NCBI GenBank assembly: GCA_944363505.1
Contig: CALVUD010000002.1
Coordinates: forward strand, 210,516-274,515
Reading direction: 5' to 3'
From: an uncultured Clostridia bacterium
GTDB lineage: Bacteria; Bacillota; Clostridia; Christensenellales; DTU072
DNA length: 64,000 nucleotides
In this document: positions 1-64,000 of the stretch, in pieces
Position numbering within the stretch: the stretch's first letter is position 1
Layout: each line of letters begins with the position of its first letter
Notes under the pieces: generated by a model
Seen by the model: the letters and a program-made list of their open reading frames with translations, nothing else
What the model was told of the DNA's origin: nothing
Databases searched by the model: none
Made by a program: the position numbers and the translations under genes

Positions 1-1
1 G

Positions 2-3000
2 CTATTCGTCATCCTCATCCTCCGACGAAGAAGCGCCGTTCGCGCTCGGAGTTCCTTCCGCGTCCATATCCTTTCCGAATATGTCGTAGAACTCGTCCAA
101 AGTTATCAGTATTTCTCTGGTCTTGGCGCCGTCCTGAGGACCTATAAAGCCTCTCGCCTCCATTTCGTCGACGAGTTTTTTGGCTTTTATGTATCCCACT
201 CCGTGCTTTGCCTGGGCGTTGGATACCGAGGCTCTGCCCTCGATGATGAACGATTTTAAAATTATCCTCAGCTGTTGTTCGAAGCTCGCGTCTCTCGCTT
301 CCTGCGGGTTGACGGCGGCTTCCTCGGCGGGGGCGGGCGGCTCGTAAGTTATGCTCTGGAGGATCGAGTCGTCATAGTCGCATTCGTTGTTCGCCTTGAT
401 ATAATCGACGATGTTCTTTATCTCCTGAATGTCGACGAACGCGCCCTGAAGCCTTAAAATATTCGCGGGGAAGGAATAAAGCATATCGCCGTTGCCGAGC
501 AGATCTTCGGCGCCGCCGTCGTCCATGATCACGCGCGAATCGAGGTTTGATTTTACCGTAAACGCCACGCGGTGCAGAATGTTGGTCTTGATCAGTCCGG
601 TTATGACCTGCGCCGTCGGACGCTGTGTCGCGATTATCATATGTATGCCGCAGGCTCTCGCCAGCTGTGCCAGTCGCACGATGTTTTCCTCGACGTTGTT
701 GTTTTTGGATTTGACCATAAGGTCCGCCATTTCGTCGATGATCAGCACGATCTTGGGCATCTTCGGTTCGGTGGCTTTGTCGCGGAACACGTCGTTATAC
801 TGGTCGATGTCCCTGCAGCCCACCTGCTCGAAGAAACTGTAACGCCTGTCCATTTCCTCGGTCAGCCACTTCAGCGCGTTGGCGGCGTGTCTGGATTCCT
901 TAACGGGTTCTTTCACCAAAAGGTTCGGCAGACCTTTGTATATGCTCATCTCCACGCGTTTGGGGTCTATCATGACGATCCTGACGTCCTCGGGAGAATA
1001 CTTGTAAAGTATACTGATGATGACGGAGTTCAGGAACACCGATTTACCGGTACCCGTCGCGCCCGCGACCAAAAGGTGCGGCATCTTGGCGAGATTGGCG
1101 ACGTAAGGCTGTCCGTCGAAGCTTTTGCCCATCGCGATCTTGATCCCCGAGGAATCTTTGTTGAACGCTTCGCTGCAAAGCAAAGATTTCAGCCCGACTA
1201 TGTCGCGTTTGGTGTTCGGGAGTTCTATTCCGAATGCGTCCTCGCCCTCTATCGGCGCGAGTATTCTGAGGTTTTTGACCCTCAGGCGCATTTTGAGGTT
1301 GTCCTTCAGCGCCGTAACCTTGTTTATCTTGTAACCGTCGCCCAGCTTCAGATAATACATCGTGAACGTCGGTCCGCGCTTTGCCGTTTCGACCACGGCG
1401 GGAACGTTGAATTCCTGCATGGTCATCTCGATCTTTTCCTTCATCTCCTGATAATCGGAGGGGAATTCGCTACCCGAGGATCCGAAGTCGTTCAACAGAT
1501 CGTAAGGCGGCGCTTTATAAGGCTTGGGCACGTAAGGCTTTTTGGGCGCGGAGGGGAACATACCCTGTTGCTCCGCCGCGGGAGAAGCCGAGTCGGGAAA
1601 TTCGGGAGCCGCTTCTTTTTTCAGAGCGTCCGATTTAAATTCGGGCTTTTTCTCGCGCTTTACGCTTACGGGCGCCTCCCTCTTTTCCGGTTCGGGACGG
1701 CGCGATACGGCTGGAGGCACGACTTTGGCTTCGATAGCCGTGTCCGCGTCCGCCGCGGTGATCTTCTCGTCCTCTTCTTCCAGTACCTTGCCGAAAATGT
1801 TACCGCTGCGGAATTCGTCGTCCGACATCGGTTTTAACAGCCAGTCCTTGGCACTGCCGGAATAAGGTTTTTCAGCCGGGGCGGGCGCGGGCGAAGGCGA
1901 AGGACGAACGGGTTCGGGACGAGGCTCGGGGCGGTATCCGTCTACTGAACCCGCGGGGTTATACATGGGTCCGGGTCCGGGCGCGTTCACGCGGTAAGCG
2001 CTATCCGCTGCGCGCGGAACGGAAACCGTATCCGACCTGTACGCGTTTTCGCGATTCACCGTTTCGGGAGCGGGCTGCCGGGAAACGGGAGCAACGTCGC
2101 CCTCTTTTATCTCAAATCCGTACTGATCGTAACGCTTTTGCGGCATAACGGGCATCGCGGGACGCAGGTTTTCGGTCTGACGGTACCCCGAAAGATTGTC
2201 GCTTTCCTGAGTTACGGGTTGCTTATAAAGCTTGTCCAAAGCGCTCTCCGGTTCTTCCTCCTTTTCGGGAGCGGGAGCGCGGTAAGTTTCGGATTCCTGT
2301 CTGACGGGAACCTCGTACAGCGAAGGACGTCTGCTTTCCGCGGGAGATTTTTCCGCGGGAACGGTTTCCTCGGGAGCGCCGTAGCGCTTTTTATAATCGT
2401 CGGGATCGGAAAAGTCTATGATCCCCTGATTTGTGTATGGATGGACGTCGAAAGCGCTGATGAACCTTTGACTCTTTTCCTTATCGCTCATCGGCTGTTC
2501 GCCGTTGAAAAGTATGCTGTGCGCGTCGCTCTTGGAGCGTCTTTCGGGTTCGATCTCGCGGCGGTATCTGTCCGAATCCATTCCCGTAACGTTGATAAGA
2601 TCGGAGTCGTTGTCCGTTCCGACGGGACGCGAAACGCTCGTCGTGCCTATATAAGGTCTGACCGCGACGTCGTCGCCGTCGCGGCGTTTAGAGGCGGTAT
2701 AAGAAGCGGGACGCGCGGATTTTTTGCCGGAACCGAGGCTCACGACGAACGGATATATCGCAAAGAACAACAACGTCGCCGTCAAAATCAGAGAAACTAC
2801 CAACATGAACGCGTAGTTGGGATATATAAGATGCAACAACGCCGCGGGCAACCCTATCATCACTCCGCCGACCGTATGCGCGGAGTATGTCGCGCTGAGA
2901 TAATTGCTCTGTCCGACAATACTTTCGGATAATCCGACGTGCAAAGTAAGTATCGCCGCAAACAGCAAGGTTATGTACAAAGCCGCGCGCCCCTTGCCGA

Positions 3001-3193
3001 CTTGCAGCCTGCGCCCCGAATACATTAACGCGCCGGTAAGCAACAACGCGGGTATGTAAGCGTAAACGGCATAGCCGAAAACGCCGTACAAAAATTCGCG
3101 CGTGGCGCTGAAGAACGTAAGTATCGTCATCAACGCCGCAAAAGAAAATACGATATACGACGCCGTTCTGGCGCCTATCTTATTTGTTTTCAT
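2..3193 (-). CDS. ftsK: DNA translocase FtsK/SpoIIIE
   Basis: 1063-aa ORF. N-terminal polytopic membrane segment, long Pro/Glu/Ala-rich linker, C-terminal motor with Walker A GATGTGKS and IVLIIDEMADL, and a winged-helix-like tail. ATGA overlap with the upstream peptidase gene. Confidence 0.95.
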   Translation of the reverse strand: MKTNKIGARTASYIVFSFAALMTILTFFSATREFLYGVFGYAVYAYIPALLLTGALMYSGRRLQVGKGRAALYITLLFAAILTLHVGLSESIVGQSNYLSATYSAHTVGGVMIGLPAALLHLIYPNYAFMLVVSLILTATLLFFAIYPFVVSLGSGKKSARPASYTASKRRDGDDVAVRPYIGTTSVSRPVGTDNDSDLINVTGMDSDRYRREIEPERRSKSDAHSILFNGEQPMSDKEKSQRFISAFDVHPYTNQGIIDFSDPDDYKKRYGAPEETVPAEKSPAESRRPSLYEVPVRQESETYRAPAPEKEEEPESALDKLYKQPVTQESDNLSGYRQTENLRPAMPVMPQKRYDQYGFEIKEGDVAPVSRQPAPETVNRENAYRSDTVSVPRAADSAYRVNAPGPGPMYNPAGSVDGYRPEPRPEPVRPSPSPAPAPAEKPYSGSAKDWLLKPMSDDEFRSGNIFGKVLEEEDEKITAADADTAIEAKVVPPAVSRRPEPEKREAPVSVKREKKPEFKSDALKKEAAPEFPDSASPAAEQQGMFPSAPKKPYVPKPYKAPPYDLLNDFGSSGSEFPSDYQEMKEKIEMTMQEFNVPAVVETAKRGPTFTMYYLKLGDGYKINKVTALKDNLKMRLRVKNLRILAPIEGEDAFGIELPNTKRDIVGLKSLLCSEAFNKDSSGIKIAMGKSFDGQPYVANLAKMPHLLVAGATGTGKSVFLNSVIISILYKYSPEDVRIVMIDPKRVEMSIYKGLPNLLVKEPVKESRHAANALKWLTEEMDRRYSFFEQVGCRDIDQYNDVFRDKATEPKMPKIVLIIDEMADLMVKSKNNNVEENIVRLAQLARACGIHMIIATQRPTAQVITGLIKTNILHRVAFTVKSNLDSRVIMDDGGAEDLLGNGDMLYSFPANILRLQGAFVDIQEIKNIVDYIKANNECDYDDSILQSITYEPPAPAEEAAVNPQEARDASFEQQLRIILKSFIIEGRASVSNAQAKHGVGYIKAKKLVDEMEARGFIGPQDGAKTREILITLDEFYDIFGKDMDAEGTPSANGASSSEDEDDE

Positions 3194-4458
3194 AGCTCCT
3201 CCTCGGAAGCGAGCAACAGCTCCCTGACGTTCACGGAAGCGTCCTTTGCCACGAAAGACGCCGCTACCTTGTCAAAATCAAACGTTTCTTCTATAACTTC
3301 GGTTACGTCGGAGAGAGTAACCGCTTCGATCTCGGTCAAGACTTTGTCAACGTCGTATGTTTGTCCGGACAATACGTAAGCTCTGCCCGCCGCCCGCATC
3401 AGCGCGGTCGCGCTTTCGGAGCCTAAAACCGTGCCGGTCTTGAGCTGTTCCTTGGCCTTTCTCAGTTCCTCCTCCGTTACTCCGCGTTTCATGCCCGATA
3501 TTTCCTCGGCAACGGTTTGAACGGCTTCCCGCACGCTTTCCGGATTAGTACCGAGATAGATCTCCAAAACTCCGTCGTCCTTTGCCGCGCCGGGCAACGA
3601 ATACACGTCGTATGCAAGCCCTTTCCTTTCCCTGACGCTCTGGAACAATCTGGAGGACATTCCGCCGCCTAATATGTTCGACGCGATCTTCAGCGGAACC
3701 GCACGCCGGTCGGAATACGCGTATCCCGGGAAAGCCATGGCTATGACAGCCTGTTCTATCTGCTTTTCGACGCCGACGTATCCGTAAACGGGCGCGACCT
3801 TTTCCATCGTCGCGCATTCCCTGACGTTCGTAAACAGCGAATCGAAATATTTTTCCGCGAGTCCTGCCGCGCGTTCGTATTCGATTTTTCCCGCCACGGA
3901 AATGACGGTATTGCGAGCGCCGTAATGCAGTTTCATGTATTCGCGTAATTCCGCGGGTTTGAAGGAACGCACGTTTTCAGTCGTGCCGAGAATGGGTCTG
4001 CCCTTTGCGGTATTTCCGTAAAGCGCCGTACTCAGAGCGTCGAAGCACACGTCGTCGGGATCGTCGAGACTGCGGTGGATCTCCTCGATGACGACTCCCT
4101 TTTCGCGTTCGGCTTCCTCCTCGGGAAAAGTCGAACGGAAAAAGATGTCCGACAGTATCTCCATACAATCCTCGGCGTGCTCGTAAGTGGACACCGTATA
4201 AAAAGAGGTCATCTGCCTGGCGGTAAAAGCGTTCATCTGTACTCCGAGCGATTCCGCCTCCCTGGCTATGTCGAAAGCCGTCCTCTTTTCCGTGCCCTTG
4301 AAAAGCATGTGTTCAATAAAATGCGAAATGCCCGATTGCTTCTCCGATTCGTAATCGGCTCCGCAACCCACATATATCCCTATCGCAACGCTTCTGGTGG
4401 AATCCGTTCCGTTATACAACAGCGTCGAGCCGTTAGGCAATTTTACAATTTTTTCCAT
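3190..4458 (-). CDS. M16-family zinc peptidase (insulinase-like)
   Basis: HxxEH zinc box in HFIEHMLFKGT. Start moved from the track start (4515) to ATG 4458 (MEKIVKL) because a GGAG Shine-Dalgarno lies 5 nt upstream. Confidence 0.85.
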   Translation of the reverse strand: MEKIVKLPNGSTLLYNGTDSTRSVAIGIYVGCGADYESEKQSGISHFIEHMLFKGTEKRTAFDIAREAESLGVQMNAFTARQMTSFYTVSTYEHAEDCMEILSDIFFRSTFPEEEAEREKGVVIEEIHRSLDDPDDVCFDALSTALYGNTAKGRPILGTTENVRSFKPAELREYMKLHYGARNTVISVAGKIEYERAAGLAEKYFDSLFTNVRECATMEKVAPVYGYVGVEKQIEQAVIAMAFPGYAYSDRRAVPLKIASNILGGGMSSRLFQSVRERKGLAYDVYSLPGAAKDDGVLEIYLGTNPESVREAVQTVAEEISGMKRGVTEEELRKAKEQLKTGTVLGSESATALMRAAGRAYVLSGQTYDVDKVLTEIEAVTLSDVTEVIEETFDFDKVAASFVAKDASVNVRELLLASEEEL

Positions 4459-4570
4459 TATTTCTCCTGAATAAGCGCGCATCGTGTCCGCACTACGCGC
4501 ACGCAACACATACACGAAAATAGTATACTACATTTATTTAATAAATACAAGCGCGCGATATATTTTACCG

Positions 4571-4596
4571 AAAAAAGAAGCGTCCTCTGCGGACGC
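4571..4596 (-). terminator. Rho-independent terminator after the deacetylase gene
   Basis: GCGTCC-N5-GGACGC hairpin followed on the minus strand by TTCTTTTTT. Confidence 0.6.
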
Positions 4597-4614
4597 CCCG
4601 TTTTATTTCGCGAT

Positions 4615-5325
4615 TCACGGCCGTTCCGTTCCCACGTTCACGCCGACGCTCACCGCTTTAAAGCCGTTTCGTGAATAATATTCGAGTATCTTAGGCAGCG
4701 CCTGTAAAGTGTGCGCGGTCGGGTGCATCAGTATCAATTCGCCGTTTCGGATATCCGAAGTCGCTCTGGCGTATACCAAATCCGGATTTTTATCGCGCCA
4801 GTCCACCGTGTCGCGCGACCATAAAATTACCGAGTAGCCGAGTTCTTCGGCGGCCGAAAACATCGCGTCGCCTATCGATCCCGACGGCGGAGCGAACAGC
4901 GAAATCTGTTTCCCGGTCAATTCCTCGAGCAGCTTCTCGGCGGGTACCATTTCGTCCAGGTTACGTTCGTAACTTAAGTTCTCCGCGTCCTTATGGTTAT
5001 ATCCGTGCGAGCCTATTTCGTGCCCCGCTTCGGATATTTTTTTGACCAACGAATTGTTCTTCGCCGCCCACGAGCCGCCTATGAAAAAGGTGGTCTTGAC
5101 GCCGTAGCGCGCCAGGACGTCGAGAATGTCTTCTATGTATTCCGTACCCCAGTAGACGTTGAACATCAGACTGACGTAAGGCGTTTCGCCGCTGCCGCGG
5201 TAAACGGCGTAATTTTTGCCGACCGCTTCCATAGCGCCCGCGCCGTTAAGAGCGAGAACGGTTATCACCGCGATAATCACCGTTACGGCGACGACGTTGG
5301 CTATCAACACGCTTTTTTTGGACAT
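4615..5325 (-). CDS. Polysaccharide deacetylase (NodB domain, PdaB-like), membrane anchored
   Basis: N-terminal TM helix, then NodB-type motifs TTFFIGG and HEIGSHGYNH. Confidence 0.8.
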   Translation of the reverse strand: MSKKSVLIANVVAVTVIIAVITVLALNGAGAMEAVGKNYAVYRGSGETPYVSLMFNVYWGTEYIEDILDVLARYGVKTTFFIGGSWAAKNNSLVKKISEAGHEIGSHGYNHKDAENLSYERNLDEMVPAEKLLEELTGKQISLFAPPSGSIGDAMFSAAEELGYSVILWSRDTVDWRDKNPDLVYARATSDIRNGELILMHPTAHTLQALPKILEYYSRNGFKAVSVGVNVGTERP

Positions 5326-5352
5326 TATTTCCTTCCGTTTATATTTATTATA

Positions 5353-5381
5353 TTGACATTTCTTTTTAATATGTTTAATAT
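5353..5381 (+). promoter_or_regulatory. Sigma-A-type promoter for glyQS
   Basis: TTGACA (5353-5358), 17-nt spacer, TAATAT (5376-5381). AGGAG RBS before ATG 5430. The leader is too short for a T-box. Confidence 0.5.
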
Positions 5382-5429
5382 TATTTCGTCTAAAGAAATT
5401 CAGTATCCCTTTACGGGAAAGGAGATATT

Positions 5430-6815
5430 ATGGCAAAACTGACAATGGATAAGCTGGTCGCACTCTGTAAAGGCAGAGGATTCGTCTATTCCGGCAGCGA
5501 AATTTACGGCGGACTCGCCAACACCTGGGACTTCGGACCTTTGGGCGTACTGCTGAAAAACAACATAAAAGCCGCCTGGTGGAAAAAATTCGTCCAGGAA
5601 AGCCCGTACAACGTCGGGCTGGATTCCGCGATTTTAATGAATCCGGAAGTATGGGTGGCGAGCGGACACCTCGGCGGATTTTCCGATCCGCTCGTAGACT
5701 GCAAAAACTGCAAATCCCGCCATCGCGCGGACAACCTGATAGAGGATTACCTGAACAAAAAAGGCGAAAAAGCCAATATCGCTGGTTGGACGAACGAACA
5801 GCTCGAAGCGTTCCTGAAAGAACACTCCGTGCCCTGCCCCGTCTGCGGTAAAAGCGATTTCACTTCGATAAGAAAGTTCAATCTTATGTTCAAAACTTTC
5901 CAGGGCGTTACCGAAGACACCGCTTCGACGGTGTATCTGCGCCCCGAGACCGCTCAGGGCATTTTCGTGAACTTCAAAAACGTACAGCGCACTTCGCGCA
6001 AAAAAGTGCCTTTCGGCATCGCCCAGATCGGAAAATCCTTCCGTAACGAGATAACTCCCGGAAACTTCATTTTCCGCGTCAGGGAATTCGAGCAGATGGA
6101 ACTGGAGTTTTTCTGCAAACCCGGCACGGATCTCGAATGGTTCGAATACTGGCGCGCGTTCTGCCGCGACTGGTTGCTCGGTCTCGGAATCAAAAAAGAT
6201 AATCTTCGCCTAAGAGATCACGACAAGGACGAACTTTGCTTCTATTCCAAAGCCACCACTGACTTTGAATTTTTGTTCCCTTTCGGCTGGGGCGAACTGT
6301 GGGGCGTTGCCGACAGGACCGATTACGACCTCACTCGGCACGCCGAGCACTCGGGCAAGGATCTGAACTATATCGATCCCGTGACCAACGATAGATATAT
6401 CCCCTACGTCATCGAGCCCTCGCTGGGGGTGGAGAGAATGACCCTCGCCGTACTCTCCAACGCATACGAAGAGGAAGAGCTGGAGGGCGGAGACACTCGC
6501 GTCGTAATGCGCTTCCATCCCGCGCTGGCGCCCGTAAAAGTCGCCGTTTTACCCCTGCAAAAACAGCTTAACGAACGTGCCGAAGCACTCTATGCGGATT
6601 TGTCAAAACAATTCATGTGCGATTTCGACGCCGCGGGTTCTATCGGCAAACGTTACCGCAGACAGGACGAAATCGGCACCCCCTATTGCGTCACCGTCGA
6701 TTTCGACACGCTCGAGGACGGCACAGTGACCGTCAGAGACCGCGACACGATGGCGCAGGAAAGGATCAAAGCAGACGAACTTAAATCGTATCTTGCGAAT
6801 AAACTGGCATACTGA
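5430..6815 (+). CDS. glyQS: Glycine--tRNA ligase (dimeric class II form)
   Basis: 461 aa. The N-terminus [34 protein letters not shown] is typical of GlyQS. Confidence 0.95.
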
Positions 6816-6838
6816 AAAATTCCGGAGGAGGTTTACAT

Positions 6839-7864
6839 ATGTACAAAGTTTCCAAAAAGGGTTGGATAGAAGCGGGTATCAGCTTCGGCATCTTTGCCGT
6901 AATAGCGGTTATCGCCGCGTTCTACGACCTTCAGATCAATAAGGCTCTGTACGCGCCCGGTTGCCCTTACGCGCAATTTTTCGACAATCTGGGCGAAATG
7001 CCGACCTATTTCGCCGCTCCCGTCGCGGGAAGCATTCTGTTTTGGCAACGCTTCGGCAACACCAAAAAACAACACTTGCTGATTAAGATTCTGGGCGCGG
7101 GCGTTGTCTACTGCGGATATCTGGTGGCTATCGGCGTATGGTTTTTCGGCAACTTCTTTGCCGACGAAATAAAATATCAATGGGTTTACGCGGTATTCTT
7201 CGCGGCGATAATGAGCGCGCTGACCATAGCGGCGTTTTCAAAAATCCCCGAAAAGACCATGAAAAAACTGTTCTGGTTCGCCGTATTCCTCGCGGCTTGC
7301 GCGATACTGGCAAACGCTATCGTTCAGATCATGAAGTTTATCTGGGCGCGTCAGCGTTTCCGCACGATGACCCCCGGCAACCCCAAGACACCCGACGCGC
7401 TACTCGCGCTGTATCCCGGATACGATTACGACGGCTTCACGCCCTGGTATATGATAAACACGATCATCAAGCCCGAAATCAGGACCGACGCCTATGTTGC
7501 GCTGTTCAAATCGGTTGACGACGGCGCGTTCGTATCCTTCCCGTCGGGTCATACTTCGGCGGCGTCAACTTCTCTTGCGCTGATAATAATCCCCGAACTT
7601 TTCCCTAAAATGCGCGCCAAAAACCGCAAATGGATGTTCTGGGTATTTCCCCTTATTTATACGGGACTGGTCGCGATAAGCCGCATAGTGATGGCTGCCC
7701 ACTACCTTAGCGACGTATTGTTCGGATACTTTATCGGATTCGGCTCGGCGGCGCTGCTGAGAATAATAATGCTGAAAGTATTTTCCAAAAAAGGAATCTC
7801 TTTCGAAGAAGATCAGTCCGCCGTTATCACGCTTACGGAAGAAAGCGTCGAACAACTGAAATAG
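6839..7864 (+). CDS. PAP2-family membrane phosphatase
   Basis: Polytopic membrane protein with PAP2 boxes FPSGHTSAA and SRIVMAAHYLSDV. Confidence 0.75.
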   Translation: MYKVSKKGWIEAGISFGIFAVIAVIAAFYDLQINKALYAPGCPYAQFFDNLGEMPTYFAAPVAGSILFWQRFGNTKKQHLLIKILGAGVVYCGYLVAIGVWFFGNFFADEIKYQWVYAVFFAAIMSALTIAAFSKIPEKTMKKLFWFAVFLAACAILANAIVQIMKFIWARQRFRTMTPGNPKTPDALLALYPGYDYDGFTPWYMINTIIKPEIRTDAYVALFKSVDDGAFVSFPSGHTSAASTSLALIIIPELFPKMRAKNRKWMFWVFPLIYTGLVAISRIVMAAHYLSDVLFGYFIGFGSAALLRIIMLKVFSKKGISFEEDQSAVITLTEESVEQLK

Positions 7865-7888
7865 CATTTATTAATCGGATTCAACGAT

Positions 7889-7923
7889 AAAGGCGCCGCG
7901 AAAACGCGGCGCCTTTAATTTTT
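7889..7923. terminator. Hairpin terminator between convergent genes
   Basis: AAAGGCGCCGCG-AAAA-CGCGGCGCCTTT followed by AATTTTT. Sits between the PAP2 stop (7864) and the lipoprotein stop (7937). Confidence 0.7.
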
Positions 7924-7936
7924 CCCGTTAAACGGT

Positions 7937-9577
7937 TTAATCGACAGGCAGGCTGTCGCTTACCGTAAAGAACGATCCAGAAACGTCCAGAGTCACGTCG
8001 AAAGCGGCGTCGATCACGTACTTCGACAAATCGATTCCCGCTTCTTTAAGTTTGCTTTCGATCTGCCCTGTTCCGCGGTAAGATCTTTGCAGACAATCAT
8101 AAAGTCCGGTCATATCCAGTCCCAAAAGATTTTTGAAAAATACGGAATCGAGCTTAAAGGAAATCAGACTGTCGTCGATATTCAGCATCGAAAACACGAA
8201 CGCAAGCGACTCGAAAGTATTCATAATATCTCTTTTGTCAAAATAATTATCGATGAGACATTGCAGAAAATCCGTAAAGTACGCTTCCGTTTCGAATACG
8301 CCGGTTTTCACGGAGCCGCTCTCGTCGCGCTCCATTACCGACAGCTTTAAAATATTATCCGCGTAATTCAATTCGAAAGGAATGAAGTTTGCGTCGTCGG
8401 GGTCTGTAATTTTGAGAATTATCGTATCGTCGTTTCCGCCTGAATCCATACCCGTATATTTAAACGACAAACCGATATCGTAATCTTTGCCTCCGAGCAG
8501 CGTTCCGTCCGCAAAACGCACTACGCCGTCCACGCTTACGAAACGGGAATCGTACATATAATAGTCGTCGAACTTAGAGTCGTTCCTGTATGGCATTACG
8601 CTTTCGTCCAGAGCAGCGGCTTTTACGTCCAGTTTGTTCAGACCTATGCTGATCGAATACGCTTCCCCGCCGAAAACCGTGTTTTTATTGTCGGATTCGC
8701 TGACGTCCAGAATCATATCGAGCGCGGAAATTTTTCCAGTCCCCTCCCCGTCCGTGCGTATTCCGCCCGTGGTGGTAAATTCGAGTTCGAGAGCCGCAGG
8801 AGGCATTTCGGCCGACAGTCTATCCGAATTGACGCCGAAAATCGCGCCTATCAAAGCTTTGATGTCGGCGGTGTATTCTTCGTAATCGTTTTTGGTAATG
8901 AAATTGACGAGATTGACGAGAGAACGTTTCAGGTCTATATTCGCGGTATAGCTTCTGGTGCGCGTTCCGTTTGACTCGTCTTTATATTTGTACGTCAAAT
9001 CGTAAACGACAAGACTGGAATTCAACACGGACGACAAAATCGTCGTATCGAGACTTCCGAACGGCAACATGTCCGCAAGCGAGGAATTGTACAGAGGAAT
9101 CTCGATCTTGTTGCCGCTTACGGACACGAACAGTTCGTCATAAGATGAATCCGCACCCGAATAAAGATAAATTTCTATAAACGGAGAGCTTGAACCCGCA
9201 CGGGTTACTATGAATCCCGTTCTGGTCGCCCCGGCAGAACCCGATTCGGATTTTTTCAGATCGTAATCGGAAATGAATAAAAGCGTGCTTTTTGAATCGT
9301 TGATCTTTAAATCCGCAGAAACGTAAATCGACGCGTTAGGCCTTGAAGACGTGATCTGCGAAGAATTGACGGGTCTCAACGCCGAAACAATGCCGCCGAT
9401 CAGGTCTTCGGTCATCAGGTCGATATTTGTTTCGCCTTTTACGAAGCCGTCGCTGTTTTCTTCGGTTGACGGCGTGTTCGGCTTGCCTCCCCCCGTCGTA
9501 TCGCATCCCGCCGAAACGATCAGCACCGCTATAAGCAACGCAACGACCGCAAATATCCATATTGTTTTTTTCCTCAT
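7937..9577 (-). CDS. Hypothetical lipoprotein (546 aa)
   Basis: Start set at MRKKTIWIFAVVALLIAVLIVSAGC (ATG 9577, GGAG RBS upstream). Has a lipobox Cys. I recognise no domain. Confidence 0.6.
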   Translation of the reverse strand: MRKKTIWIFAVVALLIAVLIVSAGCDTTGGGKPNTPSTEENSDGFVKGETNIDLMTEDLIGGIVSALRPVNSSQITSSRPNASIYVSADLKINDSKSTLLFISDYDLKKSESGSAGATRTGFIVTRAGSSSPFIEIYLYSGADSSYDELFVSVSGNKIEIPLYNSSLADMLPFGSLDTTILSSVLNSSLVVYDLTYKYKDESNGTRTRSYTANIDLKRSLVNLVNFITKNDYEEYTADIKALIGAIFGVNSDRLSAEMPPAALELEFTTTGGIRTDGEGTGKISALDMILDVSESDNKNTVFGGEAYSISIGLNKLDVKAAALDESVMPYRNDSKFDDYYMYDSRFVSVDGVVRFADGTLLGGKDYDIGLSFKYTGMDSGGNDDTIILKITDPDDANFIPFELNYADNILKLSVMERDESGSVKTGVFETEAYFTDFLQCLIDNYFDKRDIMNTFESLAFVFSMLNIDDSLISFKLDSVFFKNLLGLDMTGLYDCLQRSYRGTGQIESKLKEAGIDLSKYVIDAAFDVTLDVSGSFFTVSDSLPVD

Positions 9578-9615
9578 ACCCCGTTTCTCCTTATCAACGC
9601 CCGTCTGCGGAACGC

Positions 9616-11337
9616 TTATACTTTTATAGTCATCGAATCCTTCATTTCTTCTATTCTGTCCGCGCATTCCGAATACGGGCAGGTAATTATTTCTCCTGTG
9701 GAGCGGATCTTAATCTCCGCCTCGTCGCGCTCCAGCGCCCTCGGGCTTACCACGAGTCTCAGCGGTATTCCCATCAGGTCGCAATCGGCGAACTTGAATC
9801 CCGCGGACTGTGCCCTGTCGTCCATCAGCACTTCCACTCCGCGCTTTTCCAGCTCGGCATACAGTTCTTCGGCTTTCGCCCTGACGCGTTCGTCGTCGGG
9901 ACGTATCACGCATAAATATACGTGCCACGGCGCCACGGACATCGGCCAGTTCAGACCTTTTTCGTCGGCGGATTCCTCGGCTATGGAAGCTATCGCGCGC
10001 CCCACGCCTATGCCGTAGCAACCCATTATCGGATTAACGGCCTTGCCTTCGGCATTCAGTACCGTCATGCCCATGCTTTCGGTATACTTGGTTCCGAGCT
10101 GGAAGATGTTGCCTATTTCTATACCGTTTTCAACCGTCAGTTCCGCACCGCATACGGGGCACTTCTGACCGGGCTTGACTTTGGCGATATCGAAACTTTC
10201 ACTTATAACGAAGTCCCTTCCCTCGCAAACGTTTTTGATATGGTATTCGGGCTTGTTGGCTCCCGTAACCATATTTACGGCGCCCCGTAACGATTTATCG
10301 TAAACGACGATAATATTCTTTTCCGGCAGTCCGACTGGACCGATGTTGCCCGCGGTAAGCGTGCCGTCGGAAAGCGCCGCGGGCACGACCTCCGCCTGCA
10401 AAACCTTTTTGAGTTTCGCTTCGTTTACCTCGAGATCGCCGCGGATGAACGCCACGACCGTGTGAACGGAATCGCCTTTTATATTATAGCACACCGCCTT
10501 TATCGTCCTTTCCGCGGATACGTCGCCCAGGTACTTCGTGACCTCGGCGATCTCCTTGGCGGACCCGGTATACACTTCTTCGGCTTTTTTCGCTTCCTCG
10601 GCGGGATAGTTTTCGTTAGCGGCGGTAGCGACTTCCATATTGGCTTTCAGACCGCACTTGGGACAAATAACGATACTGTCCTCGCCTATCGGGGTCAGCA
10701 GCATGAATTCGTGAGAGATCCTGCCTCCCATCATGCCCGAATCGCTGGTGACCGCAATGAAATTCTTCATGCCTATGCGGCGGAAAATGCGGTCGTATGC
10801 GTCGTATGCCCTTTTATAATATGCTTCGAGGTCTTCTTGGGTCATATGAAAAGAATATGCGTCTTTCATTGTGAACTCTCTGACCCTGATAAGTCCTCCC
10901 CTCGGACGACCTTCGTCGCGGAACTTGGTCTGTATCTGATATATCATGAAAGGCAGCTGTTGATAGCTGTTCACCGCATCGCGCGCGAACTGTACCGCCG
11001 CCTCCTCATGGGTCATGCCCAGCACCATGTCGCGGGCGTTTCTGTCCTTGAAACGCACCATTTCGTCGCCTATCGACGTATATCTTCCGGACTCTTCCCA
11101 CAGTTCCCTGGGCATTACCACGGGGAAGGAACATTCCTGTCCGTCCAGCGCGTCCATTTCCTCGCGGATAATATTTTCGATCTTTCTTGCAATACGCTTT
11201 GCGGGCATTGCAAGCGACCAGATACCGTTGGCGACGAGCTTTATATAGCCCGCGCGGATCATCAGAGAATGGCTTTTTATTACGGCGTCCGAAGGAGCGG
11301 TCTTGGTGCGTTCCCCGACCAGTTTGGAAATTCGCAT
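9616..11337 (-). CDS. proS: Proline--tRNA ligase (bacterial type with editing insertion)
   Basis: 573 aa. N-terminus MRISKLVGERTKTAPSDAVIKSHSLMIRAGYIK and overall class II ProRS layout. Confidence 0.95.
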   Translation of the reverse strand: MRISKLVGERTKTAPSDAVIKSHSLMIRAGYIKLVANGIWSLAMPAKRIARKIENIIREEMDALDGQECSFPVVMPRELWEESGRYTSIGDEMVRFKDRNARDMVLGMTHEEAAVQFARDAVNSYQQLPFMIYQIQTKFRDEGRPRGGLIRVREFTMKDAYSFHMTQEDLEAYYKRAYDAYDRIFRRIGMKNFIAVTSDSGMMGGRISHEFMLLTPIGEDSIVICPKCGLKANMEVATAANENYPAEEAKKAEEVYTGSAKEIAEVTKYLGDVSAERTIKAVCYNIKGDSVHTVVAFIRGDLEVNEAKLKKVLQAEVVPAALSDGTLTAGNIGPVGLPEKNIIVVYDKSLRGAVNMVTGANKPEYHIKNVCEGRDFVISESFDIAKVKPGQKCPVCGAELTVENGIEIGNIFQLGTKYTESMGMTVLNAEGKAVNPIMGCYGIGVGRAIASIAEESADEKGLNWPMSVAPWHVYLCVIRPDDERVRAKAEELYAELEKRGVEVLMDDRAQSAGFKFADCDLMGIPLRLVVSPRALERDEAEIKIRSTGEIITCPYSECADRIEEMKDSMTIKV

Positions 11338-11338
11338 C

Positions 11339-11704
11339 TTACGCCTCCGCCACCGTAAACGTCAACGTGGTTTTAACGCCTGCAAAAGCGATGTTAAGAG
11401 TGTATTCCTTTGCCTGGGTAAACTTGCCTTTGTCGTCGAGACCGAGCGAATCGAGGTCGTATTCTATCGCCGCCGTGGTCGTAACCTTGCGTTCCTCTTT
11501 GTTGGACAATATCGCCGTAACGGTTATGTCCGAGGTGTCGAACGCGTCGCCGACGACGTATGCAGTGTCTTCCGCGAATTCGGCTTTTATCGCCGTAACG
11601 GTCGGCGTGTCGGAATCCGACTTCTTGCAGGCGACTACTGCCGCCGCGATTACGAAACACATAGCGATTACGAGTATCAAAGATACGATTTTACGGGTTT
11701 TCAT
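11339..11704 (-). CDS. Small lipoprotein with one bacterial Ig-like domain
   Basis: Signal peptide with lipobox (VVAC). The remainder has the beta-rich Y.VGD.FD...I.V.A pattern of Big-type domains. Its stop lies 1 nt before the proS ATG. Confidence 0.6.
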   Translation of the reverse strand: MKTRKIVSLILVIAMCFVIAAAVVACKKSDSDTPTVTAIKAEFAEDTAYVVGDAFDTSDITVTAILSNKEERKVTTTAAIEYDLDSLGLDDKGKFTQAKEYTLNIAFAGVKTTLTFTVAEA

Positions 11705-11761
11705 TTTACACTGTTTCCTTTTTCCCGCCGGTCAGCGGATATCGTTATTTCATACAAAGAC

Positions 11762-11791
11762 ATTATATAATAAATATGCGCGTTTAGTCAA
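11762..11791 (-). promoter_or_regulatory. Promoter for the lipoprotein-proS unit
   Basis: Minus strand: TTGACT (11791-11786), 18-nt spacer, TATAAT (11767-11762). Confidence 0.45.
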
Positions 11792-11847
11792 GCGTTATAA
11801 TCTGCGGCAAGCGCTCCGCGCATATACGCAAAATAAGCATAAAAAAA

Positions 11848-12109
11848 GTGCGCCCACTCCGACCTGCCCTACCGGATCGGCTCATGCGCAGGCGGCTCCT
11901 TCAAAGTTTCCTCGTGGCACATCCCGGAATCGCTTAGTGCTGCTGCGGTCAAGCTCTGACACGGTTCACGACACGAAATTGCACAAGACCTTGCTATCAA
12001 CGCTCCTTACGCACGTCGGCTTCCCATAAAACAGGCCTCGGTGGGTGTTCTACCCTGCTGTAGCGGATTGCAGGTTACAGGGCACCGCTAGCTCCCCGTA
12101 TAGCACAAC
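11848..12109 (-). ncRNA. ffs: Signal recognition particle RNA, long Bacillus-type (with Alu domain)
   Basis: Minus strand reads ...GGGGAGCTAGCGGTGCCCTGTAACCTGCAATCCGCTACAGCAGGG... (Alu-domain box as in B. subtilis scRNA, from memory). It also reads ...GAACCGTGTCAG...GCAGCAGCACTAAG... (helix 8 region). The 5' GTGC pairs with the 3' GCAC and is followed by T7. A consensus promoter lies just upstream. About 262 nt; ends are +/-5 nt. Confidence 0.8.
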
Positions 12110-12113
12110 TGAA

Positions 12114-12142
12114 AGTATAGCCAAGGCAACGGAATTTGTCAA
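12114..12142 (-). promoter_or_regulatory. Promoter of SRP RNA
   Basis: Minus strand: TTGACA (12142-12137), 17-nt spacer, TATACT (12119-12114). Confidence 0.55.
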
Positions 12143-12201
12143 GAGTTTTTCGCATAGAGCGGCAACGCGCCGCAAAACCGACAAAAAAACGTATAAAACG
12201 A

Positions 12202-13293
12202 CTATCGCTCGCCCTTGCCGAAAAGCAATTCGTTCATCGCTTCTTTCAGGTCGTCGATACCGAGTTTCAAAGTCGCGCTCGTCCTGACGCTCCTGACCCC
12301 GGCGGGTAAAACCGCGTCGTCGGGCAAGCGGTCGCATTTGTTCAGCACAGCCAGAACCGGAATGCCCCCTGCCCCTATCTTCTCTAAAACGTCGTCGACG
12401 ACGGCATATTGCTCGGCACAGTTGACGTCCGACGAATCGACGACGTGCAGTAACAGATCGGAATACCTGGTTTCTTCGAGCGTCGAACGGAAAGCACGGA
12501 CGAAATCGTGAGGAAGATCGGATATAAATCCCACCGTGTCGACCAACAAAATTTCTCCTCCGCTAAGGCGCATACGCCTGACAACGGGATCCAGCGTCGC
12601 GAACAGTTTGTCCTCCACGCCCACTCCGGCGTTCGTCAATACGTTCATCAGAGAGGACTTTCCCGCGTTGGTGTACCCGACCAGCGACACGACTTTGACG
12701 GCGTTTTTCAAGCGCCTTTCCCGTCTGACGGCACGCTCCGCCTCCAGCTTTTTCAGTTTCTTTTCGAGTTCGCGAATTTCGTAGCGGATAGAGCGTTTGT
12801 CTATCTCCTGTTGCTGCTCGCCGCCTCCGCGCCTCGCGCCGCCGCCGCCCGCGCCGCCGCCGCCCTGTCTGGAAAGTGCTACGCCCTGTCCCAGGACTCT
12901 CGGCAGCTGTTTTTTCTTTTTCATCAGCTCGACCTGTAGTTTTCCTTCGTTGGTCGTGGCGTGGCGAGCGAAAATCTCTATTATCAGCGTGGAGCGGTCC
13001 ATCACCGTAACGCCCAAAGCGTTTTCGAGGTTGTTCAGCTGTGTGCCGCCTACCTCGTTTTCAAATATCACGACAGAAGAATCGGTAGCTTCGACTACCG
13101 ATTTCAGTTCGTCAAGTTTACCCTTGCCGATAAAATAGGATTTGTCGGGACGGGCGCGGCGTTGCGTTAAATACGCCCTGACCTCGTAGCCCGCGGTACG
13201 GGCGAGCTGTTCAAGCTCCTCAGCCGCCATGTCGGCTTCCCGCGCCGCGGAAACGTTGACGAGTACCGCGCCTTCCCTGTCGGATCCGTTCAT
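12202..13293 (-). CDS. hflX: GTPase HflX
   Basis: HflX N-domain (LIIEIFARHATTNEGKLQVELM) and G-domain boxes GYTNAGKSS, DTVGF, NKCD. TAATG overlap with the upstream ORF. Confidence 0.9.
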   Translation of the reverse strand: MNGSDREGAVLVNVSAAREADMAAEELEQLARTAGYEVRAYLTQRRARPDKSYFIGKGKLDELKSVVEATDSSVVIFENEVGGTQLNNLENALGVTVMDRSTLIIEIFARHATTNEGKLQVELMKKKKQLPRVLGQGVALSRQGGGGAGGGGARRGGGEQQQEIDKRSIRYEIRELEKKLKKLEAERAVRRERRLKNAVKVVSLVGYTNAGKSSLMNVLTNAGVGVEDKLFATLDPVVRRMRLSGGEILLVDTVGFISDLPHDFVRAFRSTLEETRYSDLLLHVVDSSDVNCAEQYAVVDDVLEKIGAGGIPVLAVLNKCDRLPDDAVLPAGVRSVRTSATLKLGIDDLKEAMNELLFGKGER

Positions 13294-16043
13294 TATTTAC
13301 CCTGTATCACGTAATACATTCTGGTCATCTCGTCCTTACCCATAAACTTCGGAACGGGGTAAAGCGGATTGGCTTCTTTTAACGAATGTTCGACCATGGC
13401 GGGGATATCCTCCTCACGTATAAGGTCGGAACCGTCTTTTGCTTTGATGGTCTTGGGTACGTTCATATAGTCGTTCATCTCGCGTATGGCGGCGATGAAG
13501 TTAAGCGCCTTTTCTTCGACGTCCTTGCCCTGTACCCCGGCGATGTCCGCAAGGCGAGACAGCGGCTCGTAGATCGATTCTCCGTAGTAATCGAGAACGT
13601 AAGGAAGTATCACGGCGTTAGCCAGTCCGTGAGGCACGCCGTATTTTCCGCCCAGCGAATGAGCTATCGCGTGAACGTAGCCGACGTAAGCCCTGGTAAA
13701 TGATACGCCCGCGCAGTATGCGGCTTCCTGCATGTTTTCTCTGGCTTCCATATCCTTGCCGTCGTCATATGCGCGCTTCAGATATTTGAAAATGAGATCG
13801 GTGGCTTTTTCCGCCATCTCGACGGTCAGAGCGGTGTTGCTTTGTCCGATATAAGCTTCGACGGCGTGGGTCAGCGCGTCCATACCCGTGGTGGAAGTGA
13901 TGTGCTTCGGAAGTCCCACCGTCAGCGCGGGGTCAAGGACGGCATAATGAGGTATCAGCGACGGATCGTTGATGGTGTATTTGTCATGAGTCGCGGCGTC
14001 CATTATGACCGCGGCGAGGGTGGCTTCGCTGCCCGTTCCCGAAGTCGTCGGAACAGCAAAGAACGGAGGCATGGAGTGCATGACCTTCAGGATACCTTTC
14101 ATCTTCTTTACGGGTTTGGAGGGACGAGCGACTCTCGCGCCAACGCCTTTTGCGCAGTCCATGGGAGAACCGCCGCCGAAAGCGACTATGGCTTTGCATC
14201 CGCCCTCGACGTATGCTTTATATGCGTTTTCGACGTTATCGACGGTGGGGTTAGGAACGACGTCCTTGAACAAGGTGTATTTTACGCCCGCTTTGTCCAT
14301 TTCCTCGAACATTCCGTTCAACATGCCGAGCGAGTACAAACCGTTATCGGTTACGACCAACACGGAATCGATTCCTTTCTCTTTAATGATCGAGGGAAGT
14401 TTGAGTATGCTGCCTTCGCCTTTGATAAGTTCGGGTTTTCTGAGCCTCAGCATTGGCATGACCACTCTGAACACCGCCTGATATATGCGGTAGTACGCTT
14501 TTTGGAACACGTTTATCATTACTGCCTCCGTAGTATGTATTTTATCGACATATTCGGGATAGATTTCCTTGATGTAATTCAAAATATCCCTTCTTTGCGC
14601 CCTGAGCGCGCCCCTCTTTTCCATTTTCATGCTGACTGCGGCGGTTGCCCAGATAAGCGACTCCTCGACGGAACGGCGTTGTCTTTCCGCTATGTACGCC
14701 GCAAAAGTCGTGTCTCCGCGCCCCGATCTTCCCGAGAGGTTCCTCGCCCTTATCGGACAGGCGTAAATCTTTTTGCCGTTGTAAACGATGACCTCGGTGT
14801 TATGAGTTATCATTACCTCCTTTGCGCCCCATTTATGCAGCAGTTTCGCCGCTTCGTATCTGTCCGTAAGTCCCGTCAGAATTTCCGCCTCGGCGGCGTC
14901 CGTCTTCAGATAATGGATCTTGGGAAGAAGTTTCATCTTGTCCGCCCAGTCCTCGAAATACATCTCGCCCGTTTCGGGGTTTCTGTGTCTTAAAAATCCC
15001 TGAACGTCGACTGCGACCTTGTCTTTCGCCGCAAGGAAATCGATAAGTCCGTCCTCGTAATCGCCGTATATAAGCCCCGCGAAATGGTAGACCTTGACCG
15101 CTTCGGAAGGAATGTCCGCTTTTACGAATGCGTCGCCCTGCGAAATTCCCTTGCAAAGACGTTTTTCCTTATCGGCAGTAAGGTATCTGTTCTCTATGGA
15201 AGTGGCTTCCTCGGCGGGCAAAACCTTTATGTTGGCGCGGGGAACCGCGAAAGAATCGAGCCTGTATTCCTCGCCCGCTTTTATCTTGGTCAGCGCGAGC
15301 ACGCTGTGTCCGAGAGAATACGCCGCCGCCGAAGAGTACAGGACCGCTCCGCCGACCTCGACGACCTCGCTGCCGTCGGCGTCGATATTGCGGTCGAGCG
15401 AGCTGTGTCCTATGGTCATGACGTCGCGCTTGTAAGTCTTTCTCATGATCACGAACTTATCCATCAGGAACATTATCACCCAGCTTAAGAGCGAGCCGAG
15501 CAGTTTGCTGATCGTGTTTCCGAGATCCGCGCCCGCGACGGGTCCGAGCACCGTTCCGAGAGCGCCGCCGAGCCAGGTGGAAAGTATGATTATCGCGATG
15601 ACCGTTATAACGTACATCACCGCGCTGAGCGCCACGTTGTTATTGGCGTTGAAAGTCTTTTTCCTGTTGACGGCAAACGAAATTATCTCGGCAATACATT
15701 TAGAGCCGAGGAACGCCACGAATCCCGCCAGTCCGTATGCCGCCTCCTTACCCGGAGCGTAATGGAACAAAAACCATTTGAATTCCACGTCGCCCCATAC
15801 GTCCAACAGCCCGTACTGCAAAGCGTACATCGACGCGAATTCCGCCAAAAAGGCTATCAGGCTGATCAGCGTAAACTTGACGATCTGCCAGATATTCGCG
15901 TGCGCGGACATGAACTTCTGAAACTTCATTACAAAGGTTTGGTTCTGTTCGGATACCTGTTTTTCGGTTTCAGGTTCCCCGGAGCGAGGATTTCCGTTTT
16001 CGGAAACTTCGTTTTCGATTTTGGGGTTTACATCTTTTGCCAT
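13293..16043 (-). CDS. Triple-domain fusion: GtrA-like membrane domain / PfkB-family sugar kinase / iron-containing alcohol dehydrogenase
   Basis: Uninterrupted 916-codon frame with a GGAGGG RBS before ATG 16043. About aa 40-200: four TM helices with NRKKTF (GtrA-like). About aa 209-495: PfkB kinase (GRSGRGDTTFAAY). About aa 509-916: Fe-ADH boxes GGGSPMDCAKG, DALTHAVEAY, HAIAHSLGGKYGVPHG. Confidence 0.8.
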   Translation of the reverse strand: MAKDVNPKIENEVSENGNPRSGEPETEKQVSEQNQTFVMKFQKFMSAHANIWQIVKFTLISLIAFLAEFASMYALQYGLLDVWGDVEFKWFLFHYAPGKEAAYGLAGFVAFLGSKCIAEIISFAVNRKKTFNANNNVALSAVMYVITVIAIIILSTWLGGALGTVLGPVAGADLGNTISKLLGSLLSWVIMFLMDKFVIMRKTYKRDVMTIGHSSLDRNIDADGSEVVEVGGAVLYSSAAAYSLGHSVLALTKIKAGEEYRLDSFAVPRANIKVLPAEEATSIENRYLTADKEKRLCKGISQGDAFVKADIPSEAVKVYHFAGLIYGDYEDGLIDFLAAKDKVAVDVQGFLRHRNPETGEMYFEDWADKMKLLPKIHYLKTDAAEAEILTGLTDRYEAAKLLHKWGAKEVMITHNTEVIVYNGKKIYACPIRARNLSGRSGRGDTTFAAYIAERQRRSVEESLIWATAAVSMKMEKRGALRAQRRDILNYIKEIYPEYVDKIHTTEAVMINVFQKAYYRIYQAVFRVVMPMLRLRKPELIKGEGSILKLPSIIKEKGIDSVLVVTDNGLYSLGMLNGMFEEMDKAGVKYTLFKDVVPNPTVDNVENAYKAYVEGGCKAIVAFGGGSPMDCAKGVGARVARPSKPVKKMKGILKVMHSMPPFFAVPTTSGTGSEATLAAVIMDAATHDKYTINDPSLIPHYAVLDPALTVGLPKHITSTTGMDALTHAVEAYIGQSNTALTVEMAEKATDLIFKYLKRAYDDGKDMEARENMQEAAYCAGVSFTRAYVGYVHAIAHSLGGKYGVPHGLANAVILPYVLDYYGESIYEPLSRLADIAGVQGKDVEEKALNFIAAIREMNDYMNVPKTIKAKDGSDLIREEDIPAMVEHSLKEANPLYPVPKFMGKDEMTRMYYVIQGK

Positions 16044-16058
16044 TGTGCCCTCCGTGGT

Positions 16059-17075
16059 TTATCTGGATATTCTGCCGCTCGCGTCGCCCGCCGAAAGACG
16101 TTTGACTTCGTCGACCGTAACCATGTTGAAGTCGCCCTCTATAGTCTGTTTAAGGCAAGAAGCCGCCGTCGCGAACTCCACCGCGGACCGAGGATCGAAA
16201 TTGGATAATCCGTATATCAGACCCGCGCCGAAGGAATCGCCTCCGCCCACGCGGTCCACAATATGTATAAGGTATTCTTTTGCGGAATATACGTTGCCGT
16301 CCCCGGAAACGAGCACCGCGGACCAGCGGTTGTCGCTTGCCGATATCGAACCGCGCAAAGTTATCGCGGCGTACTCGAGATCGAAGCGTTTGATCAACTC
16401 GCGCGCTACTCCGACATATCCCGCCGCCTCGACCTTGCCGCCCGTAACGTCTGCCGGGGCGGTTATGCCGAACACGTCGGACGCATCCTCCTCGTTGGCG
16501 ATAACGACGTCCACGTATTCCATAAGCGGTTCCATTACCGAACGCGCTTTTTCCCTGCTCCAGAGTTTTTTGCGGTAATTCAAGTCGCACGAGACTTTTA
16601 AACCCGCCGCGCGCGCGGCTTTAACGGCTTTCAACGTTATTTCGGCGACGTTGTCGCCGAGGGCGGGAGTGATACCCGTAAAATGGAACCAGTCGGCGCC
16701 CTTGAATATCTTTTTCCAGTTAAAATCGTTTTTGCCCGCTTTTGCGATAGCGCTGCCCGCGCGGTCGTAAATGACTTTTGACGGACGGGCGGAAGCGCCC
16801 GCTTCCAAAAAATATATGCCCGTTCTTTCGCCGCCGCGCACGATCCCCGAAACGTCGACGCCCGCAGCGCGGAGCGCTCTGACGGCGCCTTCGCCGATGT
16901 CGTTTTCGGGAAGTTTCGTTATAAATGCGGCGTCGACGCCGAAATTCGCGAGCGAAACCGCGACGTTCGCTTCGCCGCCGCCGTAGGTGGCTTCATATTT
17001 ATCCGCCTGTAAAAACCTGAGGTATCCCTCGGGCTTAAGCCTTAGCATTATCTCACCGAACGTAACAACTCTCAT
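16059..17075 (-). CDS. kdgK: 2-dehydro-3-deoxygluconokinase (PfkB family)
   Basis: N-terminus VVTFGEIMLRL.PEGY and C-terminal PfkB box VGGGDSFGAGLIYG. Adjacent to eda. Confidence 0.85.
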   Translation of the reverse strand: MRVVTFGEIMLRLKPEGYLRFLQADKYEATYGGGEANVAVSLANFGVDAAFITKLPENDIGEGAVRALRAAGVDVSGIVRGGERTGIYFLEAGASARPSKVIYDRAGSAIAKAGKNDFNWKKIFKGADWFHFTGITPALGDNVAEITLKAVKAARAAGLKVSCDLNYRKKLWSREKARSVMEPLMEYVDVVIANEEDASDVFGITAPADVTGGKVEAAGYVGVARELIKRFDLEYAAITLRGSISASDNRWSAVLVSGDGNVYSAKEYLIHIVDRVGGGDSFGAGLIYGLSNFDPRSAVEFATAASCLKQTIEGDFNMVTVDEVKRLSAGDASGRISR

Positions 17076-17076
17076 G

Positions 17077-17703
17077 TCAGATCTCCTTTGCTATATCCGC
17101 GCCGATACGCGAAATACGCGTTATTTCCGAAAAATTCTTCGCTTGGATCAGGCTGTCCTTTACCATCCAGCTGCCGCCCGCCGCAATCACGTTTTTCAGC
17201 GAAAGATACTCTTTCAGATTCTCGTTGTCCACGCCGCCGGTCGGCAAGAAAACGACGTCCTTAAACGGTGCGCCCAAAGATTTTATCGCCTTGACTCCGC
17301 CGTAAACCGACGCGGGAAAGAACTTGACGATTTTGTTGCCGCCGTCGACGACTTTCATGATCTCGGTGGGCGTTACGGCGCCCGGAATATACAAAACGCC
17401 CGCCTCACGGCAGAACGCGTTTACACCCTCGGAATACCCCGGAGATACGATGAACTTTGCGCCGCATTTCACCGCCGTTTCAGCCTGTGCGGCGTTTATA
17501 ACAGTGCCCGCGCCGATTAGCGCTTCCGGACAGTTTTCGCTAGCAAGCGTTATCGCCTCGCTCGCAGCCCCGGTCCTGAAAGTGATTTCGGCGATCGGAA
17601 TACCTCCCGCAGTTAGCGCGTTGACGACGTCAACGGCGTCCGCAGCCGAATCCAGCTTGACTACGGGTACGATTTTAACCTTTTTTACGATATTGTAAGA
17701 CAT
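17077..17703 (-). CDS. eda: KDPG / 4-hydroxy-2-oxoglutarate aldolase
   Basis: Eda-type motifs (KIVPVV, EITFRT, GAKFIVSPG). Start moved to MSYNIVKK (ATG 17703). Confidence 0.85.
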   Translation of the reverse strand: MSYNIVKKVKIVPVVKLDSAADAVDVVNALTAGGIPIAEITFRTGAASEAITLASENCPEALIGAGTVINAAQAETAVKCGAKFIVSPGYSEGVNAFCREAGVLYIPGAVTPTEIMKVVDGGNKIVKFFPASVYGGVKAIKSLGAPFKDVVFLPTGGVDNENLKEYLSLKNVIAAGGSWMVKDSLIQAKNFSEITRISRIGADIAKEI

Positions 17704-17791
17704 AATCCCGTTCCTAAGTAAAACTATAGCTATTATATACCCGCCGCGCGCGCGTGTCAACGCGATAATCAAATTAAAAAGCGCTTTACGC

Positions 17792-17820
17792 TTGAAAAGC
17801 CTGCCGCTTTAAGATATAAT
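17792..17820 (+). promoter_or_regulatory. Promoter directing a probably leaderless lipoate-ligase mRNA
   Basis: TTGAAA (17792-17797), 17-nt spacer, TATAAT (17815-17820). The ATG begins 7 nt after the -10 box and there is no Shine-Dalgarno. Confidence 0.5.
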
Positions 17821-17826
17821 CTGAAC

Positions 17827-18774
17827 ATGCCTTACATCTCTGTATCTCGGACAAATTCGCCCTATTCGAATCTTGCCGCGGAAGAGTATCTGACGGAAAA
17901 CGTCGATTCACCGACGATGTTTTTATGGGTCAATTCTCCCTCCGTCATCATGGGTAAATTTCAAAACGTTTACCGCGAATGTAATTTGGAATATATGCGA
18001 TCGAAAGGCATCCTTCCCGTCCGAAGGACTACGGGCGGTGGCGCGGTATATCACGATTTGGGCAACCTTAATTATTCTTTTATTATACCAAACTCCGAAT
18101 ATGATGTGGACAGACAAAACAAAGTAATTTCGGAGGCTTTGGCGGTATTCGGCATAGAACCGCTCTTCGGCGGCAGAAACGACCTGGAGATACGTGGGCG
18201 TAAAGCGGGCGGCGCGGCGTATTTCAAAGGCGCGAAAAACTCGCTCCATCACGGTACTTTACTTATCTCGCTCGACCTAAGCGAAGCCGAACGCGCGCTG
18301 ACTCCGAACAAACTCAAACTCGCCGCAAAAGGCGTGGATTCCGTTCGCCGCAGAATAATAAACCTTTCGGACCTGAACCCGGACATTACTACCGAAAAAC
18401 TTATCGACGCCCTGATACGCTCTTTCGGATCCGGATACGGAGTTAGCCGAGAAGTTCATTATAACGAAAAGGCGTTAGCCGAAAAAGCCGCGAAATTTTC
18501 CTCGGACGAGTACGTTTACGGGCTGAATCCACCGTTCGACGTAACTCTCGAAGGCAGACTGTCCGCAGGAACCGTCGCTTTGTCGTTAAGCGTCAAACGC
18601 GGCGTGATAGAGGATTGCTTGCTGACCGGGGACTTTCTGGACGACTCCCTTCCCGAAAGGATAAAAAGCGTCGTTTTAAACCGAAAATATACCGATCTGA
18701 ACGATATTTTTTCCGATTCCGAAACGCTATCGGAATTTGCACGCCTGACCGAAAGCGATGCCGGGCGGGCTTAA
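17827..18774 (+). CDS. Lipoate--protein ligase (LplA/LplJ family)
   Basis: N-terminal S.SR.NSPYSNLAAEEYL pattern and the RRTTGGGAVYHDLGN box. Confidence 0.8.
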   Translation: MPYISVSRTNSPYSNLAAEEYLTENVDSPTMFLWVNSPSVIMGKFQNVYRECNLEYMRSKGILPVRRTTGGGAVYHDLGNLNYSFIIPNSEYDVDRQNKVISEALAVFGIEPLFGGRNDLEIRGRKAGGAAYFKGAKNSLHHGTLLISLDLSEAERALTPNKLKLAAKGVDSVRRRIINLSDLNPDITTEKLIDALIRSFGSGYGVSREVHYNEKALAEKAAKFSSDEYVYGLNPPFDVTLEGRLSAGTVALSLSVKRGVIEDCLLTGDFLDDSLPERIKSVVLNRKYTDLNDIFSDSETLSEFARLTESDAGRA

Positions 18775-19421
18775 AAAGCGCCCTGTTTCAGTCCGTAAAT
18801 CAGTTGCTGCAATTCGTTGAAGAAACGGCTAAGGTGATAGCCGTCCGAAACGGCATGATGGATCTGTACGGATAGCGGCATCAGATATTTTTTGTCCTTT
18901 TCTTCGTATTTTCCCCAGGTTATCACCGGCGCAAGGTATTTACCTTCGTCAAAGACGTGTATGTCGAAACTACGGTATTTTATCCACGGAAGACACGAAA
19001 CGTTGAACACGTTCGGCGGAACGTCCTTTAATTCAAAGCCCCGCAAATCGGCGTGTTTTTTTCTGTCCGCCATAAACGCGTCGTGAAAGTCTTTCAGGTT
19101 CTCGGAGTATTCCGTATGTAACAATACCAACTGTTCGTCCTCTTTATGAAAATCGGCGTAATACGGCGAAACAACGTCCCAGCGTATCAGGTCGCCGTTC
19201 GGATCGAAAGCGTATCGGAATTCCTCGAAGCGGTTGACTGTTGTCGACACCGCCCATATCATCACGGGATAAAATTTCATTGCGCGCTCATGTGCAAACT
19301 TTAGCGCGTTCGTAACGTCGATATCGACGGTCATACTCAATACGTTTCTCAGATTATCGATGTAATGGCTGAACAGTTTGCCTCTTTTCCAGGTTTTAAC
19401 GTCAATTTTTTCGTAATTCAT
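18771..19421 (-). CDS. cat: Type-A chloramphenicol O-acetyltransferase homolog
   Basis: 216 aa. The C-terminal catalytic box HHAVSDGYH matches canonical HHAVCDGFH. Size and N-terminus are typical of CAT. Confidence 0.85.
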   Translation of the reverse strand: MNYEKIDVKTWKRGKLFSHYIDNLRNVLSMTVDIDVTNALKFAHERAMKFYPVMIWAVSTTVNRFEEFRYAFDPNGDLIRWDVVSPYYADFHKEDEQLVLLHTEYSENLKDFHDAFMADRKKHADLRGFELKDVPPNVFNVSCLPWIKYRSFDIHVFDEGKYLAPVITWGKYEEKDKKYLMPLSVQIHHAVSDGYHLSRFFNELQQLIYGLKQGAF

Positions 19422-19483
19422 CTTTACCTCCTCACGGCAGGAGAGTTGTCGCCGTTAAGGCATGATCTTTGTTCACGATTCGG

Positions 19484-19512
19484 ATAATACCATAGTTTTC
19501 TTAAAAATGCAA
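19484..19512 (-). promoter_or_regulatory. Promoter for cat
   Basis: Minus strand: TTGCAT (19512-19507), 17-nt spacer, TATTAT (19489-19484). Confidence 0.45.
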
Positions 19513-19530
19513 CGACGTTAACACGGCGGA

Positions 19531-19560
19531 CAAAAGAAAGCCCCCGCCGAAGCGGGAGCT
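19531..19560 (-). terminator. Rho-independent terminator after the 515-aa lipoprotein gene
   Basis: Minus strand AGCTCCCGC-TTCG-GCGGGGGCT (one mismatch) followed by TTCTTTTG. Confidence 0.6.
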
Positions 19561-19579
19561 TTCCGAAGTTAAAATTCAA

Positions 19580-21127
19580 TTAGCGGAACACACCCGAAAT
19601 ACTGCTGCCCGCCGAAGCCGAGAAGCACAGTATTACCTGATAACAGTTTTCGGAATCGATGATATTAGGCGTTGCGCCGGAAGCCATGGTTATACACGCA
19701 TACAGCGAAATGATCTCTTCCTTGGAAGACAAATGAACGTAATAACTGTCTGTATCCCCGTATTCGCGAACGTATTGCGCACCTGTCAAATTAAATACCG
19801 CATTATCGGTCGCTCCGCCGTTTTCTTCATATTTCACCTCGAGGATATAATATAAAGAGCGGTCCGGAATACCGGAGAAATTGACATTGATCGCTATATC
19901 CGCAAGTCCGTCATCCGCCATGAAATACCAAACGTTACCGTCCGTATAGTAAGGAACCGAATCGTAGAACATATTATCCTGTCCCTCAGCGTCTTTATAC
20001 AGCATTTTCTCGGTAGGTTCGACAAGAACCGTTTCGTTTTCTGCTTTGCCTTCCACTTTTACAAACGGCGTTCCCGCACCACCCATATCGATCTTGGCTC
20101 CTTCGATACGCACTTTGTACAAGGTTGTGTACGCCACGGACAAATTGCTCTGATCGATAAAAGCCGCGGGTGAGAATCTACCCGTATTAAACGTATACGA
20201 CCCGTTCGTCATTTCCACGGCGGTGTCGTTGATATAAAGCTTAACCCCGGTCAGATCGACGAATTCGTTCGAAGTATCGAGAGTCAGCGTGATATTTTTG
20301 GCAACGTTTGCAGGGAAATATTCGTTTTCGGAGGAAGTCAGTATAAGACCCGTATCGTTTTCGACCGCCCAATCGTTCAAATCGAGTCCGTCCAAATCGA
20401 CCGTCAGGGTTTTCCCCGCTTCGGTCAATCCGTCGGGCAGAAAATACGCCTTGTACGCGTATAAATCGCCTTCCGCGTTTACTTGGGGATTGCAGTCGAA
20501 ATCGCCGTCTTTTAAAAAGCAATGCGTCACGTCGTCAAAATAGTTTTGGAAAGAATACGAGCCGACTACGGGTCCGTTAATGTCAAACGTAAAATCGCTT
20601 TTGACTTCGTCGTAATTCAAATTTAATTTCTTGCCGTTATAAAGATAATCCTTTAGCGGTGCGCCGTCTAATCGGAACATATCCAGTCTTGCGTCAGACG
20701 AATAATCTCCCGCCGCCTCGAAAGCCAGATCGAATTCCTTGCCGCTGCACTCGAACGATATGTCGATGTCTTTAGCGACAGCGGTGAAGGTTACCGAACC
20801 AACGACCTGATAGCCGGAGTGTAACTCCACGCCTTTTTCTTTAAAATCCGAATTCGGAGCGATCGAAATTTCCTTTCCGTCGGCGTACACTTTCAGGGTA
20901 TCGCGCTCGTAGCCGTTATGCAGAAAAACGTCATATGTGCGCGTTTCCCCCTCTTTTATCGCCGAAACGGAGGTGCTGCCTTCGGATGAACCGGGATCGG
21001 CAATAAACGCGAAATCGCTCTGCGTATTGTAGAGCTGATATGTGTTTTTTACGCACGCCGTGGCACAGACGGAGCAAATCAATGCCAAAACAGCCACCGC
21101 TACTATTCCGAAAATCATTTTTCTCAT
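19580..21127 (-). CDS. Hypothetical lipoprotein (515 aa)
   Basis: Signal peptide with lipobox (CATAC). I recognise no domain. Confidence 0.6.
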   Translation of the reverse strand: MRKMIFGIVAVAVLALICSVCATACVKNTYQLYNTQSDFAFIADPGSSEGSTSVSAIKEGETRTYDVFLHNGYERDTLKVYADGKEISIAPNSDFKEKGVELHSGYQVVGSVTFTAVAKDIDISFECSGKEFDLAFEAAGDYSSDARLDMFRLDGAPLKDYLYNGKKLNLNYDEVKSDFTFDINGPVVGSYSFQNYFDDVTHCFLKDGDFDCNPQVNAEGDLYAYKAYFLPDGLTEAGKTLTVDLDGLDLNDWAVENDTGLILTSSENEYFPANVAKNITLTLDTSNEFVDLTGVKLYINDTAVEMTNGSYTFNTGRFSPAAFIDQSNLSVAYTTLYKVRIEGAKIDMGGAGTPFVKVEGKAENETVLVEPTEKMLYKDAEGQDNMFYDSVPYYTDGNVWYFMADDGLADIAINVNFSGIPDRSLYYILEVKYEENGGATDNAVFNLTGAQYVREYGDTDSYYVHLSSKEEIISLYACITMASGATPNIIDSENCYQVILCFSASAGSSISGVFR

Positions 21128-21202
21128 AACATCACCTTCCTTTATTCAGTATGGTCGTTTTGTAATTTAATAGTAATATGAATAACGCGGTTTTGTCAAT
21201 AC

Positions 21203-21745
21203 TCACAAATTCGGCGGAAGTTTTGCTTTCATTTCTTCTCTTAAATTTATCTTTTCCCCGTCCGCAAAAAATGTCCCGTCGCCCACCGCGTGAAGGATAC
21301 GCCTGTCTTCGACGTCTTCGTTGACGACCACTCTCAAAACTTTCAATACGACGAAACCGTATCGTTCTATATAATCAGACACTCTGCATTCGAGACATGC
21401 CATACATTCGCCTATCAGCGGCGCGTCGACGGTTTTAGCTTTTAACGCGCTCAGATTGAATTTCTTGAATTTATCGGTATCCTCGCCGCTGATCATACCT
21501 ATGCCGACGACGGTTTCCGCAATGCTTGCGGGAGGAATACATACGCAGCACTCCCTTGTCCGCATCAGAGCGTCGAACGAATAATTCCAGCAACCGGTAG
21601 TCAGAACAATGTGCTGATCGAAATCGATAGCCATGGTCCATGATATGGTCATTACGTTTATTTTATCCTCGTTCCGCGTCGTAACCAACACGACGGGTCC
21701 CGGCTCTATAAACGTCAGAGCCTTTTCGACAGCGACTTCTTTCAT
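21203..21745 (-). CDS. Flavin reductase-like (FMN-binding split-barrel) protein
   Basis: PGPVVLVTT....INVMTISW motif typical of the flavin reductase-like domain. 180 aa. Confidence 0.75.
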   Translation of the reverse strand: MKEVAVEKALTFIEPGPVVLVTTRNEDKINVMTISWTMAIDFDQHIVLTTGCWNYSFDALMRTRECCVCIPPASIAETVVGIGMISGEDTDKFKKFNLSALKAKTVDAPLIGECMACLECRVSDYIERYGFVVLKVLRVVVNEDVEDRRILHAVGDGTFFADGEKINLREEMKAKLPPNL

Positions 21746-21844
21746 TTTTTCTCCTTAAGGGTATAGTCTTTATTTAATTCTATCACATACGGAACCTATT
21801 CGAACATTTTTTGAATTTTTAAGTATTTATTCCAAACCGAACAG

Positions 21845-21868
21845 AAAAAAGGCGCATAGAGCGCCTTT
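21845..21868 (-). terminator. Rho-independent terminator after the 78-aa ORF
   Basis: AAAGGCGC-N5-GCGCCTTT followed on the minus strand by TTTTTTCTG. Confidence 0.65.
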
Positions 21869-21917
21869 ATCCTTCTATTATAGTCCATTAAAACACCGCT
21901 TCTAAAAAATGCAATTA

Positions 21918-22154
21918 CTATAAATTAAACGATTCTTTAAGCAAGCTGATCAATTGCTTAGCCATCTCTTTACTGATATGTATGACTTGACTTTGCTTTC
22001 CTTTTTCTATCCGATCAACGGAACCAAATGTTTGAATACGAACAAATTTTTCTTCATTATTCGTACAATCGTTATATTGCGCATCACAACAAGTTATCTT
22101 ACCTTTCATCACGTAGTTTTCTTCTTTTTTTGTGATTTTTTTAATAATCGCCAT
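21918..22154 (-). CDS. Hypothetical 78-aa protein (orphan, AT-rich codons)
   Basis: GAGGT RBS 9 nt before the ATG, own terminator downstream, very AT-rich upstream region. I cannot assign a family. Confidence 0.5.
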   Translation of the reverse strand: MAIIKKITKKEENYVMKGKITCCDAQYNDCTNNEEKFVRIQTFGSVDRIEKGKQSQVIHISKEMAKQLISLLKESFNL

Positions 22155-22318
22155 ATGATGATTTACCTCATAAAAAATAATTATATATATATTATATTAT
22201 AAAACTTATTAATAAAATCATTCCAAATAAAATTAAAGGCTAAAATAATTTTTAGTTATAATAAATGTATAAGATTTGGCAGATAATAAAGCAGTTTACT
22301 AAAATGTAAACGATCACG

Positions 22319-22358
22319 GTCCGAATCATGAAAAAAGGGCGCAAGATACGCGCTTATC
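22319..22358. repeat. Distal copy of the 40 nt that follow tRNA-Leu (direct repeat of 23084-23123)
   Basis: 38/40 identical by manual alignment. The two differences fall in the terminator stem. Confidence 0.85.
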
Positions 22359-22365
22359 TTTACGG

Positions 22366-22384
22366 ACCAAACCGAGGAGAAGGG
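22366..22384. repeat. Inverted copy of the tRNA-Leu 3' end (ACCA) plus the following 15 nt
   Basis: accaaaccgaggagaaggg matches the reverse complement of 23116-23134 at 18/19 positions. Confidence 0.8.
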
Positions 22385-22390
22385 ATATTC

Positions 22391-22556
22391 CGTTGCGCCC
22401 GCCTGAACGGACGGGCGCTTCCGTTTACACCCTGCGGGAGCGTCTTTTCGCCCGTTTCGTCGGGAGCGAAGCTCGGCACGGAACCGTAGCCTTCGCTTCT
22501 ACCCCTAGAACCGAACGAAAATCCCCATCCCTCGGGCGCCGAGTACGCTGAAAGAA
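22391..22556. repeat. 166-bp GC-rich hairpin-dense element, copy A
   Basis: 164/166 identical to 22752-22917. The flanks are unrelated AT-rich DNA. No shared ORF. Confidence 0.9.
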
Positions 22557-22751
22557 TTTAAAACGGATAAATGCACTTTATAATTCGGTTAAGACAAGAA
22601 AGTTTATAATTAAGCAAATAACCGAAGTTTTAAAATTTTGGATTGATTGCATTATATAATTGCATTATCGACGTATTTCTTTTACCGCACTTTTAAACCT
22701 ACTTGGCAGCGAGAAATTGACGTTTTCGCCCGATTTCAAGTGTAGAAGTCC

Positions 22752-22917
22752 CGTTGCGCCCGCCTGAACGGACGGGCGCTTCCCGTTACACCCTGCGGGA
22801 GCGTCTTTTCGCCCGTTTCGTCGGGAGCGAAGCTCGGCACGGAACCGTAGCCTTCGCTTCTACCCCTAGAACCGAACGAAAATCCCCATCCCTCGGGCGC
22901 CGAGTACGCTGAAAGAA
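22752..22917. repeat. 166-bp GC-rich hairpin-dense element, copy B
   Basis: Same as copy A, offset by 361 bp. The only differences are at 22784-22785. Confidence 0.9.
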
Positions 22918-23043
22918 ATTATAGAATAAGCAATTTTTGATAAAGGCGTGTTTTAAATTTCCTTATAACTGTTTTAGTTTAAAAACCGAGCGATACTTAC
23001 GCAGGAAGCGGACGAAAACGGCTTTTCTAAGCGTATTTTCGTC

Positions 23044-23076
23044 GCGCCTGTCCGTTCAGGCAGGCGCAAGATTATC
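23044..23076. repeat. Inverted 5'-terminal fragment (about 33 nt) of the 166-bp element
   Basis: The reverse complement GATAATC--TTGCGCCTGCCTGAACGGACAGGCGC aligns to GATATTCCGTTGCGCCCGCCTGAACGGACGGGCGC of copy A. Confidence 0.8.
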
Positions 23077-23083
23077 GACCGAA

Positions 23084-23123
23084 GTCCGAATCATGAAAAA
23101 AGGGCGCAAGATGCGCCCTTATC
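23084..23123. repeat. Proximal copy of the 40-nt direct repeat (native tRNA-Leu 3' flank)
   Basis: See 22319-22358. Contains the tRNA terminator. Confidence 0.85.
23096..23120 (-). terminator. Rho-independent terminator of tRNA-Leu
   Basis: Minus strand AAGGGCGC-ATCTT-GCGCCCTT followed by TTTTTT. Confidence 0.75.
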
Positions 23124-23130
23124 CTCGGTT

Positions 23131-23213
23131 TGGTGCGGTCGATGGGACTTGAACCCATACGGTCTCCCATACGCCCCTCAAACGTACGCGTCTGCCTATT
23201 CCGCCACGACCGC
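23131..23213 (-). tRNA. tRNA-Leu (anticodon GAG), long variable arm, CCA encoded
   Basis: The minus strand GCGGTCGTGGCGGAATAGGCAGACGCGTACGTTTGAGGGGCGTATGGGAGACCGTATGGGTTCAAGTCCCATCGACCGCACCA folds as a class II cloverleaf. The anticodon loop is TTGAGGG. Confidence 0.9.
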
Positions 23214-23282
23214 ATTAAGCACGGGAACGCAAATTATATTAACATACCCGTTTGCTTTTTGCAACAGTTTTCCCCTATTTTT

Positions 23283-24842
23283 TCAACCGTCGCTCGCGGT
23301 GTGCGCTTTTTTCTTGGCGGCGCGTATATTGTGTAGGCGATGAATCGCTTTCATTACGCTTTTCAACGGAGACGCGTGCGGGTTTTTGCCTTTTTTATCC
23401 TGTTCGAATACTCCGACGTATTCGATATAAGGTTTCAGTCGACACGAATCGATAACGATTTTGATTTCGTCGGTCCTGACGGCGCGGAAAAACGCTATCC
23501 TGTTAAAGCCTATCGTTTTGCCGTAATAAACGGTTTTGAACTTTCCGTTGACCTTTGCCTCTATCCTGAAACTTTCCACGCGCTGTGAAAACGAAACGTT
23601 CTCGATCAGCCTCAGTTTATCAACTTTGCAAGTCTTTGCCAGCTTCAGCGTTATTTCGTAGCTGTCCGCCTCGTCTTTAGGAGTATAATAACCCGTGCTT
23701 TCGAAAGAATTTTTGTCGAAACCGAAACGGAACATGTTTTTTGGTTTGAAACCCTCTTCGTGTACGGGCGCGGTTACTCCGTCCACCGTTACGGGCTTGG
23801 AGAATGCGGCGTTCTTTCTGTCGGCAAAACGCACCAGCCTGTCCACGTCGGCGTCGTTCAGTCTCCCCGTAGCGTCCGGCGGTACGTTCAAAAGAAGCAG
23901 CGAATTCCCGCCTACCGCCGTGTAATAAATGTATAACAGATTATTTACGGAGCGGATACGGTGATCCTGAGACTTATGGTAAAACCAGCCCGGTCTTATG
24001 GAGACGTCCACCTCGGCGGGCGACCATACGAACTCGGAATATTTTTCGAGCATTTCGCGGCTCCCCAGCTCTTCTCCGAACATTTCGACGGAAGGCGCTT
24101 TCATGTTTTCGGATTCCTCGTGTTGGCTCTGTTCAATGATGCTCTGAGTGCCATAATCCATTTCGGGAATAACGCACCACTCGCCGTCTCTGGCAAAACC
24201 GCCTTCGTTGCCGACCCATCTGACGTCGGGACCGCAATTCGAGATAACGGCTTTGGGCTGAAGCTTTCTGATAACTTCGTAGTACCTGTTAAAATCGTAT
24301 TTCTGTACGGGCTTGCCGTCCGAAGCGGCGCCGCAGGCGCCGTCAAGCCATACCGCGAAAATTTCTCCGTAGCCCGTCAGCAGTTCTTTCAGCTGGGCAA
24401 CGTAAAAGTCGTCGTATTCCGCGCTTCCGTAAAGCGGACAATTTCTGTCCCATGGCGATAAATAGATCCCGAACTTTACCCCGTGCTTTTTGCAAGCCGC
24501 CGCGACTTCCTTTACGACGTCGCCCTTGCCGTCCAGGTATGGACTGGATTTTACCGAGTAATCTGTGGTTGCGGTCTGCCACATGCAGAAACCGTCGTGA
24601 TGTTTTGCGGTAAAGATAATTCCTTTCGCTCCCGCAAATTTGAGCACCTTAACCCATTGTTCGGCATCCTGATTCGTGGGATTGAAGATTTCCGGCGAAA
24701 GCGTTCCGTCGCTCCATTCCTTGTTCGCAAACGTATTCAGACCGTAATGAATAAAGGCGTTGAAGTTATCTCGTTGAATACTTCTTTGCACTCTGGAAGG
24801 CACTACCGAGGTATAAAGTTTAAGTCTTTCTACTGACGTCAT
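23283..24842 (-). CDS. Alpha-L-fucosidase (GH29) with C-terminal beta-sandwich domain
   Basis: GH29 boxes FNAFIHYGLNTF, KHHDGFCMW, FAVWLDGA. Confidence 0.85.
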   Translation of the reverse strand: MTSVERLKLYTSVVPSRVQRSIQRDNFNAFIHYGLNTFANKEWSDGTLSPEIFNPTNQDAEQWVKVLKFAGAKGIIFTAKHHDGFCMWQTATTDYSVKSSPYLDGKGDVVKEVAAACKKHGVKFGIYLSPWDRNCPLYGSAEYDDFYVAQLKELLTGYGEIFAVWLDGACGAASDGKPVQKYDFNRYYEVIRKLQPKAVISNCGPDVRWVGNEGGFARDGEWCVIPEMDYGTQSIIEQSQHEESENMKAPSVEMFGEELGSREMLEKYSEFVWSPAEVDVSIRPGWFYHKSQDHRIRSVNNLLYIYYTAVGGNSLLLLNVPPDATGRLNDADVDRLVRFADRKNAAFSKPVTVDGVTAPVHEEGFKPKNMFRFGFDKNSFESTGYYTPKDEADSYEITLKLAKTCKVDKLRLIENVSFSQRVESFRIEAKVNGKFKTVYYGKTIGFNRIAFFRAVRTDEIKIVIDSCRLKPYIEYVGVFEQDKKGKNPHASPLKSVMKAIHRLHNIRAAKKKAHTASDG

Positions 24843-24845
24843 GAT

Positions 24846-27356
24846 TTACTCCTTGTATTCGAATGAGGCCGTTCTGTAATACAGCCATGAAAAGAAATTT
24901 ACGGGATTTAAAAAGATTACCGCGCGTTTTACCAAAGCGCCGAGCGCGGTGCCTTTTGTGCGGATCGTGTTGACAGATCTGATTTTGAACGAACGGGGAT
25001 CGTAGAGCGTACCGGGCAGCACGAATTCCTTGGTTTGTCCGGGCAATATATCGGTAAAGTTGTCTTCGAATGGCGGCGTGTCCGAGGACGTATAAACCTC
25101 GGTAAGACGCGAATACACGTCCGAAGTTACCGCTATCACGGTTTTGCCGTCGCGTTCGGAAACGTTTAAGGAATATTTCGGCACGGGGAAACGGCAATGT
25201 CTGTCGCGGATAAGCGGCTTGGAACAAGCCGATACCTCGTCACCGTTCTCGTCCGTCAACGACACGGAATAAAACAGCTCTTTTTGGCGGCGTTTGCCGA
25301 AGTCGTACTCCGTTTCGCCGAGTTTCAATATTCCGCCCGACTCTATATCCACGGGATAAGTTTTCTCTTTCAGAATATTACCGTAAAAATCGGATATTTT
25401 CAATACCGCCTTACCTTTACGAGAGCATAGCAAATCGTTGATAACGTAAACGGCAATGCCGCGGTCGTTTTCCTCGGCGGAAACAGCGAAAGGCGCGTTG
25501 AACCGGCGCGCGGCGTACTGTAGTGCCTTGTATCTGCCGAACGAATCCACGGACGACCAGCTGGCGACGGGCCAACAGTCGTTGAATTGCCAGTACAACG
25601 CGCCCCACGTGCGTTCCGACCGCCGCCAGGCTTCGGTGGCGTCTCGTATGGATTCCGCCTGCGCAAGCTGGCTTAGATATACCGCGTCCTCGAATTTTTC
25701 GGGCAGTCTGAACAGCGAAGCCGTATAATAGACGGTTTTTTCGTTGCCCAGTGCGCATTTCTGATGCGCTTTCATCACGGGCGTATACAGACCGAGGTCC
25801 GTATCGGAAGCATAGTACTTTATCGTGCGCATATCCGGGAAAGATTCGAAACCGAACTCGGAACAAAACCTCGTCTTGCGCGTGCGATAATAGGTTATAT
25901 CCTGAAGCCCGTGCCAAACCGCCCAAAGATGCGTGTCCCCCACGTTGTCCGCCTGTACCCCTTTTAAATATTCCGCGCCTATCGGGGTACCGGGGATATA
26001 CGGGGTTATTTCGTCGTAACGTCTCAATAGCGCGGGCAAAGTCTCGTAAAAGAATTTCTTTTGCGCCTCGACGTATTTCGGGTAGATCATAAAGCTCGAA
26101 ACCAACGCCTCGATCTCGTTGTTTCCGCACCACAGCGCAAGCGACGGATGCGACTTTATACGCGTTACGTTATAGCCGACTTCCGACAGCGCGTTTGCAG
26201 TGAAAGCCTCGTCGTAAAAAGGATACGGTTTGCACGCGAATGTAAAATCCTGCCATACGAGAATGCCTTTTTCGTCGCAAAGCGAATAGAATTCCTCGGA
26301 TTCGTAATATCCGCCTCCCCAAACGCGGAGCATATTGAATCCCGCCCTGACGGCGGCGTCGATATGATATTCCAGCTTTTCGCGCGTGATGCGGTCGGGC
26401 ATTGCGTCCGCAGGGATCCAGTTCGCGCCCTTCATAAACATGGCTTTTCCGTTCAATACGAATTTGAACTCGGTTCCGTCGTTTAAACGCGAACGATCCA
26501 ATTTTATCGTTCTTATACCCGTTTTTAAAGTTCTGGAAACGGTTTCCTCTGCGGACACCAAACTGAGTTCGACCGTATAAAGCGGCTGCCGTTTTTTCCC
26601 CGAAACGTCGGCTGTCCACCAGATTTCGGGTTCATCGATTTCGAAGGTGCGCACGAGTCTGAAATCGGGCAAACCGCGTTTTTCCCACGTCTTTCCCGAG
26701 GGAGAAACGACTTTGACGACGTACTCCTCATACTCGCCGTACAATGCCGCGGAAACGGTTATTTCGCCGCGATCCCCGACAATATCCGATGTAGCCGCGA
26801 ATTCCTCGATTTTAAGCGGACCGAAATTTATATATACTTCTCCGAGGATACCCGAAACAGGAAGATCGAGACCCCAATCCCAGCCGAAATGACATTGAGG
26901 TTTCCTTATAAAAGTGACGGGAGTAATGCCCGGAAGCGATTTCGAATTGATACGTTTGCATTCGGCGTCCGCATAGGTTTTAGGGGCTGAAATAACCACT
27001 TTCAATACGTTTTTCCCGGCGGTAAGCTTGCCGGTAACATCGAATCGGTGCCTGATAAAAGCGTTCGCGCCGCCGCCTACCGACGTACCGTTCAAAAAAG
27101 CTTCAAACACCGTGTCGACACCCGTCATGACCAGTTCGGCGGGTTTTGTCAACAGCTCCTCCGCGACCTCGAACGACGTTTCCAACACGGTATCCTTTTC
27201 CCCTATCCACAGCGTTTCCTTTTCGTTCAGCCCTTTGTAAGGGTCGGGGATCAGCCCTGACTTCAGCAGCGCCGAACAGTTCGTTGTCGGGAGCCGAGTT
27301 TCGACGGAATATGCGCCGCATTCCAGTTTCCAGACACTTTCGGGATACAGTTTCAT
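24846..27356 (-). CDS. Beta-mannosidase-like glycoside hydrolase (GH2)
   Basis: 836 aa. N-terminal LIPDPY.G.NE pattern, acid/base WCGNNE, nucleophile region CSEFGFES. Confidence 0.85.
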   Translation of the reverse strand: MKLYPESVWKLECGAYSVETRLPTTNCSALLKSGLIPDPYKGLNEKETLWIGEKDTVLETSFEVAEELLTKPAELVMTGVDTVFEAFLNGTSVGGGANAFIRHRFDVTGKLTAGKNVLKVVISAPKTYADAECKRINSKSLPGITPVTFIRKPQCHFGWDWGLDLPVSGILGEVYINFGPLKIEEFAATSDIVGDRGEITVSAALYGEYEEYVVKVVSPSGKTWEKRGLPDFRLVRTFEIDEPEIWWTADVSGKKRQPLYTVELSLVSAEETVSRTLKTGIRTIKLDRSRLNDGTEFKFVLNGKAMFMKGANWIPADAMPDRITREKLEYHIDAAVRAGFNMLRVWGGGYYESEEFYSLCDEKGILVWQDFTFACKPYPFYDEAFTANALSEVGYNVTRIKSHPSLALWCGNNEIEALVSSFMIYPKYVEAQKKFFYETLPALLRRYDEITPYIPGTPIGAEYLKGVQADNVGDTHLWAVWHGLQDITYYRTRKTRFCSEFGFESFPDMRTIKYYASDTDLGLYTPVMKAHQKCALGNEKTVYYTASLFRLPEKFEDAVYLSQLAQAESIRDATEAWRRSERTWGALYWQFNDCWPVASWSSVDSFGRYKALQYAARRFNAPFAVSAEENDRGIAVYVINDLLCSRKGKAVLKISDFYGNILKEKTYPVDIESGGILKLGETEYDFGKRRQKELFYSVSLTDENGDEVSACSKPLIRDRHCRFPVPKYSLNVSERDGKTVIAVTSDVYSRLTEVYTSSDTPPFEDNFTDILPGQTKEFVLPGTLYDPRSFKIRSVNTIRTKGTALGALVKRAVIFLNPVNFFSWLYYRTASFEYKE

Positions 27357-28093
27357 TTTCGGTTCTCCTCCTTCATGTCGAGTACGGGCGTGAAGTTATC
27401 CAGGAAGATAATTATATACGCCGCCCACATCGGCAGGCTCTCGATAAACCCGTTCTTGCCGGCAGCGATCAGCGCTATGATTATCGCAAGCAGCAACCCG
27501 CAAAAGCATATCAAGGTTATTTTATATTTTTTATTGGGTTTTGCGGGAAACAAAAGATGCAAAACTATCGCCGCCGCGAAAAACACCGCGAACAACAGCG
27601 CCGTCGACCAATGGGCGTACATCTGAAGCCCCGGAACCCTGGTGGACGGAATGTGTACGCACGTCATCAGGCACAACACCCCCAACGCCATACAGACATA
27701 GCCCGCCAACTGCGCCTTCCCGTTGCCGAGCGGTTTACGGGTATAGGTATATATCAGATTTACGGTCAGCGCAAGCGAAGTGGTGAATCCCCAGAACTTG
27801 AACGCCGTCGGATACTTCAAACCTATTTCGGACGCCGTTCCCGACTCCAAAAACGGATTGCTCAAAAATCCGTATGCCGTGAAGTATACGAAACTGATTA
27901 TCAATAACGCCATCGCCGAAATACGGAAAATCTTTTCTTTTAATTCTTTTTTATCCGTTTTGTCCGCAAGGGCTTTCTCGGTCATACTGTCCGCGGTATC
28001 CGTTGTCGCACCCGCAACAAGGGCGTTTTCCGGTTCTTCCGGCTTTTCGCCTTCATTTTTTTCGGGCTGAATCTTCAGATCGTCTTTGTCCAT
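27353..28093 (-). CDS. Hypothetical polytopic membrane protein
   Basis: Start set at MDKDDLK (ATG 28093, GGAGGAG RBS). Acidic N-terminal tail then about 6 TM helices. ATGA-type overlap with the GH2 gene. Confidence 0.55.
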   Translation of the reverse strand: MDKDDLKIQPEKNEGEKPEEPENALVAGATTDTADSMTEKALADKTDKKELKEKIFRISAMALLIISFVYFTAYGFLSNPFLESGTASEIGLKYPTAFKFWGFTTSLALTVNLIYTYTRKPLGNGKAQLAGYVCMALGVLCLMTCVHIPSTRVPGLQMYAHWSTALLFAVFFAAAIVLHLLFPAKPNKKYKITLICFCGLLLAIIIALIAAGKNGFIESLPMWAAYIIIFLDNFTPVLDMKEENRK

Positions 28094-28118
28094 ATCCTCT
28101 CCTCCGTACAATACGGCT

Positions 28119-28628
28119 TCAGCGGTTTTTGTATTTATCGAGTATAAATTTCAGCTTTTCGAGATTTGCTTCGTCGAAATCCAGCTTTACCGTGGCGGCG
28201 CCCATGGTGTCGAAGCCCTTGTCGTTGCCAAAAAACAATATGGTGGTACCTTCGATCCTGAAGTCGTACAGCCGCGCCCATTCGATGAATCTGTAAGGCA
28301 CCACGACCCCGGAATCGAGTACCGCGCACTTGGTTACGATCATCATCGCGAGTATCGAGGCAAGCATACCGATTATCACCAGCACCGACAGCGTCAGCAG
28401 CCAATCGCCCGGAATCAGCGCCATATAAACAATGTCCCCTATCAGACACAGGGCGAGAATACATAGCGCGAATATCGGCCACTTGGAACGCTTATATAGC
28501 GGTATCAGAACTATCGCGCGTTTATAGCGGCGGTTCAACGCGATCAGCTTTTTCAATACGACCGCACCCCAAGCCACGGATAGCGCGGCAAGCAATACGA
28601 AAAATATGTCTATTATCAGATCTATCAT
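28119..28628 (-). CDS. Hypothetical membrane protein (3-4 TM plus small soluble C-terminal domain)
   Basis: 169-aa ORF, hydrophobic N-terminal half. 4-nt overlap with the upstream PII-like gene. Confidence 0.55.
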   Translation of the reverse strand: MIDLIIDIFFVLLAALSVAWGAVVLKKLIALNRRYKRAIVLIPLYKRSKWPIFALCILALCLIGDIVYMALIPGDWLLTLSVLVIIGMLASILAMMIVTKCAVLDSGVVVPYRFIEWARLYDFRIEGTTILFFGNDKGFDTMGAATVKLDFDEANLEKLKFILDKYKNR

Positions 28629-29041
28629 ACGCGCTCCTTTTCCTCGGAAAGTTTTTTTGCGGCGTCAAAATCTTTTTCGGCATCCTTCGACGCGCCTGTT
28701 TCGGTCGGGGCGCCGCCGTCGCCCGATTCGTTTATTCCGAACGCCACGCCCATTACCGAATCCACGTTCAGCGCAAAACAAAGTCCCGCGCCCAACGTGT
28801 TAAGTCCCGCTTTTTTTATTATGGATTTCATTATGCTTTCGGCGCCGCGCTCCGGAGTCAGGATCAATACCGTTTCCTTTTCGGGGGATACCGCTATGCC
28901 GAACAGTTTTTCGGCTTCGTGCGCGCCCGCGCCGCTGGAATGGATTATCGTTCCGCCCGTAGCTCCCGCTTCGCGCGCCGCGTCCATGACGAGCGTGGAA
29001 AATCCGCTGTTTACGATGGTTATTATCAGTTTGAAATTCAT
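28625..29041 (-). CDS. PII-like (P-II family) small signalling protein
   Basis: Start at MNFKLIITIVNSGF (ATG 29041, GGAGGAG RBS). The LIITIV..G....VMDAAREAGA.GGTI pattern is typical of the PII-like proteins found next to DUF1538 genes. Confidence 0.65.
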   Translation of the reverse strand: MNFKLIITIVNSGFSTLVMDAAREAGATGGTIIHSSGAGAHEAEKLFGIAVSPEKETVLILTPERGAESIMKSIIKKAGLNTLGAGLCFALNVDSVMGVAFGINESGDGGAPTETGASKDAEKDFDAAKKLSEEKERV

Positions 29042-29385
29042 TTCGTCTCCTCCTCGGCGCATTCCCCCGCCAGAATCCTCAGCGTGGCGGGTCCCGCCAC
29101 CGCTTTTACGGGTACGGTAAAAGCCACACCGGCGCCGCGTTTTACTCCGAATTCGAATTTGTCTTTCAGACATCTTTCGACGCCTTCCATATATCTTTCC
29201 TCTATAGTGGCTGTTATGACGCTTTTTGAGCTTTCGCCCGTACCTAATATATCGCCGAGCGCCGTCGGCGCCGTACCCGTTCCGGGTATAACGTTCAATG
29301 CGTTCGCGCCGCACTCTATCAGCGCTTCCGTAACCTTTCGCGTCTTAATTTTGTCGACAATTACGAATAAATACTTGAGTCGCAT
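29038..29385 (-). CDS. PII-like small protein (second, divergent copy)
   Basis: 115 aa, YLFVIVDK.....VTEALIE.GA pattern. 4-nt overlap downstream and a 1-nt gap upstream. Confidence 0.6.
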   Translation of the reverse strand: MRLKYLFVIVDKIKTRKVTEALIECGANALNVIPGTGTAPTALGDILGTGESSKSVITATIEERYMEGVERCLKDKFEFGVKRGAGVAFTVPVKAVAGPATLRILAGECAEEETK

Positions 29386-29386
29386 T

Positions 29387-30907
29387 TCAGTCCTCCAGTA
29401 TTATTATCTCGCCTTCGCGCTCGATAAGCGCACGGTATTTCGCTTCGCGCGCGCTCTTTGCGGCGATATGCTTCTTGATCTTAAACGTGAATCCCATGAC
29501 CTGAACGGCAAGCAGCGGCGTCATGGCTACGAATGCCACGGTACCGAAAGCGTCCGTTATTATATTGCCTCCTACGGCTTCCGACGCTCCCATTGCAAGC
29601 GGCAACAAAAACGCCGCGGTCATCGGTCCCGACGCCACGCCGCCCGAGTCGAAAGCTATCGCCGTAAATATCTTGGGTACGAAGAACGACAGTCCCAAAG
29701 CGATTGCGTATACGGGCGCAAGCATCCACCATATCGATATTCCCGTTACCACCCTTATCATGCTCATCGCCACGGCGAAAGCCATCGAAACGGACAGAAC
29801 CGTCAGCATGCTTTTGCGGCTTACGGCACCGCCCGTAACGGATTCGATCTGTTTGTTCAGGACGTGGACGGCGGGTTCCGCCAAGACCAGTACGGAACCG
29901 ATCAGAGCGCCCACGGGGATCAGTAGCCATTTCAGTTCGCCGCCGAACAATCCGCCGATATACGTTCCCGCCGGCATAAACCCTACGTTTGCGCCCATCA
30001 AAAACAACGTCAGTCCGATATAGGTATATATCGCGCCTATGCCTATGCGGAGCAATCTCTTTACCGGGAATTTTATCAGGGCAAACTGGAAAATTATAAA
30101 GAACGCATATATCGGGAGTAACGCTATTCCGACCTCTTTAAGGTACACGGGCGTCTGTTCGGCAAAATGCGCGAAGACCTCGCCTATCGAGGAATACGTA
30201 CTTATTTGCTCGACGCCCGCTTCCGCATCCGCGTTGAACGCCAGTCCCAATATCAGGACTGCGATTATCGGACCGATAGAGCAAATTCCCACCATACCGA
30301 ACGAATCTTCCTGCGACTTGCTGCCTCCCATAACCGTTGAAACGCCCGCACCGAGCGCCAGAATAAACGGAACGGTTATCGGACCGGTGGTAACGCCGCC
30401 CGAGTCGAACGCGAGAGGAACGTAATCCGCGTCCGAAAACGCCGCAAGCAGGAATACCGCGCCGTAGCACGCTATTAAAAAAGCGTTAAGCCTGATCTTA
30501 AGCAACAGCCTGAGTACCGACGCCAGCATAAAAATACCCACTCCCGCCGCAACGCTCCATATCAAAACAGGGTTCGGAATCGAGCTGATTTGCGTGGCGA
30601 GCACAGTGAGATCGGGTTCTGCGACCGTAATTATGACGCCGACGACCAGACACACGCCCAGAATCAGCGGAATTTTCTTTGTGGCGGTTACCTTGGCGCC
30701 GATGTGTTCGCCTATCGGTTCGAGCGAGATCGTACTGCCGAGAGAGTATAACGCTTCGCCCGCGATTAGACAGATGAACCCTATTAAGAATGCCGCAAGA
30801 TTCAATGCGGGCATGGTGCCCATCGCAAAGTTCAATACGATCACCAGCACGGTGATCGGCAAAACCGCAATCGACGCCTCCAAGAGTTTACGAGCAAAAG
30901 TTTTCAT
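29387..30907 (-). CDS. DUF1538-type polytopic membrane protein (putative permease, internally duplicated)
   Basis: 506 aa, more than 10 TM helices. Both halves carry the box FDSGGV(T/A)(T/S)GP(I/M)T. Confidence 0.7.
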   Translation of the reverse strand: MKTFARKLLEASIAVLPITVLVIVLNFAMGTMPALNLAAFLIGFICLIAGEALYSLGSTISLEPIGEHIGAKVTATKKIPLILGVCLVVGVIITVAEPDLTVLATQISSIPNPVLIWSVAAGVGIFMLASVLRLLLKIRLNAFLIACYGAVFLLAAFSDADYVPLAFDSGGVTTGPITVPFILALGAGVSTVMGGSKSQEDSFGMVGICSIGPIIAVLILGLAFNADAEAGVEQISTYSSIGEVFAHFAEQTPVYLKEVGIALLPIYAFFIIFQFALIKFPVKRLLRIGIGAIYTYIGLTLFLMGANVGFMPAGTYIGGLFGGELKWLLIPVGALIGSVLVLAEPAVHVLNKQIESVTGGAVSRKSMLTVLSVSMAFAVAMSMIRVVTGISIWWMLAPVYAIALGLSFFVPKIFTAIAFDSGGVASGPMTAAFLLPLAMGASEAVGGNIITDAFGTVAFVAMTPLLAVQVMGFTFKIKKHIAAKSAREAKYRALIEREGEIIILED

Positions 30908-30962
30908 CGAGCGAAACGACTCCCGCTAATATTACTTCGCCGCATACGCGGCATATTACTGT

Positions 30963-33900
30963 TTATTCAGAATCCGCCGAACCGAAATATTCTGCAACGG
31001 AATCGAATATGTCTTCGGTCAGCGATCTTTCCCCCGCAATATACTTCGCCTTTTCGGGCAAGGCAAAAAATCCCAACACCCTGCCGTCCGGAGAAGACAG
31101 CGCCGCTACCGCAAAGTCGGAAGCGTCGGGATTGAACGGATACGCCGAAGTCGGCATACCTACGGGATCGACGAACTGCGCGGCGACCTGTCCCGAAGAA
31201 GTCAACTCTTTGAATATCTCTGGCTGTATTCTGAGACGCATGTCTTTTCCCGCGGCTGCCGCAAAGTACGAATAACCCAGACCGGTTTTGGTCAGCATAG
31301 GCGAAAACCGGTTGGCTATCCTGATCCTCGGGATCTTTGCGGAAGGAGCGTGGTCGGGAGCGGCTTCCAGCCTGAGTCCCGCATCGTGGGCGTGTTCTGT
31401 ACTGCCTTTCGACAACAAGCCTATATGCGCAAGCGCGCGACTGCCTTCACCCGTGGCAAGGATCAGTCCGTCGTTACGGTATATCAGTTCGTTCATCGCG
31501 TCGCTTACCACCGGCTTCATCAAGAGTTTATAAAACTTACCGCCGTCCGCATAGTCGCCGTAGGCGCTTTTCCCGACCAGCGCGAGCATGTCCGAAGAAG
31601 CTATTTTCTCGCGGACCGTTCTCAACAATTGCTGATCCTCTTCCGTATATTTACCGACATATACCGATTCTATTTTGAAATTTCTTCTTCCCGCCGATTC
31701 CGCGACTGCACCCTCCGAGGCATAATCGCAATGCACTATTGTCAGTATCGGCATACGCACCTTGCCCGAACGCAACGGAGACCCCTTTTGCGACACGGGG
31801 GCGACGGGATAACGCTGGTCCGGGCGATTCTCGAAAGGATATCTGCTGACCAGCCTGTCCAGTTCGGAATGGGTTATGTTGAAAGCGGTACTTCTGATCC
31901 TGCCGGTATCGTCCACCACGCCTATGTATTCGGGATCGAAAGCGGAAAACTCCTCCGCGTCCTCGACCGCAATCAGCATTTCCGAACGGTTGATCCCGCT
32001 TTCCGGCGGTTTGGAAGAAAACGAAAATCCCAGCCTTTCTCCCGACGTGCCTTCCACCACGGTTTTTGCCACACCGTTTTCTATCAGGCGCGCCGCAATC
32101 AAATTGCCTTTGGTGACGTTAATGCTTATCTGAGCAGCCAGTTTTAACACAAACTTAAAGTCAGGGATACCGTACTCGTCTCTCGGGATAACTATTTTAT
32201 AAATTTTATTGCCGTTGCGGAACAACCCGTTCTTAAGCGAATCCGTCGTCGTAATCCCCGTTGCCGCCATGAACAAAGACGGTATGCCCCCGTGCGTTTC
32301 CCCTTTCCCGACAGAGTAGCCGAGCGAACACAGCGAAAGCGCGTTTTCCAAATAGAACACGCCCAGCGCCAGTTCCAACAACATGCCTTTGGAACGGTCG
32401 GTATCGGGCACGAGATAGGTCGGATTCAACACTATATCGTAGATCGACACTCCCGACACGACGAGTTTCAGAACGGCGTTCAGCGCCGTATTGACGGCTT
32501 TCGTAAACAGGTCTCCTCCCGTAGCAGGCGAGGAAAGCGCCGCGGTATTGACGGCGTTGCCGTATCCGCTGAAATCGGGCTTCACCGCCGCGACGAAATT
32601 GGGCGTGGTCTGAGCGGAACCGGACATCTGCCCGGCAACGGATCTGCCGCCGCCGAGAGCGTTCAACACAATGCCCTCCGAAACGTTCATCACGGAGTTT
32701 TTTATATCCTCCGCACTTTCTGAAGCACGGTCGAGGAAAGGCTCGGGCACCGATTCCAGAACGTATCGCGAAAACGAATGTCTGCGGCGCAATAATACGT
32801 TCATGCTCAGATTAATCAGTTCGGTACCCTTGGAAATCAGCCTGAATTTGTGTCTGGCGTTAAACTTTCCGAGCAGCCTAAGCTCGAAAGAGTATTTTTC
32901 GGCTGCCGCTTTCACGGGTGCGAGTTTGCCGCGCTTGATCACTATAACTATGCGGTTCAGACTCTTTTCGAGGATCAGTTCCTCGCCGGGCATCCCGAAT
33001 TCGGAAGCCTCCCCCAACTCTATATCGAAACCCGAACCCAGCGCTATAATGCCGTTCAACAAGCCGTTGTCGCAGTACACGCCGCGTTGGATCAGATCGC
33101 CCACGTTGATCTCCCGCAAAAACGCGTTAAGCTTTAAAATGCCGTCGCGCTCCGTGTCGCGCGTTTCGAAATACGCGATAATGTCGCCCGGCTCGGGATT
33201 GCCCGAACCTATCTGCGGAAACGTGGAAAAACCCAGTACCGTGGCTTTCGTCAGCGGTTTTTCGACGCCTACGCAGGACGAACCGAAATCGTATGCGGCG
33301 GCGTCCAACGAATCCGCGTACCTGGCAAACGCAACAGTTCTTTCGGGGGTATTCCCACCGGGTTCTTCGTGAATGAAAAGTTTGGGAATGGCTCCGGCCA
33401 CGCTGCATTCCATTGTCGCGCGTCTTTCCGCACGCAAAAAGTCGTCGTCCCACTTCGTCATCAGATAAGAAAAATACCTGACGCGACGGTTTTTGTCGTA
33501 TATCGCGCACTCTTCGGATACCCTCCCCGCATTCATAAGTACGGAATCGCGGTTATCTGCCGCCACGGCTTTCACGTTCACTATCTGAATGTCGGCAAGC
33601 GTCCTGTAAGCGCCGGGGGTGAATCTGCGATGCAGTTCCTCGTATTTCGTGAGCGCCTTACGGATATGCGGGTTTTCCGAAATAACGTTGATCTCCCCTA
33701 TTTCGCGCGTGAAATGCGAACGCGGCAAGCTCCAGTACGCGTCCAGAATTTTCAACGCAAGCACGGTGGGCACGTTTTTACGCAAAGCTTTGCCGAGTTT
33801 AAAAAGATCTTCCACGCTCATGCTTAAATCCAGTCCGCGCTTCAATGCCGTCAGCGTTTTGGCGTCGAAAGAGGAAAATCCGTTGATTTTTCTGTGTAAT

Positions 33901-33977
33901 TGAAAATCCGAAAAGTCCGACGACACGGACTTTTCTTTCAGTGCGTTTTTTATATTCTTTCCCGACAATGCGTTCAT
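30963..33977 (-). CDS. FGAM synthase (PurL-type) paralog, probably non-catalytic
   Basis: 1004 aa, colinear with single-chain FGAM synthases (PurM-like repeats plus a C-terminal glutaminase-like part). The catalytic boxes I can place are all substituted (see findings). Confidence 0.7.
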   Translation of the reverse strand: MNALSGKNIKNALKEKSVSSDFSDFQLHRKINGFSSFDAKTLTALKRGLDLSMSVEDLFKLGKALRKNVPTVLALKILDAYWSLPRSHFTREIGEINVISENPHIRKALTKYEELHRRFTPGAYRTLADIQIVNVKAVAADNRDSVLMNAGRVSEECAIYDKNRRVRYFSYLMTKWDDDFLRAERRATMECSVAGAIPKLFIHEEPGGNTPERTVAFARYADSLDAAAYDFGSSCVGVEKPLTKATVLGFSTFPQIGSGNPEPGDIIAYFETRDTERDGILKLNAFLREINVGDLIQRGVYCDNGLLNGIIALGSGFDIELGEASEFGMPGEELILEKSLNRIVIVIKRGKLAPVKAAAEKYSFELRLLGKFNARHKFRLISKGTELINLSMNVLLRRRHSFSRYVLESVPEPFLDRASESAEDIKNSVMNVSEGIVLNALGGGRSVAGQMSGSAQTTPNFVAAVKPDFSGYGNAVNTAALSSPATGGDLFTKAVNTALNAVLKLVVSGVSIYDIVLNPTYLVPDTDRSKGMLLELALGVFYLENALSLCSLGYSVGKGETHGGIPSLFMAATGITTTDSLKNGLFRNGNKIYKIVIPRDEYGIPDFKFVLKLAAQISINVTKGNLIAARLIENGVAKTVVEGTSGERLGFSFSSKPPESGINRSEMLIAVEDAEEFSAFDPEYIGVVDDTGRIRSTAFNITHSELDRLVSRYPFENRPDQRYPVAPVSQKGSPLRSGKVRMPILTIVHCDYASEGAVAESAGRRNFKIESVYVGKYTEEDQQLLRTVREKIASSDMLALVGKSAYGDYADGGKFYKLLMKPVVSDAMNELIYRNDGLILATGEGSRALAHIGLLSKGSTEHAHDAGLRLEAAPDHAPSAKIPRIRIANRFSPMLTKTGLGYSYFAAAAGKDMRLRIQPEIFKELTSSGQVAAQFVDPVGMPTSAYPFNPDASDFAVAALSSPDGRVLGFFALPEKAKYIAGERSLTEDIFDSVAEYFGSADSE

Positions 33978-33980
33978 GGG

Positions 33981-36900
33981 CTATACCGCCGGATAAATGT
34001 TATCGCCGAACGCTTCGACATAAACGGCGTCGTTTTTGTATGCTTCCAAAGTTTCCGCGGCGACGTACAGCGCGGCATCCAAAGACACGCCCTCGAATGC
34101 GTTCTCGCCCGCAGCGACTTTGTCCTGTTTCAGAATTCGTATTTCCTCGACGTTAAACGCGTCGCGGAAAGCGTCGGCGGAAATGTATGCCAAAGAGGAA
34201 TCGGCGCCGATCGTCAACACTTCGATGCGGCTCCCGCCGAAAGCGCCGGCGGCGACGGCGGTGAAAGAGGCATCGAGAACCGCCTGCGAAGCGGTACCCG
34301 AATATTTTATCAGCGTGGTTCCGAGATAAACGTATTCGCCGTCGTTTTCGAGGGCGCCGAGCACGTCGTCGAAAGCACCCGTACCCACTTCCTTCAGCGC
34401 CGAGCCTTGCGCCACCGAAACGGATTCAAGCGACAAACAACTCCTGAAAGCGTACGCGCCTATCGTTTCCAAGGACGCGGGAAGCGCGACCGTCGTCAAC
34501 GAATCAGCTCCGTCAAAAGCGTACGCGCCTATTTCAGTCAAACCGTTCCCTTCAAAAGCTATTGCAGTCAGATATCTGTTGTTGGCGAACGCTCCGCCCG
34601 CAATGCGGCTAACGGTCGCAGGAACGGTATAGGACGTCGCCTCGTTGGTAGGCAGATACAGATACAATACGCTTCCGTCCGCCGAAGTCAGCACCCCGTT
34701 TGCGAAATTAAACGAGACACCGTTCAAATTGACGTTGTTCAGCGCGAACAGTCCGCGGAACGCATTGTCTTCTACGGTCGTCAATCCCGAAGGCAGCGTG
34801 ATCTCGGTTATGAACAAAATCTTGGAGTAGTTTTCGAACGCGCCTTCGCCAAGCGCGACGACGGGCAATCCCATATGACTATCGGGAATATATACCGACA
34901 AAGTGGAATATTCTTCCGCCGAGGAAGCGAATCCGACGACCTTGTACCCTATCGTCGTGCCGGATTCGTCGGTCACCGCCTCGAATTCAAGACCCTCTGT
35001 GCCTAAAAGCATGTCGGTCCACTTCGCATAGAAATTCACGGCGCCCTTGATAGCATATGTCGCGGGATCCACGGGCGTAACGTAGCCGGGATCGAGATAC
35101 CATCCGTCGAATACGAAATCGCCTGTCGCGCCGTCGCCATATTGCGGAGTGTCGGGCACGGGTACGTAAGACACGTAATCGTTGTATTCCACGGGCATAC
35201 CGATCTGTAACACAAACGATATCTCGTATCCTTCCGAAGCGGTGCCGTTATATGCGACGTTATAGAAATTCGCGTCGAACGTCTGCGGCACGGCGCTCGC
35301 ATAAATTGCCTTGTCGAAACGCACGTCGGGATCGTAGGTATGCGATTCTGTCACGCTGAACGAGCCTTGCGACTGGAAAATCATCGTTTCGGTAGGCATG
35401 TCGGGTGTCCAGTACGTCGGGTTCGGCGGTTCCGAACCGGCGGGCACTCCGGATAAGGCTTTATACACCGAATTGCGGTACACGACCCGGTCGCCGGCAG
35501 AATAAACGGACGAGGAATCGTATGCGGGTACCGCGTCCAATCCCGTTACGTCGTAATAATACCAGTAAGTAACGTTATAGCCGGGAATGTTGACCTGAGG
35601 TACCTGCACTGTGGCGACGCCGTTTTCGTCGGGGCTGACTTCGATCTCCATTTCAAACGCCTCATACGGCGCGTTGGCGGGAGATCTGAAAACTATCGTG
35701 TAAGGTTTGCGCGTAGGTTCGGCATAGAAAGAAATATTGCCCTCGACCCTGCGCGGAAATTCGACTTTGGAACTGGGTTGTTTGCCGGCTGACGAATACC
35801 AGGTAACCTCATATATGTCGAACGGATACCCGTTCCCTATGATTCCGTTCTCGACATCCACCCCTGGTCTGACTTCGGTTCCGTAGGAAACGGAGTACGA
35901 ACCCAGCTGTATCAGAGTGTCGCTGTTGGCGGGAGACAGGTAATACGAAACCGTATAATCGTTCGGGAAATACCTCGCCACCACGTTGTAATCCGTGGTC
36001 ATCGCGACCGTAGTAAGATCCTTTTGCACCAAAACGTTGTCTATTCTTATGTACCAGATTCCCGTATGCCCGGTTTTTTCCGGCACGGCGGGAGGCGTGG
36101 AAATGTAGCGGTTATAGTACGCCGTGCGCGTAATCTGCGCGCCCGTCGTGTCGGTGGCGGGAACGGTCTGCTCCTCGTCCAACCAGAAATACATCGAATA
36201 CAGTCGGTCCGTATACTGCGCTATAAAAGTCCTGTCAGCCGTTGCCGAACCGTACAGCGGTTCCCTGCCCGTGGAGGCGTCCAACCATATGCCTGTAGCT
36301 CCGGGTATCTCCGGAATCTCGGGAACGGGTTCGACGTCCGCTCGGAGCGTGGTTCCGTAACGGACTTCGAATACGTAACAGTAACCGTTGACGTATTGCC
36401 CGGAATACGAAATCTGTTTTTCGACGATCGGTACGCCGAACTGTGTCGCGCCCTCCTCCGCCCACGGACTGTCGGTTCTGGTAACCACATAGGTCATTTC
36501 GAGCATTTTGATCGTATAGTTTATGCTGACCGTTAGGTTCGACGTAACCTCGAAAGTAGCTTCCGGATCCGTCAGCACGACGGTTTCCGTCACTTTGTCG
36601 GAATCGTCCCTGACCTCGACGGTATAATTGACGAAATCGTATGCCGCTTCCTGTGCCGGCGCGGGGAAGGTGATGACGGAGCCGTATTCCACGTCGGTAC
36701 GCGTTTCGACCAGTCCCCAGGTGGCTCCGTCGCGGTACGCGGTAAACCTTACCGTAAACGTGCGCATATCCGACCAGCGCGCATACACAACGGTATCACG
36801 CGTCAGAGTTCTGCCCGCGGTAAACACACTGCCCGAAAAGTCGGACGCCGAATACCAACCCACGAAAACGTAACCTTCGCGCTCGGGTATTTCCACCGTA

Positions 36901-37397
36901 TCGACGTAGCCCGCGGCATAGCCCACTTCCCATATGACGGCGCCGTCGGCGTCGGTATAGGAGGCGTTGCTTTTGTCGTCGGGAAAGCTGGCGCCGACGC
37001 CCGCGTTATATGTAACGTAATACGTCGGGGTCTCCGCGACCGTATATGTTTTTATCGTCAGATAGAGAGACGCTCCCTGATAAATGACTCTGATCGTGGC
37101 CGTACCGGCGGATTCGGTAAGTTTCAGCTCCTCTGGGGCGATCATGCTTTCGGTCACCGCGACCTCTTCCAGCAGATTGTCCCCGGAATCGTACAGATAG
37201 AATCTGAACGCCGACCAGTCCACTTTGCCCGCTTCGAAAACATACGCTCCCGCCGCCTCGTCGTAATATGCTTTGGCGGAATCGGGATTGAGTTCTATCG
37301 AATAAGCGGCTTTTTCGGAATCGGTACAACCTATCGCGAGAGCCGCCAGCGCGGTCAATAAAACTATTAAAATTACGATATAAATTTTCTTACGCAT
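33981..37397 (-). CDS. Large surface lipoprotein with Listeria-Bacteroides-type repeats and C-terminal BspA-like leucine-rich repeats
   Basis: Lipobox LAIGC. GY.F.GWY...ARW / FDGWY...AKW repeat signatures. About the last 330 aa are LRR (..AF....L..I.LP..L..I...AF..C..L). Confidence 0.8.
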   Translation of the reverse strand: MRKKIYIVILIVLLTALAALAIGCTDSEKAAYSIELNPDSAKAYYDEAAGAYVFEAGKVDWSAFRFYLYDSGDNLLEEVAVTESMIAPEELKLTESAGTATIRVIYQGASLYLTIKTYTVAETPTYYVTYNAGVGASFPDDKSNASYTDADGAVIWEVGYAAGYVDTVEIPEREGYVFVGWYSASDFSGSVFTAGRTLTRDTVVYARWSDMRTFTVRFTAYRDGATWGLVETRTDVEYGSVITFPAPAQEAAYDFVNYTVEVRDDSDKVTETVVLTDPEATFEVTSNLTVSINYTIKMLEMTYVVTRTDSPWAEEGATQFGVPIVEKQISYSGQYVNGYCYVFEVRYGTTLRADVEPVPEIPEIPGATGIWLDASTGREPLYGSATADRTFIAQYTDRLYSMYFWLDEEQTVPATDTTGAQITRTAYYNRYISTPPAVPEKTGHTGIWYIRIDNVLVQKDLTTVAMTTDYNVVARYFPNDYTVSYYLSPANSDTLIQLGSYSVSYGTEVRPGVDVENGIIGNGYPFDIYEVTWYSSAGKQPSSKVEFPRRVEGNISFYAEPTRKPYTIVFRSPANAPYEAFEMEIEVSPDENGVATVQVPQVNIPGYNVTYWYYYDVTGLDAVPAYDSSSVYSAGDRVVYRNSVYKALSGVPAGSEPPNPTYWTPDMPTETMIFQSQGSFSVTESHTYDPDVRFDKAIYASAVPQTFDANFYNVAYNGTASEGYEISFVLQIGMPVEYNDYVSYVPVPDTPQYGDGATGDFVFDGWYLDPGYVTPVDPATYAIKGAVNFYAKWTDMLLGTEGLEFEAVTDESGTTIGYKVVGFASSAEEYSTLSVYIPDSHMGLPVVALGEGAFENYSKILFITEITLPSGLTTVEDNAFRGLFALNNVNLNGVSFNFANGVLTSADGSVLYLYLPTNEATSYTVPATVSRIAGGAFANNRYLTAIAFEGNGLTEIGAYAFDGADSLTTVALPASLETIGAYAFRSCLSLESVSVAQGSALKEVGTGAFDDVLGALENDGEYVYLGTTLIKYSGTASQAVLDASFTAVAAGAFGGSRIEVLTIGADSSLAYISADAFRDAFNVEEIRILKQDKVAAGENAFEGVSLDAALYVAAETLEAYKNDAVYVEAFGDNIYPAV

Positions 37398-37423
37398 AAG
37401 CCCCGGGTGTTTATAACGTATTC

Positions 37424-37452
37424 AATATAACATTTTCGGGGTCGACTGTCAA
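37424..37452 (-). promoter_or_regulatory. Promoter for the LRR-lipoprotein operon
   Basis: Minus strand: TTGACA (37452-37447), 17-nt spacer, TATATT (37429-37424). Confidence 0.45.
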
Positions 37453-37765
37453 TATAGAATTATTTAAATTATATACCGCGCAACGCGCAGGCGTATTAAA
37501 ATTTTACGCTTTTCAATCGTTTGTTAATTCTTGCTAAAATATTAAAAAGTCTTGCGAGCGCATGAAAATAATGCTTACTTAAGTATGTTCGGACGGATTA
37601 ATATTCCGCCGAAACGTGAGAACTTCTTATCTATATTGATTTTTCGGATTAAAACCGTACACGTTGTATTGTCAAACTGCTATTTAACGGTTTACACGAA
37701 CGGGATACGCGAAATACTTTTAAACTGATTAGCCTTACGCTATTTCTGCGATAATGCGTATTCGG

Positions 37766-37793
37766 ACTCGTCCGTGCGGCTACACGGACGAGT
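37766..37793 (-). terminator. Perfect 11-bp hairpin just after the stop of the 197-aa ORF
   Basis: ACTCGTCCGTG-N6-CACGGACGAGT. No clear T-tract, so terminator function is uncertain. Confidence 0.4.
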
Positions 37794-37812
37794 TATCCGT
37801 TTGAATCACACA

Positions 37813-38406
37813 TTAAATTTCAGGCAGATCGACTTTGGTGGAATTAAGGTTTTTTACATAAAATTTAAAATCCATGGAGTAGCCGTCCATAGTGGCTTTA
37901 CTTTTTATATTGCAGTTTCCGTCCTTTAATTCAAGTTCGATGTCGGACAACGTCAACCCTGATTCCTCATCAGTGATGGTCAAATTTGCCCGCCCAAGGA
38001 ACAGATGGTAATCTTTGGAATATTCGTAATTTTTGCCGTTGAAAAGTTCGGTCAAGAAAGTATAATTTCCTAACGCATTCTCTGTATTGTAATTATTTTC
38101 CGGAGCATAATGTCCGTAGTCTCTTTCCCATGTGCCGTCATTTTTTTGAGAATATGTATAAAGATAATCTCCCTCATAACCGGTATAATTCGAAAATTCT
38201 TCGGTCGTTTCACCTACATAGGCACTTTTTTCATAATAATATGCTTTGTCATTTTCGATTTTTACCAGCATTACCATATTGGAATTAGAAGAGTTCAGTT
38301 CCATACCAAATTCTACGCTTTCCGCATCGGCAAAAGCATCATAAAATTCGTCGATATCGACCGGGCTGGTTTTCTCGTTACATGCGATCAACATGAAGCA
38401 AATCAA
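37813..38406 (-). CDS. Hypothetical lipoprotein in AT-rich islet (start codon uncertain)
   Basis: The track start is TTG 38406. The same frame stays open upstream and encodes the n- and h-regions of a lipoprotein signal peptide but has no ATG/GTG/TTG (see findings). Confidence 0.5.
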   Translation of the reverse strand: MICFMLIACNEKTSPVDIDEFYDAFADAESVEFGMELNSSNSNMVMLVKIENDKAYYYEKSAYVGETTEEFSNYTGYEGDYLYTYSQKNDGTWERDYGHYAPENNYNTENALGNYTFLTELFNGKNYEYSKDYHLFLGRANLTITDEESGLTLSDIELELKDGNCNIKSKATMDGYSMDFKFYVKNLNSTKVDLPEI

Positions 38407-38656
38407 AAGTAAGACGCTAAATAATAAAAGTAACGTAATTTTTTTTATTATGTAACCAACCTTTAAATAATTTTAATTGCTATTGTCAATTTTGTCAACA
38501 AATAAAAAATTTTAAATATTATGATTTGTTGTCAAATATTCGTTAATTTTAAATTCGTCGCGAGCGTATGTTTCGTCGTAAATTAGAAAGCGATACAAAG
38601 TCCATGATTTTGGAAATTATCCTAAAGTTTATATTACCCGGGCGTGAAAACGGCTA

Positions 38657-38685
38657 TTGCCCGAAACGCGACTCTGTGTTATAAT
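38657..38685 (+). promoter_or_regulatory. Promoter for the PLC-like gene
   Basis: TTGCCC (38657-38662), 17-nt spacer, TATAAT (38680-38685), preceded by a TGT extended -10. Confidence 0.45.
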
Positions 38686-38728
38686 AAACCATAAACTTTC
38701 CGCGCGGAAACGTTTTCAAGGAGCGAGT

Positions 38729-39631
38729 ATGATTTTCAACGACTGGATGAGTTACATAAAACCCGAAGCGCGCCTGAATAAAATCGCAATGCCCGGGGCG
38801 CACAACGCCTGCACTGCGGGAATGGGAAAACAGGCGTGCTGCCAAAACGACACGATAGCCGTGCAGCTAAAATACGGCGTCAGGCATTTCTGTATCCGAC
38901 TGGATACCGACAGAAAAGGCAACGTCGTTTGCTGCCACGGCATTTCCAAAGGCGAACCGCTCGCGAAAGCTCTGAAAGGAGTTCGTGAGTTTATGGAAGA
39001 AAATCCGTCGGAAATATTGCTGTTGGATATCCGAGAATATTACGACCAGAAAATTTTCGGTCCTCTGGTTTTAAGCTACGAGGCAAAACCCGAAAAAGTC
39101 GACGAAATACTTGCCGAAACCGTCTGCCCGGAAAAGTACGCCTATACCGGTTTCGAAAAAATCGAGGACGTAAAGATCGGCGACGTGTTGAATGCGGGAA
39201 AACGTTTTATCCTGATGAACGAAAAAGAGGACTACGCTTACTCCAAAAAAACAAACATCAACCTGCCTTGGGAAAAGAAAGTGAACGGCTCCAAAGCCTA
39301 TAAATTCACGCGCGAAACTCTAAGGTTTTTCGACGACTACCCTACCGACGGGATCTATATTTTTCAGACGCAGCAGACGCCGAACCTCGGAACCGAAATA
39401 GGAATAACTTCGCCGCTGAAACTCGACCTCAGCCTGCGCGAACATTTCCCGTACCTCATCGAAGGAATAAAGAACAACCCCTACTACCTCGAAAGCGCGA
39501 ACGTCATCGCGGGCGACTTCATGACAGATTCTTATATGAAGTCCTCTCTCATAATATCGCTGAACCTCGACAAAGGCATTGTTACCGAAAATAAAGAAAA
39601 AGATTTTGCGGAGGGTCTGAAATGGAACTGA
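38729..39631 (+). CDS. PI-PLC X-domain (PLC-like phosphodiesterase) protein
   Basis: Start at MIFNDWMSYI (ATG 38729, AGGAG RBS). WMS....L..I.MPGAHNA, GVRHFCIRLD and CCHG parallel the bacterial PI-PLC boxes WMS...L..LSIPGTHDS, R.FDIR, HHG. Confidence 0.6.
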   Translation: MIFNDWMSYIKPEARLNKIAMPGAHNACTAGMGKQACCQNDTIAVQLKYGVRHFCIRLDTDRKGNVVCCHGISKGEPLAKALKGVREFMEENPSEILLLDIREYYDQKIFGPLVLSYEAKPEKVDEILAETVCPEKYAYTGFEKIEDVKIGDVLNAGKRFILMNEKEDYAYSKKTNINLPWEKKVNGSKAYKFTRETLRFFDDYPTDGIYIFQTQQTPNLGTEIGITSPLKLDLSLREHFPYLIEGIKNNPYYLESANVIAGDFMTDSYMKSSLIISLNLDKGIVTENKEKDFAEGLKWN

Positions 39632-40311
39632 AAACGCTGGGAATATACGGGCCGTATCCTAAAGCGGGCGGTTCGGCTTGCAGTTCGTATCTTGTCCGAA
39701 CGGCAAGCGCGAAATTAGTTCTGGATTTCGGCGCGGGAGCGCTTACGCGACTCACCGCCGAGGAGGACGTCGGCTCGGTTGACGCGATAATTTTGTCCCA
39801 CACGCATTTCGACCATGTGTCGGATATGTTGCCGTTAACTTACCTTATGGAGCTGCGTCCCGGAAAGTTGAAAGTTTATTTACCTAAAATGAAAGATAAT
39901 TGGTATCTTAAGCTACTGAATTCAGCCCTTTTCGAAGCGCACGAAGTCGAAGCGGGCGACAAAGCGGAAATTAACGGCGCGCTCGTCGAATTTTTCCCCG
40001 CCCGGCACACGGTGCCGACGCTGGGGGTCAAAATAAGCGAAGGCGGCAAAAGCCTGTATTATACGGGCGACACCGTATGGTTCGACGAACTCTCCGAGTA
40101 CGTGCGCGGCGCGGATACGGTGCTTGCGGACGCGGCAAAGCCGCTCGGATTCAAGGGACCGCATATGAGTTACGACAAAGCTTTCCTGTTGAAAGAGGCT
40201 TCGGGCGGCAAGGTCATCCTGACTCATCTTTCGCCCGATTTTGATCCCTCCCCCGCGCTTGACGACAAGGATATAGAAGTAGCGAAAGAAGGAAAAGTCT
40301 ATTTTGTCTGA
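39622..40311 (+). CDS. MBL-fold metallo-hydrolase
   Basis: ILSHTHFDH (HxHxDH) box. 229 aa. Confidence 0.75.
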   Translation: MELKTLGIYGPYPKAGGSACSSYLVRTASAKLVLDFGAGALTRLTAEEDVGSVDAIILSHTHFDHVSDMLPLTYLMELRPGKLKVYLPKMKDNWYLKLLNSALFEAHEVEAGDKAEINGALVEFFPARHTVPTLGVKISEGGKSLYYTGDTVWFDELSEYVRGADTVLADAAKPLGFKGPHMSYDKAFLLKEASGGKVILTHLSPDFDPSPALDDKDIEVAKEGKVYFV

Positions 40312-40361
40312 TCCGGGCGTGTCCGCCCCGTGGATATGAAAACCTTCAACGCGCACGATCC

Positions 40362-40387
40362 GGCCGCGGTTAGCCGCGGCCTTTTTT
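40362..40387 (+). terminator. Rho-independent terminator after the MBL gene
   Basis: GGCCGCGG-TTAG-CCGCGGCC followed by TTTTTT. Confidence 0.75.
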
Positions 40388-40463
40388 ATCGGTTCGGTAT
40401 TTGCAGACTGTGCAAAACTAATTTAAATAACTTCGGCATGGAAAATCTTTATTAATAAACGAA

Positions 40464-40493
40464 CAGGGCTTACCCCATTCGGGATAAGCCCTG
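40464..40493 (-). terminator. Terminator hairpin after ppdK
   Basis: CAGGGCTTA...TAAGCCCTG stem followed on the minus strand by TTCGTTTATT. Confidence 0.55.
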
Positions 40494-40517
40494 CAAAAGC
40501 CTGTCGGCTAAGTATCG

Positions 40518-43136
40518 TTATTTATTCTTGATCGCTGCGTGCGCGGCGGCAAGAATGGCGATCGGTACGCGGAAGGGAGAGCAGGAAACGTAGTTGAGTC
40601 CCACGTTGTGGCAGAATTCGATCGTCGAAGGATCGCCGCCGTGCTCGCCGCAGATTCCCAGTTTGATGTTGGGTCTGGTGGCTTTGCCCTTGGCGACCGC
40701 TATCTTGACGAGTTCGCCCACGCCTTCCTGGTCGAGCCTTGCGAACGGGTCGGATTCGAATATTTTCTTCTTGTAGTAATCGCCGAGGAACTTGCCCGCG
40801 TCGTCACGGCTGAAGCCGAACGTCATCTGGGTCAGGTCGTTGGTGCCGAACGAGAAGAATTCGGCTTCCTTAGCTATCTTGTCCGCGGTGATGGCTGCGC
40901 GCGGGATCTCGATCATGGTGCCGACCATATATTCGACTTTGACGCCTTTTTCCGCCATAACGGCCTCGGCGGTGTCTACGACGACCTTTTTGACGTAAGC
41001 GAGTTCTTTCACGTCGCCGACCAGAGGTATCATGATCTCCGCCTTGACTTTTCCGCCCTGCTTGTTGACCTCTATAGCCGCTTCGATAACGGCGCGGGTC
41101 TGCATTTCGGCGATCTCGGGATAAGTTATCGCCAGACGGCAGCCGCGGTGTCCGAGCATCGGGTTCATCTCGTGCAGGCTGTGTACGGTCTCGTTAAGCT
41201 GTTCGTAAGAGATTCCCATATCCTTTGCAAGAGCGCGGATGTCTTCCTCCTTGGAGGGCAGGAACTCGTGGAGCGGCGGATCGAGGAAGCGGATGGTAAC
41301 GGGATAGCCCTTCAGCGCTTTATAAATGCCGATAAAGTCTTCTCTCTGCATCGGAAGGATCTTCGCGAGAGCGGCTTTTCTCTGTTCGAGGTTGGAAGCG
41401 ACTATCATCTCGCGAACGGCGGGTATACGCTCTTCCGCAAAGAACATGTGCTCGGTTCTGCAAAGACCTACGCCCTGAGCGCCGAACTCGTACGCGACGG
41501 AAGCGTCGTGCGGATTATCGGCATTGGCGCGGACCTGAAGTTTTTTGTATTTGTTCGCCCAGCCCATGATGGTAGCGAAGTTGCCCGAAGTGTCGGCGTC
41601 GACCATCGGCAGACTGCCTTCGTAAACCTTTCCGGTGGAGCCGTCGAGAGAAATAACATCCTGTTGGGTATATTTTTTGCCCGCGATAACGCAGATACCG
41701 TTGGCCTCGTCGATCTCGACGGCGCCGCATCCGCATACGCAGCAAGCGCCCATACCTCTGGCGACGACCGCCGCGTGGGAGGTAAGTCCGCCTCTGGCGG
41801 TAAGGATGCCTTCGGAAACCTGCATGCCTTCGATATCCTCTGGGGAAGTTTCGATACGTACCAGAACGACCTTTTCGCCCTTCTTTACGCGCTCTTTCGC
41901 CTCGTCGGCGGTAAAGCAAATCTTACCGCAAGCAGCGCCGGGAGAAGCGGGCAGACCTTCGGCGACAGCCTTGGTCTTTTTCAGAACGGCTTTGTCGAAA
42001 GTGGGATGCAGCAGGTCGTCAAGCTGTTTCGGCTCGACTTTCAGGAGAGCTTCTTCTTCGGTGCAAAGTCCTTCTTTCACGAGATCGACGGCAATATTGA
42101 TGGCAGCGAGAGCGGTACGTTTGCCGCTGCGGGTCTGGAGCATGAACAGTTTGCCGCGCTCGATCGTGAACTCCATATCCTGCATGTCGTGGAAGTAATT
42201 TTCCAGACGGTTGCAGATGTCGAGGAACTGGTCGTAAACGGCGGGGTTGATCTCTTTAAGTTTGTCTATCGACGAGGGAGTACGGATACCCGCGACGACG
42301 TCCTCGCCCTGGGCGTTCATCAGGAATTCGCCGTAAAGTTTCTTTTCGCCGTTGGTGGGGTTTCTGGTAAACGCGACGCCCGTGCCGGAAGTCTCGCCCA
42401 TGTTACCGAACACCATCGACTGGACGTTGACCGCGGTGCCCCACGAAGAGGGTATGTCGTTCATTCTGCGGTAAACGATGGCGCGTTCGTTGTTCCAGCT
42501 GCGGAACACCGCTTTGATGGCGCCGATGAGCTGTTCTTTGGGATCCTGCGGGAATTCCGCGCCGACGTTCTCGAAATAGTATTTCTTGAACATCGCGATC
42601 AGTTCCTGCAAATCCTCGGCGGTCAGTTCGGTATCGAGCTTAACGCCCTTTCTTTCCTTGACTTCGTCGATGAATCTTTCGAAATTGGCTTTTTCGACTC
42701 CGGTAACGACGTCGGAATACATCTGAATGAATCTGCGGTAGCAGTCGTATGCGAATCTGGGATTTTGGGTCAGTTCGGCAAGTCCTTTGACGCTGACGTC
42801 GTTAAGTCCGAGGTTCAGAATGGTGTCCATCATGCCGGGCATCGAAGCTCTCGCGCCGCTTCTGACGGAAACGAGGAACGGATCCGCGGCGTCGCCGAAT
42901 TTCTTTCCGGACTCCTCTTCGAGGACTTTCAGCTGCGCAAAGATCTCGTCGATGATCTCGGGAGCAATTTTCTCGCCGTCGTCGTAGTATTTTGTGCAAG
43001 CCTCGGTCGTGATGGTGAATCCGGGAGGCACGGGCATACCGAGTTTGGTCATTTCGGCAAGGTTCGCGCCCTTACCGCCGAATTTGGCTTTGTCTTTGCC
43101 GTCGGCTTCGCGGAACAAGTAAACGTACTTTGTCAT
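40518..43136 (-). CDS. ppdK: Pyruvate, phosphate dikinase
   Basis: 872 aa. N-terminal GGKGANLAEM box, phospho-His box TARGGLTSHAAVVARGMG, C-terminal PEP-utilizer domain. Confidence 0.95.
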   Translation of the reverse strand: MTKYVYLFREADGKDKAKFGGKGANLAEMTKLGMPVPPGFTITTEACTKYYDDGEKIAPEIIDEIFAQLKVLEEESGKKFGDAADPFLVSVRSGARASMPGMMDTILNLGLNDVSVKGLAELTQNPRFAYDCYRRFIQMYSDVVTGVEKANFERFIDEVKERKGVKLDTELTAEDLQELIAMFKKYYFENVGAEFPQDPKEQLIGAIKAVFRSWNNERAIVYRRMNDIPSSWGTAVNVQSMVFGNMGETSGTGVAFTRNPTNGEKKLYGEFLMNAQGEDVVAGIRTPSSIDKLKEINPAVYDQFLDICNRLENYFHDMQDMEFTIERGKLFMLQTRSGKRTALAAINIAVDLVKEGLCTEEEALLKVEPKQLDDLLHPTFDKAVLKKTKAVAEGLPASPGAACGKICFTADEAKERVKKGEKVVLVRIETSPEDIEGMQVSEGILTARGGLTSHAAVVARGMGACCVCGCGAVEIDEANGICVIAGKKYTQQDVISLDGSTGKVYEGSLPMVDADTSGNFATIMGWANKYKKLQVRANADNPHDASVAYEFGAQGVGLCRTEHMFFAEERIPAVREMIVASNLEQRKAALAKILPMQREDFIGIYKALKGYPVTIRFLDPPLHEFLPSKEEDIRALAKDMGISYEQLNETVHSLHEMNPMLGHRGCRLAITYPEIAEMQTRAVIEAAIEVNKQGGKVKAEIMIPLVGDVKELAYVKKVVVDTAEAVMAEKGVKVEYMVGTMIEIPRAAITADKIAKEAEFFSFGTNDLTQMTFGFSRDDAGKFLGDYYKKKIFESDPFARLDQEGVGELVKIAVAKGKATRPNIKLGICGEHGGDPSTIEFCHNVGLNYVSCSPFRVPIAILAAAHAAIKNK

Positions 43137-43202
43137 AAATACTCTCCTGTTTTTTATTGTTTCGTTTAAAGTGATTTGCTTTGGTTAACTGTAGCGTAAT
43201 TT

Positions 43203-43231
43203 ATTATACAAAACTATGCGCCCACGCGCAA
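43203..43231 (-). promoter_or_regulatory. Promoter for ppdK
   Basis: Minus strand: TTGCGC (43231-43226), 17-nt spacer, TATAAT (43208-43203). Confidence 0.45.
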
Positions 43232-43276
43232 GCTTTTTTTACATTTAATGGTGCGCCTCCGGTCAAAAAAGCTCGC

Positions 43277-43915
43277 TTAGCGCGTAAACGACGCAAAAGC
43301 CGAAAGCGTTTTGAATTTCTCGCCCGAAAACGCCGAGATTATCCTGCCCGCTTCGGCTATCCCGAACACGACGTCCCCCACCTCGTATTCAAGGCAATCC
43401 AGTTCGTCTTCGTCGGCGTTCGAAACGGCGTTGAACAACGCGCGTGCGTGCCGGCTAAGCTCTGCGTCGTTGAGATCCAGCCCTATCAGCGGCATGAATC
43501 CGATCAAAAATCTCAGCGTGTGTATGTAGGGAGTGCCTTCGGCGTAGTTTATTTTGAAAAGCGCGTTCAGCCCCGCCGTAAATTCGTTTTCCGCGGGAAC
43601 GTTCTCTCGGGTGAACTTTTCGAGCACTTCCGTTACCGCGCCCGCCGCGAGATTTTTGTCGGGCGACGTCCATGTCCCGAAAAACTGTTCTATGACCTCG
43701 GCGCCCGTTACGGTACTGTATCCACCCTTTTCGCTGAGGGTATATTCCGCATAACAGTTGGGAGCCGCGGCGGCTTTTAATTTTGATTTAGGGCTCTTGA
43801 CCGAACGGATACGGGCAACCGTTTTGCCCTGTTCCGCACTCAATAAAATAAGCAATCTGTCATTGTCGCGGTAATCGACGCTATTCAGGCAAACGGCTCT
43901 GAGTATCTTGGTCAT
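43277..43915 (-). CDS. recO: DNA repair protein RecO
   Basis: 212 aa. N-terminal OB-fold pattern (LNSVDYRDNDRLL.LL). Conserved position after era/yqzL. Confidence 0.85.
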   Translation of the reverse strand: MTKILRAVCLNSVDYRDNDRLLILLSAEQGKTVARIRSVKSPKSKLKAAAAPNCYAEYTLSEKGGYSTVTGAEVIEQFFGTWTSPDKNLAAGAVTEVLEKFTRENVPAENEFTAGLNALFKINYAEGTPYIHTLRFLIGFMPLIGLDLNDAELSRHARALFNAVSNADEDELDCLEYEVGDVVFGIAEAGRIISAFSGEKFKTLSAFASFTR

Positions 43916-44021
43916 TCTTCCTTCCCGCGTTACGAACGGCGCTGTAAAGCATATAATACCCTATCTTGCCGGAGTCCGTGAACGCCTTAAAAAGTAAATC
44001 TTCCGCTTTAGATTTTCCCAT
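43881..44021 (-). CDS. yqzL: YqzL-like small protein (46 aa; not in the ORF track)
   Basis: MGKSKAEDLLFKAFTDSGKIGYYMLYSAVRNAGRKNDQDTQSRLPE fits the YqzL pattern (F..F..TG.I..Y.LY). It sits between era and recO as in B. subtilis. No clear Shine-Dalgarno. Confidence 0.5.
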   Translation of the reverse strand: MGKSKAEDLLFKAFTDSGKIGYYMLYSAVRNAGRKNDQDTQSRLPE

Positions 44022-44054
44022 ATATTCAGTATGGGTATTCGTTGCGGTATTATT

Positions 44055-45434
44055 CTATAAGTCTTTGTTTTTGTCGTAACCGAGGTTGTTCAGCAGCACC
44101 TCGTCGTCGCGCCAGTCTGTCTTGACCCTGACCCACAGCGTCAGCAGTATCCTGTCGCCCGTCATCTTTTCCAGATCCTCGCGGGCGTACTCCGAGATCT
44201 TCTTTATCATGGCGCCGTTCTTGCCGAGGATTATCGGCTTGTGCGCGGCTTTCTGGCAGATGACGTCCGCGTCAATTTCCAGTACGCCGCTGGGACGGTA
44301 TTCGTATTTATTCACGGAAACGGCTACGCCGTAAGGGATCTCCTGATCCAGCAGTCGTAACGCCTTTTCGCGGATGATTTCCGCCGCCATGAAGCGCATG
44401 TTTCTGTCCGTATATTCGTCCTCGGGATAAAACTTGATCCCCTCGGGCATCAAAGCCGCGGTTTCACGCTCCAGCACGTCGACGTTCTTTCCTCTCAGCG
44501 CGGAGATCGGCACGACCGCTTTCAGCCCTCTGAACTCGTTCAGCGCGGCGAGGATGCCCGCCACCTTTTCTTTGGTTATGTGGTCGATCTTGTTCACCGC
44601 GACGATCGCGGGGGTCTTGCCCTCGGAAAGCGCCGCGATACGAGAAAGATCGTTTTCGTCCATACCTTTTTCTCCGTCGACGACGTATATCACGGCGTCC
44701 ACGCCCTCGGTCGCGGATCTCACGGCGCGCATCATATAATCGCCGAGCTTATTGCGCGGCTTGTGGATACCGGGCGTATCGACGAATATTATCTGTAAAT
44801 CCTTTCTGTTAAGGATTCCTAAAATCTTGTTCCTGGTCGTCTGCGGTTTCCAGCTGACTATCGCGACCTTTTCGCCCACGAGCGCATTTATCAGGGTCGA
44901 TTTGCCCGCGTTGGGTCTGCCGAGTATCGCCGCAAAACCGGTATGCGTTACGGGTTCTTTCTCGACGTAATCGCGCGTGATCCCCGCTTTAAGCAATATT
45001 TCGTTCTGAACGCGCTCCATTCGCTCCCTGTCCGATTCCGAAACGTGATCGTAACCCATCAGGTGCAAAAAACCGTGCAAAGCCAAAAAAGCGTATTCCC
45101 TGGCTGCGGAATGGTTGTATTCGGCGGCTTGCTCCAGCGCCCTGTCTTTCGCGATATATACTTCTCCGAGTATGACCGCGCCCGTTTCGGGATCGACGTC
45201 GGAGGGATAATCTTCGGTAGAAAACGGCAGCGTAACCTTTTCCAGAGCGGGAAAACTGAGAACGTCCGTTACGGAGTCGTTGCCGCGGCGCGTGCGGTTG
45301 AGTTCTCTGACGTCGTCGTCCGACAGCACAGCTATTTCCGCAAAGACTTTCTTTTCGGAAATATCGAAGTAGTTCAACGCCGTTTTCAACGCCTGCTCGA
45401 CGGAAGAGTAAGGAATATCGTAAAACTCAAGCAT
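44055..45434 (-). CDS. ybeY-era: Fusion of endoribonuclease YbeY (N-terminal) and GTPase Era (C-terminal)
   Basis: YbeY zinc box HGFLHLMGYDH in about the first 150 aa. Then Era boxes GRPNAGKST, DTPGIHKP, NKID and a C-terminal KH domain. One frame, with no start or stop at the junction. Confidence 0.9.
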   Translation of the reverse strand: MLEFYDIPYSSVEQALKTALNYFDISEKKVFAEIAVLSDDDVRELNRTRRGNDSVTDVLSFPALEKVTLPFSTEDYPSDVDPETGAVILGEVYIAKDRALEQAAEYNHSAAREYAFLALHGFLHLMGYDHVSESDRERMERVQNEILLKAGITRDYVEKEPVTHTGFAAILGRPNAGKSTLINALVGEKVAIVSWKPQTTRNKILGILNRKDLQIIFVDTPGIHKPRNKLGDYMMRAVRSATEGVDAVIYVVDGEKGMDENDLSRIAALSEGKTPAIVAVNKIDHITKEKVAGILAALNEFRGLKAVVPISALRGKNVDVLERETAALMPEGIKFYPEDEYTDRNMRFMAAEIIREKALRLLDQEIPYGVAVSVNKYEYRPSGVLEIDADVICQKAAHKPIILGKNGAMIKKISEYAREDLEKMTGDRILLTLWVRVKTDWRDDEVLLNNLGYDKNKDL

Positions 45435-46956
45435 TTTTATCCTGTTTCGGGTTATTGTTGTATTGTATTCTGGCGTGATACATCGAGGGGATCGCCTGAA
45501 CGAGAGTATCCTCGATGACGTCGAGATCCTTGTAAGTTATCGGACATTCGGTAAACTGGTCCAGGTCGGCTTTTTGCTTTATCATTCCGTGTACCAGCGA
45601 ACGGAACGCCGCGGGCGAATTTACCTTTTCGGAGAGTGCCCTGGACGCCGCCTCCACCGTGTCGGCGATCATGATGATCGCGGCTATCTTGGTTCGGGGC
45701 TTGGGACCCGGATAGCTGAATTCTTTTTTATCGAGGTTTTCTTCGGTAAAATTCTGAGCCTTGTACAAGAAATAATTGACGGGCGTGGTGCCGTGATGCT
45801 GAATGGCGCAGTCCGCCACCTCGTCGGGAAGCCGTTCCTTCTTCAGCATACGGTAACCTTCGGTAACGTGGCTGATAATCATCGCGACGCTGACCTCGGG
45901 AATGACGTCGTCGTGCGGGTTGTATCCTTTTTGGTTTTCGATGAAGTATTGGGAATTTTTAGTCTTACCGACATCGTGATAATATGCGCACACTTTGGCA
46001 AGCTGAGTGTTTTCGCCTATCGCGTCGGCGCATAGTTCCGCAAGATTCCCTACCACCATCGAATGGTTGAAGGTTCCCGGCGCTTCTTTCGCCAGCCGCT
46101 TCAGAAGCGGGTTTTCGAGCGAGCACAGCTCCGCAAGCCTGAACGGAGTGTTCAGTCGGAACAGATACTCCATCAGCGGCAAAACTATCATGAACAGCGC
46201 CACCGACAAAACTATGGAAACCAGGCTCCACAGTCCGCTCATCAGAATCTGCGAAACGTCGTTGGCGTCCACCAGATAGTTTATCAGCATCGGTATGACG
46301 GCGGAGCAAACGCCCACGATAAAGCCCACGACCGTAAATTTGATACGGTTATGCGCCTTGTCCAGAAACATTATCAGGAATATGGACGATACCATGGACG
46401 TAACCAGCGCCGCGGAGGATTCCACGGCTTTTTCGGAACCGTATACCAGGATATACGTCAGGAAAAAAGTCTGCGACAGTAAAATATTGGTAACGATGCC
46501 CACGCGTTTGTCCACCAACGTGGCTACCAGCAGCGAACAGAGCGCCAGCGGCGAAACGTACAGCGAAACGGTGGCTCCGAAAACGAGCGCCAGAATAAAA
46601 GTTATGAACACGGCGACAGCCAGTACGGGAACGAGCTTTGCCGTTACGCTCCTGTCCGCGTCGCGCTTGACATAGTAGGTATAGGCTATCAGCGTCGACA
46701 TTATCACGCCGATTATCAGCGACAGAACGACGATTTGCAAAAACGGTTCGCCGCGCAAAACGGCGTCCGCCACGTTATCGTCGCTGAGGGTGGCAAATCT
46801 GACCACTACCGCCAATATGACGCTGAGTACGACGAGTATCGCCGTATTCACGGCGCCTCTTTTGAATTTTGCGCTTCCCGCGAAAGCAATGAAGCGGGAG
46901 CCGTCGGATTTTCGTAATTTACGCATACTTTTCCTTGGTGCGTCGTTACGCCACAC
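45427..46956 (-). CDS. 7TM-HD phosphohydrolase (PgpH/YqfF-like)
   Basis: N-terminal multi-TM region and a C-terminal HD domain (YYHDVGK). Conserved position before ybeY. The start could instead be the MRKLRKS Met (46926). Confidence 0.8.
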   Translation of the reverse strand: MWRNDAPRKSMRKLRKSDGSRFIAFAGSAKFKRGAVNTAILVVLSVILAVVVRFATLSDDNVADAVLRGEPFLQIVVLSLIIGVIMSTLIAYTYYVKRDADRSVTAKLVPVLAVAVFITFILALVFGATVSLYVSPLALCSLLVATLVDKRVGIVTNILLSQTFFLTYILVYGSEKAVESSAALVTSMVSSIFLIMFLDKAHNRIKFTVVGFIVGVCSAVIPMLINYLVDANDVSQILMSGLWSLVSIVLSVALFMIVLPLMEYLFRLNTPFRLAELCSLENPLLKRLAKEAPGTFNHSMVVGNLAELCADAIGENTQLAKVCAYYHDVGKTKNSQYFIENQKGYNPHDDVIPEVSVAMIISHVTEGYRMLKKERLPDEVADCAIQHHGTTPVNYFLYKAQNFTEENLDKKEFSYPGPKPRTKIAAIIMIADTVEAASRALSEKVNSPAAFRSLVHGMIKQKADLDQFTECPITYKDLDVIEDTLVQAIPSMYHARIQYNNNPKQDKNA

Positions 46957-47869
46957 GCGTTATTATATCATAGTATATACTTATTTGTACACTTTTGTCC
47001 AGTTTTTTGACGTCAAAGGAATAACCTATAAATTTTTCGTCCTCGGTAAGCGTCGTTTCGAACGCCTGTTTGCGGCGCAATACCTCCTCGGCGGCATTGG
47101 CGTTGAACTCTTCTTCGGATGCGTACTCCCACGTTTCCGTGCGCCTGACCTTAGCTTCCACTATGCCCATCGCGCGGACTGCCCGCGCGTTGCCTTCGGC
47201 GTCCTTGACAAAGGGTTCTATCAGTACCTGTCCCGCTTTTATCTTATCGCCGGTTTTGACTGCGGCAGTTCCTCTCAGCACCACGATCCTGACGATCTCG
47301 CCGTCCTCGTTGGCTGCAAGCGGTAACGGCGTTTGGGTATCCGTTATGTCAACTAAAGGCAGCTCTTCCACGATTTCAACGACGATATGTCTTCCCTGCT
47401 TTACGACCGACGCATATGCCACGCCGTCCACAGACATGATTTTTCTCTCGATCGCAGAGAAATCTTTCATGCCGAAAACGAACGGTGAAGGAAGCGATTC
47501 TTCGACTATTTCGGCTATTTTTCGGGGGTCGGTGCGTTCGGCTCCCGAAACCGTTATTTCTCCGGTAAACGAAGAATAAAGCGCCGTAGCCGCGAGCGAA
47601 ACCGCAATGCCCGCAATCAGAAAATAGCGCGTGAAAAACTCGCGCGCTTTCGGTATGAATCCCTGTGCTCCTACTACGGAATATTTTATTCCCGCTCGCT
47701 CCAGAGCCGCCTTTACGCGCGCCGAATCGGAGTCGTACACGCTGAAACGCAAGGCGTTGCCGCGACACTTGATGCGGCTGACGCAAACTCCCGTGCGCCA
47801 CAGCGCGTTCAGCGTGAACTCTTTGAATCCCTCCGTTTCGAACCTTATTTTGTAGAGATTTTTTTGCAT
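46946..47869 (-). CDS. yqfD: Sporulation protein YqfD
   Basis: N-terminal pattern (GFKEFTLNAL...VCVSRI) with a central TM helix. Follows yqfC. Confidence 0.8.
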   Translation of the reverse strand: MQKNLYKIRFETEGFKEFTLNALWRTGVCVSRIKCRGNALRFSVYDSDSARVKAALERAGIKYSVVGAQGFIPKAREFFTRYFLIAGIAVSLAATALYSSFTGEITVSGAERTDPRKIAEIVEESLPSPFVFGMKDFSAIERKIMSVDGVAYASVVKQGRHIVVEIVEELPLVDITDTQTPLPLAANEDGEIVRIVVLRGTAAVKTGDKIKAGQVLIEPFVKDAEGNARAVRAMGIVEAKVRRTETWEYASEEEFNANAAEEVLRRKQAFETTLTEDEKFIGYSFDVKKLDKSVQISIYYDIITRVA

Positions 47870-48084
47870 TTTTCCCTCGCGATCGCGTCGATCCTGCCGT
47901 GCAGAACGAGTTCGTCGGGATTCAATTCGGTTATTTCCAGATTATCCCCCGTAACCAATAAAGTGCCGTGCGCCATTCTGACCGCGACTTCGTTTTCCGA
48001 ATACGATAAGATGCCCCTGTGCCCCTCCACGCTCATCTTTTCGAAAGCTCCGAGAGTCACTATGCCCTGCCTGAATTCTTTCAT
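47845..48084 (-). CDS. yqfC: Sporulation protein YqfC (YabP/YqfC family)
   Basis: 79 aa. GILSYSENEVAVR...G.LLVTGDNLEI..L pattern. Confidence 0.8.
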   Translation of the reverse strand: MKEFRQGIVTLGAFEKMSVEGHRGILSYSENEVAVRMAHGTLLVTGDNLEITELNPDELVLHGRIDAIAREKCKKISTK

Positions 48085-48097
48085 ATTTTAAACTATG

Positions 48098-48127
48098 CAA
48101 AAAATAAGGCGCGTATGTCCGCGCCTT
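48098..48127 (-). terminator. Rho-independent terminator after dnaB
   Basis: Minus strand AAGGCGCG-N6-CGCGCCTT followed by ATTTTTTG. Confidence 0.7.
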
Positions 48128-48147
48128 CGTGTTAAAACCGAAAAGTT

Positions 48148-49536
48148 TTATTGCTGAGTGAAAGTCGAGAACGACTGGTCGTCCGATTCGGTGAATCTGA
48201 CGTGAGGACCTTCGAATACATAGCGGATTTTTTTGAGTTCGCCGTTACGGTGCTTGGCAATGTCCAAAATGATATTTGAGCTTTCGCGGATCTTCTCGGC
48301 GTCGTTTTCACGCGACAAAAACATTACCATATCCGCGTCCTGTTCGATGGCTCCCGATTCTCTGAGGTCGGAAAGTCTGGGTTGTTTGTCGTCGCCGGTA
48401 CGCCCTTCTATGCTTCTGGACATCTGAGACAAGGCTATTACGGGACACTCCAGTTCCATAGCCATAATCTTTAACATTCTGCTGATGTCGGAAACGTCCG
48501 TCTGTCTGGTGGAAGAACGGCGTTCCTTGTCCTTATCGTTAGCCATCAGCTGAAGATAGTCTATCACCACGAGATCGAGTCTGCCGCCGCCTTCGCCCGC
48601 CTTCAGCTGCCTGCAACGGCTGGCGATATTTCCGGGGGTCTGCATCGAAACCGACTCCACGAACACTTTGCTCGCGCCCAGTTCCGTGTGCGCGCTCCAT
48701 ACTTCCTGCATCGATTCTTCGTCGATCTGCCCCGTGCTGTACTCGTGCATGCCTACGTCGGTGTTAGTGGCGAGAATACGCTGAACAAGCTGTTCGGACG
48801 GCATCTCGAGCGAAAACATCGCGATCACCTTATCCTTTTTCTGTCGGATGATGTTGGCGATTATGTTCAGTACGAACGCGGTTTTACCCACCGACGGTCT
48901 GGCGGCTAAAATGATAAGGCTGTTGGGCTGAAGTCCGTTCGTTACGCGATCGAGCCTGGGATAGCCCGTTTCCAGACCTTTCAGCGCGTCCGGATTGCTT
49001 GCCAGAAGTTCCAACCGAGCGAGAAAGCGCCGCGAAGCGTCCGCTATGTGTTCCAGCTGCCCTTTGGAATTGGTCTTGTTGGAGAGCGAGTAGATCATCT
49101 GTTCGGCACGGGTTACGGACGCAGAAGCGTCGTCCGAGGAATACGCGTCCTCGGTTATCGAATTGCCGATCTCGATAAGTTTGCGCATTATCATGTCGCG
49201 CTCCAGTATTCTTATGTAATCGGTGATGTTTACCGCCCCGGGCGTGATCTCGGCAAGCTCCGTAAGATATTCGAGGGTGTTGATGTCGCCGCTTTTGTCC
49301 TTAGAGAGTCTGTCGTTGACGGTTACCACGTTGACAACGGAGCCCTTGTCGGCAAGCTGCATTATCGCACGGCATATCGCCTTGTGCCTCGGAGAATAGA
49401 AATAGTCTTCGTTGACGTCCTTGACGTGATCCTGCACGACGGTGCCGTCGATCAGGAAGCAGCACAAAACGTACTGTTCCGCCTCGAAATTGTTGGGGTA
49501 TTGCCTGGGTGTTTTCTTGACTTCGTTATCGCTCAT
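48148..49536 (-). CDS. dnaB: Replicative DNA helicase
   Basis: 462 aa. N-terminal P.N.EAE..VL pattern, Walker A ARPSVGKTAF, RecA-like C-terminal domain. Confidence 0.95.
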   Translation of the reverse strand: MSDNEVKKTPRQYPNNFEAEQYVLCCFLIDGTVVQDHVKDVNEDYFYSPRHKAICRAIMQLADKGSVVNVVTVNDRLSKDKSGDINTLEYLTELAEITPGAVNITDYIRILERDMIMRKLIEIGNSITEDAYSSDDASASVTRAEQMIYSLSNKTNSKGQLEHIADASRRFLARLELLASNPDALKGLETGYPRLDRVTNGLQPNSLIILAARPSVGKTAFVLNIIANIIRQKKDKVIAMFSLEMPSEQLVQRILATNTDVGMHEYSTGQIDEESMQEVWSAHTELGASKVFVESVSMQTPGNIASRCRQLKAGEGGGRLDLVVIDYLQLMANDKDKERRSSTRQTDVSDISRMLKIMAMELECPVIALSQMSRSIEGRTGDDKQPRLSDLRESGAIEQDADMVMFLSRENDAEKIRESSNIILDIAKHRNGELKKIRYVFEGPHVRFTESDDQSFSTFTQQ

Positions 49537-50377
49537 AGTAACTCCTCGATGTTCCTCTTCTGACTCCCGTTATCAGCAGTACGGCACCCGTAATCAACAA
49601 AACCGCGTCGATAATGACGAGATACCAGCTGACGGTGTTGGGTGAGTGCTGTACCAAAATTATCTCGATCGCATCCTCTTTGGCGCCGCGTCTGAATTCG
49701 TGAATATACGTTTCCGGTCCGCTGTTTTTTTCGGTGTACTTATATACGTAACCCGCGTTGGATTCTATGGTGCGCAGCCCGTAAGGCGATCCGTAATTGT
49801 ATATCAGGTCCAACTCGCTTGCGTCGACCGCGGTCAACAGAGCCTCTTTGACGTCTGTAAGATAACCGTCGGAAGTCGCGAACGGGTCCGTGGTTTCCGA
49901 AACGTAGTCTGAATACCAGAATCCGTTATATATCTTCCCCGAAAACCCGTAAACCTCGTAGCCGTCGTTGCCGAGCGCTATATCCATTTCGGTCGCCGAC
50001 GAAAAGCTCATCGTCGTCGCCGAAAAATAATACGGGTCGGAGTCCTGCTCGATATGCGCGCCGAGGTCTTTCATTACCTTTTCGGCGGTGCTAACGGCGT
50101 CCTTAACCTTTATTTCGACCTCGGAGCGTTCCTCGGGCGACAACCCTTCCGTCAGCCGTTCGATATCCGCATAAACCTGTACGCCGTATTTGTAAGCGCC
50201 CGACGTATACCGTATCGCGTTGTAGGCTATTTCCACGGGACGGGCCTCGGGCGCAGAATTGCCCGAATACAGTCCGTAGTCTTCCCTGCCGAACGTAACC
50301 GCCGCCACGATCCCGTAAACGGTGGCTATGATCACCGCCGCAGCCAGCAATACGATTCCCGCTATTTTCAGTTTCAT
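49526..50377 (-). CDS. Hypothetical protein with N- and C-terminal TM anchors
   Basis: 283-aa ORF. Overlaps both pepF (4 nt) and dnaB (11 nt). I recognise no domain. Confidence 0.5.
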   Translation of the reverse strand: MKLKIAGIVLLAAAVIIATVYGIVAAVTFGREDYGLYSGNSAPEARPVEIAYNAIRYTSGAYKYGVQVYADIERLTEGLSPEERSEVEIKVKDAVSTAEKVMKDLGAHIEQDSDPYYFSATTMSFSSATEMDIALGNDGYEVYGFSGKIYNGFWYSDYVSETTDPFATSDGYLTDVKEALLTAVDASELDLIYNYGSPYGLRTIESNAGYVYKYTEKNSGPETYIHEFRRGAKEDAIEIILVQHSPNTVSWYLVIIDAVLLITGAVLLITGVRRGTSRSYYER

Positions 50378-52140
50378 AACGATTTCAGCTCCTCGAGCGC
50401 AGCAGTGAATTCGTCCAGCGCGGCGAGGAACGGCGCTTTTTTCTCAAGGTCGATCCCCAGTTCGGACAGTATGTTCAGCGGATAATCGGAGCCGCCCGCG
50501 GAAAGGAATTTTTTGTACTTTTCGACGAATCCTTCCTCTCCCGCGAGAATACGCGAAGCCACGTTCACCGCGACAGTCAGCCCCGTAGCGTATTTATAGA
50601 CGTAAAACGCCGTATAAAAATGAGGTATGCGCGCCCATTCCAATGCTATCTGTTCGTCGTGAACGACGTCGCGCCCGTAATAGACGCGGTTAAGGCGGTA
50701 ATACTCGTCGCTTAACGACTTTGCCGTAAGCGGCATACCCTTTTCCGCCTCGGCGTGAGCGTACTCCTCGAATTCGGCAAACATCGTCTGTCTGAACAGG
50801 GTCGTCCTGAACATGTCCAGATAATAATTCAGAAGATAACGCTTCTTCTCGCCGTCCGCGCCGCGCATAAGGTGTTTGAGCAAAAGCACCTCGTTGACGG
50901 TAGAGGCTATTTCGGCGAGGAAAATGGTGTAATCGGCTTTTTCGTAGCATTGACTGCTGCGCGAATAATGGCTGTGCATCGAATGACCGAGTTCGTGAGC
51001 TATCGTGAAAACGTCGTGCGAAGTCTTGGTATAATTCAATAACACGAAAGGATTTGAATCGTACGTTCCCCACGAATAAGCGCCGCTGCGCTTGTTGCGG
51101 GTGGCCTCGACGTCTATCCACCTTTCGCTTTTCGCCCTGTCCAGAAGCGCGACGTAATCGTCGCCCAACACGGAAAGAGCTTCTTTGACCAGGTCGAACG
51201 CGTCGTCGTATTCGAGTTCGAGTTTGTATTCCGCCGTCAACGGCACGTAAAGGTCGTACATATGCAGTTCGTCGACGCCGAGCGACCTGAGACGGTAGCG
51301 TATATACGAATGAAGGAACGGAAGTTTCTTGTGGACGGCGGCTATCAGATTGTCGTAAACTTTTGCCGAGACGTTTTCGGAATCGAGCGCTTTGTTCATC
51401 GCCGATTTGTATTTCCTGATCTTGGCGACGGACACGTCTTTTTTCACGGACGCGGCATACAGCGCGGCAATAGTGTTGATGTGAGCTTTATAGGAAGCGT
51501 AATAGTTTTCGAAAGCGCGGCGGCGCACGTCCTGAGATGCGTCCTGAAGAAAATTAGAATAGTTTCCGTGGTTCAATTCCACGCTTTTTCCGCCCTTTCT
51601 GACGGGATTGAACGTCAGATCCGCGTTGTCAAGGAGCATAAAGGCGTTTTTGAAATCGCCCGCGAAATTGCTGATCTCCGCGAGAATCTTCTCCTGCCCT
51701 GCGGGAAGAATATGCCCGAGACTCTTTTTAAGATCCTTGAAATACATATCGAAATCGGGGTTTTCCGCGCCCAGTTTCGCCATTTCCGCGGGTGAAAACG
51801 TGCTTCTGATCTCCGGCTCCACGAAAAAGACGGCGTTCATGCACCCGGTCATCAGGTTGGACGCCTTTTCGGCGGCTGCCTGAGCCTCGGGTTCGGCGGT
51901 GTCCGCGTCCTTTGTAAGATTGGCGTAAACGTATACGTTTTCCGCTCTGCGGAAGATCTCCGATTTCAATTTCAGACATTCTATGACGTTTGAACGATCG
52001 AGTTTGCCTTTGAATGCCGAGATTTCGGCAAGTTTAACGTTTATTGCTTCATATTCCTTTTCCGCGTCGGCGGGGGAAGCGAACAACGAGCTAAGATCCC
52101 ATTTTCTTTCCTCGGGAACTTCCAAACGTGTCAACGGCAT
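50374..52140 (-). CDS. pepF: Oligoendopeptidase F (M3B)
   Basis: 588 aa. HELGHSMH zinc box in a typical PepF context. Confidence 0.9.
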   Translation of the reverse strand: MPLTRLEVPEERKWDLSSLFASPADAEKEYEAINVKLAEISAFKGKLDRSNVIECLKLKSEIFRRAENVYVYANLTKDADTAEPEAQAAAEKASNLMTGCMNAVFFVEPEIRSTFSPAEMAKLGAENPDFDMYFKDLKKSLGHILPAGQEKILAEISNFAGDFKNAFMLLDNADLTFNPVRKGGKSVELNHGNYSNFLQDASQDVRRRAFENYYASYKAHINTIAALYAASVKKDVSVAKIRKYKSAMNKALDSENVSAKVYDNLIAAVHKKLPFLHSYIRYRLRSLGVDELHMYDLYVPLTAEYKLELEYDDAFDLVKEALSVLGDDYVALLDRAKSERWIDVEATRNKRSGAYSWGTYDSNPFVLLNYTKTSHDVFTIAHELGHSMHSHYSRSSQCYEKADYTIFLAEIASTVNEVLLLKHLMRGADGEKKRYLLNYYLDMFRTTLFRQTMFAEFEEYAHAEAEKGMPLTAKSLSDEYYRLNRVYYGRDVVHDEQIALEWARIPHFYTAFYVYKYATGLTVAVNVASRILAGEEGFVEKYKKFLSAGGSDYPLNILSELGIDLEKKAPFLAALDEFTAALEELKSL

Positions 52141-52223
52141 ACAAACTCCTTAAGGGCGCGCGTGCGCCCCGCGAAAAACTTTATGCGTAAATAATAACTT
52201 AATTGTGCGTCCAAGTCAACCCC

Positions 52224-52892
52224 TCAGCCCATGTTTTCGGCACGGCTGAGTTGCGCCAAAAGTCCCAGCAGTTCGTTTTCGGACAACCTTGGCTGATCGC
52301 TTTCAGGTTTCAAGCGCGTCGCTTTTACGGGAAAAACTTCGGCATCCGCTTCATTCCGTTCAGCCTCGCTTACGGATTCCGGCGCGGCGCCATGCTCCGC
52401 GTCGTCGCCCGGATTAAAGGAGGGTTCCCTCACATTCCGTTCCTCCGCAAGCGCGCCCAGTTCGTCGAGCCTGATTTTTTCTCGGTAATACTCCTCTTCT
52501 GGCGCGTTCACGGCGGGAGAAGACCCGGAAGCGATCTCCTCGATTTCGCGCGCAGCGTCGGCAAAAAAACGCCCGGCTTCCACGACCTCTTCTCCCAAAC
52601 GTTCGGGATCGCCCAAAGTCTTCAGCCGCGCCTTCCATCTGGCGCTGAAGGCTTTCAGCCTTTCCGATTCCAGCGTAAAACGGATCTTGCTCTCTTTCAG
52701 ATATTCTTCGCTGCGGTTTTTGGCAAAATTCAGCGCTTCCGTGATTTCTCTTTCTCTTGCTTTATACGAATCGAGCTCTTCCTTAAGCAAAGAAATTTCG
52801 CTCCGGAGCGCGTTGACGCGTTCTCGGAGTTCGATTTTCTCGGCGTCGGGAGAGCCCGCTTTTTTCTTTCTTGATTTCGACTTCAAGCACAT
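52224..52892 (-). CDS. DivIVA-like coiled-coil protein
   Basis: Heptad-rich N-terminal half (LKEELDSYKAREREITEALNFAKNRSEE) resembles the DivIVA domain. Chosen over the Arg/Phe-rich antisense ORF 52203-52874. Confidence 0.45.
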   Translation of the reverse strand: MCLKSKSRKKKAGSPDAEKIELRERVNALRSEISLLKEELDSYKAREREITEALNFAKNRSEEYLKESKIRFTLESERLKAFSARWKARLKTLGDPERLGEEVVEAGRFFADAAREIEEIASGSSPAVNAPEEEYYREKIRLDELGALAEERNVREPSFNPGDDAEHGAAPESVSEAERNEADAEVFPVKATRLKPESDQPRLSENELLGLLAQLSRAENMG

Positions 52893-52940
52893 AGTCCGAG
52901 TATAACCCGATTATGCGCGCATATTACCGTTCTTTTTAAA

Positions 52941-54368
52941 TTATTTTGTCGAAACGCCGCCCATCAGTTCTTTCTTCAGATCGTACAGTCCGTCCGATAA
53001 ATCGACCTTGTAAACGTGCGGATTTATAAGACGTTTGTACTCTTCCCAGAACTCGCCTTTGGCTTTTTCCGCGTACTTGACGATACTGCCGAGGTCGGGA
53101 AGCTCGTAAACTCTCCTGCCTTTGTCGAATACCTGAACGGGCAACCGTTTCAGAGTGTAGTTCGAAAACGTCTTTTTCTTCCACGTTTCGACGGGGTGGA
53201 ATATCGTCAGCGGCTTAGTCGTATCGAAGCTTTCGTCGGCGAGAGCAATAAGGTCCGCAGCCGCCTTTCCGTTTGAGTCGTATATGCGGTAAGTGGTTTT
53301 GAAGCCTGGATTCGTAATTTTTTCGTGGGTATCCGAAAATTTCATTTTGGGAACCCATTTACCGTCTTTGTCGCGTATTGCCGCCATCTTGTAAACGCCG
53401 CCCAAAGCGGGACGCGGAGAGGCGGTGATAAGTTTCGTACCTATTCCCCAGACGTCGATCTTTGCGCCCTGGGCGTTCAGCGAAGCGATGATGTTTTCGT
53501 CGATGTCGCCCGAAGCGAATATCTTGGCGTCGGTGTGTCCCGCCGCGTCCAGCATCGCTCTGGCTTTTTTGGACAAATACGCGAGGTCTCCCGAATCCAG
53601 CCTGATGCCCAAGGGTTTGTAACCTTTCGCTTTCAGCTCGTCGAAAACCTTTATTGCGTTAGGCACGCCCGAATTCAAAGTGTCGTAAGTATCCACGAGC
53701 AACAGACATTGTTCCGGGTACAGTTCGGCGTACTTTCTGAACGCCTCCAGTTCCGTGGGGAAGCTCATGACCCAGCTGTGCGCGTGCGTTCCGCTGATCT
53801 TGACGCCGAACATTTTTCCCGCAAGCACGTTGGAAGTCGATACGCAGCCGCCTATTATGCTCGCCCTGGCGCCGTATATTCCCGCGTCGGGTCCTTGCGC
53901 GCGCCTCAGACCGAATTCGGCGATGCCGCCTTTGGTCTCGTTAGCCATGTGCATCGCTTTTGTCGCGATCAGCGTCTGATGATTGACGATGTTCAAAAGC
54001 GCCGTTTCGACCAACTGCGCCTGGAACAACGGCGCTCTGACTGTCAACAAAGGCTCGTGCGGAAACACCATTTCGCCCTCGCGCATGGCGAAAACGTCGC
54101 CCGTGAAAGCAAAATTTTTGAGTCGCGCGAAGAATTTTTCTCCGAAACAGTTCAGGGATCCGAGATACTTGACGTCGTCCTCGTCGAAATGCAGGTTCTC
54201 GATATATTCGACTGCCTGTTCCAATCCCGCCGCCACCGCGAAATCCAGTCCCGGCTGCGCTCTGAAAAACAGGTCGAATACCGCTTCCGTATCCGCAAGT
54301 CCCGTTTCGGCATAGCCGTTCATCATCGTAAATTGATATAGATCGGTCAACAGAGTAAGATTTCTCAT
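52941..54368 (-). CDS. pncB: Nicotinate phosphoribosyltransferase
   Basis: N-terminal LLTDLYQFTMMNGY box. 475 aa. Confidence 0.9.
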   Translation of the reverse strand: MRNLTLLTDLYQFTMMNGYAETGLADTEAVFDLFFRAQPGLDFAVAAGLEQAVEYIENLHFDEDDVKYLGSLNCFGEKFFARLKNFAFTGDVFAMREGEMVFPHEPLLTVRAPLFQAQLVETALLNIVNHQTLIATKAMHMANETKGGIAEFGLRRAQGPDAGIYGARASIIGGCVSTSNVLAGKMFGVKISGTHAHSWVMSFPTELEAFRKYAELYPEQCLLLVDTYDTLNSGVPNAIKVFDELKAKGYKPLGIRLDSGDLAYLSKKARAMLDAAGHTDAKIFASGDIDENIIASLNAQGAKIDVWGIGTKLITASPRPALGGVYKMAAIRDKDGKWVPKMKFSDTHEKITNPGFKTTYRIYDSNGKAAADLIALADESFDTTKPLTIFHPVETWKKKTFSNYTLKRLPVQVFDKGRRVYELPDLGSIVKYAEKAKGEFWEEYKRLINPHVYKVDLSDGLYDLKKELMGGVSTK

Positions 54369-54380
54369 TTGTACAACGCC

Positions 54381-55283
54381 CTATTCGGCGTTACCCTCCT
54401 TTTTCGCCGGGCGGTGATAGGGATTCAGCTTCACTTGCGCGTCATCGGGTATGCCACCCTTTCCGTACCATATTTTCTCTCCCTTTTTCACTTTCAGCAC
54501 GATCAACGTTATAAGTACCGCCGCGCTCGCCACGAACACCAGCGCACAGATCAGCTGCGTATAGTTGAATACCGCGTAAATTTCGCCGTCGTCGCGGAAA
54601 AATTCCATTATGAAACGTATCAGCCCGTAGGAGAACGCGTACATCAGCAGCCCCGAACCTCTCAGCTTCAGATGCCGCTGGATAATCATCATCGCCGCGA
54701 AGAACGCTATGTCCATCACCATTTCATAGAAGAACAATGCCTGATAGAAACCGCCGAGACGCGTGATATATACCGCCGCGGGAAACCATTGCCAGGCGGG
54801 ATTAGTGATCGCGGCTCCGAAGATTTCCTGGTTCATGAAATTACCCCATCTTCCCAGCCCCTGCGACAGCAACACTACCGGAATAATAATGTCGGCAAGA
54901 TCCAGCAGGTTGACTTTTCTGATCTTGCACCATATCGCTCCGCCAAGTATGCCGAACGGAACTCCCGTCATGATGGTCAGTCCGCCGTCCCAGACCGCGA
55001 TCACTTCGACGAAATCGTCCCAGGTGAACGGACTGGGAAAATACTCGGGACGCACCATAACGTAACCGAGTCTCGCCCCTATTATCGCAAGAGGTATCGC
55101 CAAGAGGAATATTTCGACGAAATCGTCAATGACGAGATTGTGTTTTTTACCCCGCAAAACGGCGACTATAAGCCCCGTAAGCATGGCTAAGGTGATAATG
55201 ATACCGTACCATGCGATGTCTTTGCCTCCGATCGTGAAAGCCACGGGATCGACGTCGCCCGTCCAATGCGCCGCTAAAAGCAT
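54381..55283 (-). CDS. lgt: Prolipoprotein diacylglyceryl transferase
   Basis: I.WYGI pattern and the GRWGNFMNQE box. Polytopic membrane protein. Confidence 0.9.
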   Translation of the reverse strand: MLLAAHWTGDVDPVAFTIGGKDIAWYGIIITLAMLTGLIVAVLRGKKHNLVIDDFVEIFLLAIPLAIIGARLGYVMVRPEYFPSPFTWDDFVEVIAVWDGGLTIMTGVPFGILGGAIWCKIRKVNLLDLADIIIPVVLLSQGLGRWGNFMNQEIFGAAITNPAWQWFPAAVYITRLGGFYQALFFYEMVMDIAFFAAMMIIQRHLKLRGSGLLMYAFSYGLIRFIMEFFRDDGEIYAVFNYTQLICALVFVASAAVLITLIVLKVKKGEKIWYGKGGIPDDAQVKLNPYHRPAKKEGNAE

Positions 55284-55285
55284 GA

Positions 55286-56560
55286 TTATTCTCCGATATC
55301 CAGCCTGACGGCGCCCGCTTCCCTGATTTTGAGACGGTGTACGCTTTCTTTCCCGTACAATCCGCTCATGTATTCGCCGAAATGCTCGGCGGAATCGGGA
55401 TCGGTGATAACCAAAACCGTGCCCGCGAATCCGCCGCCGTGCACGCGGAGCGCCTTGACCCCGGCGTACTCGGAAGCGATCGCAAGCGCTAGCGGTATCG
55501 GCTCCGCCGTGTCGCCTTCGGGATAGCAGTTCTGGAGTTTGAGCTGAGAAGAAAGTCCCGAAGCGTTTATCAGAGCGTAAGCCGCGGAGTCGTCCTCGTT
55601 CACTATCGCCTCTTTCAGTTCGTCAACGCGCTCGTTTTCCTCGAAAAAGTGCATGGCGCGCAGAACCGCCCTGCCGGAATACTTCGATTTGAGTCTGCCG
55701 ATCGAAGCGTAAAATTCGTTTTTGTCCACGAATCTGAGCTTCTCGGCGCCGAACTCGGAAGCGATAAGGCGCATTTCCTGCATTATCGCCGCATAGTTCG
55801 CGGTCAGATTGCAATGGTCGCCGCCGCAGTTGACGACGTAAATGCTGTCGAAGAATCCCCAGTGCAGTTTGCTGACCTCGGGCGCGGAAGCGTCCATAAA
55901 GTCGATATAGCTGACCCCGCCTATCGAGATCGCGGACTGGTCCATCAGTCCCGAAGGCTTGCCGAAATACACGTTTTCCGCATATTGGGAAATTATGGCT
56001 TTTTCGACGGGCGAAACGACGCCGCCGTTATAAAAATCGTTCAATACCTCGGCGACGAACAGCTCGAACGAAGCCGAACTGGACATTCCCGCGCCTTTAA
56101 AGACGTCCGAGGTCGTCGTGGCGATAAATCCGCCGATATTATAGCCGCGGTCTTTGAAAGCGCGCGCTATGCCTCTGACCAGAGCCGCGGAATCGCCCTG
56201 CTCCCTCTCCTTCGGTTCCAGATCCGTCAGATCCACGGAAACGGAGGGATAGCCTATACTGTTCACGACGATTTTGGGTTCGTCCGTGGGACTTACCGCG
56301 CCCAAAAGATCTACGGATATTGCAGCCGCCAGAACTTTGCCGTTGTTGTGATCGGTATGGTTGCCGGCAATCTCGATACGCCCCGGAGCGCTGAACAGGA
56401 TCACTTCGTCCGCCGCGGAACCGAACGATATTCTGTGCCTGGATACCAGGTTCTCCACCCTTGCCGCGGCGTCCTCGGGCGAAGCGGTGTATAATTCGGA
56501 TACCGCAGTCAGGAACTTTTTGTTTTCCAACAAACTTTTTTTGTCGTATAATATTGCCAA
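55286..56560 (-). CDS. galK: Galactokinase-family GHMP sugar 1-kinase
   Basis: PGRIEIAGNHTDHNNG (galactokinase-signature-like) and GHMP box GAGMSSSASFE. Divergent from galT. Confidence 0.75.
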   Translation of the reverse strand: MAILYDKKSLLENKKFLTAVSELYTASPEDAAARVENLVSRHRISFGSAADEVILFSAPGRIEIAGNHTDHNNGKVLAAAISVDLLGAVSPTDEPKIVVNSIGYPSVSVDLTDLEPKEREQGDSAALVRGIARAFKDRGYNIGGFIATTTSDVFKGAGMSSSASFELFVAEVLNDFYNGGVVSPVEKAIISQYAENVYFGKPSGLMDQSAISIGGVSYIDFMDASAPEVSKLHWGFFDSIYVVNCGGDHCNLTANYAAIMQEMRLIASEFGAEKLRFVDKNEFYASIGRLKSKYSGRAVLRAMHFFEENERVDELKEAIVNEDDSAAYALINASGLSSQLKLQNCYPEGDTAEPIPLALAIASEYAGVKALRVHGGGFAGTVLVITDPDSAEHFGEYMSGLYGKESVHRLKIREAGAVRLDIGE

Positions 56561-56590
56561 AACCGTATTCTCCTTGTATAATAATCGGTG

Positions 56591-56619
56591 TTGAAATTAT
56601 ATCACAACGGTTTTATTAT
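56591..56619 (+). promoter_or_regulatory. Promoter for galT with overlapping inverted repeat
   Basis: TTGAAA (56591-56596), 17-nt spacer, TATTAT (56614-56619). The inverted repeat ACGGTTT-N8-AAACCGT (56607-56628) spans the -10 box. Confidence 0.4.
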
Positions 56620-56658
56620 GTAAACCGTAATGAAATTTTTTGTATTAAGGATTTGATT

Positions 56659-58233
56659 ATGCCGAGGAAAAAAACAAACGATACCGAAAAACCGGCTATG
56701 GCTGCAGGCGAGGAAAAAGCTTTAAAGCTGATTGCCGACCTGGTGGAATACGCCAAGCGGAAATTGTATCTGAATAAATACGACGCGGTTTACGCCGAAA
56801 ACCAGCTGCTCGCGGAATTCGGTTTCGACGCGCCCTCCGCCGAAAAAGGCGAACCCGGCGAGTTACAGAAAGACATTCTGGACCCGCTGGTAAAATATGC
56901 CGCGGAACGCGGTCTGACGACCCCGGAAGACGCGCTTTTATACGAAACGAAGCTGATGGGTTACGTAACCCCCGCTCCCGGCGAGGTCATCACCGCTTTC
57001 GACGACATAGCTTCCGCGAAAGGTCCCGAGGCCGCTACCGCTTACCTTTACGACATATCCGTCAACTCCAATTATATCCGGATGACGGACATACGCAAAA
57101 ATCTGAAATGGAACGCGAAATTCCCGTCGGGCGACCTGACGATTACGATAAATCTCGCAAAGCCCGAAAAATCCAATGCCGACGTGGCAAGAGCGAAAGC
57201 CATGCCCCAGACGAGTTACCCCAAATGCATGCTGTGTCTGGAAAACCTGGGCTACCACGGCAATCCCCGCCACCCGGCAAGGGAGACTATCCGCATCGTG
57301 CCGATGTACCTAAACGACGAGCCGTGGTTCATGCAGTTCAGTCCTTACGTTTATTTCGACGAACACTGTATCGCCGTCAGCGAAAGCCATCATCCGATGG
57401 CGATAACCGACGCTACTTTCGTCAGACTGACTGATTTTACGGACATGTTTCCCCATTACTTCCTCGGCTCCAACGCCGATCTGCCGATAGTCGGCGGCAG
57501 TATCCTCGCTCACGAACACTATCAGGGCGGCAAAAAGGTTTTGCCTATGTTCTCGCGTCCCGTCAGGGAGCATTACGCGGTCGCCGATTCGCCCGACGTA
57601 AGCGTGGATATCCTGGACTGGTACAATTCCGTTATCCGTCTTTCCTCGGTATCCCGCGCCTCGATACTTCGTATGGCGTCCCGCATTTTGGAGATATGGC
57701 GTAGCTATAGCGACGAAAGCGTGGGAGTTCTGGCACATACCGACGCCCCGCACAATACAATAACTCCCATCGCGTGCAAGGAAAACGGACGATATGTGCT
57801 GTATCTGATCCTGCGCAACAACCGCACGGACGAAAAGCACCCCTACGGCATCTTCCATCCCACCGAGGACATGCACAACATCAAAAAGGAAGGTATCGGG
57901 CTGATAGAAGCCATGGGCACGTTCATTCTGCCCGGCAGGCTTCAGAGCGAATGCATAAAGATCAGAGAGATCCTTTCCGGAGGCGCGGCGCCCGATTTCA
58001 AAGCGCTTAGCGATCCCGAACATCCGCTGTCAAAGCACTTCGACATGATAGTTCAGCTGGTATCCGAATACGGCACGTCGCTTTCGCAAAAGGAAGCAGA
58101 CAAAGCCATCGTCGAACGCATAAATTCCACTTGCGTAAAGATACTGGAATGTACCGCGGTATTCAAATCCGACGACGCGGGCAGAGAAGCTTTCGCCCGT
58201 TTCATGAACCGCATAGGAGCGGAAAAGGTATAA
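56659..58233 (+). CDS. galT: UDP-glucose--hexose-1-phosphate uridylyltransferase (long, type 2 GalT)
   Basis: Start at MPRKKTND (ATG 56659). ILAHEHYQGG box. About 524 aa, typical of Firmicute GalT. Confidence 0.85.
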   Translation: MPRKKTNDTEKPAMAAGEEKALKLIADLVEYAKRKLYLNKYDAVYAENQLLAEFGFDAPSAEKGEPGELQKDILDPLVKYAAERGLTTPEDALLYETKLMGYVTPAPGEVITAFDDIASAKGPEAATAYLYDISVNSNYIRMTDIRKNLKWNAKFPSGDLTITINLAKPEKSNADVARAKAMPQTSYPKCMLCLENLGYHGNPRHPARETIRIVPMYLNDEPWFMQFSPYVYFDEHCIAVSESHHPMAITDATFVRLTDFTDMFPHYFLGSNADLPIVGGSILAHEHYQGGKKVLPMFSRPVREHYAVADSPDVSVDILDWYNSVIRLSSVSRASILRMASRILEIWRSYSDESVGVLAHTDAPHNTITPIACKENGRYVLYLILRNNRTDEKHPYGIFHPTEDMHNIKKEGIGLIEAMGTFILPGRLQSECIKIREILSGGAAPDFKALSDPEHPLSKHFDMIVQLVSEYGTSLSQKEADKAIVERINSTCVKILECTAVFKSDDAGREAFARFMNRIGAEKV

Positions 58234-58239
58234 AGCCCG

Positions 58240-59877
58240 ATGGCGTACTTATCCCTTTACAGAAAATACCGTCCCGACACCTGGGACAAGGTCATAGGAC
58301 AAAAATACGTCGTCCGCACGCTGATAAACCAGATAGAGCGCAAGACCGTAACTCACGCATATCTGTTTACCGGAACGCGCGGAACGGGCAAGACCACTTC
58401 CGCGAAAATCTTCGCGCGCGCGATAAACTGTTTGCATCCCGTTGACGGTTCGCCCTGCGGCAAATGCGAAATATGCCGCGCTCTCCGCGGCGAAGGCAGC
58501 ATCGACATCATCGAGATGGACGCGGCGTCAAACAACGGCGTCGAGGAGATCCGCGACCTCAGGGAAAACGTACAATATCCGCCCAGCGTCGCGAAATACA
58601 AGGTTTACATCATTGACGAAGTGCATATGCTTTCGGCTTCCGCGTTCAACGCATTGCTGAAAACGCTGGAAGAACCGCCCGAACACGCCGTGTTCATTTT
58701 GGCTACCACCGAGGTTCACAAGCTTCCCGCCACCATACTGTCGAGGTGTATGCGTTTCGATTTCAGACTGGTTCCGAAAGCGGAGCTGACGGAGCATCTG
58801 GAAAAAATACTCGAAGCCGAAGGCGTACCCTACGAAAAAGGCGCGCCCGAACTTATCGCCGAACAAGGCGAAGGCTCCGTCCGCGACATGCTGTCTCTTG
58901 CGGACATGTGTCTTGCGTATTCGCCCGACAGACTCACCGTTTCCGCGGTTTACGACGTCCTGGGCACGTCCGAATTCGGCTCGCTGAAAACATTGGCGGA
59001 AGCTCTCCTCGCGGGAGACGTTTCGTCCGTGCTCTGCGAAACGGAGCGCGTTTACAACCGCGGCAAAGGTTTCACCGTGCTGAACAAGGAGCTTGCCCGC
59101 TTTTTCCGCGAACTCGTTACGGTTAAGAACGTACCCGGATACAAAGGCGATTTCTCGGAAGAAGAATTTTCCGCTATCGCGGCTCTCGCAAAACAATACG
59201 ACAACTACCGTATTGCCAGGATAATGCAGATACTCGCTTCCGCCGAAGGCGATCTTCGCTATTCCACCAGGCCGCGCATCACGTTCGAAGCGATACTGGT
59301 AAAAGCGGCGGCGATGTATACCGACGCCTCCGTCGAAGCGCTCGTTTCCAGGATTACGGCTCTCGAAAAAGCGATTGCCTCGGGCGTCGTTCCCTCCTTC
59401 AAAAGCGTTCCGGAAGCATCTTCCAAACCGCAGGTATCAGCCGACGACATACAAAAAAGGATAACCGATTTTTCGGGTACGGGAGCCGAAACCGAGGTTG
59501 CCGACGTGCAGATATTCGAAGAAAAAACGGCAACCGCTCGCGACGGCAAAGCGGAAGTGTTCATGGGAAATCTGCTGACGGAACTGCGCACGCAAAAGCG
59601 CAGGATCCTCTATAACGCGTTGAACGCGCAGCAAAATTACTCACTCCGGGACGGAGTGTTCGTCGTAAACGCCTCGGACGCGTCGTCATACGATATGCTG
59701 ACGGAGGAGAACAACCTGAAGGCGCTGGAAGACGCCGCGAGGCGCCTGAGTGCGGGAACCGTTTCGCTGAAGGTAGTATCCGACGCGGTATTGGAAGAAA
59801 AACGCGTCAAGCACACCGCCGTGGACAGGGCGAAGCTTTACGATCTGTTAGGCGGCAGACTGAAAGAGAAAAAATAA
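58240..59877 (+). CDS. dnaX: DNA polymerase III subunit gamma/tau
   Basis: N-terminal YRKYRP..W..V.GQ, Walker A GTRGTGKTT, zinc module C..C..C. Confidence 0.95.
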   Translation: MAYLSLYRKYRPDTWDKVIGQKYVVRTLINQIERKTVTHAYLFTGTRGTGKTTSAKIFARAINCLHPVDGSPCGKCEICRALRGEGSIDIIEMDAASNNGVEEIRDLRENVQYPPSVAKYKVYIIDEVHMLSASAFNALLKTLEEPPEHAVFILATTEVHKLPATILSRCMRFDFRLVPKAELTEHLEKILEAEGVPYEKGAPELIAEQGEGSVRDMLSLADMCLAYSPDRLTVSAVYDVLGTSEFGSLKTLAEALLAGDVSSVLCETERVYNRGKGFTVLNKELARFFRELVTVKNVPGYKGDFSEEEFSAIAALAKQYDNYRIARIMQILASAEGDLRYSTRPRITFEAILVKAAAMYTDASVEALVSRITALEKAIASGVVPSFKSVPEASSKPQVSADDIQKRITDFSGTGAETEVADVQIFEEKTATARDGKAEVFMGNLLTELRTQKRRILYNALNAQQNYSLRDGVFVVNASDASSYDMLTEENNLKALEDAARRLSAGTVSLKVVSDAVLEEKRVKHTAVDRAKLYDLLGGRLKEKK

Positions 59878-59926
59878 CCGATCCCGCTTTTTGCGGAATA
59901 TAATCAAACGGGAGGTAAACCGTAAT

Positions 59927-60262
59927 ATGGCTAAATTCAACGGCGGCTTCGGCGGTCAAAACATGCAACAGTTAATGCGTCAAGCCCAACAAATGCAACA
60001 AAAACTCGCCGAGGCACAAAAAGAACTTGCCGAAACCGAAGTGGTGGCTCAGTCCGGCGGCGGGATGGTGGAAGTGGTGATGAGCTGCGACCGCACTCTT
60101 TCGTCCATCAAGATCAAACCCGAAGCGGTCGATCCCGACGACGTGGAGATGTTGGAGGACATGATCGTTGCGGCGTTCAACGAAGCGATAAAACTGGTCG
60201 AGGAAGAACAGGAACGTCTGATGGGTCCGCTGACCGGTGGAAAACTGGGAGGACTTTTCTAG
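59927..60262 (+). CDS. ybaB: Nucleoid-associated protein YbaB/EbfC
   Basis: Start at MAKFNGGFGG (GGAGG RBS). QQLMRQAQQMQQKL..AQ pattern. Conserved dnaX-ybaB-recR order. Confidence 0.9.
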   Translation: MAKFNGGFGGQNMQQLMRQAQQMQQKLAEAQKELAETEVVAQSGGGMVEVVMSCDRTLSSIKIKPEAVDPDDVEMLEDMIVAAFNEAIKLVEEEQERLMGPLTGGKLGGLF

Positions 60263-60263
60263 G

Positions 60264-60845
60264 ATGATTCCCGAATCTTTGGCAAAACTCATAGCCGAAT
60301 TCCGAAAACTGCCCGCGGTGGGGCTGAAAACCGCCACACGTTATGCGTACGCCGTCCTGGAAATGAGCGACTCCGACGCGGAGGAGTTTGTTTCGGCAAT
60401 CACCGAAGCCAAAGAAAAAATCAAGATTTGTCCGCTGTGCGGAGACTACACCGACGGCGAAGTCTGCGAACGCTGTATGACCGCCGACAAATCCGTCATA
60501 TGCGTCGTGGGCGAGCCGAAGGACATTCAGGCTATCGAAAAAATCGGTACCTATAACGGTCTGTATCACGCGCTGCACGGGTCGCTGGACTTCAGAAAAG
60601 GCATCGGCGCGGACAATATACGCATCAAAGAGCTGATGTCGAGACTGGACGGCGTCAAGGAGGTAATTCTGGCGACAAATCCCGATATAGGCGGAGAAAT
60701 GACCGCAAACTATATAGCAGGGCTTATCAAGCCTACGGGCATAAAAGTCACGCGTCTCGCGCACGGTATACCTATGGGTTCGGAGATAGAATACGCCGAC
60801 GAAATGACCTTGGGAAAAGCGTTGTCGGACAGAAAAGAAATGTGA
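60264..60845 (+). CDS. recR: Recombination protein RecR
   Basis: Start at MIPESLAKLI. HhH motif (LP.VG.KTA.R), Cys4 finger CPLCGDYTDGEVCERC, Toprim domain. Confidence 0.95.
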   Translation: MIPESLAKLIAEFRKLPAVGLKTATRYAYAVLEMSDSDAEEFVSAITEAKEKIKICPLCGDYTDGEVCERCMTADKSVICVVGEPKDIQAIEKIGTYNGLYHALHGSLDFRKGIGADNIRIKELMSRLDGVKEVILATNPDIGGEMTANYIAGLIKPTGIKVTRLAHGIPMGSEIEYADEMTLGKALSDRKEM

Positions 60846-60863
60846 TCCCCCTGCCCGTACATA

Positions 60864-61877
60864 ATGGTTAGACTTCTAAGACGCGAACACGACAAAGCCA
60901 AATTCTTTTCCGTAATAATCACCGTGGCGGTGGCGGTTTGCCTTTCAGCGGTATCTTTGATACTGTTCGGCATTCATACGACCCGAACCGCGGTGGTTAC
61001 TTCCGTCTATTGTCTGACGGGGATCTCGCTTATCGCCGCGCTCGTTCAGATAATCGTTTTCAAAAACCCCGTAAAACGCGTGGCGTCCGACTTCGTGATG
61101 AGCGATTTCGTACTGTCTTTAAGAAAAAACCGCATTTTCGACAAAGTATTTTCCGATTTAAGATACCGCGTTTCGTTCATGGCTTTTATCACGCTCGTCG
61201 GAAACCTGGGTTTTTTGATCTATCTGCTGGTAATGGCTATCTCCCACCGTTCGACGTGGTTCGCGTCGCTAATCGGAGTTTATGCGGCATTATATATCTT
61301 GCGTTCCGCCATTGTTTTTGCGGATAAACGCCACGTCCGGCATAACGGAATGAAAGCGCAATGGATAATTTTCCTGATCGCGGGGGCATGTCTGCCGTTT
61401 ATCAGCGGCATAATGGTCGCGCCGATAATACAGATGGTGAACGGCAACTACCCCAAAGGCGGCGGGCTGTTCAGCGTGGTCATCAACTCCTTGTTCGCGC
61501 TGATCAAAATAATCATCGCGGTAACGGGGATAGCAAAATCGGGAAACCGCAGACAGCCCGTGGTATTCGCATTGAAAAGCGTGAACTCGGTGGTTGCGCT
61601 GGTTTCTTTGTTCAACTTGCAGATCTCGATAATAATAGCTTTCGCGAACGGATATTCGATGTGGGAGCTGGTAACCGCTCTGGGCGCCTTGATAGCGGGT
61701 TCCACGATGGGGCTTGGCGTATATATGGTAATTTACGCCGCGGTGGCGCTTAAAAAAAGAAAATACTTCGAAGAAGATTCCGACGACGGTCCGTCGATCA
61801 CGATAGACGACGCCACTCTCGACAAAATTCTTTCCGAGGCCTCAAAAGCCGACGAAAGAAACAGCCTGATAGATTAA
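60864..61877 (+). CDS. Hypothetical polytopic membrane protein
   Basis: 337 aa, about 8 TM helices, acidic C-terminal tail. I recognise no family. Confidence 0.5.
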   Translation: MVRLLRREHDKAKFFSVIITVAVAVCLSAVSLILFGIHTTRTAVVTSVYCLTGISLIAALVQIIVFKNPVKRVASDFVMSDFVLSLRKNRIFDKVFSDLRYRVSFMAFITLVGNLGFLIYLLVMAISHRSTWFASLIGVYAALYILRSAIVFADKRHVRHNGMKAQWIIFLIAGACLPFISGIMVAPIIQMVNGNYPKGGGLFSVVINSLFALIKIIIAVTGIAKSGNRRQPVVFALKSVNSVVALVSLFNLQISIIIAFANGYSMWELVTALGALIAGSTMGLGVYMVIYAAVALKKRKYFEEDSDDGPSITIDDATLDKILSEASKADERNSLID

Positions 61878-62998
61878 CGTATTCTGACCAGATGCCTTAA
61901 AGCGTTTCTCAAAAACTTTTTGGTAGCTTCGCATTTGTCTATGTCGAGCGCTTCTCTTCTGCAACCGCCGCCGCAGAGTTTATAGTATGCGCACGCCGCG
62001 CATTCCTCTCTTAAGACGCTCCCCTCTTTTAAAAACCGCACGGCGGCCGGAGAAGATTCAAGCGCCGAAAAACCGCATTCGTTTATGTTCCCCGTTTCGT
62101 ATGCGTCCAGACAGAAAAAGTCGCACGGATACGCCGTGCCGTCCGCTTCTATCACGAACTGCCTTTCGCAATGCCCGTTCATTCCGCACATTTCCGCCCT
62201 GTAACCGCGGCTCAATCTGACCAGATTGTCGAAATTCCTGACAGAAGTGTATTTCCCCGTAAGTATGTCCTTCAGATATTCGTCGAATGCGCCGCTCAAA
62301 TAAGCGTAATAGTCGTCGGCGCTCAACGAGTATTCCCGTCCGCAGGCGTCCGTTTCCGCAGAAAAATCCCTTTCCCGCGAAACCATTCCGTCCGCCGATA
62401 TACGCGCCCTTTTCAATACGGGCACGAATTGTATGAACCGCGAAACGTTGTTGCGCAAAAACCTGTACGTCTCGCGTATGTTCCTTGCCACGTTTTTGGT
62501 AACCACGCATAAGGCGTTGAACTCCACGCCGTTCTCGTTTAAAATGTTTACCGCGTCCATCACGTCCGAAAAACTTTCGCCGCCGTCGGCGTACACGCGC
62601 ATGGCGTTCAACGCCTCGGAGCCGTCTATCGACAACCCGACCAGGATGTTGCCGTGGCGGAATATCTTTGCCCACTCGTCATCTATCAGCGTGCCGTTTG
62701 TCTGCACGTTCAGATAGATCGGGGCGCCGTATTTATTGAGTTCGGATGCCCAAATTATCGCTTGTCTGAAAAAATCCTTTCCCGCGAGCAACGGCTCTCC
62801 TCCCTGGAAAACGATATAAACGGGATCTTTCTTCGCGTACTCGAACGCCTCAACGAATACTTTTTTCAAAGTGGCTAAACACATCAGCCCTCTGTCGGAC
62901 TTGAAGCGTTTCGACGCTTCGTCGCGGTAAAAACAGTATACGCAATTCATATTGCACGCGCTCGAAGCGGGTTTGATCATAACGGAAATCGCGCTCAT
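61874..62998 (-). CDS. Anaerobic sulfatase-maturating enzyme (radical SAM/SPASM)
   Basis: CNMNCVYC radical-SAM cluster box and C-terminal Cys-rich SPASM region (CAACAYYKLCGGGC). Directly downstream of a sulfatase gene. Confidence 0.8.
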   Translation of the reverse strand: MSAISVMIKPASSACNMNCVYCFYRDEASKRFKSDRGLMCLATLKKVFVEAFEYAKKDPVYIVFQGGEPLLAGKDFFRQAIIWASELNKYGAPIYLNVQTNGTLIDDEWAKIFRHGNILVGLSIDGSEALNAMRVYADGGESFSDVMDAVNILNENGVEFNALCVVTKNVARNIRETYRFLRNNVSRFIQFVPVLKRARISADGMVSRERDFSAETDACGREYSLSADDYYAYLSGAFDEYLKDILTGKYTSVRNFDNLVRLSRGYRAEMCGMNGHCERQFVIEADGTAYPCDFFCLDAYETGNINECGFSALESSPAAVRFLKEGSVLREECAACAYYKLCGGGCRREALDIDKCEATKKFLRNALRHLVRIR

Positions 62999-64000
62999 TA
63001 CAAAATCCCCCTCCTGTTTTCGCGGACGGAACGGTTGAAAGCGTCGAGTTCCTCCCTCAGTTTCTCGGCGACCTTTGGCAAGCGCTTGGAAACGTCGTAG
63101 GCTTCTATCGGGTCGAGATCCAGATTGAACAGATAATTGTCGTAAAACTGATTGAAGAACGCCGAATTCTCGCTCTGAACGTGTTTAAAATACTTGTAAT
63201 CGACGTTATCCACGCGCATCTGTACCGCTTGCGCTTTTCCGCGCTTCAGATAAAACAGCTTGTCGTGGGGTATGCCGTAAGGATCTTCCGACCATAAGCT
63301 CTTCAACGATACGCCGTCGATTATTCTGTCCGAAGGCAGCGCCGTAACGCCGCAGTATTCGAGGATAGTCGGGAAAAAGTCGATGTTCATACACGAGGCG
63401 TTTATCATAACGGTCTCGCCCACGGTCTCGACGCCGTCCGGATAATAGACGAAGCTGCTTTTTTCGCCCGCCGCGCCGACGTTTCCGTTGGGATAGGAAA
63501 CGATCAACGGGACTTTCATTCCGCCCTCGAACGTCGTGTTTTTCCTGCCGCGCAACGCGCCCGCGGCGCCCTCTCTGCCCGGACCGTTGTCGCTGGTAAA
63601 GACGATCAGCGTATCGTCGTAAACGTTTTTGGATTTCAATAAGTCCAGAACGCGCCCGAGATAGGCGTCGAATTCCTCTATACAATCAATATAAGTATCG
63701 TCGCCGACATATCCTTTACCCTCTCCCGACGCGTTAGAAAAAATCGGGTAATGCGGCCAGGGTGTGGTGTAATATGCGAAAAACTTTTCGCCAGAATCTA
63801 CGGACTCCGAAATAAAGCGACTCAGTTCTTCGGTAAACAATGCGGTGGATTCGCTCTGATCGAGGTTTTCGGCGTGAGTACGAACCTGCTCGTGCGAAAA
63901 CCCGCCGTCCTCGGACACGCTGTCGCGCACCCAGTCGTAAGGGGTCATGTCGTTGACGTAGTAACTGCCGTAAAAATAATCGAACCCCTGCGAGGTGGGC
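62998..64000 (-). CDS. Sulfatase (C-terminal part; the gene continues beyond the window)
   Basis: The frame stays open upstream of the track start 63948 to the window edge (..GFDYFYGSYYVNDMTPYDW..). Sulfatase-type boxes FTSDNGP and GGMKVP are present. The catalytic Cys/Ser box lies outside the window. Confidence 0.8.
   Translation of the reverse strand, partial: PTSQGFDYFYGSYYVNDMTPYDWVRDSVSEDGGFSHEQVRTHAENLDQSESTALFTEELSRFISESVDSGEKFFAYYTTPWPHYPIFSNASGEGKGYVGDDTYIDCIEEFDAYLGRVLDLLKSKNVYDDTLIVFTSDNGPGREGAAGALRGRKNTTFEGGMKVPLIVSYPNGNVGAAGEKSSFVYYPDGVETVGETVMINASCMNIDFFPTILEYCGVTALPSDRIIDGVSLKSLWSEDPYGIPHDKLFYLKRGKAQAVQMRVDNVDYKYFKHVQSENSAFFNQFYDNYLFNLDLDPIEAYDVSKRLPKVAEKLREELDAFNRSVRENRRGIL

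Follow-up and report, generated by a model that had tools for sequence, protein, structure and literature searches.

Organisation of the locus

A single open reading frame (ORF) of 916 residues was found on the reverse strand of the 64,000-nucleotide stretch analysed here (the window). It joins a GtrA-like membrane module, a PfkB-type kinase and a complete iron-dependent alcohol dehydrogenase (Fe-ADH), as summarised in Table 1. The first-pass annotation, made from the sequence without database searches, had described one frame with a GGAGGG ribosome-binding site, four transmembrane (TM) helices, a PfkB kinase and a full Fe-ADH, lying between kdgK and hflX, joined to the latter by TAATG, and downstream of eda. 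All of these elements were recovered, its domain order and membrane tethering proved correct, and profile searches of the window ORFs identified the neighbours as KdgK-like, Eda and HflX. The predicted full-length product is a 101-kDa protein, with junction-spanning peptides such as IHTTEAVMINVFQK. PPDK is encoded beside a PI-PLC-like/MBL pair, a pair found on the forward strand.

Table 1 Features of the fusion locus and related genes in the window.
Feature	Position	Strand	Remarks
Whole fusion ORF (GtrA-like TM, PPi-type kinase, Fe-ADH)	13293..16043	-	916 aa + stop; identical sequence on 9 contigs, cluster of 113
Shine-Dalgarno GGAGGG	16048..16053	-	4 nt ahead of the fusion ATG
N-terminal tail, residues 1-38	15930..16043	-	Variable, low-confidence, predicted cytoplasmic; pLDDT <50 at residues 1-30; dN/dS 0.28-0.49
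Predicted GtrA/DPMS-type four-helix membrane module, residues 39-205	15429..15929	-	TM 49-75, 105-125, 134-169, 181-200; NRKKTF at 15651-15668
Junction 1, residues 200-210, MRKTYKRDVMT	15414..15446	-	End of TM4 to kinase start via ~5 residues
Putative TM0415-type (PPi-dependent) ribokinase-family kinase domain, residues 206-498	14550..15428	-	PDB 1vk4/5ysp, E 1e-36; 34% identity; signature residues mapped
RSGRGD, residues 439-444, matching the RXGRGD pyrophosphate motif with catalytic Asp444	14712..14729	-	Sequence alignment to TM0415
Junction 2/linker, residues 499-508, VDKIHTTEAV	14520..14549	-	Former intergenic region, now in frame
GGAGG inside junction 2	14525-14529	-	5 nt ahead of the Met509 ATG
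Complete class III Fe-ADH, residues 509-916	13296..14519	-	GGGSPMD 623-629; ligands in DALTH 722-726 and HAIAH...PHG 791-806
kdgK-like PfkB kinase	16059..17075	-	Directly upstream of the fusion, same transcription unit
eda (KDPG/KHG aldolase)	17077..17703	-	Translation probably begins at the ATG at 17703
Perfect sigma-70 consensus TTGACA-17-TATAAT	17732..17760	-	Upstream of eda; likely operon promoter
hflX	12202..13293	-	Start overlaps the fusion stop as TAATG
PI-PLC-like gene (38729-39631) overlapping MBL-fold gene (39622-40311)	38729..40311	+	22 kb from the fusion

Authenticity and conservation of the fusion

Assemblies in NCBI, ENA and Logan yielded the exact 916-aa protein on nine contigs. 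The 90% cluster of this protein had 113 members, nearly all of 916 aa, and the other fusion clusters had 24, 183 and 13 members of ~910-916 aa. Both junction peptides were identical across ten clusters of 82-99% identity (P0001-P0010), and they were kept in lineages 15-18% apart in protein sequence. The eda-kdgK-fusion-hflX context recurred at three other loci (L001, L002 and L008). The first-pass annotation had raised assembly frameshifts at the junctions (about 15419 and 14519); in an assembly or sequencing artefact, frameshifts or lost stops would turn three genes into a false ORF. Relatives do carry three genes at the same locus; however, the same protein on nine contigs, the sizes of the clusters and the junctions common to divergent lineages led us to reject an artefact, for which the chance is negligible. 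The fused frame is genuine.

Synonymous divergence was saturated (dS >1.2). The TM module had a dN/dS of 0.11, the kinase one of 0.06-0.09 and the dehydrogenase one of 0.04-0.07. Only the N-terminal tail was higher, at 0.28-0.49 versus ~0.1 or less elsewhere in the fusion. All parts of the protein are under purifying selection. In a set of 1.84 billion representatives, a single cluster at 50% identity covered both the TM module and the kinase, in agreement with the earlier view that the architecture is rare. The ORF is a real fusion that joined three neighbouring operon genes in frame and has been maintained in evolution, and it represents a new domain architecture assembled from known families.

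Kinase domain

The Pfam PfkB profile (PF00294) matched with 34.2 bits (cut-off 25.8), aligning only residues 368-479 to the C-terminal third of the profile. The match to TM0415 of Thermotoga maritima, an inorganic pyrophosphate (PPi)-dependent myo-inositol 1-kinase of the ribokinase/PfkB family (Nagata et al. 2018, PMC5931981), had a phmmer E value of 1.2e-36 over query residues 6-281 and 34% identity by BLASTP. The donor and catalytic residues K171, R229, R232, M266 and D234 of TM0415 corresponded to K380, R439, R442, M474 and D444. The RXGRGD motif, RSGRGD at 439-444 in the fusion, was invariant in 20 of 20 aligned relatives; K380, located in LKTDAAEAE before the DxxE Mg motif, was invariant in the family. 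F221 of TM0415 was replaced by I431, which is hydrophobic and smaller, and Ile was present in the kinases of all 80 fetched genomes. All four inositol contacts (D11, N78, Q141 and R145 of TM0415) were conserved as D217, N285, Q348 and R352; elsewhere in the pocket, I76 and L116 were retained and S89 was replaced by Cys. The TM0415-type signature was invariant in kinases from 80 species genomes.

Residue by residue, the kinase is thus assigned to the TM0415 group of PPi-dependent ribokinase-family enzymes, not to the generic ATP sugar kinases. The PfkB sugar kinase proposed in the first-pass annotation stood as to the PfkB-type domain, but the donor site fits pyrophosphate, not ATP, and in its acceptor pocket the domain agrees with a myo-inositol kinase. 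For TM0415 itself, the Km for myo-inositol is 12 mM, and the authors of that study question whether inositol is its real acceptor; two of four homologues assayed had no activity with the acceptors tried (PMC5931981).

Kinase relatives adjoined genes for PI-PLC-like (19 loci), MBL (12 loci), Gfo/Idh/MocA and class II aldolase proteins, and some were fused to phosphoesterase domains (GDPD, MBL, PHP or HAD). Because a PI-PLC-like and MBL pair lies directly upstream of the same kinase in other Clostridia, the pair in the window probably encodes pathway partners of the fusion kinase. None of the enzymes of the T. maritima inositol catabolic route (IolG, IolM, IolN and IolO) was detected in the fused clade's operon.

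Membrane module

Four hydrophobic segments were located at residues 49-75, 105-125, 134-169 and 181-200, with NRKKTF at 126-131. The helices of the AF2 model of the module (pLDDT 74.5) covered residues 49-83, 104-130, 137-170 and 172-199. The fusion sequence matched GtrA_DPMS_TM (PF04138) with 21.7 bits (E 2.4e-4), under the Pfam cut-off of 26.1, so the GtrA assignment rests on family and fold evidence. All 15 TM-module relatives matched PF04138 with E 0.01 or better (best 7e-9), and the orthologue at L007 exceeded the cut-off with 29.4 bits. In a Foldseek search with the AF2 model, the top three matches were the GtrA-like TM domain of Pyrococcus furiosus DPMS (probability 1.00, 1.00 and 0.97); they were weak but specific (E 5e-3 to 6e-2, TM-score 0.36-0.44), every other match having E >1. 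Judged by family profile and predicted fold, the module is a divergent GtrA/DPMS-type domain. Its termini are predicted to be cytoplasmic by the positive-inside rule, from the charges in KFQKF, NRKKTF and MRKTYKRD.

The GtrA family is tied to the translocation of polyprenyl-phosphate sugars (PMC12992685). The first-pass annotation had linked GtrA proteins to lipid-linked or cell-surface sugars and had suggested that the membrane-tethered kinase and dehydrogenase channel a sugar or polyol phosphate. On such a reading, the kinase would use ATP to phosphorylate a sugar or polyol and, with the dehydrogenase, would channel a sugar phosphate for envelope glycosylation. The GtrA/DPMS fold and the very short kinase tether would suit such a role, but the donor site carries the PPi signature, which in TM0415 occludes the ATP pocket (PMC5931981), and the operon partners, eda and kdgK, are catabolic. 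Pfam searches of the operon and of 34 window ORFs revealed no GtrB-type polyprenyl-phosphate glycosyltransferase (GT2) or GT-C partner. A DcuC-type solute carrier took the place of the GtrA-like gene at two loci (L011 and L090), and elsewhere the TM module was an N-terminal anchor for unrelated soluble domains (DUF1508, L7/L12-CTD-like). The proposed link to lipid-linked or cell-surface sugars was not borne out, and we consider the reading as a whole improbable.

Iron alcohol dehydrogenase domain

Both Fe-ADH halves, PF00465 and PF25137, were matched over the Pfam gathering thresholds (154.1 and 165.6 bits, E 1e-45 to 1e-48). The dinucleotide motif GGGSPMD was located at 623-629 and the metal ligands D722 and H726 in DALTH; the two His in HAIAH...PHG (791-806) aligned with the same motifs of 8ZRL. 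None of the named Fe-ADH equivalogs (FucO, ErcA, GbsB, EutG, YiaY, SarD, 4-HB DH and others) reached its NCBIfam cut-off, the best match being TIGR02638 with 308 bits versus a cut-off of 523.

The kinase and Fe-ADH genes remained adjacent across five gene arrangements, despite inversions and insertions. Fe-ADH homologues of 60-65% identity were also found in unrelated contexts. hflX always travelled with the Fe-ADH gene, their adjacency forming a conserved synteny block, so shared ancestry could account for part of the synteny.

Origin of the fusion

Separate genes for the GtrA-like protein (246 aa), the kinase (303 aa) and the Fe-ADH (408 aa) were found at loci L003, L004, L005, L013 and L020, and an additional GH109_C/Gfo-Idh-MocA gene was present at the split loci L007, L017-L019 and L021. 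Sister genomes, including Ca. Stercoripulliclostridium, had the unfused order eda-kdgK-gtrA-like-kinase-(Gfo/GH109-like)-FeADH-hflX. Split orthologous loci had been named beforehand as the observation that could refute a single protein. The comparison gave a mixed answer: the genes were fused in the clade of the window's own genome, and in relatives they were separate, as three genes or as four with an inserted Gfo/GH109-like gene. Because these relatives, with Fe-ADHs 68-74% identical to that of the fusion, hold separate genes at the same locus, the fusion is a recent, clade-specific joining of operon neighbours and not an ancient dedicated enzyme. It arose in one narrow gut Clostridia clade, sister to Ca. 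Stercoripulliclostridium.

Relative to the split genes, the acidic tail, the stop codon and the intergenic spacer were all deleted at junction 1. With no separate start site left for the kinase, at least the connection between TM module and kinase is obligatory. At junction 2, a GGAGG followed by 5 nt and the ATG of Met509 was retained in four of four fused loci. By its sequence, this site may also allow translation of a free dehydrogenase, a point that counts against obligatory channelling.

The retained start site also favours a neutral or near-neutral read-through fusion, produced by stop loss and a small deletion, in which most Fe-ADH is made as a free enzyme with no functional tie to the kinase, while the GtrA-like part serves solely as a membrane anchor. 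The unrelated neighbourhoods of the 60-65% identical Fe-ADH homologues, the Fe-ADH-hflX synteny block and the promiscuity of the TM module as an N-terminal anchor point the same way. However, both junctions have stayed in frame across saturated synonymous divergence with low dN/dS in every part, the startless kinase makes the TM-kinase link obligatory, and the kinase-ADH adjacency has outlasted rearrangement in five arrangements. We therefore regard such a neutral origin as unlikely, though worth keeping in view.

Proposed function

We favour, with a probability of about 0.6, an in-frame fusion in which a membrane-held TM0415-type kinase, using PPi and an inositol-type acceptor, and an Fe-ADH act in one route. 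The product would sit in the membrane, its N and C termini both cytoplasmic. The GtrA/DPMS-type module would hold the kinase against the inner membrane face through the ~5-residue linker, and the ~10-residue linker would join the kinase to the complete dehydrogenase. As read from the sequence, the phosphoryl donor is most likely PPi and not ATP, and the acceptor is most likely myo-inositol or a close cyclitol or polyol derivative, unless the kinase runs in the reverse direction. The dehydrogenase would most likely interconvert alcohol and aldehyde forms of a metabolite from this route, with NAD(P) as cofactor, and the operon partners KdgK and Eda are possible downstream steps. We infer that kinase and dehydrogenase are functionally coupled and that the GtrA-like module is either an anchor or a substrate conduit; substrate channelling at the membrane is a possibility. 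The chief value of the fusion is as a clue that its three component proteins work together.

A bolder reading, to which we give very little weight, has the GtrA/DPMS-type module bind a polyprenyl (di)phosphate for the kinase ~5 residues away. The donor would then be a lipid-linked diphosphate, e.g. undecaprenyl diphosphate (Und-PP), or the acceptor a lipid-linked polyol. If so, Und-PP would be converted to Und-P on the cytoplasmic face as an inositol-type acceptor is phosphorylated, a reaction for which we know of no cytoplasm-facing enzyme. In a milder variant, the kinase would work in reverse, phosphorolysing Ins(1)P from the PI-PLC-like/MBL pair to PPi. PPi would then be made for a PPi-based energy economy (compare the PPDK gene beside the pair).

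Comparison with known systems

Like the fusion module, members of the GtrA family (PF04138/IPR007267; phage SfX GtrA, Listeria and Bacillus GtcA, M. tuberculosis Rv3789) have four TM helices and, between TM2 and TM3, a cytoplasmic loop of the NRKKTF type; Pfam matches to the family extend over the whole TM-module subfamily. Unlike this family, the fusion module is below the Pfam cut-off, lacks a three-component glycosylation system and is joined to cytoplasmic metabolic enzymes. Type III DPMS of P. furiosus (5MLZ, 5MM1, 9EP0) is the sole solved fold matching the module. In it, too, a GtrA-like TM domain is covalently joined to a cytoplasmic catalytic domain, which makes it a precedent for the fusion, but its catalytic GT2 domain is N-terminal, the reverse order, its chemistry is different, and the resemblance in fold is weak (TM-score 0.42-0.44, E 5e-3).

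TM0415 (1VK4, 5YSP, 5YSQ) resembles the fusion kinase over the full domain, in RXGRGD, the K/R/R/M donor residues, catalytic D234, the D..DxxE Mg site and the inositol contacts. Both kinase genes are located in loci connected to KDG/KDPG-type catabolism. TM0415 is, however, a free-standing soluble monomer, whereas the fusion kinase is covalently bound to the membrane module and the Fe-ADH and differs in F221 (Ile) and S89 (Cys). The myo-inositol 3-kinase TK2285 of Thermococcus kodakarensis (3W4S, 4XF6, 4XF7) adopts the same fold with a related acceptor pocket, its sequence match to the fusion kinase being weak (E 3e-4), but it depends on ATP and has none of the basic K/R/R donor residues.

Class III Fe-ADHs (FucO lactaldehyde reductase, Zymomonas ADH2 and NAD-dependent methanol dehydrogenase; 8ZRL, 3OWO, 1RRM) matched with E 1e-59 to 2e-68 and share both Pfam halves, GGGSxxD and the Asp/His/His/His metal site. 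The fusion Fe-ADH differs by a ~30-residue N-terminal extension, common to a large clade of uncharacterised 400-aa enzymes of Clostridia and Bacilli, and, unlike the enzymes compared, it is the C-terminal part of a larger protein.

Two-domain proteins of the same kinase subfamily (44-56% identity, same signature) include GDPD-kinase (e.g. Treponema sp. HNW, P0023), kinase-GDPD (P0011, P0016), MBL-kinase (P0012), PHP-kinase (P0020) and HAD-kinase (P0027). Their partners are phosphoesterases, and they have neither membrane module nor dehydrogenase. With the same signature throughout, they show a kinase prone to fuse with its pathway partners.

The fused reading frame and its operon

The fusion is encoded by a single ORF of 916 codons. 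Its GGAGGG ribosome-binding site lies 4 nt 5' of the ATG, and its TAA stop codon shares the string TAATG with the start codon of the next gene. It is flanked by genes for a KdgK-like PfkB kinase, Eda and HflX. In all these points the locus is as the first-pass annotation had described it. A perfect TTGACA-17-TATAAT promoter is found directly upstream of eda. No convincing terminator was found inside the eda-kdgK-fusion-hflX block, which is therefore probably one transcription unit. An Rfam scan of the whole window detected only the SRP RNA and one tRNA, and no riboswitch or leader near the operon.

The eda ORF as listed begins at a TTG overlapping the sigma-70 consensus. The true start is probably the ATG at 17703, giving a 208-aa Eda as in relatives. 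The KdgK-like neighbour was also considered as an IolC, but it scored 108 bits against an IolC cut-off of 300 bits and stays KdgK-like. NCBIfam NF041633, which describes a KHG/KDPG aldolase/sugar kinase fusion protein, gave its best score (554 bits, over the kinase half); in other organisms, then, eda and such a kinase are fused.

Features of the window discussed in the text
Feature	Position	Strand	Remarks
SRP RNA	11846-12108	-	large bacterial type, 154.8 bits; directly downstream of hflX
SRP RNA promoter	12142-12114	-	near-consensus, separate from the operon promoter
Fusion (GtrA-like, kinase, Fe-ADH)	13293-16043	-	916 aa
kdgK-like	16059-17075	-	
eda, as listed	17077-17772	-	
eda promoter	17760-17732	-	
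tRNA	23134-23213	-	only tRNA in the window
1004-aa protein	30963-33977	-	adjoins the 1138-aa protein; sole Pfam match a CobB/CobQ-like glutamine amidotransferase near the C-terminus
1138-aa protein	33981-37397	-	BspA-type leucine-rich repeats and Listeria-Bacteroides repeat
PI-PLC-like	38729-39631	+	overlaps the next gene
MBL-fold	39622-40311	+	metallo-beta-lactamase fold
Pyruvate phosphate dikinase	40518-43136	-	adjoins the PI-PLC-like/MBL pair
YbeY-Era-KH	44055-45434	-	459 aa, single ORF; YbeY endoribonuclease, Era-type GTPase and KH domains

The fusion is conserved in one clade

The exact 916-aa sequence was recovered from nine contigs in the public collection (NCBI, ENA and Logan assemblies), the longest being 399 kb. 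Its 90% identity cluster has 113 members, almost all of 916 aa, and the same architecture occurs in ten clusters sharing 82-99% identity (113, 24, 183, 13 and other member counts). The junction peptides of the fusion are FVIMRKTYKRDVMTIGHSSLDR and IHTTEAVMINVFQK; the forms common to the ten clusters are MDKFVIMRKTYK(R/Y)(D/E)VMTIGH for junction 1 and YP(D/E)Y(I/V)(D/E)KIHT(S/T)E(A/S)VM(I/L)NVFQK for junction 2. The eda-kdgK-fusion-hflX context was repeated in three other genomes (L001, L002 and L008). A single ORF of this kind could be an assembly artefact, but the number of independent assemblies carrying it and its conserved junctions rule this out for practical purposes, and we consider it extremely improbable. 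We put the structural reading, a real fusion of the domains identified here, at a probability of about 0.9.

Synonymous sites were saturated between the fused lineages (dS above 1.2). The dN/dS values were low in every part (membrane part 0.11, kinase 0.06-0.09, dehydrogenase 0.04-0.07), and selection therefore maintains all three.

An exhaustive HMMER search with residues 1-510 covered 1.84 billion representatives at 50% identity. Only one of them, P0002, spanned both the membrane part and the kinase; the remaining matches were to the kinase alone (~300 aa) or to the membrane protein alone (~190-320 aa). This restricts the architecture to a single narrow clade and bears out its presumed rarity.

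Relatives show how the fusion arose

In the closest split genomes, which are collinear with the window, the gene order is eda-kdgK, a GtrA-like gene (246-248 aa), a kinase gene (303 aa), an Fe-ADH gene (408 aa) and hflX. This three-gene locus was seen in L003, L004, L005, L013 (Ca. Stercoripulliclostridium pullicola) and L020. In five loci of Ca. Stercoripulliclostridium spp. (L007, L017-L019 and L021), the kinase and Fe-ADH genes are separated by one for a Gfo/Idh/MocA protein of 410 aa whose C-terminal domain is of the GH109 type. Compared with the split genes, the membrane protein has lost its acidic tail (20-60 residues) and its stop codon at junction 1, and the spacer is gone as well, so that ~5 residues now separate TM4 from the kinase. 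At junction 2 the kinase stop was lost, and the linker consists of 10 in-frame codons of the former spacer. The comparison of orthologous loci proposed in the first-pass annotation therefore had two outcomes: the genes are separate in relatives, and the fused frame is itself real and restricted to a clade. The fusion unites operon neighbours within one clade, and all of its domains fall into known families.

The Fe-ADH part (residues 509-916) opens at an internal Met. A GGAGG is kept 5 nt before the Met509 ATG in all four fused loci, and therefore a free dehydrogenase may also be translated. Free-standing homologues of this part number in the thousands (400-408 aa, 60-74% identity over the whole length). 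One 408-aa Fe-ADH of 88% identity, P0121, was rejected as evidence for a split gene: its ORF reaches the start of its contig (3 kb), and it is probably a fusion truncated there.

Elsewhere in the window, YbeY, Era and KH domains share one ORF. These are usually encoded by separate neighbouring genes, so here, too, adjacent genes have fused, the second such case in this genome.

The kinase domain resembles a pyrophosphate-dependent inositol kinase

Pfam PfkB matched the middle domain at 34 bits, over residues 368-479 only. Searches against the PDB identified TM0415 of Thermotoga maritima (1VK4, 5YSP, 5YSQ; E 1e-36, 34% identity); the myo-inositol 3-kinase of Thermococcus kodakarensis, which is ATP-dependent, was matched much more weakly. 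TM0415 makes 1D-myo-inositol 1-phosphate from pyrophosphate (PPi), not from ATP or ADP (Nagata et al., PMC5931981). PPi-specific members are marked by K171, F221, R229, R232 and M266 together with an RXGRGD motif, and D11, N78, Q141 and R145 contact the inositol (PMC5931981). In the window protein, the former correspond to K380, I431, R439, R442 and M474, with RSGRGD at residues 439-444, and the latter to D217, N285, Q348 and R352. Also kept are Asp444, the catalytic residue, and D346, D382 and E385 of the Mg site. A predicted PPi-dependent kinase of the inositol type is therefore a better description of the domain than the earlier label, PfkB sugar kinase. The kinase probably uses PPi, and the odds that its acceptor is of the inositol type are about even. 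A search for later literature on such PPi-dependent kinases brought up nothing beyond Nagata et al. (2018).

The membrane module is related to GtrA-type proteins

The four hydrophobic segments noticed in the first pass are present (residues 49-75, 105-125, 134-169 and 181-200), as is the NRKKTF box (126-131). For the single sequence, the GtrA_DPMS_TM match (residues 104-199) reached 21.7 bits, below the Pfam cut-off of 26.1. Within the subfamily, PF04138 matched 15 of 15 members (best E 7e-9), and one orthologue passed the curated cut-off. An AlphaFold model of residues 1-210 (mean pLDDT 74.5) has four long helices, and its first outer loop contains a short hairpin. The only specific fold matches were three Pyrococcus furiosus dolichyl-phosphate mannose synthase (DPMS) structures (probability 0.97-1.0, TM-score about 0.4, E 5e-3 to 6e-2; all others E > 1). 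The TM domain of this enzyme has been described as GtrA-like (PMC12992685). The subfamily matches and the DPMS-only fold match therefore support predicted membership of the GtrA/DPMS TM superfamily, weakly for the single sequence.

The same four-helix module forms the N-terminus of ~540-aa DUF1508 proteins (P0033-P0120, e.g. P0061), where a long acidic Ala/Glu/Pro-rich linker follows it, and it heads one protein (P0359) that ends in an L7/L12 C-terminal-like domain. These partners fit a general anchoring role, the module being a promiscuous membrane anchor in these bacteria. In L011 (Christensenella sp. UBA3944; 6495-8894) and L090 (a Clostridiales MAG; 3437-5833), a DcuC-family carrier and not a GtrA-like protein precedes the kinase, which fits a role in solute uptake. 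We prefer none of the roles of anchor, carrier or lipid-binding protein.

The defining genomic partners of functional GtrA proteins are a GtrB-type transferase and a GT-C enzyme. Neither was found among the 34 window ORFs scanned against Pfam. The first-pass reading, an ATP-dependent kinase tied to the handling of surface sugars, draws on the GtrA-type module; beside the TM0415 signature, we regard it as very unlikely.

The dehydrogenase and its possible tie to the kinase

The Fe-ADH is complete, as first reported: both Pfam halves were matched at residues 538-910 (E 1e-45 and 1e-48), and it retains an intact GGGSPMD motif and all of its Asp/His/His/His ligands. Among solved enzymes it is nearest to methanol dehydrogenase, Zymomonas ADH2 and FucO (E 1e-59 to 2e-68), and it fell short of every NCBIfam equivalog threshold.

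Kinase and Fe-ADH are neighbours in five arrangements: fused, split, split with the Gfo gene, with the kinase divergent from adh-hflX and a GDPD gene 2 kb away (L095), and with dcuC-kinase divergent from adh-thiF-hflX (L011 and L090). Against a tie, close Fe-ADH homologues were also found without any such kinase, and hflX accompanies the Fe-ADH in all five arrangements. The case for functional coupling is circumstantial, and we regard coupling as about as likely as not. The strongest rival reading is that the genes were joined by near-neutral read-through, without channelling. The hflX association and the kinase-free homologues would suit it; the recurring arrangements speak for coupling, and we hold the rival to be rather unlikely.

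The kinase family and its neighbours

A scan of one genome per species found relatives of the GR[TSA]GRGDT type in at least 595 genomes, most of them gut or rumen Clostridia (Christensenellaceae, Acutalibacteraceae and Ruminococcaceae). As far as a literature search showed, none of these TM0415-type kinases, fused ones included, has been characterised. Across 80 fetched loci the signature D-(I/M)-N-(C/S)-L-Q-R / K-I-R-R-M was essentially invariant whatever the context, and the kinases are therefore probably isofunctional.

Recurrent neighbours were a 298-aa protein matching bacterial PI-specific phospholipase C in the PDB (E 3e-7; 19 loci), a 230-aa metallo-beta-lactamase-fold (MBL) protein (12 loci), Gfo/Idh/MocA oxidoreductases, a class II aldolase and short GDPD-like proteins. 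Elsewhere the kinase is fused to GDPD, MBL, PHP or HAD phosphoesterases (P0011-P0029). The window's own PI-PLC-like gene is without a Pfam match, and its family matches Staphylococcus aureus and Bacillus PI-PLC in the PDB. The PI-PLC-like and MBL pair lies directly upstream of a TM0415-type kinase in 12-19 loci of other Clostridia, and 22 kb from the kinase in the window. Together, neighbours, phosphoesterase fusions and the window pair support a predicted link to inositol phosphodiester or phosphate metabolism, leaving substrate and direction unfixed.

Two candidate links were discarded. In L023, L071 and L051, the ORFs of ~215 aa that precede the kinase, considered as GtrA-like, are GDPD-like, and the PHP gene after the Fe-ADH in L093 is without significant similarity to kinase-fused PHP domains. 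With pyruvate phosphate dikinase, the window encodes another PPi-linked enzyme, as would fit a metabolism that uses pyrophosphate.

Proposed role and comparison with known systems

By the positive-inside rule, the polypeptide would be inserted with both termini in the cytoplasm. A kinase at the membrane surface would pass phosphate from PPi to an inositol-type polyol, or catalyse the reverse reaction, and the Fe-ADH would oxidise or reduce another metabolite of this route in an NAD(P)-linked step. KdgK and Eda are candidates for the steps that follow.

Taken by itself, the fusion rearranges known domains within a single clade. It serves as a Rosetta stone for the physiological role and the true acceptor of PPi-dependent ribokinase-family kinases: it argues that, in one lineage, the kinase would act at the membrane with a GtrA-type protein and a specific Fe-ADH. 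Genome context points to a PPi-linked route for inositol-phosphodiester metabolism in gut Clostridia, possibly widespread and uncharacterised, and our survey supplies concrete proteins of this putative route. The GtrA/DPMS-type module is here found outside any glycosylation system.

TM0415 has a Km of 12 mM for inositol, and Nagata et al. suspect some other compound of inositol catabolism to be its true acceptor (PMC5931981). It is worth noting that the operon of the fusion is headed by kdgK and eda. At the compared positions, the window protein differs from TM0415 only by Ile in place of F221 and Cys in place of the pocket residue S89.

Follow-up and report, generated by a model that had tools for sequence, protein, structure and literature searches.

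Non-autonomous palindromic repeats such as the REP/REPIN, ERIC and Correia elements are known mainly from Proteobacteria, where they are scattered between genes, and true REP, ERIC and MITE families are abundant. BIMEs combine REP units with other short motifs in mosaics, and RAYT, an IS200/IS605-like Y1 transposase, mobilises REPINs, REPs and BIMEs. ERIC (IRU) and Correia-type elements are imperfect palindromes or MITEs of about 100-155 bp that lie in transcribed intergenic regions. They are characterised by a long imperfect palindrome, a location just after genes, variants with internal insertions and the potential to form a hairpin or terminator in RNA. REPINs are inverted doublets of hairpin units; compensatory changes are common in them and they occur in ordered clusters (PMC3116915).

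An uncultured Clostridia lineage carries a family of arrays that is reshuffled from strain to strain. The array described here lies in a window of 64,000 nucleotides, which is the whole stretch of DNA analysed. Two 166-bp sequences in it, R1 and R2 (Table 1), align without gaps at 164 of 166 positions, the sole mismatches being GT at 22423-24 as against CG at 22784-85. The sharp edges reported in the initial annotation are borne out: the pair grows only to 171 nt at 98% identity (22390-22560 and 22751-22921), identity being lost within 1 nt at the left edge and within a few nt at the right. The four hairpins it had named, (a) to (d), are found in R1 as well as in R2, and a single R copy folds moderately better than its shuffles (z = -2.6 on the + strand and -3.3 on the - strand). 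R1 and R2 are confirmed as real copies, yet they are modules of a larger, hairpin-forming, non-coding repeat element. We put at about even odds (roughly 0.5) the explanation that this element is a selfish, non-autonomous palindromic mosaic repeat, REPIN-, ERIC- or BIME-like, with tRNA 3' ends as its specific site and recombination as the source of its diversity.

The R copies sit within a 775-bp composite (22363-23137), placed between the CCA end of tRNA-Leu(GAG) and the downstream flank of that gene. It is bounded by a 22-nt inverted repeat (I3, 91% complementary; 22363-22384 and 23116-23137), the outer arm of which, TIR-L, consists of the CCA end and trailer of the tRNA gene. This repeat had escaped the initial annotation, as had a 40-nt duplicated terminator (22319-22358 and 23084-23123) and a third, inverted and truncated copy running from 23069 to 22986. 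The two terminator modules form direct repeat D2 (38/40), with a terminator-like site at 23120->23100. The third copy, E-A, is defined by inverted repeats I1/I2, by a 97% BLAST match to E-A of locus L022 and by alignments. E-A and R are inverted paralogues, 79% identical over 119 nt, and the 5' hairpin of E-A bears a compensatory T-A pair where R has C-G. Because the truncated paralogue E has the opposite orientation, the whole composite folds back on itself, at z = -8.7 and -8.2 relative to shuffles. TIR-L pairs with TIR-R, and the hairpin-1 region of E-A pairs with the reverse complement of R1, in the MFE fold with the hairpin-1 region of the latter. The spacer and flanks of the R pair, once described as unrelated sequence, turn out to be modules of the same family (B, a degenerate M-body and TIR-R).

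The family modules (t, M-body, the paralogous hairpin modules E-A and R, B, TIR-L and TIR-R) are sharply bounded, and their junctions recur elsewhere. The TIR-L trailer is found behind tRNA-Thr, -Ser, -Pro, -Asn and tmRNA genes in other contigs. The left context of R2, GTAGAAGTCCCG, also occurs in L023, L024 and L050, and the context of R1, AGGGATATTCCG, in L027, L037 and L050, as well as with one substitution, AGGGATATCTCG, at the tRNA-Thr locus L048. Module B matches B of L022 at 100% over 42 nt and the distal end of L001 at 95% over 38 nt; in other strains it lies directly behind E-A. The segment between R1 and module B shows homology with L050 and L051 (84-94%) and weak homology with the M-body.

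Table 1. Features of the composite behind tRNA-Leu(GAG) and of the R copies, in window coordinates
Feature	Position	Strand	Remarks
tRNA-Leu(GAG)	23131..23213	-	ARAGORN; Rfam RF00005, 50.5 bits; composite begins at the CCA 3' end
TIR-L, outer arm of inverted repeat	23116..23137	-	tRNA 3' end CGCACCA plus trailer AACCGAGGATAAGGG
Module t, inner copy	23084..23122	-	Intrinsic terminator AAGGGCGCATCTTGCGCCCTT, then T-run, plus CATGATTCGGAC
Linker U	23070..23083	-	TTCGGTCGATAATC; joins t and E; junction also in L022, L031, L033, L034, L048, L050
E-A, third copy, truncated (positions 1-84)	22986..23069	-	tRNA-sense; paralogous to R positions 1-84
Spacer2	22918..22985	.	AT-rich, between truncated E-A and R2; 98.5% kept in independent assembly L050
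R2, second 166-bp copy	22752..22917	+	Antisense to tRNA; 164/166 to R1
Module B (positions 1-42) + CTTCTAC + CGGGA	22700..22751	-	
B-tail and degenerate M-body	22557..22699	-	B-tail 22627-22699; AT-enriched M-body 22557-22626
R1, first 166-bp copy	22391..22556	+	Adjoins TIR-R; right arm of foldback
TIR-R ("anti-trailer"), inner arm of inverted repeat	22363..22384	+	tRNA-sense reading CCCTTCTCCTCGGTTTGGTCCG; inverted repeat I3
Module t, outer copy	22319..22358	-	D2; second terminator copy; distal boundary of variable region
Flank palindrome GTTTAC-N6-GTAAAC	22294..22311	.	Overlaps divergent promoter-like sites
Hairpin (a), 5'	22395-22418 (R1), 22756-22779 (R2)		
Hairpin (b)	22451-22464 (R1), 22812-22825 (R2)		
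Hairpin (c)	22465-22497 (R1), 22826-22858 (R2)		
Hairpin (d)	22531-22543 (R1), 22892-22904 (R2)		
52-aa TTG ORF	22393-22551 (R1), 22754-22912 (R2)		

The family's most frequent unit is an imperfect palindrome of 135 nt whose left arm contains an intrinsic terminator. Eight such units, taken from seven tRNA, tmRNA or tRNA-remnant loci (tRNA-Leu gives two), form one common hairpin of 44 pairs, 9 of which are changed on both sides. In this alignment 97.4% of cells are paired, as against 37-51% in slid controls, and none of 500 shuffles equalled the observed values. The long palindrome is preserved by compensatory changes. The terminal arms co-vary too, GG/CC at tRNA-Leu becoming AC/GT at tRNA-Ser (L047) and C-G becoming T-A at tRNA-Asn (L049). 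Without any selection, gene conversion between the arms or template switching from one to the other can give rise to such compensation. The mismatches in the hairpin have no strand bias (5 G-T versus 4 A-C), and therefore do not distinguish recognition as single-stranded DNA, RNA or double-stranded DNA; a strand assignment based on G-U pairs was abandoned when an early impression of a tRNA-sense bias vanished on counting. The flank palindrome of Table 1 resembles the centre of this unit, the homologous centre being CATTTAC-N6-GTAAAC (alignment A2).

Like REPs, REPINs and BIMEs, these sequences are non-coding and extragenic and consist of GC-rich imperfect-palindrome units. As in REPINs, the inverted units E-A and R form a larger hairpin which compensatory changes keep, and as in REPINs and BIMEs the units build ordered higher-order clusters and mosaics with other short motifs. 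However, the arms measure 110-166 nt and the basic palindrome 135 nt, whereas REPs are about 25 nt long. The GTAG/GTGG head of REPs is absent beside hairpin 1, which is preceded instead by (C)GTT or TTC; a GTAGAAG motif is found only at the opposite end of module A. Copy number is apparently low, a handful per genome and not hundreds: the 64-kb window holds three copies of hairpin 1, all at one locus, and all known copies lie behind tRNA or tmRNA genes. The location is strictly at tRNA and tmRNA CCA ends, unlike the random extragenic sites of REPs. There is also a built-in intrinsic terminator, no RAYT was seen in the window or the retrieved loci, and the host belongs to the Clostridia and is not a proteobacterium.

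With ERIC and Correia-type elements the family shares the approximate size of its 135-nt unit, the single long imperfect palindrome, the location after genes, variants with internal insertions and the RNA hairpin or terminator potential. It differs from them in having no TA or other target duplication, no sequence similarity, a specificity for tRNA ends and a very narrow taxonomic range. The initial annotation had offered a small mobile element descended from IS200/IS605, of the PATE type, as one of two options. The mobile element was the closer of the two, though with the wrong unit: the 166-mer is one module, the inverted paralogue of E, and the element that encloses it is bounded by inverted repeats and belongs to a family tied to tRNA/tmRNA 3' ends. 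The proposed descent finds no support: no target oligonucleotide is conserved, and the 64-kb window contains neither a Y1 transposase nor any other recombinase. Points of likeness to PATEs are the subterminal hairpins, with t close to the left end and hairpins 1 and (d) in R, the lack of target duplication and, to judge by the negative GC skew of the + strand, a tRNA-sense strand of the element that serves as template for the lagging strand. PATEs, however, lack terminal inverted repeats, which here measure 18-22 bp, and insert 3' of a fixed tetra- or pentanucleotide, whereas the left flanks of R/E vary (TTCCG, TCCCG, TTTCG, GTTC, AATC); neither TnpA nor TnpB was found here. A classical MITE derived from a DDE transposase does not fit since, although inverted ends are present, target-site duplication is absent at L048, L049 and L051. 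Remnants of Tn7-like or CAST ends at tRNA genes, which would have TGT...ACA termini, a 5-bp duplication and a fixed distance downstream from the target, do not fit either: the termini here are CCAAAC...GTTTGG, beginning at the CCA itself, and no duplication is present. A casposon-derived element is contradicted by the lack of a 14-15-bp target duplication.

Related modules follow tRNA-Leu, -Ser, -Thr, -Asn and -Pro and tmRNA genes, and they always start at the CCA end. A Clostridia MAG (L001) has E-type copies downstream of tRNA-Thr(CGT). Further copies are found at tRNA-Leu (L046, L050), tRNA-Ser (L047), tRNA-Asn (L049), tRNA-Pro (L054) and tmRNA loci (L053; RF00023, 51.5 bits), behind tRNA 3'-end remnants (L051, L052) and at the tRNA-Thr locus L048, which also has an R copy 90% identical over 82 nt. 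The tails of spurious ORFs point to at least two more tRNA contexts. The R pair is therefore not a local duplication, an outcome the initial annotation had reserved for a lack of further copies anywhere, of a transcript and of covariation; further copies exist in other strains as well as at other loci. Contigs of the same species have the tRNA-Leu locus empty, simple or differently arrayed, and this presence/absence polymorphism is set in flanks that are 98.4-99.7% identical. Thus L021 lacks window positions 22317-23110; L028 and L039-L043 have the tRNA, a single t terminator and then the flank; M-units plus E are found in L022, L031, L033 and L034; R adjoins B in L023 and L024; and L050 has a permuted array with two R. 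No truly naive insertion site was seen, TIR-L and t being kept at every locus as a minimum. A search of a genome collection gave one match among 185,579 species representatives, and a search of 5.8 billion proteins gave only 25 clusters of spurious ORFs. Blastn of R, the whole composite and the canonical L049 element against plasmid, phage and viral collections found no match, and seven viral pattern scans returned only one chance match within a coding region (L055). Eighteen matches to the hairpin pattern in metagenomes were discarded as non-homologues that share only a 22-24-nt pattern. A literature search found no description of tRNA 3'-end-specific repeats of this kind.

How might such a repeat spread? 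It would be selfish non-autonomous DNA that relies on a trans-acting factor to move or copy it. What this factor recognises would probably be a hairpin on single-stranded DNA, as has been proposed for REPIN-RAYT and shown for IS200/IS605. That it carries a terminator of its own may be why the element is tolerated behind tRNA genes. Homologous recombination among modules t, M, R and E could then produce duplications such as R1/R2, single-terminator deletions, permuted arrays and exchanged flanks. Neither the 64-kb window nor the sequence adjoining any array holds a transposase, integrase or reverse transcriptase gene, and neither the window's 46 ORFs nor the retrieved loci include a RAYT (Y1 transposase) gene. 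An autonomous partner with the same ends was not found. Target-site duplication is absent from the three loci with a clean right end, where the flanks read GCT/CCC (L048), CCA/ACG (L049) and CCA/GGT (L051). A bolder proposal, tentative and on the doubtful side, is that of a new class of mobile DNA, a terminator-bearing palindrome that would home to the CCA end of tRNA and tmRNA genes through a putative hairpin-recognising enzyme, R and E being its recognition hairpins; alternatively, the trailer/anti-trailer helix might be a processing or attenuation device for tRNA read-through.

The other original option, an ncRNA gene present twice, finds poor support. With Rfam 15 at the gathering threshold the window yields only SRP RNA and tRNA. 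At E<=10 between 21800 and 23500, nothing falls on R except CRISPR-DR9 (19.7 bits, against a gathering score of 45), and at E<=0.1 eleven related loci give tRNA, tmRNA and chance matches only. R has no sigma-70-type promoter immediately upstream and no terminator immediately downstream. When 17 R/E copies are aligned, the only conserved structures are the 5' hairpin (9 bp), with one covarying pair that is U-A in 11 copies and C-G in 6, and one short A/U hairpin. Of the four hairpins first described only the 5' one is conserved family-wide; four E variants disrupt helix (c) with no compensating change, and (b) and (d) are confined to the R subtype. The non-coding status of R needs a qualification, since each copy does contain a 52-aa ORF with a TTG start. 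This ORF has no homologue and a 1-nt indel shifts its frame in the paralogue E, so that a small protein gene was rejected. Also rejected were a group IIC intron fragment (no group II family at E<=10 between 21800 and 23500 or at E<=0.1 in the related loci) and a hammerhead-like motif, CTGATGAG, in a module behind the arrays at Thr, Asn and Pro loci, which has no Rfam ribozyme match.

An RNA role, which we consider unlikely, would have read-through transcripts, started at the strong promoter of a tRNA or tmRNA gene, pair trailer with anti-trailer in an 18-bp helix that includes CCA. The product might be an RNase III-type stem or an attenuator, releasing E/R as a small RNA or controlling read-through downstream; or R and E might be independent small-RNA paralogues. 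The compensatory changes that keep this helix and the whole 135-nt hairpin are consistent with it, as are the 5' hairpin of R/E, with its invariant stem, one covarying pair and variable loop, and the second R/E hairpin, which accepts A-to-G changes as G-U pairs. In most arrays a second terminator stands directly behind the anti-trailer, and promoter-like sites on the + strand (22276-22305 and 22557-22584) face R1 and R2. However, an intrinsic terminator and T-run separate trailer from anti-trailer, so that most tRNA transcripts should stop before the right arm. The canonical elements L047 and L049 have no sigma-70-type promoter inside, R is not followed by a terminator, and the hairpin mismatches favour neither strand. 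The middle 45 nt of R/E are structurally unconserved, helix (c) being broken in four variants, and the whole array is absent in some strains. Independent transcription units were discarded, as the canonical elements lack a convincing promoter and the -10 candidates of the M-body are unconserved. Barely credible is a cassette of the type I toxin-antitoxin kind, in which region X would encode a small hydrophobic peptide, E-A would serve as structured 5' UTR and R as RNA antitoxin. Although a strong Shine-Dalgarno sequence, AAAGGGGGAG, and an ATG precede a 21-36-aa ORF (MAIVYTVFLIRIG...) in L047, L049 and L052, the three intact copies differ by 5 non-synonymous changes against 1 synonymous. L053 is frameshifted, and the window species has ATT as its start codon and no longer keeps the frame; the small toxin ORF is weakly refuted by this substitution pattern and the frameshift. 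Moreover, R is homologous and not complementary to E-A, each in its own sense, and no promoter was found.

The 3' ends of tRNA and tmRNA genes are classic targets of integrases, and the arrays share with integrase islands and cis-mobilisable elements this target, tandem accretion and a content that varies between strains. They might thus be decayed attachment-site arms, left as tandem remnants when integrative elements (genomic islands or small cis-mobilisable ones) with tyrosine integrases directed at these ends integrated repeatedly and were lost imprecisely. We regard this as quite improbable. The 40-nt direct repeats do flank the variable segment of the window, the 17-nt tRNA-Asn 3' end is repeated about 200 nt downstream in L049, and in L051 (where the inserted region is a restriction-modification island) and L052 the array stands behind what is left of a tRNA 3' end, at the far end of inserted DNA; the downstream flank of tRNA-Leu is also a synteny break point in L046 and L050. 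Yet the units are bounded by inverted repeats, the direct repeats are the terminator module and not tRNA sequence, and one trailer plus terminator stands behind six unrelated tRNA/tmRNA genes that have only CCA in common at their 3' ends. The arrays of L049 and L051 stay attached to the displaced tRNA 3' copy and are therefore older than the islands, not part of them. They are non-coding, measure 0.13-0.8 kb and have no integrase beside them, the one at L022 being some 3 kb off, beyond two conserved genes. The attL/attR bounds expected of attachment-site remnants or a CIME, direct repeats of a tRNA 3' end, are lacking, the tRNA-Asn repeat of L049 flanking a different, 200-nt insert. Very unlikely, in our estimate, is an origin with no mobility at all, in which replication goes wrong at heavily transcribed tRNA genes. 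Inverted duplications, and triplications of the direct-inverted-direct type, would result from template switching or fold-back priming at the terminator hairpin, and unequal crossing-over and gene conversion between tRNA flanks would spread them. The order [trailer-t-centre][inverted arm][t-centre-flank] has just this direct-inverted-direct form, in L049 the tRNA-Asn 3' end has a perfect inverted copy of 24 nt that is independent of the family and has as its centre that gene's own, unrelated terminator, and copying between arms gives "compensatory" changes without selection. However, behind most of the various tRNAs the right arm has one and the same end, TGGTCCG, and does not match the local tRNA, so that it is not locally generated. 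Units of the t2/M1 subtype that are 97-100% identical lie behind tRNA-Leu, tRNA-Pro and a tRNA-Thr remnant with unique flanks beyond, which requires transfer between loci. Other candidates were set aside: an invertible switch, because no strain has the segment between the inverted repeats flipped, and integron attC, CRISPR, retron and DGR, because the core motifs are at odds with them, the differences between the repeats show no adenine specificity, and integrase, Cas and reverse transcriptase are absent from the window.

If the selfish-repeat explanation is correct, a Clostridia family confined to the nucleotide after the tRNA/tmRNA CCA, and equipped with its own terminator, would represent a new targeting logic for miniature elements. 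The strong compensatory signal would make it a clean system for asking what maintains bacterial palindromes, whether a function as RNA, copying from arm to arm or selection acting on a single-stranded intermediate. A practical caution is that tRNA-adjacent, hairpin-dense non-coding duplicates should be checked for larger arrays before an ncRNA gene is called. Such a family would also account in part for the breaks in synteny and in metagenome assemblies at tRNA flanks in this lineage; numerous contigs break off inside t or R.

The two 166-bp copies described in the initial annotation, here R1 and R2, align without gaps at 164 of 166 positions, the sole differences being 22423-24 versus 22784-85, and all four hairpins proposed for them are found in both. 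In a repeat search of the window the match runs on to 171 nt, with 98% identity. Compared with shuffled sequence, a single copy has a moderately more stable fold (z = -2.6 for the plus strand, -3.3 for the minus strand). Each contains a 52-aa TTG ORF covering nearly the entire repeat, for which no homologue was found among 5.8 billion proteins. The 10 nt right after hairpin 1 form the most variable stretch of R copies that are otherwise 95-99% identical; compared at equivalent positions in the window and in L023, L024, L048 and L050, the variants TTCCGTTTAC, TTCCCGTTAC, ATACGCATAC and TACCGTTTAC are reassorted between the two R contexts from strain to strain.

Features of the window and of related loci (L handles) from other assemblies
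Feature	Position	Strand	Remark
tRNA-Leu(GAG)	23213-23131	-	own terminator, then third repeat copy directly behind
Third repeat copy (E-A)	23069-22986	-	truncated, inverted; absent from the initial description
R1 / R2	22391-22556 / 22752-22917
Direct repeat of tRNA-Leu terminator, 40 nt	22319-22358 / 23084-23123		from repeat search
Inverted repeat, 22 nt	22363-22384 / 23116-23137		outer arm is tRNA CCA end plus trailer
Variable 10 nt of R1 / R2	22419-22428 / 22780-22789
Palindrome GTTTAC-N6-GTAAAC	22276-22311		range includes promoter-like sites; palindrome itself 22294-22311, upstream of 78-aa ORF
78-aa ORF	21918-22154	-	no Pfam match
Large SRP RNA, bacterial	11846-12108	-	RF01854, 154.8 bits
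Listed 280-aa ORF	11187-12029	+	spurious
21-36-aa ORF	L047 about 520-590; L049 about 2900-2990; L052 about 100-170	reverse
Post-array module	L048 after 3968; L049 3300-3370; L054 about 1700-1770	reverse	behind Thr, Asn and Pro arrays
tRNA-Asn palindrome	L049 3412-3488	reverse	about 70 nt long, starting at tRNA 3' end
Join at t	L025 1-340
Integrase and CBASS-type set	L022 3649-7739		one strain

Read in the tRNA direction, the locus runs TIR-L, terminator t, linker U, E-A(1-84), spacer2, inverted R2, CGGGA-CTTCTAC-B, B-tail, a degenerate M-body, inverted R1, a linker and TIR-R, beyond which lie a second copy of t and the conserved flank. The two inverted ends span 775 bp, and module B stands between R1 and R2 in reversed orientation. 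Taken as one strand, the composite folds back on itself (z = -8.7 and -8.2); the fold base-pairs TIR-L with TIR-R, and E-A with R1 in their hairpin-1 regions. An R adjoining TIR-R is seen again in L048, behind tRNA-Thr; there inverted R(1-82) forms a head-to-head fusion with E-A(1-64). Because of this fold and this recurrence, R is the right-arm counterpart of E and no independent element.

The paralogue E-A was first revealed by L001, an uncultured Clostridia MAG that gave the one match when 185,579 species genomes were scanned with the 5'-hairpin pattern. Its element lies behind tRNA-Thr(CGT), with the same trailer and terminator as the window tRNA-Leu, and E-A is followed there by module B. 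E-A has the 5' hairpin of R, but with a compensatory T-A pair where R has C-G; the middle is diverged at equal length, and the block GAGCGAAGCTCGGCACGGAACCGTAG..CCTTCGCTTCTAC is common to both. Across 17 R/E copies the 5' hairpin is always kept (9 bp, one covarying pair) around a varying loop (TGAAC, TGCC, TGCCC or TACCC), and a short GAAAA/UUUUC forms the second conserved hairpin. No other helix of the initial annotation is kept across the family: four variants break (c) with no compensating change, and (b) and (d) are restricted to R.

Known families offered no match. Rfam 15 returned only SRP RNA and tRNA over the window and, at E<=10, nothing on the repeat beyond a sub-threshold CRISPR-DR9 (19.7 bits against a gathering score of 45); nothing similar was found in plasmid, phage and viral collections. 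The 46 window ORFs include no transposase, integrase or reverse transcriptase; theirs are the housekeeping functions of a sporulating bacterium of the Clostridia, such as FtsK, DnaB, YqfD and aminoacyl-tRNA synthetases. The listed 280-aa ORF is spurious since it overlaps the SRP RNA.

Gene callers sometimes predict false ORFs antisense to the GC-rich modules, so that the protein database could be searched with one of them to find contigs of relatives. Arrays of the same modules were thus located behind tRNA-Leu (L046, L050), tRNA-Ser(TGA) (L047), tRNA-Thr (L048), tRNA-Asn (L049), tRNA-Pro(CGG) (L054) and tmRNA (L053; RF00023, 51.5 bits), and also behind tRNA 3'-end remnants displaced by inserted regions (L051, L052), in L051 behind a restriction-modification island. 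A profile search yielded only 25 such ORF clusters, all metagenomic, whose tails add at least two further tRNA contexts. At every locus found, the family sequence starts at or overlaps CCA. A second terminator subtype, t2 (GGGCACATCTTGTGCTC), occurs in L050, L051 and L054; it differs from GGGCGCATCTTGCGCCC by stem-preserving changes. An M-body subtype of its own accompanies it, and copies 97-100% identical lie behind three different genes. The module after the Thr, Asn and Pro arrays has the form GGTGCGC..GTTTG-loop-CAAAC-C(T/C)GATGAG, contains a tRNA 3' end in reverse complement (TGGTGCG) as well as a CUGAUGAG motif, and matches no Rfam ribozyme.

The tRNA-adjacent unit is usually 135 nt long. 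CCA and trailer (TIR-L) are followed by the intrinsic terminator t, the centre CATTTAC-N6-GTAAAC and a right arm whose end, TIR-R, is the trailer's reverse complement. Eight units from seven loci (two from tRNA-Leu) share one long hairpin of 44 pairs, nine of them changed on both sides, with 97.4% of cells paired. None of 500 shuffles was as good in pairing, in compensated pairs or in covariation score, and pairing falls to 37-51% when the partners are slid. Trailer and anti-trailer covary (GG/CC at the Leu locus, AC/GT at Ser, C-G to T-A at Asn). Given the compensated pairs, both controls and the covarying ends, the palindrome is real and maintained, whether as RNA, single-stranded DNA or duplex DNA. 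Its mismatches are without strand bias (five G-T versus four A-C). A palindrome resembling the centre of this unit, GTTTAC-N6-GTAAAC, stands upstream of the 78-aa ORF, which is conserved in all strains within an islet of 25-32% GC; the palindrome overlaps divergent promoter-like sites, TTTACA-16-TATTAT (-) and TTGGCA-18-TAAAAT (+).

Same-species assemblies were gathered through contigs encoding exactly the flanking proteins; many were returned, with flanks 98.4-99.9% identical. Window 22317-23110 is entirely absent from L021, and six others (L028, L039-L043) have only tRNA, trailer and a single terminator before the flank. In four (L022, L031, L033, L034) a complete E, made up of A and B, accompanies tandem units of ~127 nt, each an M-body with its terminator, in one to three copies; L023 and L024 have inverted R fused to B, and L050, whose distal flank differs, carries R twice in a permuted and tandem version of the window arrangement. 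Numerous contigs break off within t or R, as expected of repeats. In L025, t and the tRNA-Leu distal flank are joined at the 5' edge of t to upstream sequence other than tRNA-Leu (the last part of a membrane-protein gene and a long hairpin), by either rearrangement or an assembly join. In L022, downstream of the 514-aa gene, the window's CAT-LplA segment gives way to a tyrosine integrase that is split (SAM_3 and Phage_integrase domains), together with the genes of an E2/JAB/ThiF (CBASS-type) set.

The modular mosaic with sharp edges, inverted hairpin doublets, maintained long hairpin, tandem clusters, presence/absence polymorphism, spread to unrelated loci and absence of coding capacity suggest, with a probability of about 0.5, that the family is a selfish, non-autonomous palindromic repeat. 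Of the earlier alternatives, a structured ncRNA gene or a mobile element, the mobile-repeat features fit, but not the 166-mer as its unit. The closest analogues are REPINs/BIMEs and ERIC-like elements; REPINs have been described as inverted REP doublets that often show compensatory changes and lie in ordered clusters (PMC3116915). The family is not filed as a REPIN: its units are several times longer, the GTAG head is absent, copy number is apparently low and no RAYT was seen among the window ORFs or in the fetched loci. Strict placement at the tRNA/tmRNA CCA end and a built-in terminator are unusual; the latter would render insertion harmless to the tRNA and downstream genes. Judging by GC skew, lagging-strand synthesis uses the tRNA-sense strand as template, which agrees with single-stranded DNA transposition but is no proof of it. 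We infer both the enzyme that would move the family and what would make it specific for CCA. Later diversification would proceed by homologous recombination among repeated modules, giving R1/R2, permuted arrays, collapse to one terminator and exchanged flanks (L025, L046, L050).

A role as RNA is unlikely, whether the copies were small-RNA paralogues or formed a processing stem or attenuator when tRNA transcripts read through, as the terminator sits between the pairing partners, no promoters were found in canonical elements and some strains are missing the array. That the arrays are remnants of integrase attachment sites agrees with the target class and is nonetheless improbable: their boundaries are inverted, and in L049 and L051 they are older than the inserted DNA. 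There is a slim chance that replication errors alone produced the palindromes; the direct-inverted-direct layout and an independent tRNA-Asn palindrome in L049 accord with this, but the right end is mostly constant behind different tRNAs.

The L049 case is a second, unrelated palindrome formation at a tRNA end. After the tRNA-Asn 3' end and an A-run come the gene's own terminator hairpin and then, inverted and without mismatch, a 24-nt copy (TTTTTTTTGTGGCTCCCCCTGTTG); about 200 nt beyond, 17 nt of the tRNA 3' end are repeated in direct orientation. A small peptide gene was also considered and rejected. Between module B and the M-body, some copies have a strong Shine-Dalgarno sequence and ATG opening a 21-36-aa ORF, M[A/T]I[V/G]Y[T/S]VFLIRI..., which is not conserved as protein, being frameshifted in L053 and degenerate with an ATT start in the window species.

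Follow-up and report, generated by a model that had tools for sequence, protein, structure and literature searches.

To our knowledge, pseudoenzymes derived from PurL were previously known solely from gammaherpesviruses, whose vFGARATs, proteins of ~1300 aa, reside in the virion tegument and target host nuclear bodies and RIG-I. These viral homologs (vFGARAT/vGAT; ORF75, BNRF1) have a PurL fold without the catalytic triad and operate as non-enzymatic binders, with vGAT recruiting cellular PFAS (PMC7605207). The nearest sequence relative of the protein described here, designated PurL∗, is the single-chain clostridial FGAM synthase (TIGR01857), at ~20-25% identity, with Salmonella PurL (PDB 1T3T) and human PFAS (9N9W) as structural references. 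Other degenerate paralogs derived from TIGR01857 (among them P0042, P0041 and P0050-P0074) resemble PurL∗ in lacking the nucleophile Cys; their synthetase half is also dead in several cases but fully intact in 18 representatives, and all fall outside the PurL∗ clade. One of them, P0042 (named 'PurQ' by NCBI), still has part of the DHCRH box as well as HSER, and its locus lacks an LRR partner gene. The last point of comparison is the BspA/PcpA-type LRR_5 surface proteins, with which the product of the gene preceding PurL∗ shares LRR_5 and Flg_new repeats and a lipoprotein signal.

The window analysed here is a stretch of 64,000 nucleotides from an uncultured Clostridia bacterium, and the PurL∗ gene lies on its minus strand as an intact, ATG-started frame of 1004 codons plus stop (Table 1). 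The initial annotation had correctly described this frame without giving its strand, and every string it quoted was located in the translation. The TIGR01857 model matches PurL∗ with 139.1 bits (E 1.1e-40), short of its cutoff of 1057, and Pfam GATase_5 (PF13507), the only Pfam model detected in PurL∗ and in 24/24 members of its family, matches aa 786-977 with 93.6 bits against a threshold of 27 (E 1.4e-26). The homology to FGAM synthase far exceeds chance expectation; because the glutaminase triad is incomplete, the GATase_5 match is one of domain homology only. In alignments A1-A5 and both structure models, whose input (30963-33974) omitted the start codon, residue numbers are the true ones minus 1.

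Table 1. Features of the PurL∗ locus, with positions in the window and residues of PurL∗.
Feature	Coordinates	Strand	PurL∗ residues	Basis
Candidate third component, 169-aa membrane protein	28119..28628	-		Cross-lineage comparison
PurL∗ gene, 1004-aa catalytically dead FGAM-synthase paralog	30963..33977	-		ORF, Pfam, NCBIfam, alignment, model
GATase_5-like domain	30978..31754	-	~742-1000	Pfam, alignment
LPEK	31050-31061		973-976	
SPDGRVLG			962-969	
ATGEGSRAL	31431-31457		841-849	
GKSAYGDYADGG			802-813	
B2 subdomain	31842..32285	-	~565-712	Family alignment, model
A2 subdomain	32298..32660	-	~440-560	Alignment, model
B1 (AIRS_C-like) subdomain, lacking the GGxTGRDGxGGATGSS loop	32748..33194	-	~262-410	Alignment, model
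A1 subdomain remnant	33213..33545	-	~145-255	Alignment, model
MTKWDDDF	33438-33461		173-180	
Linker-like region and helical part of A1	33555..33905	-	~25-141	Alignment, model
LDAYWSLPRSHFTRE	33702-33746		78-92	
Partner gene, 1138-aa surface lipoprotein	33981..37397	-		Pfam, signal, structure matches
Promoter-like site (TTGACA, 17 nt, TG-TATATT)	37424..37452	-		11/12 consensus matches, extended -10 TG

Unlike the TIGR01857 enzymes, PurL∗ lacks the His of DHCRH and ETHNHP, the Gly-rich loops, the Asp of FDST and GKDS, and two of the triad residues (Cys and His). Aligning it with canonical clostridial-type PurLs bore out, box by box, the earlier claim that every catalytic box is degenerate, and extended the list of lost motifs. 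In the synthetase half, YWSDHCRHTTF is replaced by YWSLPRSHF, NDFGAGG by CDNG and SESQER by LEKSLNR, and the FGGAATCxGGAIRDP and GGxTGRDGxGGATGSS loops have no counterpart, with a net loss of 27 aa in each segment containing them. Neither the His nor the Glu of ETHNHP has an equivalent: MAFFT sets this box opposite a gap, while an ungapped reading from the conserved NAC/NAG anchor sets it opposite MTKWDD, in agreement with its earlier placement on MTKWDDDF, and the catalytic residues are missing in both. FDSTIG and GGKDSMSG have become LNALGG and GYSVGKG, with Asn and Gly, respectively, in place of the Asp residues that, on the basis of structural work on StPurL, we assign to the auxiliary nucleotide site. 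At the C-terminus, GICNGFQ reads ATGEGSR and HSER reads LPEK, so that the Cys-His-Glu triad of class I glutaminases corresponds to Gly843, Leu973 and Glu975, of which only the Glu is retained.

These losses are shared across the family. The window protein retains 0/8 of the diagnostic synthetase residues (DHCRH, ETHNHP, GGAATxxGG..RD, GRDGxGGATxSS, NDFGAGG and SESQER) and no member retains more than 2/8, while the Cys position of the triad is occupied by Gly in 92% of the family, with G-E-G in most members at the site of the canonical C-N-G. Among the 24 members, conservation stays below 80% in every Cys and His column, which disposes of the possibility, raised in the initial annotation, that catalytic Cys or His residues are present at offset positions. 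Given that everything needed for the chemistry has been lost and the whole fold kept, PurL∗ is, on the evidence of its sequence, a pseudoenzyme predicted to be unable to make FGAM or hydrolyse glutamine.

An AlphaFold2 model built from 53 sequences (pLDDT 88.1, pTM 0.89; 64.9 pLDDT in an earlier model from 11 sequences) predicts that the single-chain FGAM-synthase fold is complete from the linker onwards, comprising the linker, an A1-B1-A2-B2 PurM-like pseudo-dimer and a C-terminal GATase domain. Foldseek matched this model to StPurL with an E-value of 5.6e-51 (PurL hits span 1e-48 to 1e-51) and a TMq of 0.70 to Salmonella PurL 1T3T, 0.71 to 6JT9 and 0.69 to human PFAS, in line with a conserved overall fold and domain order. 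The PurM-like repeats of the initial annotation are hence present at the level of fold, but Pfam AIRS and AIRS_C give no match. Likewise, its N-terminal region amounts to a linker without the PurS-like N domain (~135-170 aa): PurL∗ is ~240 aa shorter than TIGR01857 enzymes, the alignment begins at the linker, YWS falls at aa 81 as against aa 217 in the canonical P0007, and FGAR-AT_N or linker Pfam matches were found in 0/24 family members.

Within this predicted fold, the linker-like region carries YWSLPRSH (aa 81-88), the degenerate version of the DHCRH box, together with two motifs of the family, DFSDFxLHRKINGF and NPH. The A1 remnant is folded without ETHNHP and the Gly-rich FGGAATCxGGxxRD loop, its pLDDT rising from <50 with 11 sequences to 69-94 with 53. 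B2 and the C-terminal SPDGRVLG region remain recognisable against TIGR01857, and some 20 invariant or near-invariant polar residues of the family lie in B2 and the GATase-like domain. B2 holds the bulk of the family-specific conserved residues (F586, K608, L613, N625, S652, F653, D673, Y684, D689 and G692), joined by D751, R789, D826, N829 and E830 in the GATase-like domain.

A profile search of 1.84 billion representatives (50% clustering) retrieved 24 PurL∗ proteins, all from uncultured MAGs or metagenomes, with identities down to ~20%. On a neighbor-joining tree, computed without support values, they form one clade apart from 110 other PurL-type proteins, establishing a so far unnamed, monophyletic family whose members, as proposed for its definition, measure 900-1014 aa, have no PurS-like domain and have lost the synthetase and triad residues. 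A scan of JGI metagenomes found no further PurL∗ loci; a later one returned only full-length PurL-type genes, which were used as negative controls. The ORF is intact in dozens of metagenomes, with 23 and 198 member sequences in two clusters at 90% identity, and dN/dS values range from 0.03 to 0.23, low-divergence pairs included. Since these values denote purifying selection, PurL∗ is not decaying, as the initial annotation had argued from the intact frame.

The herpesvirus precedent it invoked is apt at the fold level, where PurL∗ matches vFGARATs with E-values of 1e-29 to 1e-43 (TMq ~0.5-0.6; PMC7605207). The missing triad is a common property of the two and no proof of common descent. PurL∗ has its closest match in bacterial TIGR01857, and the vFGARAT model TIGR01739 gives just 20.4 bits against a cutoff of 716; the origin of PurL∗ thus appears independent. 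Unlike the vFGARATs, which are not shortened, PurL∗ is chromosomal, is paired with a surface-lipoprotein gene and has no relatives on viral contigs in IMG/VR. A viral or prophage origin was accordingly rejected, the window neighborhood consisting of chromosomal housekeeping genes (FtsK, tRNA synthetases, PPDK, RecO and Era).

Directly upstream of PurL∗, on the same strand, lies a gene encoding a large surface lipoprotein with a Sec/lipobox signal MRKKIYIVILIVLLTALAALAIGC, Flg_new (Listeria-Bacteroides) repeats, a stretch weakly matching Pfam CBM5/12 models and a C-terminal BspA-type LRR_5 domain that matches structures of cell-surface LRR proteins, PcpA and TpLRR included. The PurL∗ start codon follows the partner stop by 3 nt (TAG CCC ATG), and ~25 nt upstream of the lipoprotein gene a promoter-like site, recognised from its consensus match alone, likely marks the start of the operon. 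A ~1000-1190-aa Flg_new/LRR_5 lipoprotein gene occupies this position in the window and at 12/12 family representatives with looked-up loci (P0002, P0003, P0004, P0005 [L017], P0006, P0020, P0021, P0024, P0029, P0031, P0035 and P0043), whose PurL∗ proteins range from 75% down to 22% identity to the window protein and whose loci have a GC content of 29-53%. Pfam confirmed Flg_new/LRR_5 in these orthologous partners, and every one with a complete N-terminus carries a lipobox.

The two genes overlap or are separated by 0-7 nt, with 24 nt at a single locus; the frames coincide in the window, L015 and L005, and differ elsewhere, with overlaps of 1, 4 or 11 nt or spacers of 1, 2 or 7 nt. The genes flanking the pair vary across at least five different contexts. 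By contrast, 0/14 PurL-type loci outside the clade (the less degenerate P0042 and 13 full-length genes) have an upstream same-strand partner. PurL∗ differs from TIGR01857 enzymes both in lying outside any pur context and in always following an LRR lipoprotein gene. Literature searches retrieved neither a bacterial equivalent, in keeping with the initial annotation, nor a published PurL-like gene coupled to BspA/PcpA-type LRR_5 proteins. Both the PurL∗ family and its coupling to an LRR surface-lipoprotein gene are new here.

The wider context also supports the non-purine role suggested earlier: besides this invariable coupling, no purine genes were found near PurL∗ in the window or in any fetched flank, and no further purL occurs in the window. 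Among other neighbors is a gene for a membrane protein of 169 aa, which has ~4 hydrophobic segments and, at its C-terminus, a DUF5673/PH-like domain. This protein shares 48% identity with the 168-aa product of the gene that immediately follows PurL∗ in L021, the PurL∗ proteins of the two loci being only ~25% identical. It also resembles, at 27% identity, the product of the DUF5673 gene that follows P0042 (L025). This protein is linked in three lineages only and absent from the fetched flanks of six others, making it a possible, non-universal third component. A link to the DUF1538/P-II genes directly downstream was rejected, these occurring in the window clade only and missing in other lineages, as was a link to GH2/GH29 glycosidases, confined to the window clade and L019. 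PADLOC returned no match for PurL∗, its partner or two small membrane proteins, and an anti-phage defence system was likewise discarded.

Since PurL∗ is catalytically dead and sits directly behind the lipoprotein gene in every relative examined, it probably has a non-enzymatic job tied to the LRR surface lipoprotein. The designation as a PurL-fold pseudoenzyme survives alignment, and PurL∗ would derive from a clostridial-type single-chain FGAM synthase that retained its fold and lost its chemistry. We give about an even chance to PurL∗ being a protein-binding scaffold made in step with the LRR lipoprotein and dedicated to it. The two genes would be transcribed together, with PurL∗ probably translated in a coupled fashion straight after its partner, and the pair would have been co-inherited since the root of the clade while its surroundings changed. 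A cytoplasmic mode appears most likely, given that no signal peptide, transmembrane segment or known secretion motif was found in PurL∗ and that its cysteine content (1.21%, with 1.44% for canonical PurLs and 0.18-1.15% for the LRR-lipoprotein partners) is typical of cytoplasmic proteins. There, PurL∗ may hold, target or quality-control the ~1100-aa lipoprotein precursor ahead of its export by Sec; alternatively, the small DUF5673 protein may link PurL∗ to the envelope in some lineages. We infer the physical interaction, the cytoplasmic location of PurL∗ and the effect of the interaction from these features. The topology is awkward, the partner being exported and lipid-anchored outside the membrane and PurL∗ lacking an export signal, and gene adjacency can stem from shared regulation with no complex formed.

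The conserved polar residues could, moreover, constitute a new catalytic or ligand site instead of an interface. PurL∗ might then be a neofunctionalised enzyme or ligand binder, with a cytoplasmic site formed by B2 and GATase-like residues (K608, N625, S652, D673, Y684, D689, D751, R789, D826, N829 and E830) and a substrate captured or imported through the pathway of the lipoprotein, as in the use of host glycans or glycopeptides. The replacement of C-N-G by G-E-G in most members would fit such a site, as would the weak CBM5/12 matches in the partner and, in the window clade and L019, an operon that extends to genes for GH2 (mannosidase-like) and GH29 fucosidase enzymes. We nevertheless consider it unlikely: no nucleophile-type residue (Cys, His) is conserved, the glutamate of G-E-G is missing in P0003-P0006, most lineages lack the glycosidase link, and the tight junctions seen in every lineage examined would suit subunits of one unit better than successive steps of a pathway.

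Two further readings, both improbable in our estimation, place PurL∗ in an assembly at the cell envelope. The lipoprotein, PurL∗ and, where present, the DUF5673 protein might form a trans-envelope, receptor-like unit, in which PurL∗ would serve as cytoplasmic output or scaffold for a ligand-binding LRR/Flg_new module outside the cell, the two being coupled across the membrane. Alternatively, PurL∗ might be exported by a non-classical route or lysis and then held by the LRR domain of its partner, joining a surface coat or adhesin complex. In favor of this, LRR domains are modules for protein binding, that of the partner resembles the surface adhesins PcpA and TpLRR, and coupled translation suggests production of PurL∗ at ~1:1 with the lipoprotein. 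Its structural role would resemble that of the herpesvirus homologs, which are tegument proteins (PMC7605207). Against export stand the cytoplasm-like cysteine content and the lack of any signal in PurL∗ itself. Read-through or frameshift fusion with the lipoprotein is excluded, as the two ORFs differ in relative frame from locus to locus, and no fused LRR-PurL∗ protein appears among the best 150 matches listed. Tat "hitch-hiker" export was also rejected, the partner signals being Sec-type lipoboxes with a twin arginine in L013 only.

It is very unlikely that PurL∗ acts as a regulator or sensor of the purine pathway, binding FGAR, a nucleotide or glutamine, or heterodimerising with a genuine PurL, so as to adjust purine synthesis or divert PurL towards deamidation of a target protein. 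There is precedent in the vGAT pseudoenzymes that hijack PFAS (PMC7605207), and conservation against canonical PurL is strongest in the GATase-like C-terminal part, where SPDGRVLG and NP.GS are kept. Yet the ATP/FGAR loops are deleted, the Asp residues of FDST and GKDS are not conserved, purine genes are absent from the surveyed neighborhoods and the invariant pairing would go unexplained. A decaying purL pseudogene or annotation artefact without function, to which the loss of all catalytic motifs and a score far under the family cutoff might point, is refuted by purifying selection, intact frames in dozens of metagenomes, a confidently predicted fold and the conservation of length and synteny down to ~20% identity, and has a negligible probability.

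PurL∗ therefore represents an apparently independent bacterial case of a PurL-derived pseudoenzyme, in a family that is old, kept by selection and associated with a single class of surface protein. Because it matches GATase_5/PurL models, and a paralog is named 'PurQ', automated MAG reconstructions could wrongly credit its hosts with step 4 of purine synthesis. Should the receptor-like unit prove true, it would constitute a previously unknown bacterial architecture for surface sensing or adhesion, built on a retired purine enzyme. The family offers a handle on two matters as yet poorly understood: the fate of large metabolic enzymes retired into pseudoenzymes, and the making or use of BspA-type LRR surface proteins, which abound in gut Firmicutes.

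Scoring against family models, which the initial annotation had proposed, places the degenerate single-chain FGAM synthase (PurL) paralog of the window far outside the limits of its parent family. The top NCBIfam model for this protein, encoded by an ORF of 1004 codons with an ATG start, is TIGR01857 (clostridial single-chain FGAM synthase; E 1.1e-40), but the score is 139 bits where 1057 is the trusted cutoff. Against the herpesvirus model TIGR01739 the protein reaches 20 bits versus 716, and the sole Pfam domain detected is a C-terminal GATase_5 (93.6 bits). Searches with tblastn using three canonical PurLs as queries revealed no second purL in the 64-kb window, whose gene content is that of an ordinary chromosome (FtsK, tRNA synthetases, HflX, PPDK, RecO, YbeY-Era and sugar-acid genes).

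Alignment with canonical PurLs of 1230-1300 aa bears out the earlier reading that the catalytic boxes are degenerate, and all peptide strings quoted in support of it were found at the expected places. The PurS-like N domain is absent, with YWS located at aa 81 versus aa 217 in the canonical protein, and the canonical YWSDHCRHTTF reads YWSLPRSHF. The His and Glu of ETHNHP have no counterpart under either of two placements, nor do the loops FGGAATCxGGAIRDP and GGxTGRDGxGGATGSS, and the two segments containing these loops are each a net 27 residues shorter. NDFGAGG, SESQER, FDSTIG and GGKDSMSG are all altered. In the glutaminase half, GICNGFQ has become ATGEGSR, with Gly843 in place of the nucleophile Cys, and HSER has become LPEK, with Leu973 replacing the His and Glu975 retained; an independent phmmer alignment to Salmonella PurL yields the same C-terminal register. 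The initial annotation had allowed that catalytic His and Cys residues might be present but offset. Among 24 family members, however, no Cys or His column is conserved in at least 80% of sequences, which excludes a cryptic, shifted triad. Judged by its residues, the protein would thus be incapable of either PurL half-reaction. Alignments A1-A5 and both structure models were built on 30963-33974 (minus strand), omitting the start codon, and their residue numbers equal the true number, used here, minus 1.

A word-indexed search returned just six relatives of this protein before reaching canonical PurLs at 25% identity, whereas a profile search of all 1.84 billion representatives uncovered many more (900-1014 aa, 977 to about 230 bits). 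Scoring of diagnostic residues on the 134 profile-search hits of at least 850 aa identified 57 canonical PurLs, 18 with an intact synthetase lacking the nucleophile Cys, 46 with a dead synthetase and no Cys, four with a dead synthetase and an intact triad, and nine with a partly degenerate synthetase. On a neighbor-joining tree, which carries no support values, the clade defined by the last common ancestor of the members with a verified partner gene (described below) comprises exactly 24 proteins (that of the window and cluster representatives P0002-6, P0020-24, P0026-29, P0031-35, P0037-39 and P0043), with 0 of the 110 others inside. GATase_5 is detected in 24/24 clade members and AIRS_C in 2/24, with no other Pfam domain. 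Family-specific conserved residues map to the PurM-like B2 subdomain (F586, K608, L613, N625, S652, F653, D673, Y684, D689, G692) and the GATase-like domain (D751, R789, D826, N829, E830, G843). The named sources are uncultured Clostridia MAGs and Candidatus Stercoripulliclostridium merdigallinarum; no public source holds a name for the family, and two 90%-identity clusters of close relatives, with 23 and 198 member sequences from many contigs, are likewise nameless.

Other forms of degeneration were observed among the remaining representatives. The 18 Cys-less proteins with all synthetase motifs intact (P0041, P0053, P0054, P0086, P0090, P0099, P0102, P0107, P0108, P0116, P0123, P0125, P0128, P0130, P0131, P0138, P0144, P0155; 1205-1443 aa, apart from a single one of 1035 aa) present G, D, N, S, A or T at the nucleophile position, and may be ammonia-dependent or reliant on a separate PurQ. 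The reverse pattern occurs in P0076, P0080, P0104 and P0152. P0042 (L025:8001-11084), a 1027-aa paralog named 'PurQ' by NCBI, has neither the PurS-like domain nor the Cys but retains YWSDGCRH and GHSER, and by sequence looks like a less degenerate form.

The loss of catalytic residues has not been accompanied by loss of structure. An AF2 model from 53 sequences reached a mean pLDDT of 88.1 and a pTM of 0.89, with even the gutted A1 subdomain folded with confidence; a model from 11 sequences was poor. Over its full length, the model matched Salmonella PurL (E 5.6e-51, TMq about 0.70) and human PFAS (TMq 0.69) in Foldseek searches against the PDB, followed by small PurLs and other PurM-superfamily proteins. 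Among orthologs, dN/dS is 0.03-0.23, a range including pairs with dS of just 0.006-0.05. These results demonstrate that the protein is folded and under selection, and refute a decaying gene, which the initial annotation had also discounted.

The gene is co-inherited with that of a large lipoprotein. The window partner (1138 aa) presents a lipoprotein signal (…LAALAIGC), Flg_new repeats, a weak CBM5/12 match and C-terminal BspA-type LRR_5 repeats similar to PcpA, TpLRR and other cell-surface LRR structures, and 3 nt separate its stop codon from the start of the degenerate purL. All 12 family representatives looked up, whose identity to the window protein ranges from 75% to 22%, have a 1000-1190-aa Flg_new/LRR_5 gene immediately upstream on the same strand, with a lipobox in every partner with a complete N-terminus. 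Partner stop and purL start overlap or lie 0-7 nt apart (once 24 nt), suggesting coupled translation. The LRR neighbor is absent at the P0042 control and at 13/13 control loci with full-length PurL-type genes. The flanks of the pair comprise PPDK and DUF1538/P-II/GH2/GH29 (window clade), SMC-FtsY and GDPD, SMC and a putative SNF-type symporter, nucleoside-catabolism genes and GH2/GH29, or biotin ligase and Hpt/ADH, and the GC content of the loci ranges from 29% to 53%. Every major branch of the clade includes verified members, and the pairing therefore goes back to the root of the clade. The partner evolves faster (the two nearest clades share 35% identity in it versus 50% in the degenerate PurL) but under purifying selection (dN/dS 0.16-0.20).

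Features of the window discussed in the text
Feature	Position	Strand	Remarks
PfkB-kinase-like/alcohol dehydrogenase ORF	13293-16043	-	916 aa; alcohol dehydrogenase iron-containing
Chloramphenicol acetyltransferase (CAT)	18771-19421	-	full-length
Terminator-like hairpin	23120-23100		sole strong one; after GH29 gene
DUF5673 protein	28119-28628	-	169 aa; about four hydrophobic segments, C-terminal DUF5673/PH-like part
DUF1538 protein, 115-aa ORF, P-II-like protein	28625-30907	-	between degenerate purL and 169-aa gene
GTG ORF	28625-29314		229 aa
115-aa ORF	29038-29385	-	
Degenerate purL	30963-33977	-	
LRR lipoprotein (partner)	33981-37397	-	directly upstream of degenerate purL
Promoter-like site	37452-37424	-	strong; predicted by sequence match
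Pyruvate phosphate dikinase	40518-43136	-	872 aa
Antisense ORF	40539-43169	+	876 aa
YbeY-Era fusion	44055-45434	-	459 aa

Given the promoter-like site and the sole strong hairpin after the GH29 gene, the window transcript may run from the LRR gene through the degenerate purL, DUF1538, 115-aa ORF, P-II, 169-aa ORF, 252-aa ORF and GH2 genes to GH29. The 169-aa product shares 48% identity with that of the gene which immediately follows the degenerate purL in locus L021 and 27% with that of a DUF5673 gene (L025:11166-11771) behind P0042, and no copy of its gene was found in the flanks retrieved for six other lineages; the product is possibly a third, non-universal component. The DUF1538 protein (506 aa) is a UmpA/UmpB-like membrane protein in which two DUF1538 units are fused, and its arrangement with the 115-aa ORF and P-II is restricted to the window clade. 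The GTG ORF is probably an over-extended call of a P-II gene of roughly 125-138 aa. In L019 (4624-15127), which encodes a relative sharing 30% identity with the window protein, the LRR lipoprotein, degenerate purL, GH2 (mannosidase-like) and GH29 fucosidase genes follow one another with nothing between. The operon of the window has the same genes at its two ends, a hint that this branch of the family may be linked to glycan use.

Several other features of the window stand out. YbeY and Era are usually encoded by two separate genes, but here a YbeY endoribonuclease domain, an Era-type GTPase and a KH domain share a single ORF, and the fusion is also called in L001. The PfkB-kinase-like/alcohol dehydrogenase ORF adjoins a separate PfkB kinase and KDPG aldolase. 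GC content around the CAT gene is 0.45-0.48 (18000-24000) versus 0.50-0.55 in flanking blocks, and this gene may have been acquired horizontally. The ORF exactly antisense to pyruvate phosphate dikinase is almost certainly no gene but a shadow ORF.

We infer that the degenerate PurL would be a binding scaffold dedicated to the LRR lipoprotein. This reading does not account for the topology of the pair, in which the lipoprotein is exported but no signal peptide or transmembrane segment was found in the sequence of the degenerate PurL. This absence, together with a cytoplasm-like Cys content (1.21%, versus 1.44% in canonical PurLs and 0.18-1.15% in partners), favors a cytoplasmic role on the lipoprotein precursor ahead of its Sec export, for example in holding it, targeting it or controlling its quality. 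Where the DUF5673 gene is present, the DUF5673 protein might instead link the degenerate PurL to the envelope. As a rival to the scaffold, the conserved polar residues could form a new ligand or catalytic site. Non-classical export, with the LRR domain holding the protein at the cell surface, is a further alternative, and by analogy with vGAT, a herpesvirus vFGARAT that recruits PFAS (PMC7605207), the degenerate PurL might regulate the purine pathway.

The degenerate PurL is the same as TIGR01857-type PurLs by descent and keeps their fold, but by sequence appears to lack every functional feature of that family. It is alike in behavior to the herpesvirus vFGARATs, which are pseudoenzymes (PMC7605207) and had been raised as a precedent by the initial annotation; its model matches those of gammaherpesvirus vFGARATs (E 1e-29 to 1e-43, TMq about 0.5-0.6). 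Its sequence nonetheless suggests that it arose separately, in bacteria. In agreement with the earlier statement that no bacterial equivalent was known, a bacterial PurL pseudoenzyme or PurL-LRR gene pair was described nowhere among the results of a full-text literature search. What is new is the host domain of this PurL-derived pseudoenzyme, together with a new, strictly conserved partner.
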